From assembly GCA_018675635.1 (NCBI GenBank), contig JABGXU010000008.1, positions 195,588 through 259,587 on the forward strand: DNA of 64,000 nucleotides. The letters run 5' to 3'. This document shows, piece by piece, positions 1-64,000 of this stretch. The stretch is from Gammaproteobacteria bacterium (GTDB lineage: Bacteria; Pseudomonadota; Gammaproteobacteria; Poriferisulfidales; GCA-002705445). Positions within the stretch are counted from its first letter, which is position 1. Each line of letters starts with the position of its first letter. The notes under the pieces are model-generated. The model worked only from the letters and a program-made list of their open reading frames with translations, did not search any database and had not been told where the DNA came from. Position numbers and translations under genes: made by a program.

Positions 1-2
1 AT

Positions 3-314
3 GTAAAAAAAAGAACAAATTTATTAAAAAAAATTTTTTCGCAGATTAATAAAAACGGGATTATTATTGTTACAGAAAAAATATCTCTAGAAAAAGCTTC
101 AGATGACATGTTTTTTAAAAATTTTCATGATTTTTTTAAAGAAAATAATGGATATACAAAGGAAGAAATTGATAGAAAAAAAATAGCGCTTGCTGATACT
201 ATGGAAATAGAAAGTGAGGTAATGCACGAAAAGAGATTTAATTTGATTGGCTGTAATAATTTTTATAAATGGTTTCAATGTTATAATTTTGTATCATGGG
301 TGTTAATCAAATAA
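3..314 (+). CDS. cmoA: carboxy-S-adenosyl-L-methionine synthase CmoA, C-terminal part (5' end outside window)
   Basis: Frame 3 is open from the window edge with no stop. The tail ...KWFQCYNFVSWVLIK resembles the CmoA C-terminus. It overlaps and precedes cmoB as in the cmoA-cmoB operon. Confidence 0.7.
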   Translation, partial: VKKRTNLLKKIFSQINKNGIIIVTEKISLEKASDDMFFKNFHDFFKENNGYTKEEIDRKKIALADTMEIESEVMHEKRFNLIGCNNFYKWFQCYNFVSWVLIK

Positions 315-1285
315 ATATACTATCTTTTATAAAGAATAAAAAAATTTATTCAGATAATACTTTAGAAAAATATAATTATTTATTTGATATTTTTATTTCT
401 TCAGAAGCATTTAATAACCATGGTAATTTACCTAAATGGCTTGATATATTAGATTCTCTCCCTGATTTAAATACAGATTTTTTAGATGTTACTTCTGATT
501 CAATAGAAATTGGAAGGACTGATGAAATTAGTAATTCACAAAGAACGATTTTAAAAAAGAAGCTTTTAAAATTAAACCCGTGGCGAAAAGGACCATTTCA
601 TTTATTTGGGTTACATATTGATTCTGAATGGCGTTCAGAAAAAAAATGGAATCGAATCAAAAATTATTTGCCTAATTTAATGGGAAAGAGTATCGGTGAT
701 TTAGGTTGTAGTAATGGATATTACTCCTATAGATTATTAAATTTTAATCCCAAAATAATTATTGGGTTAGATAAAACACCTTTATTTATTATGCAATTTC
801 TAGCAACTAAACTTTATGCTAGGAATTTGCAAAATATAATAATTTTACCTACTACTGCTGAAGATTTTGTATATAAAAAATTTAATTTTGATTTATTATT
901 ATCAATGGGTATTTTATATCATTCAAAAAATTCTGCTACCCATATTGAAGCATTGAATAGCTTGTTAAAAAAAAATGGTACTTTATTTCTAGAAACAATT
1001 ATATCTTTAACAAAAGATAATTTAAATATTACAAAAGGCCAAACATACGCAGGAATGAAAAATATAGGAACAATTTATACTATAGATAATTTAAGAAAAT
1101 TAATGATTGAAAATGGTTTTAAAAATATTGAATGTATTGATGAAAGTTTTACAAATTCTAGCGAACAAAGGTCTACAGAGTGGATGACAGGCAAAAGTTT
1201 TAAAGATTTTATATTGCCAAATGGAAAGACAATAGAAGGTTTTTTGCCAGTGTGTCGTGCTATATTTATAGCTCAAAAAAAATGA
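296..1285 (+). CDS. cmoB: tRNA U34 carboxymethyltransferase CmoB
   Basis: 329 aa; NPWRKGPF and WRSEKKWNR motifs typical of CmoB; sits immediately after cmoA. Confidence 0.85.
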   Translation: MGVNQINILSFIKNKKIYSDNTLEKYNYLFDIFISSEAFNNHGNLPKWLDILDSLPDLNTDFLDVTSDSIEIGRTDEISNSQRTILKKKLLKLNPWRKGPFHLFGLHIDSEWRSEKKWNRIKNYLPNLMGKSIGDLGCSNGYYSYRLLNFNPKIIIGLDKTPLFIMQFLATKLYARNLQNIIILPTTAEDFVYKKFNFDLLLSMGILYHSKNSATHIEALNSLLKKNGTLFLETIISLTKDNLNITKGQTYAGMKNIGTIYTIDNLRKLMIENGFKNIECIDESFTNSSEQRSTEWMTGKSFKDFILPNGKTIEGFLPVCRAIFIAQKK

Positions 1286-1325
1286 TTATGTTAGAATTTC
1301 ATAATTATTAAATACAGGATTAAAC

Positions 1326-2492
1326 ATGAATGGAAAAGTTTTTACTTCTGAGTCAGTTTCGGAGGGACACCCAGATAAGTTATGCGATCAGGTTTCTGAT
1401 GCAATATTGGATGCAGCTCTAAAAGAAGATAAGAAAGCAAGAGTTGCTTGTGAAACACTAGTTAAATCAGAGAAAGATTCTCTTGGTGTGGTTGTTCTTG
1501 GTGGTGAAATTACAACTTCCGCAAATATTAATTACGAAGAAATTGTAAGAAAAACAATAGATGAAATTGGTTATAATTCGAAAGAATTAGGTTTTGATTC
1601 TAAAACGGTTGAATTTATAAATAAAATTGGCTTGCAATCAACAGATATAGCGCAAGGTGTTGATAGAAACAATGATGAAGATCAAGGCGCAGGTGATCAA
1701 GGTTTAATGTTTGGATATGCTAACAATGAAACAGATGTTCTTATGCCTGCACCTATAACTTATTCACATAGATTAGTTCATAAACTAGCTACATTGAGAA
1801 AGAATAAAGATGTTAATTGGTTAAGACCAGACGCTAAAAGCCAAGTAACTTTTAAGTATGATTCTAATAAAATACATTCTATTGATACGATAGTTATTTC
1901 AACACAACATTCCCCAGAAGTTAATCAAAAAGATATTAAAGATTATGTATATGAGCAAGTTATAAAAAAAGTATTACCTTCAAAATATCTTAATAAAGAA
2001 ACAATAATTCATGTAAACCCAACAGGATCATTTGAAATTGGTGGGCCAGTAGGAGATTGTGGTCTTACTGGTAGGAAAATAATAGTTGATACATACGGGG
2101 GGATGGCTCGACATGGTGGCGGAGCTTTTTCAGGCAAAGATCCTTCAAAAGTTGATAGATCGGCAGCTTATGCTGCTAGATATGTAGCTAAGAATATTGT
2201 TGCGGCAGGATTAGCGGAAAAATGTGAAATCCAAGTGTCTTATGCGATTGGGGTTGCAAAACCTACTTCGATAAGTGTAGATACATTTGGTACTTCAAAA
2301 GTTGATGAATCTAAAATTGTACAAATTATTAATGAGGTTTTTGACTTGCGTCCATGGGGTATAATTAATATGCTAGATTTATTAAAACCTATCTATAGAG
2401 ATACTGCTTCATATGGGCATTTTGGTAGAAGTGATCTCGAACTTTCTTGGGAAAAGATTGATCAAGTAGAAAGAATAAAAAGTTTAATTTAA
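1326..2492 (+). CDS. metK: S-adenosylmethionine synthetase
   Basis: 388 aa; N-terminal [22 protein letters not shown] and [16 protein letters not shown] signatures. Confidence 0.95.
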
Positions 2493-2503
2493 TGGAGTAG
2501 AAA

Positions 2504-3814
2504 ATGAGCGAAGTAGTAGAAAAAATAGGACCAGATTATAAAGTAGCAGATATCTCTTTAGCTGATTGGGGTCATAAAGAAATGAGTATAGCTGAAACTG
2601 AAATGCCTGGTTTAATGGCTCTTAGAGAAAAACATGGTAAGGCTAAACCATTAAGTGGAGCAAAAATAGTAGGTTGTCTTCATATGACAATACAAACCGC
2701 AGTTCTTATAGAAACTTTAGTGGAACTTGGAGCAAGTGTTAGATGGTCATCATGCAATATATATTCAACACAAGATCATGCCGCCGCCGCAATTGCAGAA
2801 AAAGGAATACCTGTATTTGCATGGAAAGGAGAGACTGAGGAGGAGTATTTGTGGTGTATAGACCAAACAATTATAGGCAATCAATCATGGAAGCCTAATA
2901 TGATTTTAGATGACGGTGGTGATTTAACTTCAATAATGCATGAGAAATATCCTGAATTATTGTCCGAAGTTAAAGGCTTATCTGAAGAAACAACAACGGG
3001 TGTTCATCGCCTACATGAAATGGTAAAAAAAGATGCACTTAAAGTGCCGGCATTTAATGTAAATGACTCTGTTACAAAATCAAAATTTGATAATTTATAC
3101 GGATGCAGAGAATCTTTAGTTGACGGCATAAAAAGAGCTACTGATGTAATGATATCCGGGAAAACTGCATTAGTTTGTGGTTTTGGTGATGTTGGCAAAG
3201 GATCTGCTCAATCATTAAGAAATGCTGGAGCAATTGTATGGGTTACAGAAATTGATCCAATTTGTGCTCTTCAAGCTGCTATGGAAGGTTTTAAGGTTGT
3301 TACTATAGAATCTGTTGCATCAGAAGTTGACATTTTTGTAACAGCAACAGGAAATGCGTCTATTATTTCGTATACTCATATGAATAAAATGAAAGACCAG
3401 GCTATAGTTTGTAATATTGGCCATTTTGATAATGAAATAGATGTTGAATCAATAAAAGATTGTAAGTGGGATAATATAAAACCACAAGTTGATCATATTG
3501 AGTTTCCAGATGGCAAAAAGATTATATTGTTGGCAGAAGGAAGATTAATAAATTTAGGATGTGCAACTGGGCATCCAAGTTACGTTATGTCTGCTTCATT
3601 CACAAATCAAGTTTTAGCTCAAATAGAATTATGGGAAAACGCAAAAAAATATAAAAATGAAGTATATGTTTTACCTAAACTATTAGATGAAGAAGTTGCT
3701 AGATTACATCTTGATAAAGTTGGGGCAAAATTAACTAAACTTACAAAAGATCAAGCAGAATATATAAGTGTAGACCAAGATGGCCCTTATAAGAATGATA
3801 CATATAGATATTAA
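2504..3814 (+). CDS. ahcY: adenosylhomocysteinase
   Basis: 436 aa; [24 protein letters not shown]-terminus and NAD-binding [17 protein letters not shown]. Confidence 0.95.
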
Positions 3815-3821
3815 TTAAGTA

Positions 3822-4559
3822 GTGCGTTTAATAAGATTATATGTTGAAGAATCATTAAATGTTAATACTTCAGTTTTTTTAAAAAAAAATTCTTACCATT
3901 ATTTAGTTAAAGTACTTAGGATAAAAGAAAACCAAAAGATTGTTTTATTTGATAATTCTGGATATGAATATTTTGGTTATGTAAAAAATATTAACAATAA
4001 ATATTTTGAAATTTTTATAGAGAAAAAAAATTACATAGAGAGAAATTTTTCAAAGGTAGAAATCGCTTTTAGTATTTGTAAAAACCCGTGCTCTGATCTT
4101 ATTATACAGAAACTTACAGAGCTTGGAATTGATTCAATACAGCCAATAATTTCAAAAAATTCAATCTTTAATCAAAAAAAATTAGATGTAGAAAAAAAAA
4201 ATTCTCATTGGAAAAATATATCTATTAGTGCTTCTGAGCAATCTGAAAGATCATATTTACCTATTATAAAAAAAATAATTTCTTTCCAGGATTATTTAGA
4301 AAATAATTCGTCTGATCAAAAAATCATTTTAGATACTAGAGTAAACGCAATGTTATCAGAAGTATTTAATAGAAAATTTAAATCATGTTCTTTGTTGGTT
4401 GGGCCAGAAGGTGATTTCACTTCTGAAGAATATGAATATGCTAAAGAACTGAATTTTTCATCAGCAAGTTTAGGTGGTAATATCTTGAGAGTTGAAACAG
4501 CAGTTATTGCGGCCTTTTCATATATTAATATACTTACTAATAGTGATAAATATGAATAA
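3822..4559 (+). CDS. rsmE: 16S rRNA (uracil1498-N3)-methyltransferase RsmE
   Basis: 245 aa; C-terminal LLVGPEGDFTSEE motif of the RsmE family. Confidence 0.8.
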   Translation: MRLIRLYVEESLNVNTSVFLKKNSYHYLVKVLRIKENQKIVLFDNSGYEYFGYVKNINNKYFEIFIEKKNYIERNFSKVEIAFSICKNPCSDLIIQKLTELGIDSIQPIISKNSIFNQKKLDVEKKNSHWKNISISASEQSERSYLPIIKKIISFQDYLENNSSDQKIILDTRVNAMLSEVFNRKFKSCSLLVGPEGDFTSEEYEYAKELNFSSASLGGNILRVETAVIAAFSYINILTNSDKYE

Positions 4560-5487
4560 AAAAGTACTTGTTATAATGGATCCAATTGAATCTATAAATG
4601 TACAGAGAGATACAACTTATTTATTAATGCTAGCAGCGCAAGAGATAGGTTATGAATTATTTTATTTAATGCCAGGTTCTTTATCTGTAAATTTTCTAAA
4701 ACCTGTTGGTAGAATTGCAAAAATTAAAATATTTCATAATAAAGAACCTTTTTATGATATTTCTGAAATAAAAGATACAGAGTTAGGTTTTTTTGATTGT
4801 GTGTTGATGAGAACTGATCCACCTATAAATAGCACCTATATTTACATGACATATATTTTAGACATGTTAGATGAAAAAAATATTAAAGTGATAAATTCTG
4901 GCTCTTCATTAAGAAATTATAATGAGAAACTTATTACGCTTAATTTCCCTAAATATATACCAGATACAATATTAACTTCTGACAAGAGGCAAATTGAAAA
5001 TTTTAAAATAAAACATCAAAGAATTATTTTAAAACAATTAAATCTTATGGGTGGTAGATCAATATATTTTTTAGATAAAGATGATAAAAATTTAAATGTA
5101 ATATTTGAGGACATGACTGATTTTGGCAAAAATTATATTTTAGCTCAAGAATATATATCAGAAGCTAAAACTGGAGATAAAAGAATAATTATTGTAAATG
5201 GCGAAGTTATTAAAGAAGCCGTAATTCGTGTACCAAATGATAAAGATCATCGTGCTAGCGCAGCTGCTGGAGGATCTATAGAAAAGTATTATTTAAAAAA
5301 AGAAGAAATTGAAATATGCCAAGATGTTGCAGATTTTTTATATGAAAAAAATATTCTTTTTGCAGGAATCGATATGATAGGAAATAAAATTACTGAAATT
5401 AATATAACCTCTCCGACTTGTGTAGCAGAAATTAATCAATTTCATAATATTGATCTTGGTAAAAAGTTTTGGGAATGTATTAAATGA
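4552..5487 (+). CDS. gshB: glutathione synthetase
   Basis: Start taken at the internal ATG 4552 (MNKKVLVIMDPIESI...), which matches GshB N-termini. ATP-grasp C-terminal half. gshB-ruvX-pyrR synteny as in Pseudomonas. Confidence 0.85.
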   Translation: MNKKVLVIMDPIESINVQRDTTYLLMLAAQEIGYELFYLMPGSLSVNFLKPVGRIAKIKIFHNKEPFYDISEIKDTELGFFDCVLMRTDPPINSTYIYMTYILDMLDEKNIKVINSGSSLRNYNEKLITLNFPKYIPDTILTSDKRQIENFKIKHQRIILKQLNLMGGRSIYFLDKDDKNLNVIFEDMTDFGKNYILAQEYISEAKTGDKRIIIVNGEVIKEAVIRVPNDKDHRASAAAGGSIEKYYLKKEEIEICQDVADFLYEKNILFAGIDMIGNKITEINITSPTCVAEINQFHNIDLGKKFWECIK

Positions 5488-5942
5488 AAATAATTAAGGT
5501 TCTTGCAATTGACTATGGCGAAAAGAGAGTCGGGCTTGCTATAGGTGATTCAGAAAATAAGATTGCTATGCCATTAAAAACTATAAAAAATAATGGATAT
5601 GAAAATACTTGTAAAGAAATAGTTGATTTAGTAAAAGAGTGGGAAGTGAACAGAATTGTAATAGGACTGCCTGAAATTCACCCTGATCAAAAAATTAATA
5701 AGAAAATATCCCATTTTAGTAAAATTCTTAAAAAGAATGCGAATGTTAATATTATTTTTTATAATGAGGATTATTCTTCTAATTATGCTCAAACGGAGTT
5801 AACCAGCCAAATGAAAGTGGGTAGAAAAAAAAGTATTAATAAGGAAGAAATAGATAGAATTGCAGCCGCAATAATATTACAATCTTATTTTGAAAATGAA
5901 ATATTCAAAAACGCAGACACAAGATCTACTTCTAAAGATTGA
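5484..5942 (+). CDS. ruvX: Holliday junction resolvase-like YqgF/RuvX
   Basis: 152 aa; IKVLAIDYGEKRVGLAIGD N-terminal motif. Confidence 0.85.
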   Translation: MKIIKVLAIDYGEKRVGLAIGDSENKIAMPLKTIKNNGYENTCKEIVDLVKEWEVNRIVIGLPEIHPDQKINKKISHFSKILKKNANVNIIFYNEDYSSNYAQTELTSQMKVGRKKSINKEEIDRIAAAIILQSYFENEIFKNADTRSTSKD

Positions 5943-6405
5943 GAATTCTCTAAGGGATTATCTTTTAAATAACAATATCAAAAATCCAATTATAATAGGT
6001 GTGCATACTGGCGGCGCATGGATTGCTGATTGGTTGCAAAAATCTCTTGGTTTTGAAGGAAAAGCTGCTTCTTTAAATATAAGTTTTTATAGAGATGATT
6101 TTAGTAAAGTTGGAGTAAATCCAAGGGTTGATCCTACAGCAATGCCTGTTTCAGTAGATGATAAGCATGTTATTTTAGTTGATGATGTTCTATTTACTGG
6201 CAGAACAACAAGAGCAGCTATAAACGAAATATTTGATTTTGGAAGGCCGCTTTCAGTTACTTTAGTTGTGCTTGTAGAAAGGAATGGAAAAGAATTACCA
6301 ATTTCAGCAGATATTGTCGGTGAGAAATTAGAATTAGATAATAATAAAAATATTAAATTATTAGGTCCTGATCCAATGATTTTAGAAATTATTGATAAGG
6401 GATAA
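5890..6405 (+). CDS. pyrR: bifunctional pyrimidine operon regulator / uracil phosphoribosyltransferase PyrR
   Basis: IIIGVHTGGAW and PRPP-binding VILVDDVLFTGRTTRAA. The annotated start overlaps the ruvX 3' end by about 50 nt, and no in-frame start exists after the ruvX stop. Confidence 0.85.
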   Translation: MKMKYSKTQTQDLLLKIENSLRDYLLNNNIKNPIIIGVHTGGAWIADWLQKSLGFEGKAASLNISFYRDDFSKVGVNPRVDPTAMPVSVDDKHVILVDDVLFTGRTTRAAINEIFDFGRPLSVTLVVLVERNGKELPISADIVGEKLELDNNKNIKLLGPDPMILEIIDKG

Positions 6406-6422
6406 TATAAGAGGTAAATATT

Positions 6423-7409
6423 GTGAATGAAAAAGATGATATGGGCATAAAAAATAAAGAATTAAACCAACAAAATATCGTATCTCAGCAGCATCTCCGT
6501 CATTTTTTAGATATTGAGTATTTACCAAAATCATTGATTTTAGATATATTAGATTTAGCAGAATCATTTGCTGGAGTTTCTGGCCAACCAGTAAAAAAAG
6601 TTCCTCTATTGAGAGGAAAAACAATAGTTAACTTATTTTTTGAATCAAGCACAAGAACAAGAACAACTTTTGAATTAGCAGCAAAAAGACTTTCGGCAGA
6701 TATTTTAAATATAAATTTAGATTATAGTGCAACAAAAAAAGGTGAAACTTTATTAGATACCTTAAGAAATCTTCAAGCTATGCATTGTGATATGTTTATA
6801 GTTAGACACCCATCATCAGGGGCGGCAGAATTTATTTCAAAAAATGTATTACAAAATATTAGCGTTATAAATGCTGGAGATGGTAGACATGCTCATCCAA
6901 CGCAAGCAATGCTTGATATTTTTACAATCAGAAAGTATTTTTCAGATTTTACAAAAATTAAAGTTGCTATTGTAGGAGATATATTACACTCAAGAGTTGC
7001 TAGATCTTTAATGCATGCTTTAAGGATTCTTGAAGTGCCCGATGTAAGAGTTATTGCTCCCAAGACTTTATTACCAATTGGAATTGAAGATATGGGTGCA
7101 ACTTCTTATGTAAATATGGATGAAGGAATAAAAAATTGTAATGTAGTAATAATGCTGAGACTGCAAAATGAGAGGATGAATTCAAGCTTTATACCTAATG
7201 AGCACGAATATTATAATCTTTATGGGTTTACCCCAAGAAGATTAGATCTTTTGGCTAAAAATGGAATTGTAATGCATCCAGGACCTGTAAATAGGGGGGT
7301 AGAGATAAGTTCAGAAGTTGCAGATGGAGATAGATCTGTGATTCTACAACAGGTGTCAAATGGTATTGCAGTAAGAATGGCAATTTTATCTTTATCAATG
7401 CAGCCATAG
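6423..7409 (+). CDS. pyrB: aspartate carbamoyltransferase catalytic subunit
   Basis: GTG start; [15 protein letters not shown] and HPTQAMLD carbamoyl-phosphate/aspartate binding motifs. Confidence 0.95.
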
Positions 7410-7419
7410 CGGAGAAATA

Positions 7420-8697
7420 ATGAATGATATAATAATAAAATCAGGAATTCTTGTGAACCCAGGTGGAGAGATGTCTGGGGAACATGATATCTATATTAAA
7501 AATGGATATGTAGTTGGTATAGATGAAGATAATACTAAATTAAATTCTCCCATAATAATAGATGCTCAAGACTGTATCGTTTGCCCAGGTTTAATTGATC
7601 TTTCGGTTAGATTTAGAGAGCCAGGTTTAGAAAAAGAAGCTACAATAATTAGCGAATCTCATGCAGCTGTATCTTCAGGAGTTACAACAGTTTGCTATAT
7701 GCCAGATACTCAACCAGTTATAGATACACCTGCCCAAATTAAACTAGTGGAAGAAATTTTTAGTAGTGTTGGTTTATGTAATGTTAAGGTTTTAGCTGCA
7801 CTTACTAAAGGCCTTGATGGAGAAAGGCTTAGTCCTATGATGGAACTTAAAGAGGCTGGTGCTGTAGGATTAACTAACTGCCTTAACCCAATAAAGGATT
7901 CTTTAGTTTTGAGAAGAGCTATGGAATATGCGTCTGGTCAAGATATAACAGTATTTTATCAACCTCAAAACAATTATTTGGCTAACAATGGTTGTGTTCA
8001 TGAAGGTAAGATTGCAACAAAATTAGGATTGCCTGGAATTCCTTCTGCCGCTGAATCAGCTGCAGTCGCAGAAGCAATCTTATTAATGAAATTAACAGGA
8101 GTTAAGTTACATTTATGTAGAATATCTTGCCTTGAGTCTTTAATGATTATAAGGAATGCTCAAGCAGAAGGAATTCGTGTAACTGCAGATGTTGCGATAC
8201 ATCAATTATTTTTCGATGAAAATTCGATTAATAATTTTAATAGTGATTTTCATGTTATGCCGCCATTTAGAGCTAATGAAGATATGGTTGCTTTACAAAA
8301 ATCAATATCAGAAAATACGTTGACAGCAATTTGTTCTGATCATCAGCCCCATAATAAAGATGCCAAGCAGGCTCCGTTTTATAATACGCAGCCCGGAATT
8401 TCATCTATAGAATTATTACTTCCATTATTAATGGAACTAGTAAATTTAAATTTTCTAGATTTAAATACAGCAATTTCAAAAGTGACAATAAATCCTGCTA
8501 AAATTTTAGGTATAGAAGCTGGAATTATTCAAAAAGACTCTCAAGCTGATTTATGTATATTAAAAAAAGAAGAATGGCAATTAGAAGGAGATAAAATAAT
8601 AAGTTCTGGAAAAAATAACCCATATATTGGGAAAAAATTTAATATGGTTGTAGCTAAAACAATTTTTAAGGGGCAGATTGTTTATGAAAATAATTAA
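7420..8697 (+). CDS. pyrC': dihydroorotase-like protein PyrC' (probably non-catalytic ATCase structural partner)
   Basis: 425 aa amidohydrolase fold directly after pyrB. The metal-binding D-x-H-x-H is replaced by PGLIDLSVRFREPG (no His), as in pseudomonad PyrC'. Confidence 0.75.
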   Translation: MNDIIIKSGILVNPGGEMSGEHDIYIKNGYVVGIDEDNTKLNSPIIIDAQDCIVCPGLIDLSVRFREPGLEKEATIISESHAAVSSGVTTVCYMPDTQPVIDTPAQIKLVEEIFSSVGLCNVKVLAALTKGLDGERLSPMMELKEAGAVGLTNCLNPIKDSLVLRRAMEYASGQDITVFYQPQNNYLANNGCVHEGKIATKLGLPGIPSAAESAAVAEAILLMKLTGVKLHLCRISCLESLMIIRNAQAEGIRVTADVAIHQLFFDENSINNFNSDFHVMPPFRANEDMVALQKSISENTLTAICSDHQPHNKDAKQAPFYNTQPGISSIELLLPLLMELVNLNFLDLNTAISKVTINPAKILGIEAGIIQKDSQADLCILKKEEWQLEGDKIISSGKNNPYIGKKFNMVVAKTIFKGQIVYENN

Positions 8698-8727
8698 ACT
8701 TAACCAATTTTAATTAGGGAAGTAATT

Positions 8728-9594
8728 TTGAAAGATTCATCAATATATATAGAAAATGCTAAAGTTTTAAATCATCAGCATATGGAAGGTGGTCAGCATA
8801 TAATTAGGTTAGAAAGTGAAAAATGCTCACAGTATGCAAAACCCGGAATGTTTATTCATTTAAAATGTGATGAGAATACTTTAATGCGAAGACCTTTTTC
8901 AGTTATGAGAGCATCAAAAGAAGAAAAATGGATTGAAATTTTGTATAAAACTTTTGGGCATGGCACTAATTCACTTAAATTAGTTGAAGTTGGTGACACA
9001 TTGAATTATATGGGACCTATTGGCAATGGGTTTTCATTAAGTAAAAAAAAAACTATTCCACTTTTAATTGGTGGTGGTGTAGGAATACCTCCGTTAATAT
9101 TTCTTGCTAGCGAAATAAAAGAATTTTGTAATTTTAAACCAATAATATTTTTTGGGTCAGAAGTAACTTTTCCTTTTAAATATTTTCCATCAAAATATAT
9201 GATAAAAGATTTTTTGCCTGAGGTAACAGCTTCTCCAGATTTTATAGAGGCAATGGGATTTGTATCAAGATTAGCTTCGCAACAAGATTACCCTGGCTGT
9301 TATAAAGGCTTTATTCATGAGCTTGCTGAACATTGGATTAAAACTTTAAATACAGATCAATTAGATAAAGTTTGTATATATTCATGTGGACCAACTCCAA
9401 TGTTAGAGGCTGTATCATTAGTAGCTCGAAAATATAAAATTGATTGTCAAATATGTATAGAAGAGCATATGGCTTGTGCAGTTGGCGGTTGTGCAGGTTG
9501 CATTGTTAAAATTAAGGATAATAATAAGATTGTTTCAAAAAGAGTTTGCGTAGATGGCCCAGTATTTAAATCAAGTACAATTTATTATGAATGA
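8728..9594 (+). CDS. PyrK-family FAD/NAD(P)-binding oxidoreductase with C-terminal [2Fe-2S] motif (dihydroorotate dehydrogenase electron-transfer subunit homolog, orphan)
   Basis: RPFSV flavin motif, MGPIGNGF, IGGGVGIPPL, and C-terminal CAVGGCAGC...C...DGPVF, all matching PyrK. No pyrD-B partner in the window. Confidence 0.7.
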   Translation: MKDSSIYIENAKVLNHQHMEGGQHIIRLESEKCSQYAKPGMFIHLKCDENTLMRRPFSVMRASKEEKWIEILYKTFGHGTNSLKLVEVGDTLNYMGPIGNGFSLSKKKTIPLLIGGGVGIPPLIFLASEIKEFCNFKPIIFFGSEVTFPFKYFPSKYMIKDFLPEVTASPDFIEAMGFVSRLASQQDYPGCYKGFIHELAEHWIKTLNTDQLDKVCIYSCGPTPMLEAVSLVARKYKIDCQICIEEHMACAVGGCAGCIVKIKDNNKIVSKRVCVDGPVFKSSTIYYE

Positions 9595-10273
9595 GATTGA
9601 AAATAATATTTTAAATATTAAAAAAAATATTATTAAAGCTGAATTAAATTCAAGTAGAAAAGAAAATAGTGTTATTTTAATGGCTGTTAGTAAAACACAA
9701 TCCGTAGAAAAAATTAAGCATGCCTATAATGCTGGGCAAAAGGACTTTGGTGAAAATTATTTACAAGAAGCTGTAAAAAAAATTTTAGAATTAAAAAATT
9801 TTGATATTATTTGGCACTATATTGGTAAAATTCAGGGTAATAAAGCAAAATTAATTGCGGATAATTTTGATTGGGTTCATAGCGCTGACAAAATTTCAAC
9901 TCTTATAAAAATTGATAATTATAGAAATAAGTTAGAAAAAAATCTTAATGTTTGCATACAGGTAAATATTGATAATGAAGAATCTAAATCTGGCATTGAA
10001 ATTAAAAATATTGAAGAGTTTTTAGAATCTACACATAACCTTCAAAATATTAATATTAGGGGATTAATGGCTATACCTCAATATCAAGAAAGTTTTGAAG
10101 ATCAATTTAATACATTTAAAAGGCTTCAGGATTTATTTAATAACCTTGTAAAAAAAGGATATAAATTAGATACTCTATCAATTGGAATGAGTTCAGATTA
10201 TCATGCAGCTATAGAAGCAGGATCTACAATTATAAGAATTGGTACAGCAATATTTGGTGAAAGAATAAAATGA
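9587..10273 (+). CDS. yggS: PLP homeostasis protein YggS (alanine racemase-fold PLP-binding)
   Basis: Start taken at 9587 (MNEIENN). ILMAVSKTQ, FGENYLQE, HYIGKIQGNKAK motifs. Conserved yggS-proC-yggT order. Confidence 0.85.
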   Translation: MNEIENNILNIKKNIIKAELNSSRKENSVILMAVSKTQSVEKIKHAYNAGQKDFGENYLQEAVKKILELKNFDIIWHYIGKIQGNKAKLIADNFDWVHSADKISTLIKIDNYRNKLEKNLNVCIQVNIDNEESKSGIEIKNIEEFLESTHNLQNINIRGLMAIPQYQESFEDQFNTFKRLQDLFNNLVKKGYKLDTLSIGMSSDYHAAIEAGSTIIRIGTAIFGERIK

Positions 10274-11085
10274 AAATAGCATTTATTGGTTATGGAAATA
10301 TGTCAATTGCAATTATTGACGGAATACTGGAATCTAAAAATAATAATTTTTTAGATAATATATATATATTTCATAATAAAGAAAATTTACATTCTAAAAA
10401 AGAAGGTTGTAAATACTATTTGTCTGGAAATAATCAATCTAAAGAAAATTTCGATATTGTTTTTCTAGCGGTAAAGCCAAAAGATATAAATAATGCAATA
10501 AGAGAAAATATTAATATTTTTAAAGATGAGCAAATCATTATTTCTATAGTTGCTGGTATAAATGTAAAAACGATAAAAAGCATTATAAATAGAAATAATT
10601 CTATAATAAGGGCTATGCCAAATTTATGTGCAAAAATCAAAAAAAGCACTTCAATTATTTTTTATTATAATAATCTTAATAATAATTTAAAAAAATCAAT
10701 AGAAAGTTTATTTTCTTGTATTGGAAGCATTATAATAATTACAGATGAAGAGCAGCTTCATAGTTACACAGCTTTAACTGGAAGCGGGCCAGCATATGTG
10801 ATGTATTTTATAGAAGCCATGTATGAAGCTTGTGAAAATTTTAATATTGATGATAGTTTGAAGTTCAAAGTAATTTTGGATATGGCTATTGGTACTTTAG
10901 ATTTAATTGAAAAAAAATCTAAAGGAATTGAGGATATAAAAAAAATGCGTAATGAAGTTACTTCTAAAGGCGGTACAACAGAAGCAGCCATAAAAAGTTT
11001 ATCGGATAATTCATTTTCTAAAATTTTAAGGGATGCGGTCAATGAAGCAAAGATAAAATCTATAGATTTATCAATTAAGGATTAA
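10270..11085 (+). CDS. proC: pyrroline-5-carboxylate reductase
   Basis: 271 aa; MKIAFIGYGNMSIAII Rossmann N-terminus; C-terminal TSKGGTTEAAI motif. Confidence 0.9.
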   Translation: MKIAFIGYGNMSIAIIDGILESKNNNFLDNIYIFHNKENLHSKKEGCKYYLSGNNQSKENFDIVFLAVKPKDINNAIRENINIFKDEQIIISIVAGINVKTIKSIINRNNSIIRAMPNLCAKIKKSTSIIFYYNNLNNNLKKSIESLFSCIGSIIIITDEEQLHSYTALTGSGPAYVMYFIEAMYEACENFNIDDSLKFKVILDMAIGTLDLIEKKSKGIEDIKKMRNEVTSKGGTTEAAIKSLSDNSFSKILRDAVNEAKIKSIDLSIKD

Positions 11086-11087
11086 AT

Positions 11088-11648
11088 TTGATGTCAAATT
11101 CATTTCCACAATTAGGGTTAAATTTAATAGATATATTTTTTTCTTTTATTATATTTGTTTTTACGTTAAGACTATTAATGTCTTTTTTTAGTACGAGTGC
11201 ATATAATCCAATAACGCAGTCATTAATTAAAATATCAAGACCAATATTAGTGTTTTTTTTCTTTATTCCTAATCTAAATAAATTTGAGTTATCAAGTCTT
11301 TTCGTTATATTTTTATCGCATTTTTTAAATTTTTTTATACAAGGTTCTTTAATAGGAGCAGACATTTTTATTGAGTCTATAATAATATTTTCTATTAAGA
11401 GTTCTATATTTAGCATTCTTAATGTTTTATCAATTATTTTTATAATATTAGCTTTATCTAGTTGGTTTGTTCAATCTTCACAATCTAACAGAAATCCAGC
11501 ATTAGATATAATTTATCAGATATCAACCCCAATTTTATTTTTTATTAAGAGATTAGTGCCTACATCAATAGGTGTAATAGATTTTTCAGTAATAATTGTA
11601 CTTGTTCTTATTATATTTATTAAAAATATCGTTAATATTATTTTATAA
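11088..11648 (+). CDS. yggT: YggT family membrane protein
   Basis: 186-aa polytopic membrane protein in the canonical position after proC. Confidence 0.7.
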   Translation: MMSNSFPQLGLNLIDIFFSFIIFVFTLRLLMSFFSTSAYNPITQSLIKISRPILVFFFFIPNLNKFELSSLFVIFLSHFLNFFIQGSLIGADIFIESIIIFSIKSSIFSILNVLSIIFIILALSSWFVQSSQSNRNPALDIIYQISTPILFFIKRLVPTSIGVIDFSVIIVLVLIIFIKNIVNIIL

Positions 11649-11689
11649 GCTTATTTGTATATTTTTCTAAATTCGTATATATTGCATAA

Positions 11690-11745
11690 AACACCGATTT
11701 GAAGTCAGCTTGCGGGTGGGAAAATACAGCTAAAGCGAAAAATTT
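11690..11745 (+). ncRNA. candidate SAM-II-like (metX-type) leader element, speculative
   Basis: In the metX 5' UTR: CGAUUUGAAGUCAGCUUGCGGGUGGGAAAAUACAGCUAAAGCG. This can form a CACCG/CGG(G)UG hairpin whose loop AGCU can pair with the downstream AGCUAAAG tail (H-type pseudoknot). The GCUAAAG tail is reminiscent of SAM-II. Confidence 0.2.
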
Positions 11746-11799
11746 ATCAAGCATAGCCAAATTTCCTTTATATATAATAATGATTTCAAATATGAAATT

Positions 11800-12942
11800 A
11801 TGGATTTTATTATGCAAAATAAACTAGATAAAAATTCAGTTGGCATTGTTTCTCCTAGCTCTGTTGAGATAAAGCAGAGTCTGGAGCTTGATTGTGGGAA
11901 AACTATAGAAAATTTTTGTTTGGTATATGAAACGTATGGGAAATTAAATAAAGAAAAAAATAATGCAATTCTAATTTGTCATGCTTTATCTGGGGATCAT
12001 CATGCTGCTGGGTATCATGACATTAATGATAAGAAGCCAGGATGGTGGGACGTATGTATAGGCCCAAACAAACCTTTTGATACTAATAAATTTTTCATAG
12101 TCTCTCTTAACAATCTTGGTGGTTGTATGGGCTCAACTGGGCCAAACACATTAGATAAAAAAACTGGTAATGAATATGGTCCTGATTTTCCAATAGTTAC
12201 TGTAAATGATTGGGTTAATAGCCAAAAATTATTGGCTGATTATTTAGGAATTAATGCTTGGGCTTGTGTTATTGGAGGTAGTCTTGGAGGTATGCAAGCG
12301 TTGCAGTGGGCAATAAGTTACCCAGACAAAATAAGAAATTCAATAATAATTGCTGCTGCAGCAAAACTTTCTGCCCAAAATATTGCATTTAATGAAGTAG
12401 CAAGACAGTCGATAATTACCGACCCAGAATTTCATGACGGGCATTACAATAAATTTGGAGTTATTCCAAAAAGAGGACTTAGTATCGCAAGAATGTTAGG
12501 GCATATAACATATTTGTCTGATGATTCTATGAGGCAGAAATTTGGGAGAGATTTAAGAGAGGGAAAATTACATTTTGGATATGATGTAGATTTTCAAGTA
12601 GAAAGTTATTTGAGATATCAAGCACAAGCATTTGTGGAAAGATTTGATGCAAACACATATTTATTAATGACTAAGGCATTAGATTATTTTGACCCGGCAA
12701 AAGAACATGGAGGAGATTTATCAAAAGCATTAGAAAATACTAAGTCTAGGTTCCTTGTTTTGTCTTTTACTAGTGATTGGCGTTTTTCATCATCTAGATC
12801 ACATGAAATAGTGAAATCATTAGTTAGAGCAAGAAAAAGTGTTTCTTATTCTGAAATTGAAGCAAATCATGGACATGATGCATTCTTAATGCCAATACCT
12901 CAATATTTGGGTGTTCTTAAGAATTTTATGGAGAATGTCTAA
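11800..12942 (+). CDS. metX: homoserine O-acyltransferase MetX
   Basis: 380 aa alpha/beta hydrolase; [13 protein letters not shown] and [13 protein letters not shown] motifs; followed by metW. Confidence 0.9.
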
Positions 12943-13541
12943 TGATAAGAAAAGATTTTAAAATAATATCTGATTGGATAAAAAAAGATTCAACTGTTTT
13001 AGATTTAGGTTGTGGTGATTCAACCTTGCTTGAATATTTAAAAATAAATAAAAATATTTCTGGTTATGGATTTGAAAAAGATATTAATAAGGTTCAAGAG
13101 TCTATAAAAAAAAATATTAATGTAATACAAGCAGATTTTAATGTTGGTTTGGCAAAATATTTTAATAGTAACTTTTTTGATTACGCAGTTATGACTCAAG
13201 CACTTCAAGAAAACAAGAACCCAAATCATATAATTTTAGAAATGTTAAGGGTTGCAAGAGAAGGTATTGTAACTTTCCCCAATATGGGATTTTGGAAAAA
13301 CAGGTTTCAACTTGGTTTTCTTGGACGTATGCCAGTATCAAATTCATTGCCAAATAATTGGTTTGATACCCCAAATATTCATTTGTGTACTTTTAATGAT
13401 TTTGAAAAACTTTGTGGAGATTTAGAAATTATTATTTTAGATAAGAAAGTTTTAAATAATAATTATTCCACTAATTTTCTACTTAAAATATTTCCTAATT
13501 TTTTTGGGGAAATAGCTTTATATCGTTTTAAGAAAGATTAA
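12942..13541 (+). CDS. metW: methionine biosynthesis protein MetW
   Basis: 199 aa; VLDLGCGDSTLLEYL SAM-MTase-like N-terminus; ATGA overlap with metX. Confidence 0.9.
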   Translation: MIRKDFKIISDWIKKDSTVLDLGCGDSTLLEYLKINKNISGYGFEKDINKVQESIKKNINVIQADFNVGLAKYFNSNFFDYAVMTQALQENKNPNHIILEMLRVAREGIVTFPNMGFWKNRFQLGFLGRMPVSNSLPNNWFDTPNIHLCTFNDFEKLCGDLEIIILDKKVLNNNYSTNFLLKIFPNFFGEIALYRFKKD

Positions 13542-13973
13542 TTATTTTGTTTTAATTTTTGCCTTAATAAAATCAGTATGACTTAAATGCAGTAATTCTG
13601 ATATTTTTCTAATTCTGTGTTCTTCATGTTTATCAATAATATTATCAACTCTTGCTATTTTCCAAGCCATATTAAGTATTGTTTTTTTCTGTGTATTAGT
13701 AAATTTATCGTTAATTAATTTAATGTACTTTCTAAGACAATTAATGTTCTTATGTAATTCTTGTGCTTCAGCAGTTACCCATTTAGCTTTTTCTTTGTCT
13801 AAATTATATTCTTTTTCAATTAGATTGACTATAGATCTAATTTCAATTTCACTAATTTTAAAGTCAGCATAGCTAACTTCTATTAAAATTATTGCACAAG
13901 CGATGTTAATATCACTTATTGGATCAATATTCTCTGGTGCTTTTTTAAATATTTTTTTTATTAGATTTAGCAT
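13542..13973 (-). CDS. TerB-like (tellurite resistance TerB family / DjlA-N-like) protein
   Basis: 143-aa all-helical protein with acidic/aromatic repeats typical of the TerB fold. Weak, composition- and pattern-based. Confidence 0.4.
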   Translation of the reverse strand: MLNLIKKIFKKAPENIDPISDINIACAIILIEVSYADFKISEIEIRSIVNLIEKEYNLDKEKAKWVTAEAQELHKNINCLRKYIKLINDKFTNTQKKTILNMAWKIARVDNIIDKHEEHRIRKISELLHLSHTDFIKAKIKTK

Positions 13974-14082
13974 AATTTATGATATTTTATCATTAATAGA
14001 ATATATAATTTTAATTTTTTCAATATCATTGATAATTTCATTATTAAGATATAAAGTAACATAAAATAATTTTTGATAAATT

Positions 14083-14481
14083 ATGACTAATTATACGGAT
14101 AAAGAATTTATGTACATAACAGAAACTGTTATGAGGATTTTAGATACTTGGAACCTTACAACCCAGCAAATGGTTTTAGTTATAGGACTTCCAACTCAAA
14201 CTAAGAAAAGACAGCTAGATAAATTCAGATCTCTAAAAGCTTTTCCAAAGGATGATCTAATTATAAAAAGGCTAAGTCATATAGTAGGAATATCTGATGC
14301 ACTACGAACTTCATTTCCAAGAAATGAAAATATGTCAGAAAAATGGTTAAAAACACAACATAGGAGATTTGATAATGAGACCCCTTTGTCTGTTATATTG
14401 GAGCAAGGGGTGGATGGACTATGTAAAGTAAGATCTGAATTAGATTGCACTTTTGCATGGGATACATCTGTACAAATTTAA
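14083..14481 (+). CDS. Xre/MbcA/ParS-like antitoxin-domain (DUF2384-like) protein
   Basis: The C-terminus WLKTQHRRFDNETPLSVILEQGVDGLCKVRSEL fits the W..(n)..P..L(L/I)..G...V..L pattern of the DUF2384 toxin-binding domain. The N-terminal region LTTQQMVLVIGLPTQTKKRQLDKF is HTH-like. Confidence 0.5.
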   Translation: MTNYTDKEFMYITETVMRILDTWNLTTQQMVLVIGLPTQTKKRQLDKFRSLKAFPKDDLIIKRLSHIVGISDALRTSFPRNENMSEKWLKTQHRRFDNETPLSVILEQGVDGLCKVRSELDCTFAWDTSVQI

Positions 14482-14493
14482 TCAATTAATATT

Positions 14494-15006
14494 ATGAAAA
14501 AACTTTACACAATAAAAAATTCAAAATTACATGGAAAAGGGTTATTTGCTAATTGCAACATAAAAGCCGAAACAAATATTGTTGAGTACGTTGGTGAAAA
14601 AATAACAAAAGCACAATCAGAGAAAATATCTGATATACAACTAAAAAAATCTCAAAAAAATAAAGATGAAGGGCAAGTATATATTTTCACATTAAATAAT
14701 AAATATGATATTAACGGCAATGTAAATTATAACAAAGCTAGATTAATGAATCATTCATGTAATTCTAATTGTGATACCGATATAATTGATAATAAAATTT
14801 GGATAAGATCGTATAAAGATATTAAGAAAGGTGAAGAATTGACATATGATTATGGTTTTACTTTTGATAAAGATGATTTTAGAGATCACATTTGTAAATG
14901 TGGGTCAAGAAAATGTGTAGGATTTATTGTAACTGAAACAGACTGGAAAAAGCTAAGAAAGTTTCTGTTAAAGCTAGCTAAAAATTGTTTAAAAACTAAC
15001 GAATAA
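14494..15006 (+). CDS. SET-domain protein-lysine N-methyltransferase
   Basis: GKGLFA (GxG), RLMNHSCNSNC (NHSC), ELTYDYGF (catalytic Tyr) and post-SET CKCGSRKC. Lies 12 bp downstream of the preceding ORF. Confidence 0.85.
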   Translation: MKKLYTIKNSKLHGKGLFANCNIKAETNIVEYVGEKITKAQSEKISDIQLKKSQKNKDEGQVYIFTLNNKYDINGNVNYNKARLMNHSCNSNCDTDIIDNKIWIRSYKDIKKGEELTYDYGFTFDKDDFRDHICKCGSRKCVGFIVTETDWKKLRKFLLKLAKNCLKTNE

Positions 15007-15655
15007 ATTTTTTTGAAAAGCAAGAAACGTTATTTATTGAAGTATAATTTTCTACTATTTGTTTTTCTTTTTTTGAATCCGGATAATTTATCGAGATAAG
15101 ATTTTTAATACCATTTTTTTCAGCAAATTTTAAAACATTTTCATTATCATCAATAAAGAATGTTTTTTCTTTATTATAAATTATATTTTTATTTAATATA
15201 TTCCAAAAATTTTCCGTCTCTTTGGCATACCCATAATCATGAGATGAAATTATTTTATTAAAATACCCCCATAATTTAGACTGTGTAATTTTAATATTTA
15301 GCATTTCTCTTGGGCAATTAGTTATTAGAACTGTATTAATCTGATTTTTTTTTAGAGTTTTAAGGAATTCTATTGTGTTAGGAAGCACTGAAATTTTGTC
15401 TTTGGTATTTAATATTTCTGATTTTAAATTAATGTTCAAAATATTACTCCAGTAATTTATGCTGTACCATTCAATAGTACTTTTTTTCTCCATATACATG
15501 CCTTCAAGTATTATTTTTGCTTCTGCAAATGTTGTTTTTTCTATTTTAGAATATAAATTTGGAATATGCTCATGCCAAAAATAGTTGTCATATGCTAGAT
15601 CAAGTAATGTTCCATCCATATCTAAAAAAAACGTTTCTATTACGCCCCATTTCAT
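14996..15655 (-). CDS. HAD-superfamily hydrolase (YrfG-like nucleotidase family)
   Basis: FLDMDGTLLDL motif I (DxDGT) near the N-terminus; 219 aa. Confidence 0.7.
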   Translation of the reverse strand: MKWGVIETFFLDMDGTLLDLAYDNYFWHEHIPNLYSKIEKTTFAEAKIILEGMYMEKKSTIEWYSINYWSNILNINLKSEILNTKDKISVLPNTIEFLKTLKKNQINTVLITNCPREMLNIKITQSKLWGYFNKIISSHDYGYAKETENFWNILNKNIIYNKEKTFFIDDNENVLKFAEKNGIKNLISINYPDSKKEKQIVENYTSINNVSCFSKKFIR

Positions 15656-15692
15656 CTACTCTATTCCTACATTAGTTATTTATTTGATATAT

Positions 15693-16877
15693 ATGATAAC
15701 AGAAAAAAAATATACAGCTTTGGTAAACCTATTATTACAGGTACTGTTTGTTGGTATTTTGCTTGGGTTATTTAGAACTGCTATTCCAGCATTATCAGAA
15801 AGTGTTTTTTTAGTCCCTAAAAATTCATTTATATTTTTATCTACTTTTATTATTGCTTTTGGGATCATTAAGGGAATTGCTAATTATTATGCTGGTGTTT
15901 TTGCTGATAAATATAATAGAAAAACTGTTCTATTATTAGGTTGGTTAGTAGCATTTCCAGTTCCTTTTATAATTTATTTTGCTACAAATTGGTATTACAT
16001 AATTTTAGCCACATTTATTATTGGCATTAATCAAGGGCTAACCTGGTCAGTGACACAAATTTCAAGTGTAGATATTACAAAAAATGAGAATAGAGGATTT
16101 ATTGTTGGGTTAAATGAATTTTCTGGATATTTTGGTGTTGCTATTGGAGGTATTTTAGTTAGTTATATGACATCTTTACTTACAGTAAAAATAGCTTTAT
16201 TTCTTTTTAGTATAATATTTATTTTAATAGCTACTTTATATTGTATATTTTTGGTTAAAGAAACAAAAAGCTATGCAAACATAGCATTTGGTAAAAATCC
16301 AAAAAACGTTTTTTTATATGTAACATGGACAAATAAAAAATTATTTGCTTATTCTCAGGCAGGACACATTGAAAAATTTGTTGATACTTGTATATGGATC
16401 TTCTTCCCTGTTTATTTGTTTAATAACGGTGTAACTTTAATTGAAATTAGTTACATAGTTGGTACATATACTTTTACTTGGGGGATTTTTCAAATTTTCA
16501 CGGGTTTGTATTCTGATTATGTGGGAAGAAACTTATTAATTATATCAGGAATGTTAATTTGTTCTATTGTACTTCCATTATGTTTATTAAGTCTTGAATT
16601 TAGTTGGTGGATGACGTGTAGTTTTTTTCTTGGTTTGGGTATGGCTCTTTTATATCCGTCAATAAGCTCTGCTGTTAATGATAATTGTGATGATAGTTGG
16701 AGAGCTTCTGCAATTGGTATATATAGATTTTGGAGGGATACCGGTTATGCTACAGGAGCATTAGGATTAGGCATAGTAACAAGTTTAGTAAACATTGAGG
16801 CTGGCTTTATTTTTGTTTCTTTCAGCATGATATTGTCAACTTTAATTTTAATTTTTACTTTAAAAAAATATAGTTAG
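15693..16877 (+). CDS. MFS transporter
   Basis: About 12 TM segments. Start moved to ATG 15693 (MITEKK) to avoid a long overlap with the convergent HAD gene. Motif ADKYNRK between TM2 and TM3. Confidence 0.7.
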   Translation: MITEKKYTALVNLLLQVLFVGILLGLFRTAIPALSESVFLVPKNSFIFLSTFIIAFGIIKGIANYYAGVFADKYNRKTVLLLGWLVAFPVPFIIYFATNWYYIILATFIIGINQGLTWSVTQISSVDITKNENRGFIVGLNEFSGYFGVAIGGILVSYMTSLLTVKIALFLFSIIFILIATLYCIFLVKETKSYANIAFGKNPKNVFLYVTWTNKKLFAYSQAGHIEKFVDTCIWIFFPVYLFNNGVTLIEISYIVGTYTFTWGIFQIFTGLYSDYVGRNLLIISGMLICSIVLPLCLLSLEFSWWMTCSFFLGLGMALLYPSISSAVNDNCDDSWRASAIGIYRFWRDTGYATGALGLGIVTSLVNIEAGFIFVSFSMILSTLILIFTLKKYS

Positions 16878-16940
16878 TATATTAAATAAAAATGTTTTTG
16901 GTGAAACGATAGGAATTTGTAGTTAAGAATACTATGTATT

Positions 16941-18449
16941 CTATTTCACAAGTGGAGGAACCATACCATGGTGAAATATGTATGCTACACCGTAAGCTAT
17001 TGGAGCTATAACTACAAATAAACCAATAGCATATAGAAATGCAAGTTTACCCATGCCTTTTAATTTACTGAAATCAGTTATTACTCCGATGCTAACGAAA
17101 GTAAGCATAAACATCATTTTTCTCATAGGGCTTTGAACAACATTAGCTCCAACTGACGCAGCATCTTTTACATCTGGCGCTAAAATAATAATTAATAAAT
17201 AAAAAAACCAGGTTATAAAATAACCAATCACAAATTTTGGAAAGCGAAACCAAATTTCTGATAAAGGCACATTACTTCCAACCGACCTTTTTTCAACTTT
17301 GTACATCCATATTAAAGCCAATATAAACGCCCAAACACCAATAAAGACATCTATCCATATTTTAGTTAATACGGCAGCAGCAAGTATCCAATCCTCTTGC
17401 CATTGTTCTCCTGTTTCTTTTAGATGTTGGCTAACCATTATTTCATCTAATATTGCTCCTGCAGCCGCATCTGCGCCATCTGTTTTAACAGTCATGCCCA
17501 TAGCAGCACCATTTACTATTGGCTCATTAGGTGCAACAGCTGCATAAAAACCTGGCAATACCACTAATTCAAGCATTGCAAATATTACTATTAACATCGA
17601 AAGGGCTATAGGCAAAATGGGTTTTGCACGAATTGCGCCAGCTGTTGCAATTGCTGCAGAAACTCCACATATTGAAATACCAGATGACAGAACTGCTGCG
17701 GCGTCTCGACTAAGCTTAAATAATCTTCGCGATATAAAATATATAATTGGCCAAAATAAAAGATATGCTACAAAAACTGCGGCTGCACCAGTTAGAGCTA
17801 GATCTATTGCAAAACCTGTTGCTCTCATAGACATTAAGCCAAGCTTTATTCCAAGATAAACAATTGCTGTTTTAATAAACCATTCTGGTTTTGCTGATTC
17901 TCGTAAAAACTTTGCCAAATTTTTAAAAAAATTTCCTATTATTAATCCAATAGCTAAAGCTAGCATATAAGAAAAACCACCACCCAATTGTAACCCCCAT
18001 GTTAAATTATATTTTTCAAAATAATTTTTTCCTTTTACAATGGCATCAACAGATTTGAAGTGTGCTTCATGACCTACAATCCAGCATAGCCATGTAATAA
18101 AAAATATAATGGTGAACCCAAAAAAGAATTTTTTTACATCAAGTTTTTGAAAGTAAGCACCAATGCATGTAATAAATGTAAAAATAAAATAAGTGAAAAA
18201 TAATGAAACTAGAGGATGTAATTGCGCATAGTATTTTGTAGATGGTTTAAGCAACTTTGCCCATGAAAAATTAGACATAAGATCAGTCCATTCCCAAGTT
18301 TTTACTTTTGTCATCCATCCTACTAGGTCAATATCCCAGATAGTAAAAAGTCCTGCAAAAAACATTATTAAACCTAACCAGACTGCCCACCAGTCTTCTG
18401 TTCGCAGCATGCCATCTGACCATTTTCTATTAATATTTTCCATATTCAT
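16941..18449 (-). CDS. YeiH/UPF0324-family putative transporter with ~150-aa N-terminal membrane extension
   Basis: 502-aa polytopic membrane protein. LSSGISICGVSAAIATAGAI resembles the conserved GSSICGASA motif of the YeiH putative sulfate exporter family. Confidence 0.5.
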   Translation of the reverse strand: MNMENINRKWSDGMLRTEDWWAVWLGLIMFFAGLFTIWDIDLVGWMTKVKTWEWTDLMSNFSWAKLLKPSTKYYAQLHPLVSLFFTYFIFTFITCIGAYFQKLDVKKFFFGFTIIFFITWLCWIVGHEAHFKSVDAIVKGKNYFEKYNLTWGLQLGGGFSYMLALAIGLIIGNFFKNLAKFLRESAKPEWFIKTAIVYLGIKLGLMSMRATGFAIDLALTGAAAVFVAYLLFWPIIYFISRRLFKLSRDAAAVLSSGISICGVSAAIATAGAIRAKPILPIALSMLIVIFAMLELVVLPGFYAAVAPNEPIVNGAAMGMTVKTDGADAAAGAILDEIMVSQHLKETGEQWQEDWILAAAVLTKIWIDVFIGVWAFILALIWMYKVEKRSVGSNVPLSEIWFRFPKFVIGYFITWFFYLLIIILAPDVKDAASVGANVVQSPMRKMMFMLTFVSIGVITDFSKLKGMGKLAFLYAIGLFVVIAPIAYGVAYIFHHGMVPPLVK

Positions 18450-18712
18450 ATATCAAAAATTAATATTCTGTTGAAATAGTGTGAATGATATTGATGAAGC
18501 CACTTCGGGAATGTGGAAAAATCATAAACCATATTAACTTTTATTTTTTTTCCTTTTTCTTTTATTAGTAAATTAGTTAGCGTTATTTTAATTTTATCAT
18601 CTAGATCAGTAATCTCTTTTGCTTTCAATTTCAAGAAATTATTTTTCGCAAACCAATAATTATTATTATGGCTAATTTGTAATTCTGTATTTATTACTAG
18701 TATTGTCTTCAT
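18446..18712 (-). CDS. hypothetical 88-aa protein, translationally coupled (ATGA) on both sides
   Basis: ORF start overlaps the stop of the upstream 54-aa ORF. Its stop overlaps the ATG of the YeiH-like gene. Confidence 0.45.
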   Translation of the reverse strand: MKTILVINTELQISHNNNYWFAKNNFLKLKAKEITDLDDKIKITLTNLLIKEKGKKIKVNMVYDFSTFPKWLHQYHSHYFNRILIFDI

Positions 18713-18873
18713 AATACTAACAAGTTTATTAAAATACCGAGAATAATTAAACCAATAATGGCAATTAGGATACTATAGATTACTAGTTTTGATTCCCAGC
18801 TTTCCCATGGTTCTGGGTTACTTAGTAATTCTTGCGCAGACTCTAATTCAATAGATTTTACTTTATCTTTCAT
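18709..18873 (-). CDS. unannotated 54-aa single-TM peptide (MKDKVKSIELESAQELLSNPEPWESWESKLVIYSILIAIIGLIILGILINLLVL)
   Basis: Translated by hand from the - strand. GAGG lies 9 nt upstream of the ATG. The stop TGA overlaps the ATG of the 88-aa ORF. It is below the ORF-track length cutoff. Confidence 0.5.
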   Translation of the reverse strand: MKDKVKSIELESAQELLSNPEPWESWESKLVIYSILIAIIGLIILGILINLLVL

Positions 18874-19012
18874 TTTTAAAAACCTCATAAAGTACTTTAT
18901 ATAATATATGGAAAAATTTGCTAAATTAACAAATTTTTCTTATAGAGTAGTTTAATATGAATAGCATAAAAGTTAGATATGCTAAAGATTTTTTTTAATA
19001 GAATATTATAAA

Positions 19013-19088
19013 TGGTGGCTCGGGGCAGAATTGAACTGCCGACACGAGGATTTTCAGTCCACTGCTCTACCAACTGAGCTACCAAGCC
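19013..19088 (-). tRNA. tRNA-Phe (GAA)
   Basis: Reverse complement reads GGCTTGGTAGCTCAGTTGGTAGAGCAGTGGACTGAAAATCC...TTCAATTCTGCCCCGAGCCACCA. It has a 7-bp acceptor stem, a GAA anticodon in a CTGAAAA loop, a T-loop GTTCAATTC and an encoded CCA. Confidence 0.95.
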
Positions 19089-19276
19089 GTTATTCATTTA
19101 TAATTCATTATGAAAAAAGTGAGTATACACTAATGTATTAATAGATGAAGTTATGTTTTTAATGATAAATTTTTTTATATTTTTTCATCAATATGAAATA
19201 TATTAGATATTCATTATATTCGAATAATGGTATTTATTATAAATATTCAGTGAGTTTTTTTTATTTCTAAATTAAT

Positions 19277-19540
19277 TTATTTTGGTTTAAATTCCTTAGG
19301 GAGCTCTGAACCTCTGCCAAATAAAAATTTTTCCATTTCTTCTTCTAAAAAAGTTCTAGCTTTTGGTTCCATAGGTGTCAGTCTATTTTCATTAATAAGC
19401 ATGGTCATATGCTTCACCCAAAGAGCCCATGCTTCTTTCGAAATATTTTCAAAAATTTTTTTACCTAATTCTCCAGGATATGTAGGTCTATCTAAACCTC
19501 CCAACTCTTTATTAAGCATTAAACAATTTACAGTACGCAT
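19277..19540 (-). CDS. yggX: Fe(II)-trafficking / oxidative damage protection protein YggX
   Basis: 87 aa; [21 protein letters not shown]...MLINE matches the YggX family. Confidence 0.85.
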
Positions 19541-19743
19541 TAGGAAAGTTCCTCCGTCATTTTATTATAACCGATTTAACTGGTTTTGAAGATGCAATAT
19601 TATCATAAATATTTTTCCAGTAATATTTATCAATTGTTATATTATTTATTGATTTCGTTTTAATAACAGAAACATTCATTTTAATATGTGTTAAATTATG
19701 TCTGCCATTATTTTTATGACAGCTAATTAAGTTATAAGAAAAA

Positions 19744-20229
19744 TTATTTTTTTGATCTTTTCCATTCACCAGAGGCGCCACCTTTCTTAGATTCAAGCAT
19801 AATATCACCTATAATCATTCCTCTATCGATAGATTTACACATATCGTATATTGTTAACAGTCCTATTTGTACAGCGGTAAGAGCTTCCATCTCCACACCT
19901 GTTTGTCCAGTTGTTTCAACAATTGCTTCGCATGATACAAACTTTTTTGTAGAATTAATTTTAAAAATAACTTTAACTGAAGATAAGTTTATATTATGAC
20001 AAAGCGGTATTAGTTCAGATGTTTTTTTTGATGATGTAATTGCAGCAATTCGTGCGATTCCAAGCACGTCTCCTTTTTTATGTGTTCCATCTTTAATTTT
20101 GTTAATAGAAATTACGGACATGAAGATTTTGCCGCTAGCAACAGCTATTCTATTCGTGATATCCTTATCTTTAATATCAACCATTTGGGCATCTCCAGTT
20201 TTAGTAAAATGCGTAAGGTTTTTTTTCAT
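19744..20229 (-). CDS. moaC: cyclic pyranopterin monophosphate synthase MoaC
   Basis: Start taken at MKKNLTHFT. LTHFTKTGDAQMVDI and GVEMEALTAV motifs. Confidence 0.85.
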   Translation of the reverse strand: MKKNLTHFTKTGDAQMVDIKDKDITNRIAVASGKIFMSVISINKIKDGTHKKGDVLGIARIAAITSSKKTSELIPLCHNINLSSVKVIFKINSTKKFVSCEAIVETTGQTGVEMEALTAVQIGLLTIYDMCKSIDRGMIIGDIMLESKKGGASGEWKRSKK

Positions 20230-20266
20230 TTTAATAAATTTTATTTTTTTATAGTGTAACAAAAAT

Positions 20267-20500
20267 ATGAATATAAAAGTAATTTACTTAGCAAGATTAT
20301 CAGAAGACTTAGGTAAAAAAGAAGAGTATATAGAATTAACAGAAAACAAGTCTTCAATTAGAGATATTTTTTTAAAACTTAAGCTAGATAAATTTGATTA
20401 TCAGATTTATTCAGCTAAAAACTATGAGCATGCTAGCTTAGATTCTATTGTAGTAGAAAAAGATGAAATTGCTTTTTTCCCAACAATAACCGGCGGTTGA
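20267..20500 (+). CDS. moaD: MoaD/ThiS-family sulfur carrier protein (probable MoaD)
   Basis: 77 aa ending in -TGG (Gly-Gly C-terminus); divergent from moaC. Confidence 0.65.
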   Translation: MNIKVIYLARLSEDLGKKEEYIELTENKSSIRDIFLKLKLDKFDYQIYSAKNYEHASLDSIVVEKDEIAFFPTITGG

Positions 20501-20505
20501 AAATT

Positions 20506-21873
20506 TTAGTTTATTAAGAGAAAGGCAGTTCTATTTTTTCTTTGAACATGAAGTACTATTCCAGAATCGTTTTTCCCAGCAATAATTTCTAAATCTTTAA
20601 TTTTTTGAACAGGAATATTATTTATTGATAATATTATATCATTGACTCTAATGCCCACTGAGTATGCTGGGCTATCTTTTTTTATTTTAGTAACTTTTAT
20701 ACCACTAATTTTCCCATATTCTGGCATATTCTCTAAAATTTCACTAAAAACCATTCCTTGCAACCTAGGATTTATTTTAATGCCAGTTTTATCTGATATT
20801 TTTGGTTCAACTATTTTTACTTTAATTTTAAGTATTTTTCCTTTTCTATTTACTTCCATAAGAATATTGGTATTAATTTTCAGAAGGCCAATTTTATTTC
20901 TCATTGAAGCAGCATTTTCAATTTTTTTGTTATTTAATTTTGTTATTACATCACCAATTTGTATACCTGCTTTATCAGCAGGAGAATTTTTTTGTACTTG
21001 GGTAACTATTGCTCCTTTTTCTGTATTTATCCCAAATGCTTTTGATAAGTCTTTGGTTAGATCTTGTGCGGCGACGCCAAGATAACCTCTTTTTACTTTA
21101 CCGTATTTAATTAATTGATCGGTAATATCTAGAGCCATATTTATTGGTATAGCTAAACCTATCCCAACACTTCCTGAGCTTCCTCTAGATCCTATTATCG
21201 CAGTATTAATACCTACAATCTCTCCTTTTAAATTAACTAATGCTCCACCAGAGTTGCCAGGATTTATAGATGCATCTGTTTGTATGAAATTTTCATAAGC
21301 CTCAATTCCTAAACCAGACCTTCCTAAGGCGCTTATTATTCCAGAAGTTACTGTTTGGCCAATACCAAATGGATTCCCAATAGCTACGACAAAATCCCCA
21401 ACTCTAGATTTTTCAGAATTTGCAAATTTTAATGATTGAAGGTTATCTGGTGTAATTTTTATTATGGCAATATCAGATGCAGGGTCTGTCCCTACTAAAC
21501 TAGCTTTAAATTCTCTACCATCCTGCAGTTTAACTTTAATATCTTTAGCTTTTGCAATTACATGATTGTTAGTAATAATATAGCCTTTTTTACTGTCTAT
21601 GATAACGCCAGAGCCTAGCCCAGCTCTGTTTTTCTTTTTAGATTGTTGTTGACCTGGAATATTAAAAAATTTTCTAAGAAAAGGATCATCAATGTATTGG
21701 TTTTTTTCTTCAGCTTCTCTAATAGTATAAATATTTACAACTGCAGGCGTAACATTTTCTAACATTGGAGCTAAGGAAGGAACACCAGCACTGAATAAAT
21801 TAGATGTGTTTGCAAATAATGTTGTAGATGTAAGGATCAATACTATAAGTAATAATTTTTTTAGAATTTTCAT
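20506..21873 (-). CDS. degP: periplasmic serine endoprotease DegP/DegQ (HtrA family)
   Basis: Signal peptide, trypsin-like GNSGGALVNLKGEIVGINTAI, two PDZ-like C-terminal segments. Confidence 0.9.
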   Translation of the reverse strand: MKILKKLLLIVLILTSTTLFANTSNLFSAGVPSLAPMLENVTPAVVNIYTIREAEEKNQYIDDPFLRKFFNIPGQQQSKKKNRAGLGSGVIIDSKKGYIITNNHVIAKAKDIKVKLQDGREFKASLVGTDPASDIAIIKITPDNLQSLKFANSEKSRVGDFVVAIGNPFGIGQTVTSGIISALGRSGLGIEAYENFIQTDASINPGNSGGALVNLKGEIVGINTAIIGSRGSSGSVGIGLAIPINMALDITDQLIKYGKVKRGYLGVAAQDLTKDLSKAFGINTEKGAIVTQVQKNSPADKAGIQIGDVITKLNNKKIENAASMRNKIGLLKINTNILMEVNRKGKILKIKVKIVEPKISDKTGIKINPRLQGMVFSEILENMPEYGKISGIKVTKIKKDSPAYSVGIRVNDIILSINNIPVQKIKDLEIIAGKNDSGIVLHVQRKNRTAFLLIN

Positions 21874-21883
21874 TGTTTTTTAG

Positions 21884-22369
21884 TTACGTTTTATTTTCAA
21901 ATTTTCCTAAATCTATATTTTTTCTGACATTATCAGATCGAAATACTCTTCCACTCATTGCAATATAAACACCATTTTCTAAACTTACAGCAGCAGCATA
22001 TGCAAATCCAGAATTAAATATAGCATCTGTTTTTCTAAATCTTGCTGGTTGCATAGAGCCTGTAAGAACTATAGTTTTATTTTCAATGTTTTCTAAGCAC
22101 TTTGCTGTTTCTATCATCGTGTCAGTTCCATGAGTAATTATAATTTTATCTTCTTCGCAATTTTTTACAGCATTTTTTATTATTTCCCTTTCTTCTTGGG
22201 TTATATCTAAACTATCTTTTTTTAAAATTGATTGTACTCGGTAGTCAGAAGTAACGTTTCCTTCATCAAGTATAGATGATATACAAGGTTCGCCAATACT
22301 ATATTCACTATTGGCATCAAAATAAACTTTGTCAAATGTGCCCCCGGTCGTAAGGATTGCTACTTTCAT
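21884..22369 (-). CDS. asparaginase N-terminal-domain protein (short form)
   Basis: Start taken at MKVAILTTGGTF with GGAG 11 nt upstream. TGGT and THGTDTM threonine motifs. Only about 160 aa, with no C-terminal domain. Confidence 0.5.
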   Translation of the reverse strand: MKVAILTTGGTFDKVYFDANSEYSIGEPCISSILDEGNVTSDYRVQSILKKDSLDITQEEREIIKNAVKNCEEDKIIITHGTDTMIETAKCLENIENKTIVLTGSMQPARFRKTDAIFNSGFAYAAAVSLENGVYIAMSGRVFRSDNVRKNIDLGKFENKT

Positions 22370-22484
22370 ATTAATATACTCCAATACAATTAATGCTATG
22401 TTATTATGTCGAGATTGTAATTCTTCATAAAAATAGGAAATAAGCAAATTTATTTTATTTATTTAATAACTTGGAATATTTAAT

Positions 22485-23201
22485 ATGAGAAAAAATGGAA
22501 GAAAGCCTAACCAACTAAGGGATATAAGGATTACTAAGGATTATATTTCTCACCCAGAAGGATCGGTATTAGTCGAGTTTGGTAAAACAAAAGTTATTTG
22601 TAATGCCACAGTTGATAATAATGTTCCAAGATTTCTTAAGGGGCAAAGTACTGGTTGGGTTACAGCTGAATATGGAATGCTTCCAAGATCAACCAATGAA
22701 AGGATGAGAAGAGAGGCAAAAAATAGACAGAGTGGTAGAACCATGGAAATTCAAAGATTAATTGGGAGATCTTTAAGGTCTGCAGTAAATTTGGACAAAA
22801 TTGGCGAAAGAACAATAACAATTGATTGCGATGTAATTCAGGCTGATGGCGGAACCAGAACTGCGTCAATTACTGGGGGCTTTGTAGCGCTTTATTTAGC
22901 CGTCAGAAATTTAGATAGCGAAGATTTTAGTTCGGCTGATGCAATTAAGTCTTTTACTGGGTCTGTTTCGTTAGGTAAAGTTAATAATGAAATTGTTCTA
23001 GATCTTGATTACGAAGAAGATTCAAACGCTGAAACAGATATGAATTTTGTGATGAATGAAGATGGAAATTTTATTGAGATTCAGGGAACTGCTGAAGCTG
23101 GTTTTTTTTCGCAGGATGAATTAAATCAAATGATATCTTTGGCTACTGAAGGTATAAGATCTATTATTGAGATTCAAAAAAATGCTCTAAATAGTGTATG
23201 A
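22485..23201 (+). CDS. rph: ribonuclease PH
   Basis: 238 aa; [12 protein letters not shown]...[15 protein letters not shown] matches RNase PH. Confidence 0.95.
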
Positions 23202-23803
23202 ATAAAATTGTTATTGCCTCAAATAATCAGCATAAAATTAATGAATTTAATAAAATCTTAGGCCGCGAGGATGTGAAATTCATATCCCAGTCTGAGCTCA
23301 ATATTACTGAAGCAGCTGAGACTGGTTTAACATTTGTAGAAAATGCTATATTAAAAGCAAGAAATGCTTGTTTATTTTCAGGTATACCATCAATTGCAGA
23401 TGATTCAGGGATTGAAGTCGATGCTTTATCAGGAAGACCAGGTATTTATTCAGCTAGATATGCAGGTGATAATTGCGATGATTATGCAAACAATAAATTA
23501 TTACTAAAGGAACTTTCAAATGTTCCTTTTGAAAGAAGAAACGCAAGATATCATTGCGCAATAGTTTTTTTAAGTAAACATGATTGTTCAATGCCAAAAA
23601 TATTTAATGCAACATGGGAGGGTGTTATTGGAAGCAAGGAAATAGGTGATAATGGATTTGGTTACGATCCATTATTCTTTTTACCAACGCTAAATTGCAC
23701 CGCTGCTGAGCTCTCAGAAGATGAAAAAAATACAATTAGCCATCGTGGTAAAGCTTTGAATTTGTTTAAAAAAGAAATTAAGGAAATAATATTAAAATAC
23801 TAG
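23198..23803 (+). CDS. rdgB: dITP/XTP pyrophosphatase RdgB (Ham1 family)
   Basis: 201 aa; [14 protein letters not shown] and C-terminal SHRGKAL motifs; overlaps the rph stop. Confidence 0.9.
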
Positions 23804-23880
23804 CTATTTTTTATATAAATAATGTAAATTTTTATTGATTTTTTTAATTTTCTTCTAAATCTAGCATGGAATAAGGTTAT

Positions 23881-24243
23881 TTATTCACAGTTATTTTTTT
23901 GTCAACTTCTTTTATAAATTTATTAAAAATAAATTAGCGTTAAAAATTATTAATTTTTATTTAATAAAATCAATAAGTTATATTGTACAAAAAATGAACA
24001 ATTTAGTAATTATTAAAGAATGTTTGCCGTGTGATTAAAAAACTAAGTTTTTTGCACAGACTTATCCACAATTTTTGTGGATATAAAAAATATCCTTAAA
24101 AACAGTAATTTATATAGATATATTAAAATTTATTACCAAATAATAGGCTAACTATGGTAAAAATACCTACCAATTCATTATATTATTATTGTCTTATAGA
24201 CGATATTACTTGTAGGTATTTAGTTCTTTAGGTATTATTCACT
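23881..24243. promoter_or_regulatory. cluster of DnaA-box-like 9-mers in AT-rich intergenic region
   Basis: TTATTCACA at 23881-23889. TGTGATTAA (rc TTAATCACA) at 24030-24038. Perfect consensus TTATCCACA at 24062-24070. TGTGGATAT (rc ATATCCACA) at 24077-24085, forming an inverted repeat with the previous box. TTATTCACT at 24235-24243. Confidence 0.5.
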
Positions 24244-24267
24244 CTCTTAATTTACAATAAAGATATT

Positions 24268-24474
24268 ATGCAAAAAAATATTCATCCAAAATATAATGAA
24301 ATAGAGGTTGTTTGTAGTTGTGGTAACAAATTTATAACAAAATCTACATATAAAGACTCGGTTCTTTCTATAGACGTATGTTCTCAATGTCATCCTTTTT
24401 ATACTGGAAAGCAAAAGATATTAGATACCGCAGGTCAGGTAGATAAGTTTAAAAAGAGATATAGCAAAACATAA
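24268..24474 (+). CDS. rpmE: 50S ribosomal protein L31 (Zn-ribbon type)
   Basis: 68 aa; CSCGN...[10 protein letters not shown] zinc motif. Confidence 0.95.
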
Positions 24475-24526
24475 ATTTTATCTAATTCTGCTTTATATTC
24501 ATTGTTTTTTTCGGCAATATTAGCTT

Positions 24527-25993
24527 ATGGATAGACGCGGATTTTTAAAAGCTTCAACTTTATTTTCATTATCTGGAATATTGCCCTCCTGTGCAACTAA
24601 TCCAGTAACTGGTGAAACGGATCTAATGCTTTTATCTGAAGATGAGGAAGCAGAATTAGGAAGAACTTCTCATATCGAAGTGATGAAAGCTTATAGGCCT
24701 TACATAAACCCTGAATTGGTAAAATACGTAACTTCATTGGGTGAAAAATTAGCTTCGGTTAGCCATAGAAAGGAGTTAATTTATCATTTTACAGTTTTAG
24801 ATAGCCCGCACGTCAATGCTTTTGCTATACCTGGAGGCTATATTTATATAACTAGGGGTATGATGGCTTATTTAGGAAGTGAGGCAGAGTTATGTGGTGT
24901 TTTAGGCCATGAGCTTGGGCACATTACAGCGAGACATGGTGTAAAACAGTATTCTAAAAATCAAGTTACAAATATTTTTTCAACCGTATTTTCAATATTA
25001 ATTGGTAGTAGGCAACTAGCAAATATAAGTCAATTAGCTACAGCAGCCATATTAAGAGGATTTGGAAGAGAGGCTGAGTTAGAAGCCGATAGAGTAGGAG
25101 CTGAGTATTTAGGAAACCTTGGGTATGATCCTGACGCTTTAATAAATGTTATAGCTGTTCTTAAAAACCAAGAAGAGTTTGATAAAGTTCTAGCCAAAGA
25201 AGAGAATAGAGAACCTTATGCATATCATGGAGTATTTTCTACACATCCTAATAATGATAAAAGACTGCAGGAAGTTATAAAAGCTGTAAAAGATAATTTT
25301 AGTGAAAAAACTATAGATGAAAATAAAGAAAAATATTTAAGAATTATTGATGGAATGCCTTTTGGACCTGGTGACGGGCAAGGTTCAGCAAGAGGCTCAA
25401 GTTTTTATCATGCAGATCTAGATTTTACAGTTAAATTTCCAAAAGATTGGAAAATAGAAAATTTGCCAACTACTGTATTGTCAACTTCAAAGAATAGAGA
25501 AACATTAATAGAATTATCTATGAGAGATTTAAATAGAAAAATTTCTGCAGAAGAATTAGTAAAAAGACTTTATGGCAAACATGTAACTGGGGGTAAAAAT
25601 ATAATTACACCAGATTATAACGGGTATGCAGCAAATGTAGAGCTTGATACTTCTTTTGGAAAAAGTCATAAATGTAGAGTAGCTATATTATATAAAAATA
25701 AAAAAGAGGCGTTTCAATTTATTGCAACTACTAAATCAGAATCTGATTTTGAAAAATACATTGATGATTTTGATAAAACTATTAGAAGTATAAGAAAACT
25801 AAAAACAGAAGAGAAGGAGCTGGGGCAGTCAAAAAAGATAAAAATGTATAAAGTTAAAAAAGGAGATACCTTTAGAGGCCTGTCTGCAAAAAGTTCTTTC
25901 AGTACACATGCAGAAAATAGACTTAGAGTCCTTAATAATATGTACCCATCAGGAGAACCAATACCTGGTAATTATATAAAATTAGTATATTAA
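24527..25993 (+). CDS. M48-family zinc metalloprotease with C-terminal LysM-like domain
   Basis: HELGHITARH (HExxH). N-terminal RRGFLK twin-arginine-like signal followed by ..LPSC. C-terminal YKVKKGDTFRGLSAK...LNNM LysM-like segment. Confidence 0.75.
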   Translation: MDRRGFLKASTLFSLSGILPSCATNPVTGETDLMLLSEDEEAELGRTSHIEVMKAYRPYINPELVKYVTSLGEKLASVSHRKELIYHFTVLDSPHVNAFAIPGGYIYITRGMMAYLGSEAELCGVLGHELGHITARHGVKQYSKNQVTNIFSTVFSILIGSRQLANISQLATAAILRGFGREAELEADRVGAEYLGNLGYDPDALINVIAVLKNQEEFDKVLAKEENREPYAYHGVFSTHPNNDKRLQEVIKAVKDNFSEKTIDENKEKYLRIIDGMPFGPGDGQGSARGSSFYHADLDFTVKFPKDWKIENLPTTVLSTSKNRETLIELSMRDLNRKISAEELVKRLYGKHVTGGKNIITPDYNGYAANVELDTSFGKSHKCRVAILYKNKKEAFQFIATTKSESDFEKYIDDFDKTIRSIRKLKTEEKELGQSKKIKMYKVKKGDTFRGLSAKSSFSTHAENRLRVLNNMYPSGEPIPGNYIKLVY

Positions 25994-25994
25994 T

Positions 25995-27572
25995 ATGAAA
26001 CTAAAATATTTTTTTTTCAATTTTTTATTTTTTTTGGTTTTATGTCTAATATCTAACAACTCTTATTCAGATAACATTTTTAGTTCTATCAATAAAAATA
26101 CTAAAACTTTTTTAAAAATAGATGATGCGTTTAAAGTGTCTTTATTTCAAAAAAATAAAGAATTAATAATAATTAATTATAAAATTCATAATGGTTATTA
26201 TTTATACAAAGATAAGATAAAATTATTTATTAATGATAAAGAATTTTATGATTTTAGTACTCCAGCGTCAAAAACTAAAGAAGATGAATTTTTTGGCATA
26301 AGTGAAATATATGACTCAGATTTTATAATTTCTGTAAATTATCCAGGAAATATATATTCTCTAGTGGTTCATTACCAAGGTTGCGCAAATAAGGGATTAT
26401 GTTACCCCCCAATGAAAAAAGAATTAATTTCGTCTTACTTAAGTAAAAAAAAGGATTTTGTTAAAATTAAAGTATCTGAGCCTGATTATATTTTTGAAAA
26501 AATATTATCAAATAATATTTTTATAAATATTTTATTATTTATTGGTTTTGGATTATTGCTTTCTTTCACACCATGTATTCTTCCAATGATTCCTATATTA
26601 TCTGGTGTAATTTTGAAATCTAATGCAATAAACACTAAAAACTCTTTTTTATTATCTTTTTATTATGTTCTAGGCTTAACTTTTGTTTACTTATTAATGG
26701 GTTTATTTTTAGGTTATGCAGCAAGTATTTACAATATACAAAGCGTGTTTCAAAAACCTATTTATTTATTAATATTTATTTTTATTCTTATAGCGCTTTC
26801 TTTTTCTATGTTTGGGTTTTATGAAATTAGAATTCCTAGAAACATACAAGGATGGGCAATATCTTTTAGCGATAAAACGAACACTGGGAAATATAGTAGT
26901 TCTTTTGTGATGGGTTTTGTGTCTGCATTAATTGTTGGGCCATGTGTTGCGCCTCCATTAGCTGGAATTTTTTTATATGTTACTGCAGAAAATCCTGGTT
27001 CATTAGTAACAGGTATACTTTTCTTTAGCTTAGGGCTAGGAATGAGTATTCCATTATTAGTCTATGGAACATTTATTGGTAAATATGTGCCAAAAACAGG
27101 TAAATGGATGAAATATATTAATTATTTTATAGGAGTTTTGCTATTATTTGTTGCACTTACATTTATTGATAGATTAGTGCCAATTTTAAAATTCAGTAGC
27201 CAAGAATCTAATTTAATTTTTAAAAAAGTTGAAAATGTTAAAGATCTTAAGAGGTATTTAAGATTAGATAATGATAAGATAACTCTAGTTGACGTGTACG
27301 CAGACTGGTGTGTTGAATGCAAGTTGATGGAGCAAAAAACTTTTAGTAATACTGAGGTAGAAAGTTTACTAAAAGATTTAAATTTACTTAAAGTAGACGT
27401 TACAAATAATAAAAAAGAAGACGTTGAGATATTGAAATATTTAAAAGTTATAGGACCACCAGCGTACAAATTTTTTGATATTCATGGAGATGAAATTAAA
27501 GCATATGGAATTCAAGGATATATGGGGCCATTAGAATTCAAGTTACATTTGCAAGAATTAAAAAATCATTGA
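25995..27572 (+). CDS. dsbD: thiol:disulfide interchange protein DsbD
   Basis: Signal peptide, N-terminal beta domain, central membrane domain with CILPMIP and C..AP, and C-terminal thioredoxin WCVECK. Confidence 0.9.
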   Translation: MKLKYFFFNFLFFLVLCLISNNSYSDNIFSSINKNTKTFLKIDDAFKVSLFQKNKELIIINYKIHNGYYLYKDKIKLFINDKEFYDFSTPASKTKEDEFFGISEIYDSDFIISVNYPGNIYSLVVHYQGCANKGLCYPPMKKELISSYLSKKKDFVKIKVSEPDYIFEKILSNNIFINILLFIGFGLLLSFTPCILPMIPILSGVILKSNAINTKNSFLLSFYYVLGLTFVYLLMGLFLGYAASIYNIQSVFQKPIYLLIFIFILIALSFSMFGFYEIRIPRNIQGWAISFSDKTNTGKYSSSFVMGFVSALIVGPCVAPPLAGIFLYVTAENPGSLVTGILFFSLGLGMSIPLLVYGTFIGKYVPKTGKWMKYINYFIGVLLLFVALTFIDRLVPILKFSSQESNLIFKKVENVKDLKRYLRLDNDKITLVDVYADWCVECKLMEQKTFSNTEVESLLKDLNLLKVDVTNNKKEDVEILKYLKVIGPPAYKFFDIHGDEIKAYGIQGYMGPLEFKLHLQELKNH

Positions 27573-27636
27573 TTTAAAACAAATATCATGTTATTTTAAA
27601 GAAGATAACCGAAATTAGACGAATTTAGAAGAAATT

Positions 27637-28083
27637 ATGAGTACAATCCTTATTCTTAATGGGCCGAACCTTAACCTTTTGGGTGAGCGCGAGCCTGAAA
27701 TATATGGGCATGACTCTTTGAAAGATATTTCAGATAACCTAGATAAAGTAGCAAAAAAAATAGATGTGACTTTAAATCATCAGCAATTTAATTCTGAATC
27801 AGAATTAATTGATACTATACATATAGCGTCAAAAGAAAAAATAGATTTTATTATATTTAACCCTGGAGCTTTTACGCATACAAGTATTGCATTAAGAGAT
27901 GCATTATTAGGAGTTTCAATACCTTTTATTGAAATTCACATTTCTAATGTTTTTGCTAGAGAAGACTTTAGAAAGCAGTCTTATTTGTCTGATATAGCTA
28001 TCGGAGTAATTTCAGGACATGGAATTTACGGATATGAACTAGCCTTAATGTCAGCTTTAAATATTATTGATAAAGGAAAATAA
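27637..28083 (+). CDS. aroQ: 3-dehydroquinate dehydratase type II
   Basis: 148 aa; [22 protein letters not shown]-terminus. Confidence 0.95.
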
Positions 28084-28085
28084 TT

Positions 28086-28553
28086 GTGGATATAAGAAAA
28101 GTAAAAAAATTAATGGAGATGCTTGAGGAATCAGATTTAGAAGAAATGGAAATTATAGAGGGTGAAGAATCGATTCGCCTTAGCAAGACATCAAGTAATA
28201 TAGCTGTAAATACCACAAACCCAATACCAGATAATATAAATTCAAATAGCACTACACAGAGTCAAAACAAAGTTAGTAATCTAGACTCTGCAGGTTCGGA
28301 GGAAATTTTACGAGTATCTGGTCATGAAATAAAATCACCGATGGTTGGAACTTTTTACGAAGCAGCTGTACCTGGGTCCAAGCCATTTGTAAGCGTTGGA
28401 GATAATGTAAAGATCGGAGATACTCTTTGTATTATAGAGGCAATGAAAATGCTAAATCAAATTGAAGCTGATAAATCAGGCGTCATAAAATCTATTCTTG
28501 TAGAAAATGCTCAACCCGTAGAATTTAATCAAGTTTTATTCATAGTAGAGTAG
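28086..28553 (+). CDS. accB: acetyl-CoA carboxylase biotin carboxyl carrier protein
   Basis: GTG start; biotinylation motif [12 protein letters not shown]. Confidence 0.95.
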
Positions 28554-28556
28554 AAA

Positions 28557-29912
28557 ATGATTAAAAAGTTATTGATAGCAAATAGAGGCGAAATAGCATT
28601 ACGTATTTTAAGAGCATGCAAGGATCTGGGAATTAAAACTGTAGCAGTTCATTCAGAAGTGGATAGAAATTTAATGCATGTAAAATTAGCTGATGAGTCT
28701 GTATGCATAGGCCCAGCTGACTCTAAAGAAAGTTATTTATCGTCGTCATCTATTATTAGTGCAGCAGAAATTACAAATTCTGATGCTATTCATCCTGGGT
28801 TTGGTTTCTTATCAGAAAATGCTGATTTTGCAGAACAGGTTATAAAATCAGATTTTATATTTGTTGGTCCAAAATCTGAAACAATAAGATTAATGGGGGA
28901 TAAAATCTTAGCGAAAAAAGCTATGAATGATGTAGGTATTACAGGAATACCTGGCTCTAAAGGACCAGTATCTAAAGACAATAAAGAAAATAAAAAAATA
29001 GCTAAATCTGTAGGTTATCCCGTATTGATTAAAGCATCACATGGTGGTGGTGGTCGCGGAATGCGAGTAGTAGAGCACGAACAAAACCTCGAAGAAGCTA
29101 TAAAGCTAACAAAAAATGAAGCCAAATTAGCATTTGGCAATGATACAGTTTTTATAGAAAAATTTTTAGAAACTCCAAGACATATAGAATTTCAAGTTCT
29201 TTGTGATAATTTTGGTAATTCTATATGTTTAGGTGAAAGAGATTGTTCAATGCAAAGAAAGCACCAAAAAGTTATCGAGGAAGCACCTGCTATTGGTGTA
29301 TCGGCCGTGGTCAGAAAAAAAATGATGAAATTGGTTGTTAGCGCATGTAAGAAAATAAACTACATTGGCGCAGGAACATTTGAGTTTTTATATCAAAATG
29401 ATGAATTTTATTTTATTGAAATGAATACAAGAATTCAGGTAGAGCATCCAGTAACAGAAATGATTACAGGTATTGATATTGTTAGGCAGCAATTATTGAT
29501 AGCTTCAGGGGAAAAAATTGGTTATTCACAAGAGCAAGTAGAAATAAAAGGCCATGCAATAGAGTGTAGAATAAATGCTGAAAATTCAAAAACTTTTATT
29601 CCATGTCCTGGAAAAATAGAGCAATTTCATGCTCCAGGTGGACCTGGAGTAAGGATGGATACTCATATATATAATGGTTATACAGTTCCCCCAAATTATG
29701 ATTCAATGATAGGTAAGCTAATATCATATGGTAATAATAGGAATGCTGCCATCAGAAGAATGAGTAACGCTTTAAACGAAATTGTTATAGACGGAATTGA
29801 GACTAATATTGATCTTCAAAAAAAATTAATTGTGGATCCTGAATTTCAAAAAGGTGGTTTTAGTATAAATTATTTAGAAAATAAATTTAAAAAAGAAAAT
29901 GGATCAAGATAA
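28557..29912 (+). CDS. accC: acetyl-CoA carboxylase biotin carboxylase subunit
   Basis: 451 aa ATP-grasp; [14 protein letters not shown] and [14 protein letters not shown] motifs. Confidence 0.95.
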
Positions 29913-30144
29913 GTCAAATAAATTACTTAGAGAATTTGTAAGACAATCAATGAAAGAGTATTTTAAAAAAACTGATGGTTTTCCAATAAATAATATATAT
30001 GGTTTAGTAGTTGGAGAGGTCGAAAAGCCATTAATTGAAGAGACAATTAAATATTGCAAAGGCAATCAGTCTAAAGCTTCAGAGATACTTGGTTTAAGTA
30101 GAGGTACTTTAAGGAAAAAAATGAAGCAGTATAATATTACATAA
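29899..30144 (+). CDS. fis: Fis-family DNA-binding protein
   Basis: 81 aa; C-terminal [29 protein letters not shown]; fis-purH-purD order as in Pseudomonas. Confidence 0.8.
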
Positions 30145-30158
30145 ATAGGTACTAGATT

Positions 30159-31712
30159 TTGAGCACAAATAAAAAATTTGCACTTATAAGCGTTTCTGAT
30201 AAATCTAAGTTAGAAGAAATAGCAAAGTTTTTAATTAAAAATAATTTTGAAATTATTTCCACAGGTGGAACACATAAAAAATTAGAAGAATTAAATATAC
30301 CGGTAATATCAATTTCTGAAGTAACAAAATTTCCTGAGATTATGAATGGTAGAGTTAAAACACTACATCCTAATATTCATGCTGGTCTTTTGGCAAGAAA
30401 ATCTGATAATAAAATATTAAATGAACTAAATATACGAAGAATTGACGTTTTAATTGTAAATTTTTATCCATTTGAAAGTACAATTAATAAAGCTAATGTA
30501 AGTTTTGAAGAAGCAATAGAAAATATTGATATTGGCGGACCTGCAATGGTTCGTGCTGCTGCAAAAAACTATAAGAATTGCTGTGTTATCACAAATCCTG
30601 ATGATTATAAAAAATTTATTAAAATCTATGATAGTAATAAATTAATAAACAAGGATTTATATAAAGAAATGTCCTTAAAAGCTTTTCAATGTGTTGCTCA
30701 TTATGATATTTGTATTGCTAATTATTTAGGAGAAAAAATTAGCAATGAAAATTTTCCAAAATTCTATTCATTCAAAAAAATTAAAGATTTACGATATGGT
30801 GAAAACCCTCATCAGAAAGCTTCTTTGTACCAAGATTTTGGACAAAGACAAATAAGTATTGTAAATTCAAAAATATATCAGGGAAAAGAATTATCTTATA
30901 ATAATATTGTTGATGGTGATGCAGCATTGTCATGTGTATTAAACTACGAAAAACCATCATGCGTAATAGTTAAGCATGCAAATCCATGCGGTGTATCAAG
31001 TAATATTACTTTGAAGGAAGCGTATATTAATGCATATGAAACCGATCCGGTTTCTGCATTTGGTGGTGTAATAGCATTTAATAAAATTGTAGATGACGAA
31101 TTAATAAAAAATATTTTAGAAAGACAATTTGTTGAATTAATAATAGCGCCAGAGTTTTCAAAAAAGTCATTAGAGTATGCAAAAACAAAAAAGAATATTC
31201 GTATTATAGAATATAATAGTTATAAAAAATTGGAAAATAATGCATCAAGCCAAATAAAAAATATTAGTGATGGAGTATTGATACAAGAAGTTGACTCATC
31301 AATGGATGACAATCAAGAAAAATATAAAGTGGTTTCAAAAAAAATTCCTACAAAAAAAGAATTATCTGATTTATATTTTGCATGGGTTGTTGCTAAATAT
31401 GTTAAATCAAATGCTATCGTTTTTGCTAAGAATAATAAAACATTAGGTATAGGCGCTGGCCAAATGAGTAGAATTGATTCAACATATATTGCCTCTAAAA
31501 AAGCATATCAACAAAATTTGGAATTGATGGGAGCAGTTATGGCGTCTGATGCTTTTTTTCCATTTTCTGATAATGTTGAAAAAGCTGTTGAGTTAGGCAT
31601 ATCTGCGATTATACAACCAGGAGGCTCACAAAATGACCAGGAAGTAATAGACAAATCAGACGAGTTAAATGTAAGTTTAGTATTTACAGGTATAAGGCAT
31701 TTTAGGCATTAG
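30159..31712 (+). CDS. purH: bifunctional AICAR transformylase / IMP cyclohydrolase
   Basis: TTG start; 517 aa; ALISVSDKS MGS-like N-terminal domain and AICARFT C-terminal domain. Confidence 0.95.
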   Translation: MSTNKKFALISVSDKSKLEEIAKFLIKNNFEIISTGGTHKKLEELNIPVISISEVTKFPEIMNGRVKTLHPNIHAGLLARKSDNKILNELNIRRIDVLIVNFYPFESTINKANVSFEEAIENIDIGGPAMVRAAAKNYKNCCVITNPDDYKKFIKIYDSNKLINKDLYKEMSLKAFQCVAHYDICIANYLGEKISNENFPKFYSFKKIKDLRYGENPHQKASLYQDFGQRQISIVNSKIYQGKELSYNNIVDGDAALSCVLNYEKPSCVIVKHANPCGVSSNITLKEAYINAYETDPVSAFGGVIAFNKIVDDELIKNILERQFVELIIAPEFSKKSLEYAKTKKNIRIIEYNSYKKLENNASSQIKNISDGVLIQEVDSSMDDNQEKYKVVSKKIPTKKELSDLYFAWVVAKYVKSNAIVFAKNNKTLGIGAGQMSRIDSTYIASKKAYQQNLELMGAVMASDAFFPFSDNVEKAVELGISAIIQPGGSQNDQEVIDKSDELNVSLVFTGIRHFRH

Positions 31713-31714
31713 AT

Positions 31715-33004
31715 ATGAATTTATTAATTATTGGCGGCGGCGGTAGAGAACATGCAATAGTATGGAAGGTATCTCAATCTAATAAAGTAAGTAAAATTTT
31801 TGTTACTCCAGGTAATCCTGGCATAGCAAATGAAAATAAAGTAACTCTTGTTAGTATAGATAATCCAAATATCAAAGATTATGTTCAGTTAGCAATAGAG
31901 AAAAATATTGATCTTACAATTGTCGGTCCAGAAGATCCTTTGGTAGAAGGAATAGTTGATGAATTTAATAAAAATAATTTATTAATATTCGGGCCAAATA
32001 AATTAGCATCACAATTAGAAGGATCAAAAGACTTTTGCAAAAAAATATTAAATTCTGCAAATGTTCTTACTGCGAAACATGAGTCATTTAAAGACCCTAT
32101 ATCTGCAAATAATTATATAAAAAATCAAAACATGCCAATTGTAATAAAAGCTGATGGTCTTGCTGCAGGGAAAGGCGTTTTTATTATGAAAGATAAAAAT
32201 GAGGCATGTAAATTAATAAATGATTTATTTGATGCGAAGATAAATGGCATTAAAACATCTTTGGTAATAGTTGAAGAATTTTTAAAAGGCGAAGAAGCAA
32301 GCTTTATATGTTTAGTTTCTGGAGATACAGTTATACCAATAGCTTCATCAAAAGATCATAAGAAACTATGTGATGCAGACCTAGGGCCCAATACAGGGGG
32401 AATGGGAGCATATTCTCCTACTAAACTTATAAATACTGATATGTCAGAAAATGTTATCAATAAAATTATTTTACCTACAATAAAAGAGCTAAAAAAAATT
32501 AATATAAATTATCAGGGTTTTCTTTATGCGGGATTAATGATAGATAAAAATAAAAATGCATATGTTTTAGAATATAATTGCAGATTAGGTGACCCAGAAG
32601 CTCAAGCAATACTTATGAGGCTTGATAGTGATATTATCAATATGTTTTTATCTACAATAAATAATCAACTAGATAAATTGGAAATAAAATGGAAGAAAGA
32701 AAGCGCTTGTACAATTGTTCTTGCGTCTGAAGGATATCCTGGTAAATATGAAAAAAATAATAAAATTAATGGGTTAGATTATGAAGTAAATGATGTAAAA
32801 ATTTTCCATTCTGGAACTAAATTAAATGATGGCTCTGTTGTTACAAATGGAGGCAGGGTATTAGCCGTAACAGCATTAGGGATAAATCTTCAAATAGCAC
32901 AAGCTAAAGCATATGATAGATGTAGTCAAATATCTTGGGATGGAAAAATTAAAAGAAATGATATTGGAAACAAAGAAATAAATAATAAATTTATCTTTTC
33001 ATAG
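31715..33004 (+). CDS. purD: phosphoribosylamine--glycine ligase
   Basis: 429 aa ATP-grasp; [19 protein letters not shown]-terminus. Confidence 0.95.
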
Positions 33005-34247
33005 ATTCAAAGAATTCACTATTTGTTTTTGTTGTTTTTAATTTATCTAACAAAAACTCAACAGCTTCAATTTCATCCATGGAATGCATGAATTTTCTTA
33101 ATATCCACATTCTTTGAAGTTCTTCTGGTGACGTTAAAAGTTCTTCTCTTCTTGTTCCAGATTTATTAATACCAATCGCTGGGTATACTCTTTTCTCTGC
33201 TATTCTTCTGTCTAAGTGTATTTCACTATTACCGGTACCTTTAAATTCTTCAAATATTACTTCATCCATTTTAGATCCAGTGTCAACAAGTGCTGTTGCT
33301 AAAATTGTAAGTGATCCACCTTCTTCTATATTTCTGGCTGCCCCAAAGAATCTTTTTGGTCTATGTAGCGCATTAGCGTCAACACCACCAGATAAAACTT
33401 TTCCAGATGAAGGAGAGACAGTGTTATAAGCTCTTGCAAGTCTAGTGATAGAATCTAATAGAATAACCACATCCTTTTTGTGTTCAACAAGTCTCTTTGC
33501 TTTTTCAATCACCATTTCTGCTACTTGCACATGTCTCGTAGCTGGCTCATCAAATGTACTAGAAACAACTTCACCATCTACCATGCGAGCCATTTCTGTA
33601 ACCTCTTCAGGTCTTTCATCTATAAGTAATATAATTAGATGACACTCTGGATTATTAGTTGTAATGCTTTGTGCAATATTTTGAAGCATTATAGTTTTAC
33701 CAGCTTTTGGTGGAGAAACAACTAATCCCCTTTGACCTTTACCAATCGGTGCGATTATATCTATTATTCTAGCAGTAATATCTTCACTGCTTCCATTCCC
33801 TCTCTCTAATTTAATTCTTTTTTCAGCATGCAAAGGTGTTAAATTTTCAAATAATATTTTTCTTTTTGCATTTTCAGGAGATTCATAATTAATTTGATCT
33901 ACTTTAAGCATCGCAAAATATCTTTCTGTATCTTTAGGAGGTCTAATTTTTCCTGATACTGTATCTCCGGTGCGCAAACCAAATTTCCTAATTTGGCTTG
34001 GTGAAACATATATATCATCAGGACCTGCAAGATATGAACTATTTGAAGATCTTAGAAATCCAAATCCATCTTGAAGAATCTCTAACACACCATCTCCAAA
34101 TATATCTTCACCATTTTTTGCATGGGATTTTAATATAGAAAAAATTACTTCTTGTTTTCTTGCTCTAGCTATATTTTCTATACTCATATCTGCAGCCATA
34201 GTCATTAAATCTGCTGGGCTTTTTTTCTTTAACTCTGTTAAGTTCAT
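32991..34247 (-). CDS. rho: transcription termination factor Rho
   Basis: 418 aa; N-terminal RNA-binding domain, Walker [16 protein letters not shown], RecA-like core. Confidence 0.95.
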
Positions 34248-34400
34248 AATAATTTTTACCTAAGGAATTTTGTAGATTATATAAAGGATTAATGCGTTTT
34301 TTTATAATTTGACGCGTGAAATTTTTTCTTTGAAGTGCTAAATCTACTACTGAAATTGAAAGTTAACATTAATTATAACTTTCGTCTAGCTTTTTTTTAA

Positions 34401-34727
34401 CTAAATATTGTCCTCAATAAATTTTTTTAAATCATTTTTACTTAAAGCGCCTACTTTTGTTCCTACAGGTTCACCGTCTTTAAAAAGCATTAGCGTAGGT
34501 ATGCCACGTATTCCATATTTTGGAGGTGTTTGTGAGTTTTCATCAACATTTAGTTTGCCTACCAATACTCTGCCTTCCATCTCATCAGCAATTTCTTCTA
34601 GTATTGGAGTAATCATTTTGCAAGGCCCGCACCATTCAGCCCAGTAATCAACTAATATTGGTTTTTCTGATTTAATGACTAAATTTTCGAAATCTGTATC
34701 TGTTATTTTTAATATTGATTCTGACAT
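34401..34727 (-). CDS. trxA: thioredoxin
   Basis: 108 aa; [11 protein letters not shown] active site. Confidence 0.95.
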
Positions 34728-34806
34728 AAATTTTCCTTAAATAATTTTTTTGATTAGTTTTTTATTATACATATAATTACTTTAAATCAAGATATTTTCT
34801 TGATTA

Positions 34807-35973
34807 TTATGTATCTTCATAAATAATTCTCCATTTTCCGTCTTTTTCTTTCTTCCAGAATAATTTTTTATTTGTAGCAGTTTTAAAATTATTGCTTTCA
34901 TAAAATTGTCTAAAATCAGCATATATTAAATTTCTTTGCTCAGGATAAAAAAATAAGTTTAGATTTTTAATATTTATTTTAATGAAAGTTTTGTTCCCAA
35001 TTATTCTTAAAATATGCGCAACTCTTTTCTCAAAATCATGTGTTTTACTATTAAAATTAATTGAATGTTGTGCTATAAAAGAGTGTGGATCCAGACTTTC
35101 CCAGCTCTTTTCCCATTCTTTTATGAAATTATTTGCTTCTTCTTTATTTTGGTGCCACTTATTTCTTTTTATCCAATTTACGTTTTCTACTAATAGAACT
35201 GGTGTTTTGCCTATTTCAGTGTATTTTTTTAATTTCTGCAGGGTTCTGTTGCTCGTTACAACGCAACCTTCACTAGTAAGCGGAGGTCTACTATAAACAT
35301 CCCTAGGAACTCCGTGAATCCATATACCGTAACCAGTTTTATTATTTCTTATATCCCATGAGTTTGGATAATTTATAGGGTATGCTCCATTACCATATAG
35401 TTCCGGAAGATCTTCATCTATTAAATGTGAAGTAATCTTATAAACGCCGATAGGGGTTTTATTATCACCAGAGATTGATTTATTGTAACCACCTTTACCA
35501 ATAGAAACATAATAATCTGCAATAATTTCTGGAATCCCACTATTATTTTTTACTAAATATAATCTTGATTTAGATAGTTCAATTAAAAAAGCATATTTAA
35601 CATTATCAGATAATTGAACTATTGATTTAGGTAAAAGATCATTTTTTTTATATACAGAAGTAAAATTTATTCTAGCCTTTGCTTCACTCTTTAAATCATT
35701 TATTTTTTTGTCTTTAGATTTACTACTGAGTACTGGTTTTTTTTGTAGATGTGATGATAATAAATCAGCATAAATTACTTTTCCTAATTTAAAATTTGGG
35801 TAATTTTTACTTAATTTTTCAGCAATAAATAAAGCTTCTTCATTACTGCCATTTCTCATGTAGTCAATTATTTTTAAAAGTTCAATTTCTGCTTTTTCAT
35901 TTGGAGAAATTATTTCATCAGCATAAATATTATTAACAAATAATATAATTAATAAAAGATATAGAGTGCGCAT
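34807..35973 (-). CDS. L,D-transpeptidase (YkuD) family protein
   Basis: Signal peptide; catalytic IWIHGVP...SEGCVVTSN (His...Ser-x-Gly-Cys) motif; C-terminal about 110-aa domain shared with the next gene. Confidence 0.7.
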   Translation of the reverse strand: MRTLYLLLIILFVNNIYADEIISPNEKAEIELLKIIDYMRNGSNEEALFIAEKLSKNYPNFKLGKVIYADLLSSHLQKKPVLSSKSKDKKINDLKSEAKARINFTSVYKKNDLLPKSIVQLSDNVKYAFLIELSKSRLYLVKNNSGIPEIIADYYVSIGKGGYNKSISGDNKTPIGVYKITSHLIDEDLPELYGNGAYPINYPNSWDIRNNKTGYGIWIHGVPRDVYSRPPLTSEGCVVTSNRTLQKLKKYTEIGKTPVLLVENVNWIKRNKWHQNKEEANNFIKEWEKSWESLDPHSFIAQHSINFNSKTHDFEKRVAHILRIIGNKTFIKINIKNLNLFFYPEQRNLIYADFRQFYESNNFKTATNKKLFWKKEKDGKWRIIYEDT

Positions 35974-36788
35974 TATTTAAGAATGTATTCTCCAGTTATC
36001 TTAAAACTATTATTTATTATGACTAATGTGGCATGTTTATTAACAACATCTGAAAATGAGTCTGAATTATAATTTTGTGTAAATTGAAGTAATACATTTT
36101 TATTACCAAAATTTATAACTTTAAAATTTAAAATTTTAACTTTTATATTTTTTTTACTTAAAATTTTATTTTTCCTATCTGTTTCCCATAATATTCTAGA
36201 TTTATATTTCTTAGGAAAATAGCCTTTTTTATAGTAATTAAAATATTCTTGATAGTTTTTGTTTTCCCATGATCGAGCCCAATTGTTAATAAACTCTTGT
36301 GCTCTACCAGAATCAATTGACTGAATATTCTCAATATTAGTTTTTTTGGTTACTGTGTTATTTGTTATTTCATTTTTAATTGTCATTGTATCTAATGCTT
36401 TTGCTAATATTAATTTGATGCTATTTTTTTCTGAATCTTTAATTGAGAGTGCTTCCTCATATAAGATATTTGCCTGATAAGCATACAAACTTGTTAAATT
36501 TTTGTAGATAATTTCTATATTTTTATTATTGCTTATAGATTGTCTTAGTATTTTTACTGCAGTATCTATATTGCCTTGTTTTGCTTCTATATAAGCAATG
36601 TTATTTATAACTTGATCATTCTTTGGATGATTTTTTAATATATTTTTTAAAATATTTTTAGCTGCTGAAAAATTCTCTATAAGAATTAATTCATTTGCTG
36701 CATTAAATTTCTCAAAATTATCTACTGAAAATGCTGGGCAAATATTTGAAGCAATCAAGAAAAAAAAAATTACTGTTTTTTTACGCAT
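35973..36788 (-). CDS. secreted TPR-repeat protein with C-terminal domain paralogous to the adjacent L,D-transpeptidase tail
   Basis: Signal peptide, TPR-like NIAYIEAKQGN repeats. Its C-terminus FINNWARSWENKNYQEYFNYY parallels FIKEWEKSWESLDPHSF of the neighbour. Confidence 0.5.
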   Translation of the reverse strand: MRKKTVIFFFLIASNICPAFSVDNFEKFNAANELILIENFSAAKNILKNILKNHPKNDQVINNIAYIEAKQGNIDTAVKILRQSISNNKNIEIIYKNLTSLYAYQANILYEEALSIKDSEKNSIKLILAKALDTMTIKNEITNNTVTKKTNIENIQSIDSGRAQEFINNWARSWENKNYQEYFNYYKKGYFPKKYKSRILWETDRKNKILSKKNIKVKILNFKVINFGNKNVLLQFTQNYNSDSFSDVVNKHATLVIINNSFKITGEYILK

Positions 36789-36885
36789 TTAATATTATGT
36801 TAAGTTATTGTATTATTGTAATTATATTACATATCATTATATGTTAAAAAGTGGATAATACAATAATCTTAAAATTGGAAAAGCT

Positions 36886-37776
36886 ATGAATATAACTATA
36901 CTGGGTGGCACTGGTTTTGTGGGAATGAGTATAATTAATTGTCTCGCTAAAACTGAAAACAATGTAACTATTATAACTCGTGATCGTGAAAAAAATAAAA
37001 AAATATTAGTATATCCCCGTGTAAAATTAATTGAGGCAGATGTTCATAATTTAGAAGCTTTAGCTTCATATACTAAAAATACAGACGTTTTAGTTAATTT
37101 AATCGGAATATTGAATGAAAAAGGGCATTCAGGAAGAGGATTTAGAAAGGCACATAGTGATTTAGCAAGAAATATACTAAATGTCTGCAAGCTGAACAAC
37201 ATTAAACGAATATTACATATGAGCGCTTTAAATGCCGATCCTAAAGGCAATAGTCATTATTTAAGAACTAAAGGCGAGGCTGAAAGTTACTTGATGACAT
37301 ATGGGAAAAGATTTGCAAATGTAACTATATTTAAGCCCTCAGTAATTTTTGGGAAAAACGACAATTTTATTTTAAGATTTAGCAATTTATTAAATTTTAT
37401 GCCATTTATATTTCCTTTAGCATGCCATGAAGCTAAATTTGCCCCTGTTTATGTAGAAGAGTTGTCTGAGTTTATTGTAAATTCAATAAAAAATACAAAA
37501 AGCTTTAATAAGAAATATGATTTATCTGGGCCAAAAGACTATACTCTAAAAGAGATATTGGAATTAATTATCCAAACTAAAAAAAGGAAAATTAAAGTAA
37601 TACCCTTATCAAAAAAATTATCTAAATTACAAGCCATAATAATGGAGTTTATTCCAGGAAAACCTTTTTCAATAGATAATTTTAATTCATGTCAGATAGA
37701 TAGTATTTGCAGTTCAGATTATAATTTTTATTCTGACTTAGAAACTATAATACCTACTTATATTAACCCACAATAA
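36886..37776 (+). CDS. NAD(P)H-binding SDR/NmrA-like (NDUFA9-like) protein
   Basis: MNITILGGTGFVGMSII Rossmann N-terminus; 296 aa. Confidence 0.7.
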   Translation: MNITILGGTGFVGMSIINCLAKTENNVTIITRDREKNKKILVYPRVKLIEADVHNLEALASYTKNTDVLVNLIGILNEKGHSGRGFRKAHSDLARNILNVCKLNNIKRILHMSALNADPKGNSHYLRTKGEAESYLMTYGKRFANVTIFKPSVIFGKNDNFILRFSNLLNFMPFIFPLACHEAKFAPVYVEELSEFIVNSIKNTKSFNKKYDLSGPKDYTLKEILELIIQTKKRKIKVIPLSKKLSKLQAIIMEFIPGKPFSIDNFNSCQIDSICSSDYNFYSDLETIIPTYINPQ

Positions 37777-37783
37777 ATTAATA

Positions 37784-38872
37784 ATGAAAAAATATCTTGT
37801 CGGTGGTGCTGTAAGAGATAAATTATTAGGTTTAGAACCCAAAGAAAAAGATTGGGTAGTTGTAAATAGTAGCCCAGAAGAATTGATTTCTTTAGGTTAC
37901 AAACAGGTAGGTAAAAATTTTCCAGTTTTTTTGCATCCAAAAACTTTTGAAGAGTATGCATTGGCAAGGGTGGAAAAAAAAGTTAATACAGGGCACCAAG
38001 GTTTTGAATTTAATACGGAGAAAAGTGTAACTCTTGAGCAGGATTTATTAAGAAGAGATTTAACAATAAACGCGATTGCTGAAGATGGTGATAATAAATT
38101 AATAGATCCGTTTAATGGCTTAAAAGATATAGAAAATAGAGAACTTCGACATGTGTCAGATGCATTCTCAGAGGATCCACTAAGAGTATTTAGAGTAGCG
38201 CGATTTTACGCATCACTTAGTGAATATAATTTTAATATTCATGATTCAACATATATAGCAATGCAGAGTATTGTAGATTCTGGTGAAATAGAAAGTCTTT
38301 CTAGGGAAAGATTGTGGGGAGAATTTTCCAAAGCATTTAGTACGAAGGAGCCATACAAATTTTTTGAAGCATTAATTAATTCTGGTACTGCAAAAAAGTA
38401 TTTTCCTGAGGTTGTAGATAATGAAATACTTAAGAAAAAAATAATTTATTTCGCTAAACAGAATATAAGTAAAGATATATTTATATCATTAATTGGTTTT
38501 TCTGTAGATTTTCTAGAATTATTTGGATTTCCTAAAAAAATAGTAGATTTATATTTTATATTTAATGAATTTGGAGCTAAGTTTTTATCCTTAGAGTTAA
38601 AAAAAGAACTAGTTTTAAATTTTTTGAATGAATTAGATGCATTCAGGCGCCCTGATAGATTATACAATTTTTTGATACAAATTAATTGTTTTTTAGATTT
38701 TCATAACCAAGATGAAAATAGTAAAATTAATATTTTTGACGATATATTAAAAAATATTGAAAGTAAGATTAATTATGGGAATTTAAAAAATCTTAATGTT
38801 GCTCAAATTAAACAAAGTGTAGAAAATACTAATTTAAATATTATTAATAAGATTTTAAGTAAAAATACTTAA
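37784..38872 (+). CDS. cca: CCA tRNA nucleotidyltransferase
   Basis: MKKYLVGGAVRDKLLGLEPKEKDWVV head-domain N-terminus; 362 aa. Confidence 0.85.
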   Translation: MKKYLVGGAVRDKLLGLEPKEKDWVVVNSSPEELISLGYKQVGKNFPVFLHPKTFEEYALARVEKKVNTGHQGFEFNTEKSVTLEQDLLRRDLTINAIAEDGDNKLIDPFNGLKDIENRELRHVSDAFSEDPLRVFRVARFYASLSEYNFNIHDSTYIAMQSIVDSGEIESLSRERLWGEFSKAFSTKEPYKFFEALINSGTAKKYFPEVVDNEILKKKIIYFAKQNISKDIFISLIGFSVDFLELFGFPKKIVDLYFIFNEFGAKFLSLELKKELVLNFLNELDAFRRPDRLYNFLIQINCFLDFHNQDENSKINIFDDILKNIESKINYGNLKNLNVAQIKQSVENTNLNIINKILSKNT

Positions 38873-39634
38873 AAGAACTATTCCTAATATTAATCTGTAT
38901 ATCATAAAAGGGTAAAATCCAATTTTATTTACATATAGTATGAAATTCTTTATTACAACATATGCTACTAGAAAAGATATTATTATTGATATAAATGACG
39001 ATAAAATAATTTCAAAATTTATACTAGAAAAATTTAAGGAAAGCGTTTCATAGCACATGGCAATAAGAATTACTGGAAATGCTAGAATAATTGCAATAAT
39101 AATTGAGCTCTTTTTGTTATACCCAAGTAATAATGCCGACAATATAATTATTGCTGATCTAGATGTTCCTGGAATTAATGCTAGAGCTTGAAATAGACCA
39201 ATAATTACCATATCAATATTATTAATTTCACTAATATTTTTTGACTTTTTGCTAAATAACTCTGCTGCTAATAAAAAAAGTGCAACTGCAATAGTAGAAA
39301 TCGCAATAACTTCTAAATTTCTTAAATGATTAATAATATAATCATGAAAAAAATACCCAAAAATTAAGACTGGCAAAGAGCCAATTATAATTTTTTGAAT
39401 ATTTATATAATTTTTTGCATATTCTGTATTTATAAACTCTGTAGTATTTTTAGAATAATAATAAATAATGGCAAGTAAAGACCCAAAATGCATAGATACG
39501 TCAAGAAAAACTCCTTGGTCATTCCAACCTAAAATTTTTGGAATAAGAATTAAATGCGCAGAACTTGAAATAGGTAAAAATTCTGTAACACCTTGCACTA
39601 AAGATAATATTATTACATGAGTATAATCAATCAT
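38855..39634 (-). CDS. uppP: undecaprenyl-diphosphatase
   Basis: LVQGVTEFLPISSSAHL and PGTSRSA motifs; 8 TM. Confidence 0.9.
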   Translation of the reverse strand: MIDYTHVIILSLVQGVTEFLPISSSAHLILIPKILGWNDQGVFLDVSMHFGSLLAIIYYYSKNTTEFINTEYAKNYINIQKIIIGSLPVLIFGYFFHDYIINHLRNLEVIAISTIAVALFLLAAELFSKKSKNISEINNIDMVIIGLFQALALIPGTSRSAIIILSALLLGYNKKSSIIIAIILAFPVILIAMCYETLSLNFSSINFEIILSSFISIIISFLVAYVVIKNFILYVNKIGFYPFMIYRLILGIVLLSIFT

Positions 39635-40734
39635 AATTTGTGCCTATAATCTTTAAATGTTACTTGAAATTCTGAATTCATATTGTCACAGAATATCATC
39701 ATTTTAAAATTTTCTCCCATATCCGAAGGGAATAATAATGTCTTAAGAATATTTTGTTTTTCAATAGTATCTGCGATTTTTGTTGAATTATCTAATATAT
39801 TATTATGAATTAAAAATTCACTTTGAGTTGTATAAGCAATAAGTTTTAAATTATTAGCTTGAACAATCCTATTAATTCTAGAAAAGTCTACACTAACTGA
39901 TATATCAAAAGTTCCAGGGCTATTTAATGGGGATATTAATTTTTTATGATCTTTATAATATTGAATAGTCCCTTTATTTCTTTCTTGATGATAAAATTCA
40001 CTTTCACTATAACCGTAATCAATTATTACAAATATAAAATTACTAATATTTTTAAAAATATGTGATAGCCAATTATCATAAGTAATATTAATTTCTGAAC
40101 TATAATTATTAGAAAATGGGGCCCCAAGTCTATTTTCTATATTTTTAATTTTTGTAGATAAAAAATCATTACATGGTATTTTTGAGAAGTATAATTTATT
40201 ATTTTTTAAAGTAATTACTTTTTCAAAAAGTGCATCATCTTGTTTTTTAAATATCTTTGAAGGTATAGCGTCTAAAACCTCGTTAGCAATTAAAAAAACA
40301 TTTTCTATATTTTCTATTTTGTCAATCCATTTAACTATAGATCTTTTAATTTTTGGAAGTTTATTTATTTTTATTTGTTGTTGTTTTTTTAAATAATAAC
40401 TTTTTTCTAATATATAATATTTTTTTGGAAGCATATTATTATTTATGTTTTTAAGAATATTAAAAGCCATTTCTCCACTCCCAGCCCCAAATTCAATAAT
40501 ATTTTCAATATTTTTATTTTTTTTACATTTTATATAAAAATGTAATATTGATTCTGAATATAGAGAAGATATTTCCGGAGCAGTTACAAAGTCTGAGTTT
40601 TTTGGATTTAAGCTAATTTGATCGTTATTATAATAACCTTGATCTGGATAATATAAACAAATATCCATATAGTTATCAAAAGTTATATGTTTATCTTGTT
40701 CAACTTTTGCATGTATTCTTTTTATTAATTCCAC
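39631..40734 (-). CDS. MidA/NDUFAF7-family SAM-dependent methyltransferase (DUF185)
   Basis: ITFDNYMDICLYYPDQGYY...DFVTAPEISSLYSE signature; 367 aa. Confidence 0.75.
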   Translation of the reverse strand: MELIKRIHAKVEQDKHITFDNYMDICLYYPDQGYYNNDQISLNPKNSDFVTAPEISSLYSESILHFYIKCKKNKNIENIIEFGAGSGEMAFNILKNINNNMLPKKYYILEKSYYLKKQQQIKINKLPKIKRSIVKWIDKIENIENVFLIANEVLDAIPSKIFKKQDDALFEKVITLKNNKLYFSKIPCNDFLSTKIKNIENRLGAPFSNNYSSEINITYDNWLSHIFKNISNFIFVIIDYGYSESEFYHQERNKGTIQYYKDHKKLISPLNSPGTFDISVSVDFSRINRIVQANNLKLIAYTTQSEFLIHNNILDNSTKIADTIEKQNILKTLLFPSDMGENFKMMIFCDNMNSEFQVTFKDYRHKL

Positions 40735-40793
40735 GTAGTAGCCTATAATCTAATTGTTAGTAGGGCAGTATAATTATCTAGTATAATGTTTTT

Positions 40794-41546
40794 ATGAATC
40801 AAAATATTAAAAAAAATAGAAAAATTGTTTTAATTACTGGAGCTGCAAGGCGCTTGGGGAAAGCTATTGCATTAAAACTTCATTCTAGCGGCATGGATAT
40901 TATTATTCATTGTAATAAATCTGAAAAAGATGCGAAAAAATTGGTATCTGATATGAATTTATTGAGAGAAGATTCTGCAAAATATATTAGTTTGAATTTA
41001 AGAGATTTCAAAAAATATGAAAATTTTTTACCAAGTCTAGGAGATAGATGGGAAAATATTGATGTTCTTATTAATAATGCTTCTACTTTTTACCCCAATC
41101 AAATAGATAAATCTTCATTAGAGAACTGGAATGATTTACAAGATGTTAATTTAAAATCTACTTTTTTTCTTTCAAAGATATTTTATAATAGTTTAAAAAT
41201 TAATAAAGGCTGCATCATCAATATTATTGATATCCATGCAGATAAACCATTAGGGGGTTTTTCTATATATTCAATTGCAAAAGCAGGGTTAAAAATGTTA
41301 ACAAAGTCTTTAGCTGTAGAATTTGGGCCAGATATTAGAGTTAATGGTATTTCTCCAGGATCAATAATATGGCCTGAAATTAAGGAATATGAAAGCGAGC
41401 ATCAAGCAATAATTGATAAGACCTTACTAAAAAGACAAGGAAGTACGAATGATATAGCTAACGCTTGTATTTTTTTAATAAATTCTGCAGATTATATAAC
41501 TGGCCAAATAATAAATATTGATGGCGGAAGTAGCTTAAATAATTAG
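40794..41546 (+). CDS. SDR-family pteridine reductase (FolM-like)
   Basis: VLITGAARRLGKAIALKL cofactor motif, YSIAKAG catalytic Tyr-x3-Lys; divergent from folB. Confidence 0.7.
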   Translation: MNQNIKKNRKIVLITGAARRLGKAIALKLHSSGMDIIIHCNKSEKDAKKLVSDMNLLREDSAKYISLNLRDFKKYENFLPSLGDRWENIDVLINNASTFYPNQIDKSSLENWNDLQDVNLKSTFFLSKIFYNSLKINKGCIINIIDIHADKPLGGFSIYSIAKAGLKMLTKSLAVEFGPDIRVNGISPGSIIWPEIKEYESEHQAIIDKTLLKRQGSTNDIANACIFLINSADYITGQIINIDGGSSLNN

Positions 41547-41547
41547 A

Positions 41548-41898
41548 TTATGCTTTTCTTGTAATAGTAATGCCAACATCTTGAGATCCTCTAATTGCTC
41601 CAGGCTTACTAATCGATATTGTAACATATTCAACTTTAAATTCCTTTAACACCATGTTTGCAATGTTCTCAATTAAAGTTTCAACAAGGTTATGTTGGTT
41701 ATTTTCTACATAATCAATTATCATTTTTGATAATGTTTTGTAGTCTAAAGAGTATTGAATATCCTTAGTATCAGCAGCTTTTTTAATATCAGTACCTATT
41801 TCTACATCTATATTAATTGTTTGGTCAATTTGCTTTTCCCAAGCAAATATACCAATTCTAGTTTTTAATTTAAGATTTTTTAAGAATATTTTGTCCAT
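41548..41898 (-). CDS. folB: dihydroneopterin aldolase
   Basis: 116 aa; FLKNLKLKTRIGIFAWEK N-terminus typical of FolB. Confidence 0.85.
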   Translation of the reverse strand: MDKIFLKNLKLKTRIGIFAWEKQIDQTINIDVEIGTDIKKAADTKDIQYSLDYKTLSKMIIDYVENNQHNLVETLIENIANMVLKEFKVEYVTISISKPGAIRGSQDVGITITRKA

Positions 41899-41989
41899 AT
41901 GAGGCTGATTATAGTGTATTATAGAATTTATTGTTGTATAGATAGCAAATATTTGTTATCTTTTTTCTTTTTAAAGGTTTGAGATTATT

Positions 41990-42214
41990 ATGTCAAGAAT
42001 ATGTGAAGTTACTGGTAAAAAACCAATGTCTGGAAATAACGTTTCTCATGCAAAAAATAGAACAAGAAGACGTTTTCTGCCTAATTTACAAATGCACAGA
42101 TTTTGGGTGGAAGCTCAAAAAAAATGGATTTCTTTAAGAATTTCAAGAAAAGGATTAAGAATTATAGAAAAAAAAGGAATTGAAACTGTATTAAAGGAAA
42201 TAAATAAGATATGA
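41990..42214 (+). CDS. rpmB: 50S ribosomal protein L28
   Basis: [34 protein letters not shown]. Confidence 0.95.
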
Positions 42215-42366
42215 GAGAGAAAATTAAACTAGTATCTTCTGCAAAAACAGGGCATTACTACACTACAACTAAGAATAAGAAAAATACACCAGATAAGATG
42301 GAAATCAAAAAATTTGATCCAGTTGTTAGAAAGCATGTAATTTATAAGGAAGCAAAAATTAAATAG
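42211..42366 (+). CDS. rpmG: 50S ribosomal protein L33 (missing from ORF track, under 60 aa)
   Basis: Hand translation: [55 protein letters not shown]-coupled to rpmB. Confidence 0.9.
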
Positions 42367-42369
42367 TTA

Positions 42370-42681
42370 TTATTCCGGGCAAGGGCAAAAACATTGGCCT
42401 TTAGCATTCCAGCAACATCTTCCAGATTCACCTGTTTTACTTTTCCACATTGCGCAACCAATTCCTGTAGCTCTAGGTCCTAAAGGATCAGCAACCTTAA
42501 CAGCAATTTTATCCTTAATGTTGACAGTAACGTATTCGAATTGTGATTTACTTTTATTTGTAATCACAGTTTCTGTATCTTCTTCGCCATCATCAAAAGC
42601 CCAATCATAAACCTCATTTACTGTCGAACAACCAGAAATCATTAAAAAAGCAATAATTGGAAAAACAATTTTAAATTTCAT
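42370..42681 (-). CDS. small lipoprotein with Cys-rich C-terminus
   Basis: Lipobox LMISGCS; C-terminal ...GCAMWKSKTGESGRCCWNAKGQCFCPCPE (8 Cys in 30 aa). Confidence 0.5.
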   Translation of the reverse strand: MKFKIVFPIIAFLMISGCSTVNEVYDWAFDDGEEDTETVITNKSKSQFEYVTVNIKDKIAVKVADPLGPRATGIGCAMWKSKTGESGRCCWNAKGQCFCPCPE

Positions 42682-42838
42682 GTTAAAAAAACTCCCTAAT
42701 TTTAAGTTGAATTAATAGTTTTTTACTATTATATCTATATTTGATTTATAATGTACTCTATATTTTTTATATTTACAAAATATATTAGATAAATATACGG
42801 TTGCAATATATCCCATAAATTATGTAAAGAGATCATTT

Positions 42839-43774
42839 GTGTCAATAAACGTTTTTTTATCAAATAAACTACCACTAAAAAAGGATAATATTTTATCAAT
42901 AATATCTTTTGATAATAAAGTAGAACATAATTCCGATATATTGATAACAGGAGTTCCATCTTTAAACGGAAAAAAAATTTATGAGATATGGGAAGTCAAA
43001 GAAAATGTTAAGCAATTAAAATACAATAATATAAATATATCCCAAACAAAGGATTATTTATTTGGAATTTCTATAATTAAAAATTCTGGGACATACGAGG
43101 AGATAAAATTAGAGATACAAAAGGAATATACTAATTTTTTTGAGTTTTCAAAAAAAAATGAAATGAAATTAGTAAAAATTTGGCACTATATTCCTGATCT
43201 ATTAAAAGTTTACAAAAATAAGAAAACAAATTACTCATTACTATGCGAAGCTAGAGAAAATGCATACAAAGTGCATTATAAAAATTTTAATTATCCTGCG
43301 GCGACAGTAATCGGAACAAATAGTGACAAAATATTAATTTATTTTTTTTCAGCTCTTTGTAATAAATACAAAGCCATTGAAAATAGTAGGCAAATAAGCT
43401 CATATAATTATCCTCAAAATATTTTTTTAGAAAGGCCGATGTTTTCAAGGGCTGTAAGCTTCCAATTATTAAATGAACCCCAAAAACAAACAATGATATC
43501 TGGAACAGCTAGTATTAGAGGATATGAGTCTGTTTATAAAAAAAATGTTTTAAATCAATTAAATGAGGCAATTGAAAATTATAAAACATTTATGACTCTA
43601 GATAGTACAGTTACTAATGTCTGCAGAGTTTATATATCAAAATCGCAAAGTGCTAATTTAAAATTTATTACGGAAATGTTAGATAAGGTTATTGGCAGTG
43701 AAAATTATGTTCTTTTAAAAGGCGTCATATGTAGGGAAGAATTATTAGTAGAAATTGAAGGTATTATGAAGTGA
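42839..43774 (+). CDS. tandem RidA/YjgF-fold protein, possibly FkbO/Hyg5/XanB2-type chorismatase
   Basis: 311 aa; C-terminal ...VLLKGVICREELLVEIEGI is the RidA-type tail; the length and two-domain layout fit the chorismatase family. Tentative. Confidence 0.4.
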   Translation: MSINVFLSNKLPLKKDNILSIISFDNKVEHNSDILITGVPSLNGKKIYEIWEVKENVKQLKYNNINISQTKDYLFGISIIKNSGTYEEIKLEIQKEYTNFFEFSKKNEMKLVKIWHYIPDLLKVYKNKKTNYSLLCEARENAYKVHYKNFNYPAATVIGTNSDKILIYFFSALCNKYKAIENSRQISSYNYPQNIFLERPMFSRAVSFQLLNEPQKQTMISGTASIRGYESVYKKNVLNQLNEAIENYKTFMTLDSTVTNVCRVYISKSQSANLKFITEMLDKVIGSENYVLLKGVICREELLVEIEGIMK

Positions 43775-43954
43775 GCAATATAAAATATAGAATAAAACAG
43801 ATATATCAATTTTTGAAATAAAAAAAGAGTCTCTTGGTTGCTGTTAATGCAGTTATTCAAAAAACTGGTTACTTACTATGGGATAGCCAAATTGAATCTG
43901 TTGATACAAGCTTAGAAATTAAAAAATTGGGAAAAAATCCCTGTTTAATAGAAT

Positions 43955-44977
43955 TTAATATTTATTTTTCTCCATTTTTAGATCATATTTTCCTGAAGCT
44001 GCTAGGCTATTTAGATGTGCCCTATTGCTAATAATTTTTTGAGCTTCTAGAATATTATTATTATTTCCTTGCCATCTTTTCATGGCTTCTAATTGCAAAG
44101 CTCTACCATATGAAAATGTTAATTTCCAAGGATTATTATTAAATTTATTAATATAATTTAAATTATTACTTGCGTCTTGGTCAGTTTGTCCGCCAGATAA
44201 AAATGCTATTCCCGGAACTTCTTTAGGGACATTATTTTCAAGGCATTTTATGGTTAGTTTAGAAATTTCTTCTACACTTGATTTTGAGTTACATTTGTTC
44301 CCCGGGGTAATCATATTAGGCTTTAAAATTATTCCGGAAAAATTTACATCTAGCTTATCTAGAGCTTCGAAAACAATAGATTGAGTTTCGTTAGTAACTT
44401 CAAAACATTTATTTATGTCGTGAGCTCCATCCATTAGTACTTCAGGCTCGACAATGGGAACGATATCCATTTCTTGGCAAATGCTTGCATATCTTGCTAG
44501 AGCTTGAGCGTTAGCTATTATGCATGCTTTTGATGGAATATTTTCACCAATGGTAATAACCGCCCGCCATTTTGCAAATCTTGCTCCTAAAGCTTTGTAC
44601 TCTTCTACTCTTTTAGGAAGATTATCTAAGCCCTCAGTTATCTTTTCATTAGGATGACATGAAAAAGGTTTAGCGCCTGAATCTACTTTAATGCCAGGTA
44701 TTATACCTATGGTATTTAAATGATCTGGGAAAGGTACGTTTTTTTTAGTTTTTTGTTTAATAGTTTCATCAAACAGAATTGCACCAGATATATAATTAAA
44801 TAATGATTCTGCAGTAATTAACATTTCTCTATAAGATCTTCTGCTTTCTTCAGAAACATTGATATTAAGATCATCAAATCTTTTTTTGCATGTTGGATGG
44901 CTTTCATCCATCGCAAGAATACCTTTTGAATTGGCAACCAATGCTATTGCGGTTTTATTAAGTATTTTTATATTCAT
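43955..44977 (-). CDS. fba: fructose-bisphosphate aldolase class I
   Basis: 340 aa; GILAMDESHPTCKKRF and Schiff-base Lys region; last gene of the tkt-gap-pgk-pyk-fba cluster. Confidence 0.9.
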   Translation of the reverse strand: MNIKILNKTAIALVANSKGILAMDESHPTCKKRFDDLNINVSEESRRSYREMLITAESLFNYISGAILFDETIKQKTKKNVPFPDHLNTIGIIPGIKVDSGAKPFSCHPNEKITEGLDNLPKRVEEYKALGARFAKWRAVITIGENIPSKACIIANAQALARYASICQEMDIVPIVEPEVLMDGAHDINKCFEVTNETQSIVFEALDKLDVNFSGIILKPNMITPGNKCNSKSSVEEISKLTIKCLENNVPKEVPGIAFLSGGQTDQDASNNLNYINKFNNNPWKLTFSYGRALQLEAMKRWQGNNNNILEAQKIISNRAHLNSLAASGKYDLKMEKNKY

Positions 44978-44994
44978 AAAAATAATTCCTCGCT

Positions 44995-46455
44995 TTATCC
45001 GTCTGTTAAGTGTCCAACTGTAACAACTTTCATAGCATTAGTTCCACCTCGAATTCCAGCAAGATCGCCTTTTGTTATTATTACTAAATCATTTTCCTTT
45101 GCAACTCCAAGTTCAGTTAAAACATTTATTGCATCTTTATTAACAGTTGCATGATTTGTATCTATTGTTTTAATTCTAGCGGGATAGACGCCTCGGTATA
45201 GAGTTACTTTTCGTAAAGTCCCAATATGAGTTGTTAAGGCAAATATTGGTATACTATGGTTTGTTCTGGACATCCATAAAGCTGTTGAACCTGATTCAGT
45301 TAAAGCTGCAATCGCAATAGCGTTTAGATTATCAGCAGTAAGCATACATGCCATAGATATAGCTCTATCAACTTTTTTGCTTTCAATAGAATAATTTGAT
45401 CTTTTTTTAGTTACTGAATTTTCTTTTTCTGAGCCTTCGCAAATTCTACTCATAGCTTCTACTGCTTCGACCGGATGATCCCCCATAGCAGTTTCACTTG
45501 ATAACATTACAGCATCAGTACCATCAAGAACTGCGTTTGCAACATCAAAAACTTCAGCTCTAGTAGGTATTGAATTTGTAATCATAGATTCCATCATTTG
45601 TGTTGCAGTAATAACTGCTTTGTCTTTATCTCTCGCTTTTTGAATAAGTTCTTTTTGAACAGCTGGTAATTGCGCATCCCCAATTTCTACACCAAGATCT
45701 CCTCTTGCAATCATTATTGCATCTGATGCAACAATGATTTCATCTATATTTTCAATAGCTTCCGCTCTTTCAATTTTTGCAATTATTCCACCATTATTCC
45801 CAGATTCTTTTAATAGTTTTCTCGCAAGATTTATATCTGATGCTTCTCTTGCAAATGATACAGCAAGGTAATCTACACCAATCTCAGCAGCCAACTTAAT
45901 GTCATTTATATCTTTCTCGCTTATAGCTGAGGCAGACAGTCCACCACCTTTTCTATTAAGCCCTTTTGAATCGTACAAAAGACCACCGTGAATTACTTTA
46001 GTTATAATCTTTGAACCAGAAATTTTTTCAACACTCAACTCTATTCTTCCATCATCTAAAAGAAGTATGTCTTCAATATTAAGTTCATTAGCAAGACCTT
46101 TATATGTTGTCCCAACGATCTCTTCTGTGCCTTTATCAAACGCATGTTGATCATCTATAGTAAATTTTGCATTATTTAATAATTTAATTTTTGAATTTAT
46201 AAATCTTGTTATTCTTATTTTTGGGCCTTGTAAATCACCCACAATACCGACATGATAACGTTTTTCTTCTGTAATTTTTCTAACTAATTTAGCTCTTTCT
46301 ATATGAGTTTCTTTGTCACCATGAGAAAAATTAAATCTTACTAAATCTACTCCTGCATCTATTAAACCTTCAATTGATTCTCTTGAGGATGTGGAAGGGC
46401 CTAGTGTGGCAATAATTTTAGTTTGCCTATATATGTGATCATTAATTGCTGTCAT
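44995..46455 (-). CDS. pyk: pyruvate kinase
   Basis: 486 aa; TKIIATLGPS, MIARGDLGVE motifs. Confidence 0.95.
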   Translation of the reverse strand: MTAINDHIYRQTKIIATLGPSTSSRESIEGLIDAGVDLVRFNFSHGDKETHIERAKLVRKITEEKRYHVGIVGDLQGPKIRITRFINSKIKLLNNAKFTIDDQHAFDKGTEEIVGTTYKGLANELNIEDILLLDDGRIELSVEKISGSKIITKVIHGGLLYDSKGLNRKGGGLSASAISEKDINDIKLAAEIGVDYLAVSFAREASDINLARKLLKESGNNGGIIAKIERAEAIENIDEIIVASDAIMIARGDLGVEIGDAQLPAVQKELIQKARDKDKAVITATQMMESMITNSIPTRAEVFDVANAVLDGTDAVMLSSETAMGDHPVEAVEAMSRICEGSEKENSVTKKRSNYSIESKKVDRAISMACMLTADNLNAIAIAALTESGSTALWMSRTNHSIPIFALTTHIGTLRKVTLYRGVYPARIKTIDTNHATVNKDAINVLTELGVAKENDLVIITKGDLAGIRGGTNAMKVVTVGHLTDG

Positions 46456-47615
46456 AATTTTTTAATTATTTCTATTCCAGGTAATTTATTTCCTTCTAAA
46501 AATTCTAAGAAGGCCCCACCGCCAGTTGAAATATAGTCTATATCATCAATATTTATAAATTTTTCAATAGCAGAAATTGTATCTCCTCCTCCTGCGATTG
46601 TTGAGCCTTTAGCTTTTCCTATGGATTTAGCTATTTCTTTTGTGCCATTTTCAAATAGAGTTTCTTCAAAAACACCAACTGGGCCATTCCATAATATTGT
46701 ACCAGCTTCTTCAATAAATTTTTTATAAATTGTAATGGTTTTTGAACCAATGTCTTTTATTACTTCTGAAGTATTTATATCATTTATTTCTTTTAAAGTT
46801 ATTTCTGTGTTTTGTTCACATATAACATCAATTGGCAAAGGAAAATTCACTTTGTATTTTTTTGTTAAATCAATAATTTCCTGCGCATCTTCTACCATGT
46901 CTTTTTCAACGAGAGAATTACCAACTGAAAAATTTTCGTTAAGTAAAAATGTATTAGCAATACATCCCCCAACAATAAGTGAGTCAACTTTTTTTATTAA
47001 GGATTTTAAAATATTTAATTTTGTTGATACTTTAGATCCTCCAATTATAGCTAAAACAGGTTTTTTTGGATTATCAAATATTTTATTTATATTTACAATT
47101 TCTTTGATTAAAAGAAGACCTCCGCAAGTCACAGGGATGTATTTTGCTAAAGTGTATGTAGAGCAGTGTCTTCTATGTGATGCACCAAAAGCATCCATTA
47201 CAAAAACATCGCAATTCGTAGCAATGTTTTTTGCAAGCTCATCACTGCCTGCTTTTTCACCAACTAAAAACCTTGTATTTTCATAAAGAGTAATATCATT
47301 TTCGTATGTTGGAGGCTTAATATTTAAAGGCTCTTTTTCAAAGTAGACTTTTAAACCTAAAAGCTCAGATAATCTTAAAGCAATTGGTTCTAAGCTATAA
47401 TCTTTATTATATTTTCCTTCTTTCGGCCTTCCTAAATGAGACAATATGGCTATTTTTGAGCCTTGGGATAAAGCATATTCAATAGTTGGAAGAGCGGCTT
47501 TAATTCTTTTGTCATTTGTTATTTGGTTATTAGTAATAGGCACATTAAGATCTTCTCGAAGCAATATGTGCTTATTTTTTATATCAATATTAACAAGTTC
47601 GTTAAATTCAGACAT
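46452..47615 (-). CDS. pgk: phosphoglycerate kinase
   Basis: 387 aa; ILSHLGRPKEG and GGGA...GG motifs. Confidence 0.95.
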   Translation of the reverse strand: MSEFNELVNIDIKNKHILLREDLNVPITNNQITNDKRIKAALPTIEYALSQGSKIAILSHLGRPKEGKYNKDYSLEPIALRLSELLGLKVYFEKEPLNIKPPTYENDITLYENTRFLVGEKAGSDELAKNIATNCDVFVMDAFGASHRRHCSTYTLAKYIPVTCGGLLLIKEIVNINKIFDNPKKPVLAIIGGSKVSTKLNILKSLIKKVDSLIVGGCIANTFLLNENFSVGNSLVEKDMVEDAQEIIDLTKKYKVNFPLPIDVICEQNTEITLKEINDINTSEVIKDIGSKTITIYKKFIEEAGTILWNGPVGVFEETLFENGTKEIAKSIGKAKGSTIAGGGDTISAIEKFINIDDIDYISTGGGAFLEFLEGNKLPGIEIIKKL

Positions 47616-48625
47616 TATTTTGCATTCATTAAAGCTAATGTGGCATCTAGCATCCTATTTGAGAACCCCCACTCATTGTCATACCAGACATAAACTTTTA
47701 CTAATTTTTTTTCCATTACTTTAGTTAGGTTCGAGTCATATATTGACGAAGCTGGGTTATGATTAAAATCTGTAGAAACTAAGGGTATGTCATTAAATTC
47801 AATTATTCCTTTCATTTCATTTTTTGAAGCATTTAAAATTATTTCGTTTATTTCACTTATTGAGGTTTCTTTTTTTGTTCTAATTACTAAGTCAACAACG
47901 GACACATTTACTGTTGGAATACGAACTGCATGCCCATCAAGTTTTCCTTGTAATTCTGGTATAACCAAGCCTACGTTTTTTGCTGCCCCTGTTTTAGTAG
48001 GTATCATGGACTGAGTTGCAGCTCTAGCTCTTCTTATATCTTTATGGTTTGCATCAGTTAATCTTTGGTCATTAGTAAATGAATGAATTGTTGTTATAAG
48101 TCCATGTTCAATGCCTATATTATTATTTAAAACTTTTATAACTGGAGCAATACAATTAGTAGTGCAAGAGGCATTTGAGATAATTTGATGTTCTTTGGAA
48201 AGAATATTTTCATTGACTCCATAAACAATAGTCGCATCAACATTTTCCCCTGGAGCTGAAATTATTACTTTTTTTGCGCCATTTTTAATATGAATCAGCG
48301 TTTCTTCTTTTGAATTGAATTTTCCAGTACATTCAAAAACTACATCAACATTATATTTCCCCCAATTTATTTTACTTGGGTCTCTTTCAGACGTAATGTT
48401 AATTTTATCTCCATCAACATACATAAAATTACCTTCAGCAGTTACCTCTTTATTAAATTTCCCATGCGCAGAGTCATATTTTGTTAAATGCGCACTTACA
48501 GCATTATCTCCTACATCATTGATTGCAACTATCTGAAGATTCTTATGTTGGTTTGATTCATATAAAGCTCTGAGAATATTTCTACCAATCCTTCCGTAGC
48601 CATTTATTCCTATATTAATTGTCAT
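47615..48625 (-). CDS. gap: glyceraldehyde-3-phosphate dehydrogenase (type I)
   Basis: 336 aa; [10 protein letters not shown] and ASCTTNC active-site motifs. Confidence 0.95.
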
Positions 48626-48640
48626 GATAATTTCCTATAT

Positions 48641-50653
48641 CTATTTTTTAAGCATTAATTTAACTCGGTCTATTATATTCTTTTGTGTGAAACCAAAATA
48701 TTTTAATAACTCACCGCCAGGTGCTGATTCTCCAAAAGAATCAATACCGATAGTATCCCCATTTAATCCAACATATTTGTACCAAAATGAAGTAGACCCA
48801 GCTTCTATTGAGATCCTGTTTTTTATTTTTGCAGGCAAAACCTCTTCTTTATAATCATCATTCTGCTTCTCAAAAATTTCAGTTGATAGCATTGAAACAA
48901 CCCTAGTATTAATTCCTTCTCTCTCTAATTCTTTAGCAGCATTCATTGTTATCCCAACTTCACTTCCTGTTGCTATTAGAATTACATCTAAATTTTTTGC
49001 ATCTTTTAATACGTAAGCGCCTTTGTTAGATAAAGCTATTTGTTCGTTAGTTCTTTCTTGAAATTCACAATTTTGTCTAGACAGTATCAAACATGTTGGC
49101 CCATAATTATTCTCGATTGCATATTTCCACGCTATTGCTGCTTCTATGGTATCACATGGTCTAATTACGGTTGTATTTGGAATATCTCTTAAGCTATTTA
49201 TATGCTCTATAGCCTGATGTGTTGGACCGTCTTCACCTAAACCAATAGAATCATGCGTAAAAACAAAAATATTTTTTAAACTCATAATTGCTGACATCCG
49301 AATTGCATTTTTTGCATAGTCAGAGAATGTTAAAAAAGTTCCACCGTAAGGAATAAATCCTTTGTAAGAACTGATCCCATTCATGATTGCTGACATACCA
49401 AATTCCCTAACACCATAATTAATATAATTACCATCAAAGAACTCTTTAATATCCTTAGACCCAGACCACATTGTTAAGTTTGATGCCGCAAGATCAGCAG
49501 AACCCCCAATCATTTCTGGTAAAATTTTTGCGTATGCTTCAATAGCATTTTGTGAAGCTTTTCTAGTGGCAATATTTTCTTTCTTTTCATTGCAAGCTTT
49601 TATGTATTCTTGTGATTTTAATATCCAGTTGTCTTTTAATTCTGAAGATATTCTTCTTTCAAATTCATATGCATCTTTTGGATATCTTTCTTTATATATT
49701 TTGAAATTATTATTCCATTCATCCTCTAAATTAGAGCCTTTTTCTTTTTTGTCCCAAGATTCATAAACATCTTTAGGTATTTCAAAAGAACCATAATCCC
49801 AACCAATCTCTTTTTTTGTTAATTTTGTTTCTTTATCTCCAAGAGGAGCACCATGTGAACTTTCTTTACCTTCTTTATTTGGTGAGCCAAATCCAATTTT
49901 TGTTTTACAGCATATTAATGTTGGTTTATTTTTTGATTGAAGTGCTTTTTCTAAACTTTTTATTAATTCTTCAGAAGAGTGACCATCAACATTATTTATT
50001 ACATTCCAATTATATGACTCAAATCTTTTAGCTGTATCATCAGTAAACCAGCCGTCTACTTTTCCATCTATCGAAATTCCATTATCATCATAAAAAACAA
50101 TCAGTTTATTTAATTTTAATGTTCCCGCTAAGGAACAAACTTCATGTGAGATGCCTTCCATAAGGCAACCATCCCCAGTAAATACATATGTATGATGATT
50201 TATAATTTCTATATCTTTTTTATTAAATTGAGCTGCAAGTGTTTTTTCTGCTATTGCCATACCAACTCCATTTGATAAGCCTTGTCCTAATGGCCCTGTA
50301 GTTGTTTCAACTCCTTTAGTTACGTGAGATTCAGGATGTCCTGGAGTTTTTGAATGAAGCTGCCTAAAATTTTTGATCTCATCTAGACTTAAATCATATC
50401 CTGTAAGATGAAGAAGACTGTATAGCAACATTGACCCATGCCCATTAGATAATACAAATCTGTCTCTATTGGCCCAGTTTGGGTTGTTTGGGTTATATTT
50501 TAAATAATCGTTCCATAGCACCTCTGCTATGTCAGCCATGCCTAAAGGCATACCAGGGTGCCCAGAATTAGCTTTATCAACAGCGTCCATAGAAAGTGCT
50601 CTTATAGCATTTGCTAAATGTTTTCTAGAATTATTGTTAATTTTTGTTGCCAA
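48641..50653 (-). CDS. tkt: transketolase
   Basis: 670 aa; [13 protein letters not shown] ThDP-binding motif. Confidence 0.95.
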
Positions 50654-51242
50654 TCTTTGTTTCTTTGTTATTTAAAAGGTTGTGAATATTTGTTTTATGC
50701 TTATATATTACTACAACTGTTAAAATTAAATATACTAGCGTTATTAATAAAATTTCATAACTTAACCAAGTATATATCGGTAAAAAAGTAAATGAGACTA
50801 TAGCAGATAAAGCAGAGTACCTAAATAGGAATGCTGTTATTAACCATGTAATCATACAGATTAAGCCTAAGATTATGTCAAATCCTAGAATTGCTCCAAA
50901 AGCTGTTGCAACACCTTTACCACCTTTAAATTTGTAAAAAATAGGATATATATGCCCAAGAACTGCAATGACGCCAGCAACTTGGACATATAATTTATCT
51001 TCTATAATGTAATAAGCTATTAATACTGGTAAAAATCCTTTTAATATGTCTAATAGTAATATAAGAAGAGATAAAATTTTATTGCCAGAACGTAATATAT
51101 TTGTTGCACCAGGATTTTTTGAGCCATAATCTCTAGGATCAGGCAACTTATATATTCTTGAGAGAATTATTGAGCTATTAACAGACCCAATGATATAGCA
51201 GATGGGGAATAGTAGAATAAAAGCAATGAGAATTGTGTTCAA
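50637..51242 (-). CDS. plsY: glycerol-3-phosphate acyltransferase PlsY
   Basis: 201 aa; [12 protein letters not shown] and GGKGVAT motifs; the 3' end overlaps the tkt start by 17 nt. Confidence 0.9.
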
Positions 51243-51280
51243 ATGTTACCTTCTGTTATTTAAAATAATCATTATTTAAT

Positions 51281-52024
51281 ATGTTAGATTATAAAGATAA
51301 AATTAGAGAAAAATATAAAAAAATACTTTTTATTCATGGTTGGGGAGTAACAGATAAGATTTGGATAAATTTTGCTAAAAAATTTTTTTATCTCGATACT
51401 TGCCACTTTCTTAATTTATATAGTTATATTGAGGGTTCCAATGGTGATCTCAAAATTGCCGCAAAAAAGGTTCTAAATGATTACGAGGATGTAGATTTAA
51501 TAGTTTCATGGTCTTTAGGTTGTTTTCTTGCAAAGGAAATAGAGAAAATAAGTAAATCTAGCACTAAAGCAATAATTTATATTTCTTATGCACCAACATT
51601 TATGAAAAGCAAAGAATGGGATTTTGGTTTTGAAAAAAATACCATTATAAAATTGAAGAAAGAATTAAAAAACAACAAAGAAAAGGCTTTAAAAAATTTT
51701 TATTTATTAATAATTGGGCAAGTAGTTAACAAAAAAAATGTATATAAGGAAATAATATCTAATATTAATGAAATGAATTATGTAAGCTTGAAAACTTTAA
51801 ACCTTGGGTTAGATATTATACAAAATTCTAATTACAAAGATTTTGCCACAAATAAAAAAATAAAAAATCTATATATATATGGTGATGACGATAATATAAC
51901 ACCTAAAAATAATATAAAATTATTAGAGCCTTTGTCTACTGTAAAGGTTTTACCTTGTTCTTCGCATATTCCTTTTCTAAGTAATAGTGACGAATTTTTT
52001 AAAATTATAAATGAGTTTATGTAA
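51281..52024 (+). CDS. bioH: pimeloyl-ACP methyl ester esterase BioH (alpha/beta hydrolase)
   Basis: ILFIHGWG and SWSLG nucleophile elbow; followed by bioC. Confidence 0.7.
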   Translation: MLDYKDKIREKYKKILFIHGWGVTDKIWINFAKKFFYLDTCHFLNLYSYIEGSNGDLKIAAKKVLNDYEDVDLIVSWSLGCFLAKEIEKISKSSTKAIIYISYAPTFMKSKEWDFGFEKNTIIKLKKELKNNKEKALKNFYLLIIGQVVNKKNVYKEIISNINEMNYVSLKTLNLGLDIIQNSNYKDFATNKKIKNLYIYGDDDNITPKNNIKLLEPLSTVKVLPCSSHIPFLSNSDEFFKIINEFM

Positions 52025-52812
52025 TGAAAAACGAAAAAAAAATTATTTCTTCTAATTATTTGGAATCTGCAATTGTTCAAAAAGAGGTAATAAGTAGATT
52101 AATGCAAAGACTCTCTCTTATTAATATATCTCCTAGAAAGATTATAGATTTAGGAGCAGGAGTAGGACTAAGCACTGAATATTTATTAAATCAGTATAGT
52201 AAATCAGAGCTTTATATGTTGGATAATTCTTTAGCAGCCCTAAAAAATAAAATTTTTAGTAAAGGTAATGTGTTTTCAATTTGTGGTGATTTTAAAAGTA
52301 TTCCATTAGAAAGTAATACGTTTGATTTTGTTTTTTCATCTTCTGCATTACATTGGGAATTAGATATAAATTTATCTTTTAAAGAAATATATCGTATTCT
52401 AAAACCCGGAGGACTATTTTTGTTTTCAACATATGGTCCAGATACATTGATAGAACTTAGGTCGTCATGGGCACAAATTGACAACAAGAAGCACGTTAAT
52501 GATTTTTATGATATGCATGATATAGGTGATTTAATGTTAAATTTAAACTTTTTGGATACAGTTGTCGATGCTGAAAAAATAGTAATTCAATACAATAACG
52601 TAATTCAACTCCAGAAAGATCTAAAAAATATTGGTTCGAAAGTTGTGCATGATGATAATAAAAATCAAAAGTTATATGGTAATAATCGCATGTTAGCTAT
52701 GTATCAAGAATATGAAAAATTTAGAGCAAAAAATGGCAATTTACCAGCAACTTACGAAGTAATTTATGGTTCTGCCTGGAAAAAATTTGATGTTATGAAA
52801 TTAGTTGATTAA
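52024..52812 (+). CDS. bioC: malonyl-ACP O-methyltransferase BioC
   Basis: 262 aa SAM-MTase; IIDLGAGVGLST motif I; ATG overlaps the bioH stop. Confidence 0.75.
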   Translation: MKNEKKIISSNYLESAIVQKEVISRLMQRLSLINISPRKIIDLGAGVGLSTEYLLNQYSKSELYMLDNSLAALKNKIFSKGNVFSICGDFKSIPLESNTFDFVFSSSALHWELDINLSFKEIYRILKPGGLFLFSTYGPDTLIELRSSWAQIDNKKHVNDFYDMHDIGDLMLNLNFLDTVVDAEKIVIQYNNVIQLQKDLKNIGSKVVHDDNKNQKLYGNNRMLAMYQEYEKFRAKNGNLPATYEVIYGSAWKKFDVMKLVD

Positions 52813-53540
52813 ATATTAGCAATTTCGTAAAGTTTTTTTTTGTTAAGTATAGATATTAAATTATTTTTAATCGATATAACATCTTGTTCGTAAAATTTTT
52901 TTATAAGCCTACTTATAGTTTCTTTACTTACACCTAAATAATTACCTATATCAGTTTTTGTCATTATAAGTTTATATTGGTCAGGTGCAATCCCTCTATC
53001 TATATATCTTTTAGTTAAACTAATAATAAATCGAGCAAATTTTTGTTGAGAATCACACTTTGCCATCATTAATAGCATGTCATGATCACTAGATATAACA
53101 TTGCTAATAAGATTCAGAAGTTGTTTTTGTAAATCCGGCATTTTTACGCACAAAATATTAAGATCTGTGATTGGTAATTCACAGATAGATGTTGGTTCAA
53201 GAGTAGATGCTGAACAACTATGAATCATATTATCTAGCCCATCTAAACCAAGTAGCTCGCCTGGCAAATGAAAACCAAGAATTTGTTCGTCACCATTTTT
53301 TGCTGTCGTAAAAGTTTTTATTGAACCTGATTTTACCGCAAAGATGCTACCTGAGGATTCACCTTGTTTAAAAATTGCTCTATTTTTTGATTTAATTTTT
53401 TCTGTTTTTACAATTCTATCAAGTTTTTCAAGACCTTCAATATCTAAGCATCTTGGAAGACATAAATTTTTTAAAGAACAATTTTCACAACGAACTTTAA
53501 GATCGCGAAATTTAATTTTTGTAGATGTAACATTATTCAT
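52809..53540 (-). CDS. fnr: FNR (oxygen-sensing Crp/Fnr-family regulator)
   Basis: N-terminal C-x2-C-x5-C (RCENCSLKNLCLPRC) plus an internal Cys; the E-SR HTH motif (ETISRLIKKF) aligns along its length with E. coli FNR. Confidence 0.9.
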   Translation of the reverse strand: MNNVTSTKIKFRDLKVRCENCSLKNLCLPRCLDIEGLEKLDRIVKTEKIKSKNRAIFKQGESSGSIFAVKSGSIKTFTTAKNGDEQILGFHLPGELLGLDGLDNMIHSCSASTLEPTSICELPITDLNILCVKMPDLQKQLLNLISNVISSDHDMLLMMAKCDSQQKFARFIISLTKRYIDRGIAPDQYKLIMTKTDIGNYLGVSKETISRLIKKFYEQDVISIKNNLISILNKKKLYEIANI

Positions 53541-53595
53541 ATCATGAATTATATAATAGTTTTAAAAATATTATATCAAAACTTTTCTTTTTAAA

Positions 53596-53609
53596 TTGAT
53601 TTATATCAA
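53596..53609. promoter_or_regulatory. perfect FNR box TTGAT-TTAT-ATCAA
   Basis: Exact TTGAT-N4-ATCAA palindrome in the fnr / GST-operon divergent intergenic region. Centred about 67 nt upstream of the GST ATG and about 62 nt upstream of the fnr ATG. Confidence 0.6.
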
Positions 53610-53669
53610 TAAAACCAATATGAATTTAAGTTATATTTCAAAAAATATATAAATTGAGGAAATAAGGGA

Positions 53670-54269
53670 ATGTTTTTTAAAAAGAAAAAAGAAAAAGATA
53701 AAATAAAACTATATTGTGCAGCCGAGAATCCAGGCTCTTATTCTGCCATTTTTTTATCTTCATATAGACAAATAGATATAGATGTTGAGTGGGTAGATCC
53801 AGCCGAGGGCTCAGAATATAGCGCTTTAATTGGTACGAATACCTTGCCTTCATTAATAGATGGTAAATTTGCAATATGTCGAATATTCCCTGTTTTAACA
53901 TATTTAAATATTATTGGGTCTAAACCAAAAATAGAACCAAGAAAAGCACGTATCTTGGCAAAAGAGAAATACTATATATCTTTAATAGAAAAAGTTTTAT
54001 GGGTAATTAATATTGATAGTGAAAAAGAAAAACTATTATTTTTATTAGATCAGCAGTTGGAAAAGTACAAATTTATCGCTGGTGATGAATTAACTCTAGC
54101 AGATATATATTTATTTGGATTTACTATGATTTCAAATAATGATTTAGTTAAATATAAAAATATTGGTGTTTGGTTAAAAAAAATGTTTTCACTTGTGCCT
54201 AATCAAAATACAGAGTCAATGATTGATGGTGAATTTTATAAACTTCTTAAAGAAAGGAAAATAGCATGA
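53670..54269 (+). CDS. glutathione S-transferase family protein
   Basis: N-terminal thioredoxin-like KIKLYC...TLPSLIDGKFAICRIFPVLTYL and C-terminal GDELTLADIYLF GST_C segment. Confidence 0.65.
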   Translation: MFFKKKKEKDKIKLYCAAENPGSYSAIFLSSYRQIDIDVEWVDPAEGSEYSALIGTNTLPSLIDGKFAICRIFPVLTYLNIIGSKPKIEPRKARILAKEKYYISLIEKVLWVINIDSEKEKLLFLLDQQLEKYKFIAGDELTLADIYLFGFTMISNNDLVKYKNIGVWLKKMFSLVPNQNTESMIDGEFYKLLKERKIA

Positions 54270-55009
54270 AAGAATTATTTGATGATATTGCTATATCAGT
54301 TGATGCGTATGGAGCTGATGGAGATATGAAAAAAACGCAATATGTTCTAGATTTGATTGGTTCAGTATCAAATCCGGAAACTTACAAATGTATTTTAGCA
54401 GCTAGCGAGCAGGGAATGGAAATGAACTGTTACGCTTTAGAAAATTTAAATGACTCACAATTTGATGAAATGAAGGGCGAAACATTAGCTCTAAGAGAAT
54501 CAGATTTTATAATTAGTGGATCAGAAGCAATTGTGGCTTTTATAGATGCAAGAGGGCTAGGATATTCATTGGAGCTTAAAAACGCTCAACTTGCTGCGAT
54601 ACAAAATTATTGGGTAGATATTGCAAATGTTGCTTTCTCCGATTCTGTTTGCAAACTTATATATGGCAATGTTGGTAAACGAAAAGACAAACATACTTTA
54701 ACAAAAGATTCATTAGAAAAAATAAATTTATATTTAGATGCTCTGGATAAGCAACTTAAAAATAATAAATATATAGTTTGTAACAAATATACTTTCGCTG
54801 ATCTTCATTGGACTGCCTATATTCATTTTATATTAATTAGTGATTATGAGGATTTGATAGATAATAAAAAGAATATTCAGGATTGGCTCCAAAGAATTAA
54901 ATCAAGAAAAAGTCAATGTGGTCAAGAAATCGTTGCTTATGATAATTTGCCCAACAAAACTGATATAGAAAACAAAAAATTATCTTCTGTAAGAATAGGT
55001 GATTTTTAG
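54266..55009 (+). CDS. glutathione S-transferase-like protein (second, divergent)
   Basis: GETLALRESDFIISGSEAIVAFID and YIVCNKYTFADLHW GST-like segments; ATGA overlap with the previous GST. Confidence 0.55.
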   Translation: MKELFDDIAISVDAYGADGDMKKTQYVLDLIGSVSNPETYKCILAASEQGMEMNCYALENLNDSQFDEMKGETLALRESDFIISGSEAIVAFIDARGLGYSLELKNAQLAAIQNYWVDIANVAFSDSVCKLIYGNVGKRKDKHTLTKDSLEKINLYLDALDKQLKNNKYIVCNKYTFADLHWTAYIHFILISDYEDLIDNKKNIQDWLQRIKSRKSQCGQEIVAYDNLPNKTDIENKKLSSVRIGDF

Positions 55010-55052
55010 AAACAAGCATTAATTATTGCTAATAAAAGAGAGAAATAAATAA

Positions 55053-56240
55053 ATGAAAAAGTTTTTGATTAATATTAGATATTTTTTAACACCATTGTTA
55101 ATATTTTTAACGGCTATAAGTATAATTATTGGAGGAACATATTGTTGGCTTGGATTATCATTATTAGTTTCATCAATTCTTATTGATTGGGTATCAAGCA
55201 AATTAAGTTTTTGTAATGCACAAGCAGCTGGTACTGATGAAAATGGTGAAAACTATGGCATAGAAAGTTTGTTAAAAACTATGATGTGGTTTCAGTATCC
55301 TGTGTTTGTAGTCATACAATTAGCATTAGCATATAGAGTTTATAGCTATATAAATCATATTGATTTTGAGGTTATAAGTCTTTATGGGTTACCAATACAA
55401 ATGGGTACAACTGGAGCAGAATTAGTAGGTGCAGCTATTTCTTCTGGTATTATTCTTGGTCTTGGAATTATGTTTGGCCATGAGCTTGCTCATACAAAAG
55501 GCCCTACATTCATATTATCAAGATGGATGATGGCGCTAACTGGAATAGCGCATTTTTGTTATGCGCATGTTTATAACCACCATCTAGAACTTGGGTGTGA
55601 AGATGATCCTGCGACTGCACCTAGGGGAAGAACTATTTATTCTCATTGGTTACTTTCTCATTTTGGACAGTCAAGATTCCTTTACGTAATGGAGCAACAT
55701 CGTCTCCAGAGATTAGGAAAACCATTTTTGTCTTTTAGCAATAGATGGCTAAGAGGATATGCAATGAGTTTGCCTACTATATTTTTATTTTGGTTTATTG
55801 GAGGGTGGGTAGGATTACTTATAATGTTGATAACATGGATTATTTCTTCATTTGAATTAGAGGTTTTAAATTATTTAGAGCACTATGGATTAATTAGAGA
55901 GACAGGTTCTCCAATTGACTATAGGCATTCTTGGGATGTTCACAGCTCTCCTTGGACTCAATGGGGTTTTATAGAAATTGGTTTACAGGCCGATCATCAT
56001 GATAGAGGTGAAACTCACTTCTGGGAATTAAATAAATGTGATGCACCTGATACTGGTCTAGGTTATTACGCCATGTTATCAATGATAATAGTGCCGCCAG
56101 TTTGGGAATCTTTTATAAAACCACATCTAGCAAAATGGGACGAAGAAAGAGCTTCTGAGGGCGAGAAAATTATTGCAGGAAAGATGAATTACAAAGCAGG
56201 TTGGACAGACATGCCGTTATGCGAAGGGAGTGAAAAATGA
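55053..56240 (+). CDS. AlkB/XylM-like integral-membrane di-iron hydroxylase (fatty acid desaturase superfamily)
   Basis: His boxes HELAHTK, HVYNHH, NYLEHYGL and LQADHHD arranged as in alkane-1-monooxygenases. The third box is divergent. Confidence 0.65.
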   Translation: MKKFLINIRYFLTPLLIFLTAISIIIGGTYCWLGLSLLVSSILIDWVSSKLSFCNAQAAGTDENGENYGIESLLKTMMWFQYPVFVVIQLALAYRVYSYINHIDFEVISLYGLPIQMGTTGAELVGAAISSGIILGLGIMFGHELAHTKGPTFILSRWMMALTGIAHFCYAHVYNHHLELGCEDDPATAPRGRTIYSHWLLSHFGQSRFLYVMEQHRLQRLGKPFLSFSNRWLRGYAMSLPTIFLFWFIGGWVGLLIMLITWIISSFELEVLNYLEHYGLIRETGSPIDYRHSWDVHSSPWTQWGFIEIGLQADHHDRGETHFWELNKCDAPDTGLGYYAMLSMIIVPPVWESFIKPHLAKWDEERASEGEKIIAGKMNYKAGWTDMPLCEGSEK

Positions 56241-56443
56241 GAGTAAAAATTGCTTTATTTGTAATATTAATATTTACATATTCAATATATTATTTGTTAG
56301 AAAGTATAGGAGTGAATGAGCATCATGATGACCTTGTTTGGGCTTTTTTAACTTCGGTTACCTTTTTATTAACACTATTAATTGATGTTTATTTGTTTTT
56401 TGCTATAGCAAAAGAAGATGCATATAAATGGGGTATTGACTGA
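56237..56443 (+). CDS. hypothetical 68-aa two-TM membrane protein coupled (ATGA) to the hydroxylase
   Basis: Two hydrophobic helices; the start overlaps the hydroxylase stop. Confidence 0.45.
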   Translation: MRVKIALFVILIFTYSIYYLLESIGVNEHHDDLVWAFLTSVTFLLTLLIDVYLFFAIAKEDAYKWGID

Positions 56444-56606
56444 GTTTTTTTAAATTAGTTACTATAATATGCCAGATACATTATCCTCGAGTGATTACAT
56501 AGATATAGTAACTTTTAAAATTATTCGATTCATGTAAATTTGATATAATCTTTGTATAATTTTGTTATAGATTAATATTAAGGTTTTTTCTAATATAGTT
56601 AATAAT

Positions 56607-57083
56607 ATGATTGCAAAGAAAATCGATGGTTGTGAAGAATATATAATTAGTGGCAATAACTCATTATCTTTTCGAGACAGCGTTATATTTATATCTTTAA
56701 TAAGCTTTATTTCTTTATCTATTGCAATAGGATTCTCGTATAAAGGTTATTGGGTAATACTCCCATTTGCTGGAGTGGAGATGATTTTATTAGCAGTTAT
56801 GCTATTATATTGCTGCCATAATAATTCAATGTGCGAGAAGATTCAGATTTTTGGGGATAAAGTCAATATATCTTCAAAATATAGGAAAAATAAAGGATTT
56901 TTTGAGGTAAATAAATATTGGTCATCTATAGTTTTGAGTAAACCGAAGCTTAGAGGTCATCCTCATAGGTTGTTTATAAGATATAAAGGAAGGGAAATGG
57001 AAATCGGAGTTATGTTGGAAGACAAAGAAAGATTAAAGCTTGCAGCTATGCTAAACACTTCACTTAAAAAAAGGAATAAATAA
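56607..57083 (+). CDS. DUF2244-like membrane protein associated with cytochrome oxidase clusters
   Basis: 158 aa with two TM helices followed by a basic soluble tail, immediately upstream of coxB. Confidence 0.5.
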   Translation: MIAKKIDGCEEYIISGNNSLSFRDSVIFISLISFISLSIAIGFSYKGYWVILPFAGVEMILLAVMLLYCCHNNSMCEKIQIFGDKVNISSKYRKNKGFFEVNKYWSSIVLSKPKLRGHPHRLFIRYKGREMEIGVMLEDKERLKLAAMLNTSLKKRNK

Positions 57084-57883
57084 TGCGCTATTTAAACAAA
57101 TTTTTAATTTTTGTGATGATTAATATTTCGGTATTACCTGCTCAAGCTGGCTGGCTGGATCTAAATATGCCTAAGGGCGTTACTGATATTAGTAATGAAG
57201 TTTTTGGTCTACATATGTTAATACTTTGGATTTGCGTTGTTATCGGAGTTATTGTTTTTGGAGCAATGTTTTGGTCTATATTAATGCATCGAAAATCAAA
57301 AGGAGTGACACCAGCAACTTGGCATGAAAGTACAAAATTAGAATTTATATGGACTATTGTTCCTTTTATAATTTTAATTGGAATGGCTGTTCCTGCTACC
57401 AAAACATTAATAAAGATGTACGATCATAGTGATTCTGAAATACATATTAAAATTACTGGTTATCAATGGTTGTGGCAATACGAATATTTAAATACAGGCA
57501 TTTCTTATTATAGTAAATTATCTACTCCATATAGCGAAATTTATAATAAGAAAAGCAAGAACGTTAATTATTTACAACAAGTGGACAATGAACTTGTTGT
57601 TCCAATTAATAAAAAAATAAGATTTTTGTTAACTTCTAATGATGTTTTGCATGCATGGTGGGTTCCAGACTTAGCATTAAAGAGGGATGCAATGCCAGGG
57701 TACATAAATGAGATGTCTACAATAATAAATAAACCAGGAATCTATAGAGGTAGTTGTGCTGAATTATGCGGAAGACATCATGGTTTTATGCCAATAGTTA
57801 TTAAAGCTGTTACAGAGGATGAATATGAAAAATGGTTAACTGCTAGAAAGGTTAAGACATCTGGGGTTGCCAAAATTAAATAA
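57083..57883 (+). CDS. coxB: cytochrome c oxidase subunit II
   Basis: CuA site HAWWVPDL...CAELCGRHHGFM. Confidence 0.95.
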   Translation: MRYLNKFLIFVMINISVLPAQAGWLDLNMPKGVTDISNEVFGLHMLILWICVVIGVIVFGAMFWSILMHRKSKGVTPATWHESTKLEFIWTIVPFIILIGMAVPATKTLIKMYDHSDSEIHIKITGYQWLWQYEYLNTGISYYSKLSTPYSEIYNKKSKNVNYLQQVDNELVVPINKKIRFLLTSNDVLHAWWVPDLALKRDAMPGYINEMSTIINKPGIYRGSCAELCGRHHGFMPIVIKAVTEDEYEKWLTARKVKTSGVAKIK

Positions 57884-57897
57884 AAAGGAGAAATATT

Positions 57898-59469
57898 ATG
57901 AGTTCGGTTGTAAAAGATACGCATCATGATGATCATCCATCAGGTATTATGAGATGGATAAGAACTACAAACCATAAGGATATTGGAACATTATATTTAT
58001 GGTTTGCTATGATAATGTTTTTTATAGGCGGCTTCATGGCATTAATTATCCGTTCAGAACTTTTTCAACCTGGACTTCAATTTGTTGACCCTCAGTTCTT
58101 TAATTCTATGACGACAATGCACGCGCTTGTTATGCTTTTTGGAGTTGTTATGCCTGCATTTACAGGATTAGCTAACTGGTTAATTCCTATGATGGTTGGT
58201 GGCCCAGATATGGCTTTACCTAGAATGAATAATTGGAGCTTCTGGATTTTACCATTTGCATTTTCAATGCTTCTTTCAACATTATGGATGGATGGTGGTG
58301 CACCTGCTGGAGGATGGACTTTATATCCTCCATTAAGCTTACAAACAGGTGATGCGTTTCCATTTTTAATTTTTTCAATTCATTTTATGGGGCTTTCATC
58401 AATCATGGGCGCTATAAATGTTATAGCTACTATTTTAAATATGAGAGCACCAGGCATGACATTAATGAAAATGCCACTTTTTGTTTGGACTTGGTTAATT
58501 ACTGCATTCTTACTTATAGCTGTAATGCCTGTATTAGCTGGTGGAGTAACAATGCTTCTCACAGATAAGTTTTTTGGAACTAGTTTTTTTAATGCGGCTG
58601 GTGGTGGAGATCCTGTTATGTTCCAGCATATTTTTTGGTTTTTTGGCCATCCTGAAGTTTATATTTTAATTCTTCCTTCTTTCGGAGTAGTTTCCAGCAT
58701 TATTCCAACTTTTGCTCGAAAACCTTTGTTTGGATATAGCTCAATGGTCTATGCGACAGCATCTATAGCTTTCTTGTCATTTATTGTCTGGGCTCATCAT
58801 ATGTTCACAGTTGGGATTCCTCTTGCAGGGGAATTATTTTTTATGTTCGCAACCATGTTAATTGCTGTTCCTACAGGAGTTAAAGTATTTAATTGGGTGA
58901 CGACTATGTGGAAAGGAGCGATGACATTTGAAACACCAATGTTATTTGCAATAGCGTTTATAGTGATGTTTACTATCGGGGGATTTTCAGGATTAATGTT
59001 GGCTATAACTCCTGCAGACTTTCAATATCATGACACGTATTTTGTAGTTGCTCATTTTCACTATGTATTAGTTCCAGGATCTATATTTGCAATTATGGCA
59101 GCATGTTATTATTGGCTCCCTAAATGGACTGGGAATATGTACCCTGAAACTTTAGGAAAAATACATTTTTGGCTTTCAACTTTTTTTGTAAATTTAACTT
59201 TTTTCCCAATGCATTTTGTAGGACTTGCAGGAATGCCAAGAAGGATTCCGGACTATTCACTTCAATTTGCAGATTATAATATGATTGCTAGCATTGGTGC
59301 TTTTGGTTTTGGTATTGCACAAATATTATTTTTATATATTGTAATTAAGACAATTAAGGGTGGTAAAAAAGCTACAGACCAAGTTTGGGATGGCGCTGAC
59401 GGTTTGGAGTGGACATTACCTTCTCCACCTCCTTATCACTCTTTTAATACGCCGCCTGTAGTAAAATAA
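57898..59469 (+). CDS. coxA: cytochrome c oxidase subunit I
   Basis: 523 aa; 12 TM; WFFGHPEVYILILP heme-copper motif. Confidence 0.95.
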   Translation: MSSVVKDTHHDDHPSGIMRWIRTTNHKDIGTLYLWFAMIMFFIGGFMALIIRSELFQPGLQFVDPQFFNSMTTMHALVMLFGVVMPAFTGLANWLIPMMVGGPDMALPRMNNWSFWILPFAFSMLLSTLWMDGGAPAGGWTLYPPLSLQTGDAFPFLIFSIHFMGLSSIMGAINVIATILNMRAPGMTLMKMPLFVWTWLITAFLLIAVMPVLAGGVTMLLTDKFFGTSFFNAAGGGDPVMFQHIFWFFGHPEVYILILPSFGVVSSIIPTFARKPLFGYSSMVYATASIAFLSFIVWAHHMFTVGIPLAGELFFMFATMLIAVPTGVKVFNWVTTMWKGAMTFETPMLFAIAFIVMFTIGGFSGLMLAITPADFQYHDTYFVVAHFHYVLVPGSIFAIMAACYYWLPKWTGNMYPETLGKIHFWLSTFFVNLTFFPMHFVGLAGMPRRIPDYSLQFADYNMIASIGAFGFGIAQILFLYIVIKTIKGGKKATDQVWDGADGLEWTLPSPPPYHSFNTPPVVK

Positions 59470-59477
59470 TGCTAAAT

Positions 59478-59594
59478 ATGGGTCAGGAGAATTTTTTGGA
59501 AATAAAAAAGAAAATAAAAATAACAACAATAATTTTAGCTATAGTAGCTTTAACTATATATGTAAGTTTTTATTTCATTGTATCTAATAGGTAA
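59478..59594 (+). CDS. possible 38-aa single-TM peptide between coxA and ctaG (MGQENFLEIKKKIKITTIILAIVALTIYVSFYFIVSNR)
   Basis: Hand-translated intergenic ORF ending 7 nt before ctaG; weak RBS. Confidence 0.3.
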   Translation: MGQENFLEIKKKIKITTIILAIVALTIYVSFYFIVSNR

Positions 59595-59600
59595 ATAAAA

Positions 59601-60143
59601 ATGAAAGACATGAAGATGAACGTAAAAACAGCAAAGAAACTAATTATTGTATGTTTTGGTATGTTTTTATTTTCTTTTGCTTTAGTGCCATTATATAACG
59701 TTATATGTGATGTAACAGGTTTAAACGGAAACACCTCTAATTTAAGAGAAAAAACTGAACAACATTCAGAAAAGATTAGTAATGAAAAATTAAATATACA
59801 GTTTATTTCTAACGAAATAAATAAAGACAAAATAGATTTTAAGCCATCGGAATTTGAAATGACAATTTCTCCTGGCAAAGTATATAGCACTTATTTTTTA
59901 GTTAGGAATAAATCTAGTTCAATTATAGAAGGTCAGGCAATACCAAGCGTTTCTCCTAATGAGGCATCAATATATTTAAATAAGATTAAGTGTTTCTGTT
60001 TTGAAAAACAGATTATCGAACCAGGAGAAGTTGTTAAACTGCCATTATATTTTTCTGTAAGCGAGAAATTACCTGTAAGAATAAAAACATTAACTTTATC
60101 ATATACATTTTTTGATTTAGTTAAAGTTTCTAAAAAAGATTAA
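59601..60143 (+). CDS. ctaG: cytochrome c oxidase assembly protein CtaG/Cox11
   Basis: N-terminal TM plus KIKCFCFEKQ copper-binding CFCF motif. Confidence 0.9.
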   Translation: MKDMKMNVKTAKKLIIVCFGMFLFSFALVPLYNVICDVTGLNGNTSNLREKTEQHSEKISNEKLNIQFISNEINKDKIDFKPSEFEMTISPGKVYSTYFLVRNKSSSIIEGQAIPSVSPNEASIYLNKIKCFCFEKQIIEPGEVVKLPLYFSVSEKLPVRIKTLTLSYTFFDLVKVSKKD

Positions 60144-60167
60144 TTAGAATAAAGGGGATAAATAAAA

Positions 60168-61037
60168 ATGTCAGAGTCAGGAAGTTATTACATACCTCAT
60201 GGAAGTAATTGGCCAATCATAGCATCAATAGGTGTTTGCACTACAATGGTTGGAGGTTCAATTTTATTGAATGGAAGCGATATAGGTAAATATATTTTAT
60301 TTATTGGACTAGCTATTGTTATTTATATGATCGTCGGATGGTTTAGTACAGTAGTATCTGAAAGTGAAAGGGGAATTTACGATTCACAAGTTGATTCATC
60401 TTTTAGATGGGGAATGGTTTGGTTTATTTTCTCAGAAGTAATGTTTTTTGCTGTTTTTTTTGGCGCACTTTTTTATGTTAGATCATATTCTTTGCCTTGG
60501 CTTGGTGGTGAGGGAACAGGCTTAGCAACAAACACTTTTTTATGGCCTAATTATGAAGCTGTTTGGCCTCAGACAGCCAATGGTCCAGGCGAAATTGGTG
60601 GTAAATTTGAACATATGAGTGCATGGGGACTTCCAGCACTTAATACGGCTATATTATTAACTAGTGGTTTAACATTAACATGGGCTCATCATGCTTTAAA
60701 AGAAATGAAAAGAGGTCAATTAATTGCTGGTTTATTCTTAACTGTAGCTCTTGGTTCGGTTTTTATGATTTTTCAGGCGATTGAATATGGGCATGCTTTT
60801 ACTGAGTTAAACTTAAATTTAGGTAGCGGCATATATGGGTCAACTTTTTTTATGTTAACTGGATTTCATGGTTTTCATGTAACTATCGGAACAATTATGT
60901 TGTGTGTAATTTTAGGAAGGTCAATTCGTGGTCATTTTAATCCAAAAAATCATTTTGCATTTGAAGCGGTTGCTTGGTACTGGCATTTTGTTGATGTAGT
61001 TTGGTTAGGGCTTTTTATATTTGTATATTGGATTTAG
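60168..61037 (+). CDS. coxC: cytochrome c oxidase subunit III
   Basis: 289 aa; 7 TM; GFHGFHVTIGT motif. Confidence 0.95.
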   Translation: MSESGSYYIPHGSNWPIIASIGVCTTMVGGSILLNGSDIGKYILFIGLAIVIYMIVGWFSTVVSESERGIYDSQVDSSFRWGMVWFIFSEVMFFAVFFGALFYVRSYSLPWLGGEGTGLATNTFLWPNYEAVWPQTANGPGEIGGKFEHMSAWGLPALNTAILLTSGLTLTWAHHALKEMKRGQLIAGLFLTVALGSVFMIFQAIEYGHAFTELNLNLGSGIYGSTFFMLTGFHGFHVTIGTIMLCVILGRSIRGHFNPKNHFAFEAVAWYWHFVDVVWLGLFIFVYWI

Positions 61038-61244
61038 TTAGTTCTTTATGCCGTGCGGCTGGATATAACCATACTTATACATAATTATTAATATAATAAA
61101 TAATAGGATAGATAACCCTATTCTTATTTTTAGTGCATTTACAACTCTATTTTTGTTACCCTTATCTTTTATTAAGAAAAATAATGAACCAAATAAACTT
61201 ATTATGATTAATAGAAACAAGAATATAAATATAATTTTAAACAT
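61038..61244 (-). CDS. DUF2909-like twin-TM small protein (typical between coxC and surf1)
   Basis: 68 aa, two hydrophobic helices, in the conserved slot but on the opposite strand. Confidence 0.45.
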   Translation of the reverse strand: MFKIIFIFLFLLIIISLFGSLFFLIKDKGNKNRVVNALKIRIGLSILLFIILIIMYKYGYIQPHGIKN

Positions 61245-61259
61245 TAATAATAAATTTTT

Positions 61260-61994
61260 TTGTTTATGAAACTTAAATTACTTTCTAGCATTATTTTTCT
61301 ATCATGTATATCCTTATTTATTAGTTTAGGATTTTGGCAAATAGATAGAGCAAATCAAAAAGATAGTATAGTTGAATTATATAAAGATAGGCAGTTATCT
61401 CCAGTAAAGTCATTACAGACATTTAAAAATAGAGATATAAAAAAGCTACATTTTATAAATTGTAAAATAAAAGGACGATACTTAAATAAAATATTTCTTA
61501 TAGACAATAAGATCAAGAATAATCAACTAGGATTTAATGTAGTAACACCATTTCAGCTTGAGAAAGGGGGTGAAATAATAATTGTAGACAGAGGCTGGCT
61601 GCCAATTAAAGGTGCGCGGTCTGAAATAATTAATAATTTTAATTATTTAAATAATCAAAAAATTGATAAAAATGCACAGGAAATTAATGGGTATATTTAC
61701 CCAAAAGATGAGAGTTATACTATTGGAGAGATATCAACAAATAAAGAATGGCCAAGATTATTGCAAGCAATTGATTTTCAAGAAATTAATAATGATATTT
61801 CAGAAAAAGATTTATTGCTGAGTGGAGTAATATTTAGACTTGGTAAAAATAATGAATTTGGTTTTAATAGGGAGTGGGAAATAGTTTATATGGATAGCAA
61901 TAAGCATCTAGGATATGCATTTCAATGGTTTAGTTTAGCACTTGTATTTCTAGTTATGACAATAATATTTTTTTTAAGAAATAAAGATGGATAA
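61260..61994 (+). CDS. surf1: SURF1 family cytochrome oxidase biogenesis protein
   Basis: Two flanking TM helices; VVTPFQLEKGGEIIIVDRGWLP motif. Confidence 0.85.
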   Translation: MFMKLKLLSSIIFLSCISLFISLGFWQIDRANQKDSIVELYKDRQLSPVKSLQTFKNRDIKKLHFINCKIKGRYLNKIFLIDNKIKNNQLGFNVVTPFQLEKGGEIIIVDRGWLPIKGARSEIINNFNYLNNQKIDKNAQEINGYIYPKDESYTIGEISTNKEWPRLLQAIDFQEINNDISEKDLLLSGVIFRLGKNNEFGFNREWEIVYMDSNKHLGYAFQWFSLALVFLVMTIIFFLRNKDG

Positions 61995-62559
61995 AAAAAC
62001 AGATTATTATCTTCAAGTAAAAACAAAATTATATTTGTTACTAATTATACTGTCATTTATAGGCCCACTTATACTTGCAACAATAATGTATAAATATAGT
62101 GATGCTCTTCCTGTTGCCCCACCAAAATCATATGGAAGTCTTATTAATCCTGTAATAACAATTAGTAAAAAAGATGAATTTAATAACATATTATCTATAA
62201 AGAAATGGACGTTAATGTATGTATATGGGAGTAATTTATGTGATCTTTCATGTGAAGCTACTTTATATATGATGCATCAGGTTAGGGAATCATTAGGTAA
62301 AGACATGCAAAGAGTATCTAATATTATTGTTACAAATACTGATTTTAATAATAATGATAATAAAAGGATTATTAAAAAATATAAAAATTTAAAACAATTA
62401 GATTTAATAAATAAAAATTTATTTAAAGTATTAAAGCATAATCATCTTTATATGGTTGATCCTTTAGGTAACATATTTATGTATTACGATAAAAATTTTA
62501 AAGCTAAAGGCTTAAAAAAAGATATTAAAAAAATATTAAAAATATCAAGAATTGGTTGA
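61987..62559 (+). CDS. membrane-anchored hypothetical protein with CxxxC motif (Sco-like?) in cox cluster
   Basis: N-terminal TM. KKWTLMYVYGSNLCDLSCEATLYMMHQVRESL resembles the Sco/SenC W.LVYFG..CP..CP...L pattern. Confidence 0.4.
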   Translation: MDKKTDYYLQVKTKLYLLLIILSFIGPLILATIMYKYSDALPVAPPKSYGSLINPVITISKKDEFNNILSIKKWTLMYVYGSNLCDLSCEATLYMMHQVRESLGKDMQRVSNIIVTNTDFNNNDNKRIIKKYKNLKQLDLINKNLFKVLKHNHLYMVDPLGNIFMYYDKNFKAKGLKKDIKKILKISRIG

Positions 62560-62568
62560 TAAAATTTT

Positions 62569-63594
62569 ATGATAAAAATTAATTATTATTTGTTGTTTGT
62601 TATATTTACTGCATTTGCTGTTATTACATTAGGAGCATATGTTAGATTATCTGACGCTGGTTTAGGTTGTCCAGATTGGCCAGGCTGCTATGGCCATTTA
62701 ATTGGGATACCAAATAATACTTCTGAGATTGTTGCGGCTGAAAATAATTTTTTTGGAACAACTTTTGATGTTATTAAAGCATGGAAAGAAATGATTCATA
62801 GATATCTTGCTGGTTTTTTAGGTATTTTAATATTCATTATATCGCTTATATTTTATAAAAATAATGTTCATAATATTTTTAAATTGTCTGCAATAATATC
62901 TGTTTTGGTAATAATGCAAGCTATTCTTGGAATGCTTACAGTCACTTTTCAACTTCAGCCATTAATTGTAATGTTTCATTTATTAGGCGGTTTAACAATA
63001 ATAACTTTATTATGGTTAATTTTTTTAAGGTTCAATAAAAACAGTTATTTTAGTGAAAGTGAGTTTGTTGTTAATGCCATGAATTACCAAATTAATATGC
63101 TATTAATGTTTGGATATGCAACTCTTATTGTTTTAGTAATTCAAATAATGCTTGGTGGGTGGACTAGTACAAATTATGCTGCATTAGCATGCCCTGATTT
63201 TCCAAAATGTAATACATTTTGGTGGCCTGATATGAATTTTAGTGATGCTTTTATGGTTCAATTTACCACAGGATTAAATTATGAATTTGGCAGACTAGAT
63301 AGCCCTGCACGAGTTGCAATACATTTTAGTCATAGAATTTGGGCAATTTTAGTAACTTTTATGATTTTAGCATTATCAGTAATTTCCTATAATATAATTA
63401 AAGTTTCGTACCAAAAAATTATTTCATATTTATTAGTATTTTTTTTATTAATTCAAGTTTTACTTGGAATACTCAATGTAAAGATGAGTTTGCCAATATA
63501 TATAGCAGTTGCTCATAATGGAAATGCTGCTCTTTTATTGATGTGCTTAGTAACGCAATTATATTTCATAAGAAATGTAAAAAATAATTTATAA
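62569..63594 (+). CDS. ctaA: heme A synthase (CtaA/Cox15)
   Basis: 341 aa; 8 TM; conserved His pairs (HRYLAG..., HNGNAALLL). Confidence 0.9.
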   Translation: MIKINYYLLFVIFTAFAVITLGAYVRLSDAGLGCPDWPGCYGHLIGIPNNTSEIVAAENNFFGTTFDVIKAWKEMIHRYLAGFLGILIFIISLIFYKNNVHNIFKLSAIISVLVIMQAILGMLTVTFQLQPLIVMFHLLGGLTIITLLWLIFLRFNKNSYFSESEFVVNAMNYQINMLLMFGYATLIVLVIQIMLGGWTSTNYAALACPDFPKCNTFWWPDMNFSDAFMVQFTTGLNYEFGRLDSPARVAIHFSHRIWAILVTFMILALSVISYNIIKVSYQKIISYLLVFFLLIQVLLGILNVKMSLPIYIAVAHNGNAALLLMCLVTQLYFIRNVKNNL

Positions 63595-63602
63595 AATTTA
63601 AA

Positions 63603-64000
63603 ATGGTTAATTCTAAAATTATTAAAGCATACATTGAATCTTCAAAACCTAGAGTTGTTTTACTAATGATATTTACTTCTTTTATTGGAATGCTTTTAGC
63701 AAACCCATTATCTATTAATTTAAAAGTTTTAATTTTAGGAAATCTTGGAATAGCTATGATGTCATTATCAGCTGGCTCTATTAACCAATTACTAGATCAA
63801 AGAATTGATAGAATTATGTCTAGAACTAAAGGCAGGCCTTTACCTGCAGGAATATTAACTACAAAAAATGTAGTTATTTATTCTTTATTAATGTCAGTTA
63901 TTGGATTTTTTATATTATTTTATTATATAAATATTCTTACAGCTTGGCTAACTTTCGGCTCTTTAATTGGATACGCTTTTATATATACACTTTATTTAAA
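63603..64000 (+). CDS. ctaB: protoheme IX farnesyltransferase (heme O synthase) CtaB/CyoE, N-terminal part (runs off window)
   Basis: Hand-translated MVNSKIIKAYIESSKPRVVLLMIFTSFIGMLLA...DQRIDRIMSRTKGRPLPAG UbiA-family motif. Confidence 0.85.
   Translation, partial: MVNSKIIKAYIESSKPRVVLLMIFTSFIGMLLANPLSINLKVLILGNLGIAMMSLSAGSINQLLDQRIDRIMSRTKGRPLPAGILTTKNVVIYSLLMSVIGFFILFYYINILTAWLTFGSLIGYAFIYTLYL

What the first reader, a model, noticed from the sequence alone, without database searches (positions are those of the whole stretch)
53670..56443. Tandem GST-like genes + AlkB/XylM-like membrane hydroxylase + coupled 2-TM peptide operon without a visible electron donor
Four co-oriented, overlapping (ATGA) genes: two GST-fold proteins, an integral-membrane di-iron hydroxylase with AlkB-type His boxes (HELAHTK, HVYNHH, NYLEHYGL, LQADHHD), and a 68-aa membrane peptide. 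Alkane hydroxylases need rubredoxin/rubredoxin reductase or a ferredoxin/reductase pair, and none is adjacent. The only candidate reductase in the window is the orphan PyrK-like gene about 46 kb upstream. GST plus membrane hydroxylase hints at oxidation and glutathione conjugation of a hydrophobic substrate, or a lipid-modification pathway. The upstream perfect FNR box implies oxygen-dependent control.
Basis: partly seen in the sequence, partly recalled or inferred. Interest (0 to 1): 0.65.

Follow-up and report, generated by a model that had tools for sequence, protein, structure and literature searches.

The report
Hypoxia-controlled AlkB-like oxygenase with GST partners
The four genes are real and form the conserved core of an uncharacterised membrane iron-oxygenase system of marine sulfur-oxidising bacteria, which databases label "alkane hydroxylase" although it has a changed iron site, its own GST-like and small-peptide partners, and oxygen-sensor control.

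Summary
Observation confirmed. GST-like a (53670-54269), GST-like b (54266-55009), an AlkB-fold di-iron protein (55053-56240) and a 2-TM 68-aa peptide (56237-56443) are intact and co-oriented. Two ATGA overlaps link them. They lie behind the only perfect FNR box in 64 kb and a divergent fnr gene.

Among 80 related loci, the peptide and GST-like genes co-occur with the hydroxylase in 47 and are both absent in 31. The refutation test "not co-conserved" therefore fails.

The hydroxylase forms its own clade, 27-30% identical to AlkB, XylM and the reductase-fused AlkB. In all 81 members, the first His of AlkB's third box is replaced by an invariant Gln (QxxHH).

The missing electron donor is explained by relatives. 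Fuller versions of the cluster carry a XylA-type [2Fe-2S]-FAD reductase (41% identical to XylA), a small ferredoxin, a truncated globin, a third GST-like protein and FixLJ-like regulators. Some also carry FadL or OmpW channels and NorQ/NorD-like chaperones. No donor is encoded in this window.

Best reading: a XylMA-like, low-oxygen-induced monooxygenase acting on a hydrophobic substrate, with thiol-dependent or carrier partners and the donor encoded elsewhere. The substrate is unknown. I found no description of the system in the literature. I rate it a new variant of a known kind, interest about 0.6.

The parts
52809..53540 (-). fnr: FNR-type O2-sensing regulator, divergent from the operon
   Evidence: NCBIfam PRK11161 Fnr at 1.1e-71, 241 bits, above the cutoff of 228. 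Pfam cNMP_binding plus HTH_Crp_2. The N-terminal C18-x2-C21-x5-C27 and C120 match the E. coli FNR cluster ligands (read from the sequence). An fnr gene lies within 5 kb of the hydroxylase in 20 of 80 related loci.
53596..53609 (.). Perfect FNR box TTGATTTATATCAA in the 129-nt fnr/GST-a intergenic region
   Evidence: It is the only perfect match in 64 kb. Its centre is 67.5 nt upstream of the GST-a ATG and 62.5 nt upstream of the fnr ATG. It could therefore serve either promoter or both. Related boxes occur in relatives.
53633..53638 (+). Candidate -10 hexamer TATATT, spaced as in a class II FNR promoter
   Evidence: Read. With the FNR site centred at 53602.5, a site position of -41.5 puts the transcription start near 53644 and the -10 at about 53632-53637. 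This is inference only; the consensus promoter scan did not single it out.
53670..54269 (+). GST-fold protein, subfamily a (199 aa), first of the tandem pair
   Evidence: Pfam GST_C at 6.7e-7. It aligns to delta-class GSTs over residues 16-179. Orthologs hold the same position in group A loci, at 1e-22 to 1e-31. The Glu-Ser dyad of the glutathione site reads Arg-Ile here (alignment).
54266..55009 (+). GST-fold protein, subfamily b (247 aa), translationally coupled to a
   Evidence: Pfam GST_C at 1.1e-10 and GST_C_3 at 1.4e-9. Phi-class GSTs in the PDB match at 1.7e-12. Only 106 homologs were found in 5.8e9 proteins, all at least 39% identical. Invariant residues are T39, K41 and C42, plus an N-terminal YG-x-x-G-x-x-KKTQ motif. 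It is sister to subfamily c, which sits between ferredoxin and reductase in relatives.
55053..56240 (+). AlkB-fold integral-membrane di-iron oxygenase (395 aa), distinct clade with a QxxHH third box
   Evidence: H143/H147, H172/H176/H177, H315/H316, Q312, D317, E320 and H322 are invariant in all 81 sequences. H277 is His in 80 of the 81.
56237..56443 (+). 68-aa two-TM peptide, translationally coupled to the oxygenase
   Evidence: TM spans are 2-26 and 31-60. Homologs follow the hydroxylase or the reductase in 48 of 80 loci. The loop motif HH-x-x-P-x-W-A-x-G-T is conserved. There are only 5 clusters among 1.84e9 representatives, all 67-75 aa, with no fusions.

Best explanation
The four genes are the minimal core of a conserved, so far uncharacterised oxygenase system. 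It is found in marine sulfur-oxidising and methylotrophic Gammaproteobacteria.

Shown:
- The 395-aa protein has the AlkB fold and a histidine-rich di-iron site.
- It always travels with a dedicated 2-TM peptide and dedicated GST-fold proteins.
- In fuller versions of the cluster it is flanked by a XylA-type [2Fe-2S]/FAD/NAD(H) reductase, a small Fe-S ferredoxin and a truncated globin.
- The clusters sit next to O2-sensing regulators. These are FNR here, and FixL/FixJ-like proteins elsewhere.

Inferred mechanism:
- When O2 is low, FNR binds the box at 53596-53609 and switches on GST-a, GST-b, the oxygenase and the peptide.
- NAD(P)H electrons reach the cytoplasmic di-iron centre through a XylA-like reductase, with or without ferredoxin. 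In this organism that donor is encoded outside the 64-kb window.
- The enzyme activates O2 and hydroxylates or epoxidises a small hydrophobic substrate partitioned in the membrane. In relatives the substrate is imported through OmpW or FadL channels.
- The peptide is a stoichiometric membrane subunit.
- The cytoplasmic GST-a/GST-b heterodimer takes over the oxygenated product, either by thiol chemistry or as a carrier.

The system works like xylene monooxygenase XylMA rather than like rubredoxin-dependent AlkB. The substrate is not identified.
For: Fold and family.

Co-conservation:
- Of 80 non-redundant related loci, 48 have the peptide, 48 have at least one GST-like gene, 47 have both, and 31 have neither.
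- The GST-b family is narrow, with 106 hits in 5.8e9 proteins.
- The peptide family is narrow, with 5 representative clusters.

Donor in relatives:
- Methylophaga sulfidovorans has hydroxylase-globin-Fer4_19-GST-reductase-peptide-FadL.
- Other loci have ACAD-FixL-FixJ-globin-ferredoxin-GSTc-reductase-hydroxylase-peptide-GSTa-GSTb.
- The reductase is 41% identical to XylA, E 3e-84 to 5e-91.
- Genomes with the window-type module also hold a reductase-bearing paralogous module. Examples are OZ244982 (L012/L071), CBDCTA (L016/L065), CBDCUI (L022/L062) and CBDHFH (L025/L083).

Outer-membrane channels for hydrophobic compounds:
- OmpW is present in 15 group A and A' loci (17 locus ids, two of them re-fetches of the same places).
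- FadL-like proteins are present in L005, L032, L091 and L097.
- This parallels AlkL and XylN. OmpW and FadL-type genes also sit in the Polaromonas and pWW0 clusters.

O2-sensor control:
- The window has a perfect FNR box.
- In group A', boxes lie 83-148 nt upstream of the hydroxylase.
- In group A, the CTGAT-N4-ATCAG palindrome is conserved.
- The alternative regulators have FixL and FixJ as their best NCBIfam hits, 1e-63 and 3e-60.

Other support:
- The organism can make glutathione, with gshB at 4492-5487.
- The GST-like proteins have no TM span, and I saw no signal peptide on reading the sequences. They are therefore cytoplasmic, on the side of the AlkB active site according to the AlkB structure paper PMC10110569.
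Against: - No donor is visible in the window. I could not inspect the rest of this genome.
- No alcohol or aldehyde dehydrogenase accompanies the module in any architecture. A catabolic route is therefore not evident.
- The hosts are largely autotrophs.
- The canonical Glu-Ser glutathione-binding dyad is absent from the GST-like proteins. The AF2 model of GST-b was too poor in the N-domain to examine the site.
- One of AlkB's nine His ligands is replaced by Gln, so the chemistry may differ from hydroxylation.
- Low-oxygen induction of an O2-consuming catabolic enzyme is unusual.
- The FNR box lies in a shared divergent region and could serve fnr autoregulation only.
- OmpW adjacency in group A could simply reflect clustering of FNR-regulon genes.
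Confidence: 0.5

Rival explanations
1. Endogenous lipid or quinone modification. The enzyme would desaturate or hydroxylate a membrane lipid, fatty acyl chain or isoprenoid quinone of the cell itself. It would be up-regulated, and supplied with O2 by the globin, when O2 becomes limiting for an essential O2-dependent biosynthetic step. The GST-fold proteins would act as lipid-binding carriers.
For: - The QxxHH third box is the hallmark of front-end fatty-acid desaturases (PMC5215697) and is invariant here.
- FNR or FixLJ-type control plus a globin fits compensation for low O2.
- There are no downstream catabolic genes.
- The hosts are autotrophs.
- The partner-less paralog subclade sits beside a FabA-like gene.
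- The atypical glutathione site of the GST-like proteins fits a ligand-binding role.
Against: - Sequence and fold are AlkB/XylM-like, with an NYxEHYGL motif, and not desaturase-like. No SCD1 or Scs7p hit appears in the PDB by sequence or by fold.
- FadL and OmpW channels recur inside or beside the clusters.
- The FabA adjacency is confined to one group of related genomes and may be inherited synteny.
Confidence: 0.2
2. Nitrosative or hypoxic stress module. The membrane di-iron protein would reduce or dioxygenate NO (or O2) rather than hydroxylate carbon. Globin plus ferredoxin plus reductase would act as a split flavohaemoglobin. NorQ/NorD-like proteins would load iron. The GST-like proteins would handle S-nitroso or iron-nitrosyl thiol species.
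For: - NorQ/NorD-like AAA/VWA pairs lie beside the cluster in Methylophaga, L034, L045, L097 and L098.
- One or two truncated globins are present, one of them with a signal peptide.
- A nitronate-monooxygenase-family gene is in the same clusters.
- The regulators are of the FNR and FixLJ types that control denitrification genes.
- In group A and in the window the module lies between fnr and a terminal oxidase operon.
- The metal site is remodelled, with Q312 and new invariant D317, E320 and H322.
Against: - No AlkB-family member is known to do this chemistry.
- NorQ/NorD-like genes are absent from most loci and from the window. In autotrophs they could be Rubisco-activase CbbQ/O.
- Hydrophobic-compound channels and a XylA-type reductase fit a monooxygenase.
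- The NMO-family protein's best NCBIfam hit is the enoyl-ACP reductase FabK.
Confidence: 0.12
3. Ordinary alkane 1-monooxygenase (AlkB), as annotated by JGI/KEGG K00496. It would initiate n-alkane catabolism, with rubredoxin and reductase encoded elsewhere.
For: - Source annotations read 'alkane 1-monooxygenase'.
- The fold is AlkB.
- The closest outgroup in my tree is the reductase-ferredoxin-fused AlkB type, reported active on alkanes in PMC8918992.
Against: - Identity to AlkB is only 27-30% and the protein sits in a separate clade.
- It carries eight of the nine His ligands that are reported invariant and indispensable in AlkB (PMC10110569).
- The partner in relatives is XylA-like, not rubredoxin.
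- No alkJ/alkH-type dehydrogenases or acyl-CoA ligase are adjacent.
- A SUP05 isolate tested in PMC7368058 used none of the alkanes offered. Whether that isolate has this gene is unknown.
Confidence: 0.08
4. One reading: the orphan PyrK-like flavo-iron-sulfur protein at 8728-9594 is the electron donor of the hydroxylase.
For: It has the right cofactor set, [2Fe-2S] plus FAD and NAD domains. It has no adjacent PyrD-B partner (ORF list).
Against: - It lies 45 kb away, directly after pyrB and a dihydroorotase-like gene.
- It shows no significant similarity to the family's own reductase (E 0.57).
- No PyrK-like gene appears beside the hydroxylase in any of 80 related loci.
Confidence: 0.05

Closest known systems
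Xylene monooxygenase XylM/XylA of the TOL plasmid pWW0 (with XylN, a FadL-type channel)
   Same: - The hydroxylase is a membrane di-iron protein of the same superfamily, 27% identical.
- In relatives the reductase is a XylA-type Fer2-FAD-NAD protein, 41% identical.
- A FadL-type outer-membrane protein is in the operon in some relatives.
   Different: - It forms a separate clade.
- The third His box is QADHH, against HINHH in XylM.
- There are no XylB/XylC dehydrogenases.
- Extra obligatory partners are present: a 2-TM peptide and two or three GST-fold proteins. A ferredoxin and a globin are often present too.
- Control is by O2 sensors rather than by XylR/XylS-type regulators.
- In the window itself the reductase is not adjacent.
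Alkane 1-monooxygenase AlkB (P. putida GPo1; Fontimonas thermophila structures 8f6t and 8sbb)
   Same: - The fold matches (TM 0.72-0.75).
- The motifs HELxH(T)K, HxxxHH and NYxEHYG are shared.
- Its outer-membrane channel AlkL belongs to the OmpW family (from my own knowledge), and OmpW-family genes lie beside the hydroxylase in group A and A' relatives.
   Different: - Identity is about 28%.
- It has eight of the nine His ligands.
- There is no rubredoxin or rubredoxin reductase, and no alk catabolic genes.
- The hosts are mainly sulfur-oxidising autotrophs.
Ferredoxin-reductase/ferredoxin-fused AlkB (ferr_ferrR_AlkB; here Polaromonas naphthalenivorans pPNAP01 WP_011797842)
   Same: - It is the nearest outgroup in the NJ tree, 30% identical.
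- It uses a XylA-like Fer2-FAD-NAD donor. Its N-terminal part is 38% identical to the family's reductase.
   Different: - There the donor is fused. The third box is HSHHH.
- Its cluster has GMC oxidoreductase, acyl-CoA ligase, aldehyde dehydrogenase and OmpW, a clear alkane route.
- It has no GST-like protein, peptide or globin.
Isoprene (iso) and styrene (sty) catabolic clusters with paired glutathione S-transferases IsoI/IsoJ and StyI/StyJ (from my own knowledge)
   Same: An oxygenase with its own reductase and ferredoxin is encoded together with two GST genes. This suggests epoxide or electrophile capture by glutathione.
   Different: - Those oxygenases are soluble di-iron or flavin enzymes.
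- Their clusters carry the dehydrogenase and CoA-transferase that complete the pathway.
- Their GSTs have canonical glutathione sites.
- No homology was tested here.
Front-end fatty-acid desaturases (third box QXXHH)
   Same: Gln replaces the first His of the third histidine box (PMC5215697).
   Different: No detectable sequence or fold similarity beyond the shared PF00487 superfamily. Those enzymes use cytochrome b5.

Membership tests
AlkB alkane 1-monooxygenase | AlkB fold, PF00487, six-TM topology with a cytoplasmic His-rich site | tested here: met
   Pfam at 2e-24. PDB 8f6t at E 9e-25. Foldseek finds only FtAlkB, TM 0.72-0.75.
AlkB alkane 1-monooxygenase | Nine invariant His ligands in four motifs (HELxHK, EHxxGHH, NYxEHYG, LQRHSDHH) | tested here: not met
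   Eight are present. The first His of the last motif is Gln312 in all 81 family sequences. The nine His are described as invariant and indispensable in PMC10110569.
AlkB alkane 1-monooxygenase | Rubredoxin plus rubredoxin reductase as electron donors | tested here: not met
   There is no homolog in the window. Relatives carry a XylA-type reductase and a Fer4_19 ferredoxin instead. Genes elsewhere in this genome could not be checked.
AlkB alkane 1-monooxygenase | Association with alcohol or aldehyde dehydrogenase and acyl-CoA synthetase genes | tested here: not met
   None was found among conserved neighbours in 80 loci or in the window.
AlkB alkane 1-monooxygenase | Terminal hydroxylation of n-alkanes | not testable with these tools
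   Requires an enzyme assay.
XylM/XylA-type monooxygenase | XylM-like hydroxylase clustering with XylM | tested here: not met
   Identity is 27-28% and the protein forms a separate clade in the NJ tree.
XylM/XylA-type monooxygenase | Adjacent Fer2-FAD_binding_6-NAD_binding_1 reductase (XylA) | tested here: inconclusive
   It is absent from the window. It is present within 5 kb in 15 of 80 related loci and is 41% identical to XylA.
XylM/XylA-type monooxygenase | Benzyl-alcohol and benzaldehyde dehydrogenases in the operon | tested here: not met
   compared with pWW0.
Canonical cytosolic glutathione S-transferase | Two-domain GST fold | tested here: met
   GST_C Pfam hits. Near full-length alignments to solved GSTs. 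The AF2 model is confident only for the C-domain.
Canonical cytosolic glutathione S-transferase | Glutathione-site residues: Glu-Ser dyad before helix 3 and a catalytic Ser, Cys or Tyr | tested here: inconclusive
   The dyad reads R-I in GST-a of the window and G-S, G-x or G-T in subfamilies b and c. The cis-Pro position is kept. A conserved T-x-K-C motif at helix 1 could supply a nucleophile.
Canonical cytosolic glutathione S-transferase | Glutathione available in the cell | tested here: met
   gshB at 4492-5487, with GSH-S_ATP at 5.9e-60. gshA was not looked for.
FNR regulon member | FNR regulator with [4Fe-4S] Cys ligands, and a TTGAT-N4-ATCAA site at promoter distance | tested here: met
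   Boxes are conserved in relatives. The site is shared with the divergent fnr promoter.
FNR regulon member | O2-dependent transcription | not testable with these tools
   Needs transcript data.

The most novel reading that the evidence does not exclude
The clade is not a hydrocarbon hydroxylase. On this reading it is a hypoxia- or NO-responsive membrane di-iron redox enzyme with a remodelled metal site (8 His plus Gln312, with new invariant Asp317, Glu320 and His322). The 2-TM peptide and GST-fold proteins would be obligatory subunits. A split flavohaemoglobin-like chain (reductase, ferredoxin, truncated globin) would feed it, and NorQ/NorD-type chaperones would load it with iron. It would act on NO or O2, or on a sulfur- or nitro-containing small molecule, at the oxic-anoxic interface.
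Probability: 0.15. Interest if true: 0.85.

Novelty: new variant of a known kind. Interest (0 to 1): 0.6.

Why it matters
- Genes of this clade are widespread in marine metagenomes, including Tara Oceans, hydrothermal plumes, lucinid and sponge symbionts and OMZ-type sulfur oxidisers.
- They are routinely named alkane 1-monooxygenase, K00496. If they do something else, surveys that count alkB would overstate the hydrocarbon-degrading potential of sulfur-oxidising bacteria.
- Mechanistically this would be the first AlkB-family enzyme with dedicated GST-fold and small-membrane-peptide partners, a Gln in the metal site, a globin in the operon, and control by FNR or FixLJ-like oxygen sensors.
- One cultured carrier exists, Methylophaga sulfidovorans, so the question can be tested directly.

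Tried and rejected
1. FNR half-site enrichment. Boxes with one mismatch occur at chance frequency in the window. Only the single perfect box is meaningful.
2. Intrinsic terminators. The only two hits lie inside the hydroxylase coding region at 55533-55566 and match chance expectation. I ignored them. No terminator separates the peptide gene from DUF2244-coxBA, so read-through cannot be excluded.
3. AF2 model of GST-b. The N-terminal domain has pLDDT below 50. I did not use it for fold search or site analysis.
4. Rosetta-stone search for fusions of the small peptide. Five representative clusters were found, all 67-75 aa, with no fusion.
5. Literature. Ten full-text searches combined AlkB, XylM or alkane monooxygenase with GST, truncated haemoglobin, SUP05, Thiodiazotropha, Thioglobus, Methylophaga, QXXHH or K00496. 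None found a description of this clade or gene set.
6. PyrK-like protein as donor. Rejected as unsupported.
7. CrtW/CrtZ, SCD1 or Scs7p-type enzymes. There are no sequence or fold hits.
8. Plasmid search. It returned only distant XylM and AlkB homologs of at most 35% identity.
9. FabA and MerR neighbours of the partner-less paralogs were noted. I did not use them, because they occur in closely related genomes only.
10. I could not place the window taxonomically beyond 'uncultured low-GC (about 29%) marine gammaproteobacterium'.

Full report
**What is in the sequence**

Four co-oriented ORFs lie on the + strand:
- GST-like a, 53670-54269, 199 aa.
- GST-like b, 54266-55009, 247 aa.
- A 395-aa membrane protein, 55053-56240.
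- A 68-aa peptide, 56237-56443.

The a/b and hydroxylase/peptide junctions are ATGA overlaps. The b/hydroxylase junction is a 43-nt gap. All four starts have SD-like purine runs.

Upstream and divergent lies fnr, 52809-53540 on the minus strand. It matches NCBIfam Fnr at 1.1e-71, above the curated cutoff. It has a C-x2-C-x5-C motif plus a central Cys, as in E. coli FNR (read).

The 129-nt intergenic region holds TTGATTTATATCAA at 53596-53609. This is the only perfect FNR box in 64 kb, and boxes with one mismatch occur at chance level. Its centre is 67.5 nt from the GST-a ATG. A TATATT at 53633-53638 would fit a class II FNR promoter, but that is inference. The box is equally close to the fnr start, so autoregulation is an alternative or additional role.

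Downstream, after 163 nt with no terminator, come DUF2244 and the aa3-type cox cluster.

**Identity of the proteins**

The 395-aa protein:
- It hits PF00487 at 2e-24.
- Among solved structures it hits only AlkB, 8f6t at 9e-25 and 8sbb at 1.5e-21.
- An AF2 model (pLDDT 79, pTM 0.82) matches only FtAlkB in the PDB (TM 0.72-0.75).

Both GST-like proteins hit GST_C. They align to solved delta- and phi-class GSTs over most of their length.

The peptide has two hydrophobic spans.

**The hydroxylase is its own clade**
- Against XylM of pWW0, XylM-like proteins of Alteromonas and pNL1, a Rhodococcus AlkB and the reductase-fused AlkB-like protein of Polaromonas, identity is 27-30%. Family members are 56-70% identical to the window protein and form one clade.
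- The His motifs are HELAHTK, AHVYNHH and NYLEHYGL. The last box is QADHH. The residue aligned with the first His of AlkB's HSDHH, XylM's HINHH and Polaromonas's HSHHH is Gln312.
- Q312 is invariant in all 81 family sequences. So are the clade-specific D317, E320 and H322.
- The AlkB structure paper reports nine His ligands that are invariant and indispensable (PMC10110569). QXXHH is the typical third box of front-end desaturases (PMC5215697).
- The metal site is therefore remodelled. The protein fails one defining feature of AlkB.

**Neighbourhood conservation**

A scan of one genome per species returned 353 related places. I examined the best 80, plus contigs from metagenomes.

Hosts are named as follows:
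- Uncultured Thiotrichales and Piscirickettsiaceae.
- Ca. Thiodiazotropha, the lucinid symbionts.
- Chromatiaceae, including Thiohalocapsa and Halochromatium.
- Arenicellales.
- Ca. Porisulfidus.
- Methylophaga sulfidovorans, the only named isolate.

Genomes often hold two or three paralogs.

Mapping with phmmer gives these counts for the 80 loci:

| Feature within 5 kb of the hydroxylase | Loci |
|---|---|
| Small peptide | 48 |
| At least one GST-like gene | 48 |
| Both peptide and GST-like gene | 47 |
| Only one of the two | 2 (one truncated contig, one weak hit) |
| Neither (a partner-less paralog subclade) | 31 |

They are tightly co-conserved.

The architectures are:
- **Group A:** fnr(-) | GSTa GSTb HYD pep, followed by Yip1-ccoNOQP. 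This is the window type, except that the window has DUF2244-coxBA after it.
- **Group A':** OmpW HYD pep fnr(-) GSTa GSTb.
- **Group B:** HYD pep GSTa GSTb plus a 70-aa HTH protein. It is often preceded by ACAD, a FixL-like kinase, a FixJ-like regulator, globin, Fer4_19 ferredoxin, GSTc and a reductase.
- **Group C:** HYD, sometimes globin, ferredoxin, GSTc, reductase, pep. Some loci add a FadL-like porin, a second secreted globin, SCO4226-like and NMO-family proteins, and divergent NorQ/NorD-like genes.

The GST-like proteins form three dedicated subfamilies, a, b and c. Subfamily b has only 106 detectable relatives in 5.8 billion proteins. The peptide has five clusters among 1.84 billion representatives, with no fusions.

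**The 'missing' electron donor**
- The window encodes no homolog of XylA, rubredoxin, rubredoxin reductase, the family ferredoxin, globin, OmpW, FadL, NorQ/D, ACAD or FixLJ.
- In relatives the reductase next to the hydroxylase has Fer2, FAD_binding_6 and NAD_binding_1 domains. It is 41% identical to XylA, E 3e-84 to 5e-91, and 38% identical to the N-terminal part of the Polaromonas fusion protein.
- A review of AlkB donors recognises rubredoxin-based, rubredoxin-fused and ferredoxin/reductase-fused types and does not mention GSTs (PMC8918992).
- In 33 of the 47 loci with both partners, no reductase lies within 5 kb.
- Genomes with a group A module usually also hold a group C module that has the reductase. 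A donor encoded in trans is therefore the simplest reading for the window. I could not inspect the rest of this genome.
- The PyrK-like gene at 8728-9594 is real. It sits after pyrB and a dihydroorotase-like gene, and it is not related to the family's reductase.

**Regulation**
- In group A', FNR-type boxes lie 83-148 nt upstream of the hydroxylase. There fnr is convergent, so these boxes are not in its own promoter. A perfect box also lies at the fnr 5' end.
- In group A, the fnr/GSTa intergenic region carries a conserved symmetric variant, CTGAT-N4-ATCAG, often twice.
- In groups B and C the adjacent regulators have FixL and FixJ as their best NCBIfam hits, below the curated cutoffs.
- Two different oxygen-sensor systems are thus linked to the same module. 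Truncated globins are often present, and in group A a hemerythrin and the cbb3 oxidase are nearby. This points to expression at low oxygen.

**Mechanism**

Shown:
- AlkB fold with a remodelled His/Gln di-iron site.
- Obligatory co-occurrence with a 2-TM peptide and GST-fold proteins.
- XylA-type reductase, ferredoxin and globin in fuller clusters.
- Recurrent OmpW or FadL channels.
- Adjacency to O2-sensor regulators.
- A gshB gene in the window.

Inferred:
- An FNR-activated operon.
- NAD(P)H, then reductase (with or without ferredoxin), then the di-iron centre.
- O2-dependent oxygenation of a hydrophobic substrate.
- The peptide as a membrane subunit.
- A cytoplasmic GST-a/b pair that handles the product.

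The GST-like proteins lack the canonical Glu-Ser glutathione dyad and instead carry a conserved T-x-K-C motif. Glutathione conjugation is therefore only one possibility. A carrier or docking role is equally open.

No dehydrogenases follow the module anywhere. A classical catabolic pathway is therefore not apparent.

I put 0.5 on the XylMA-like monooxygenase model. The rivals are endogenous lipid or quinone modification at 0.2, an NO/O2-stress redox function at 0.12, and a classical alkane hydroxylase at 0.08. The PyrK-like donor idea gets 0.05; it concerns only the electron source, not what the system does.

**Novelty**

Ten full-text searches found no description of this clade or gene set. 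It is a new variant of a known kind, an AlkB/XylM-superfamily oxygenase. The differences are new partner proteins, an altered metal site and oxygen-sensor control. It is currently annotated as alkB or fatty acid desaturase.

Noticed in passing
window 8728-9594 (+), with 6423-7409 and 7420-8697: A PyrK-like protein (DHODB_Fe-S_bind at 7e-15, weak FAD and NAD domains) lies directly after pyrB and a dihydroorotase-like amidohydrolase. No PyrD-B catalytic subunit is next to it; the next genes look YggS-like and ProC-like. An orphan PyrK in a pyr operon is unexplained.
   Followed up: partly
window 4492-5487 (+): Glutathione synthetase gshB (GSH-S_N plus GSH-S_ATP, 5.9e-60). The organism can therefore make glutathione. 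gshA was not looked for.
   Followed up: partly
window 56607-64000 (+): A complete aa3-type oxidase assembly cluster follows the operon: DUF2244, coxB, coxA, ctaG, coxC, a DUF2909 gene on the minus strand, SURF1, a thioredoxin-like protein, ctaA and ctaB. In the closest relatives the same position is held by Yip1-ccoNOQP (cbb3). The module thus always sits between fnr and a terminal oxidase operon, but the oxidase type differs.
   Followed up: partly
L010-L018 and L021, fnr/GST-a intergenic regions: A symmetric variant of the FNR box, CTGAT-N4-ATCAG, is conserved and often present twice. This suggests a regulator paralog with altered half-site preference.
   Followed up: partly
L048-L061 and further loci among L063-L087; L090: The partner-less paralog subclade of the hydroxylase (31 of 80 loci) has a divergent 316-aa MerR-family regulator. 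FabA-like, rhodanese (UPF0176) and TatD genes lie upstream. It may have a different, possibly lipid-related, role.
   Followed up: no
L005 12041-12523; L097 15417-15902; L045 13687-14214: A second truncated globin in the fuller clusters carries an N-terminal signal peptide, so it is a secreted or periplasmic globin. It lies next to a FadL-like porin.
   Followed up: no
L005 3616-6514 (-); L097 6728-9665 (-); L045 14281-16464 (-); L034 20540-21193: NorQ/NorD-like AAA(MoxR)/VWA gene pairs are divergent from or adjacent to the hydroxylase cluster in several unrelated genomes. They may be iron-insertion chaperones for the His-rich di-iron site.
   Followed up: partly
L032, L034, L038, L039, L045, L097, L098: An Rv1679/FadE16-like acyl-CoA-dehydrogenase-family gene is always placed directly before the FixL-like kinase and FixJ-like regulator of the cluster. 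Its role is unknown.
   Followed up: no
window 56237-56443 and homologs: The small peptide has a conserved His-His pair in the loop between its two TM helices (motif HH-x-x-P-x-W-A-x-G-T). By the positive-inside rule the loop is predicted periplasmic, so it is unlikely to supply the missing di-iron ligand. Its function is unexplained.
   Followed up: partly
window 19013-19088 (-): The only RNA gene detected in the 64 kb is a tRNA-Phe (GAA). There are no other Rfam matches.
   Followed up: yes
window 43955-50653 (-) and 51281-52812 (+): A tkt-gap-pgk-pyk-fba block lies on the minus strand, and overlapping bioH-like and bioC-like genes lie just upstream of fnr. This is ordinary housekeeping context. 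The window is about 29% GC throughout, with no compositional island at the operon.
   Followed up: partly
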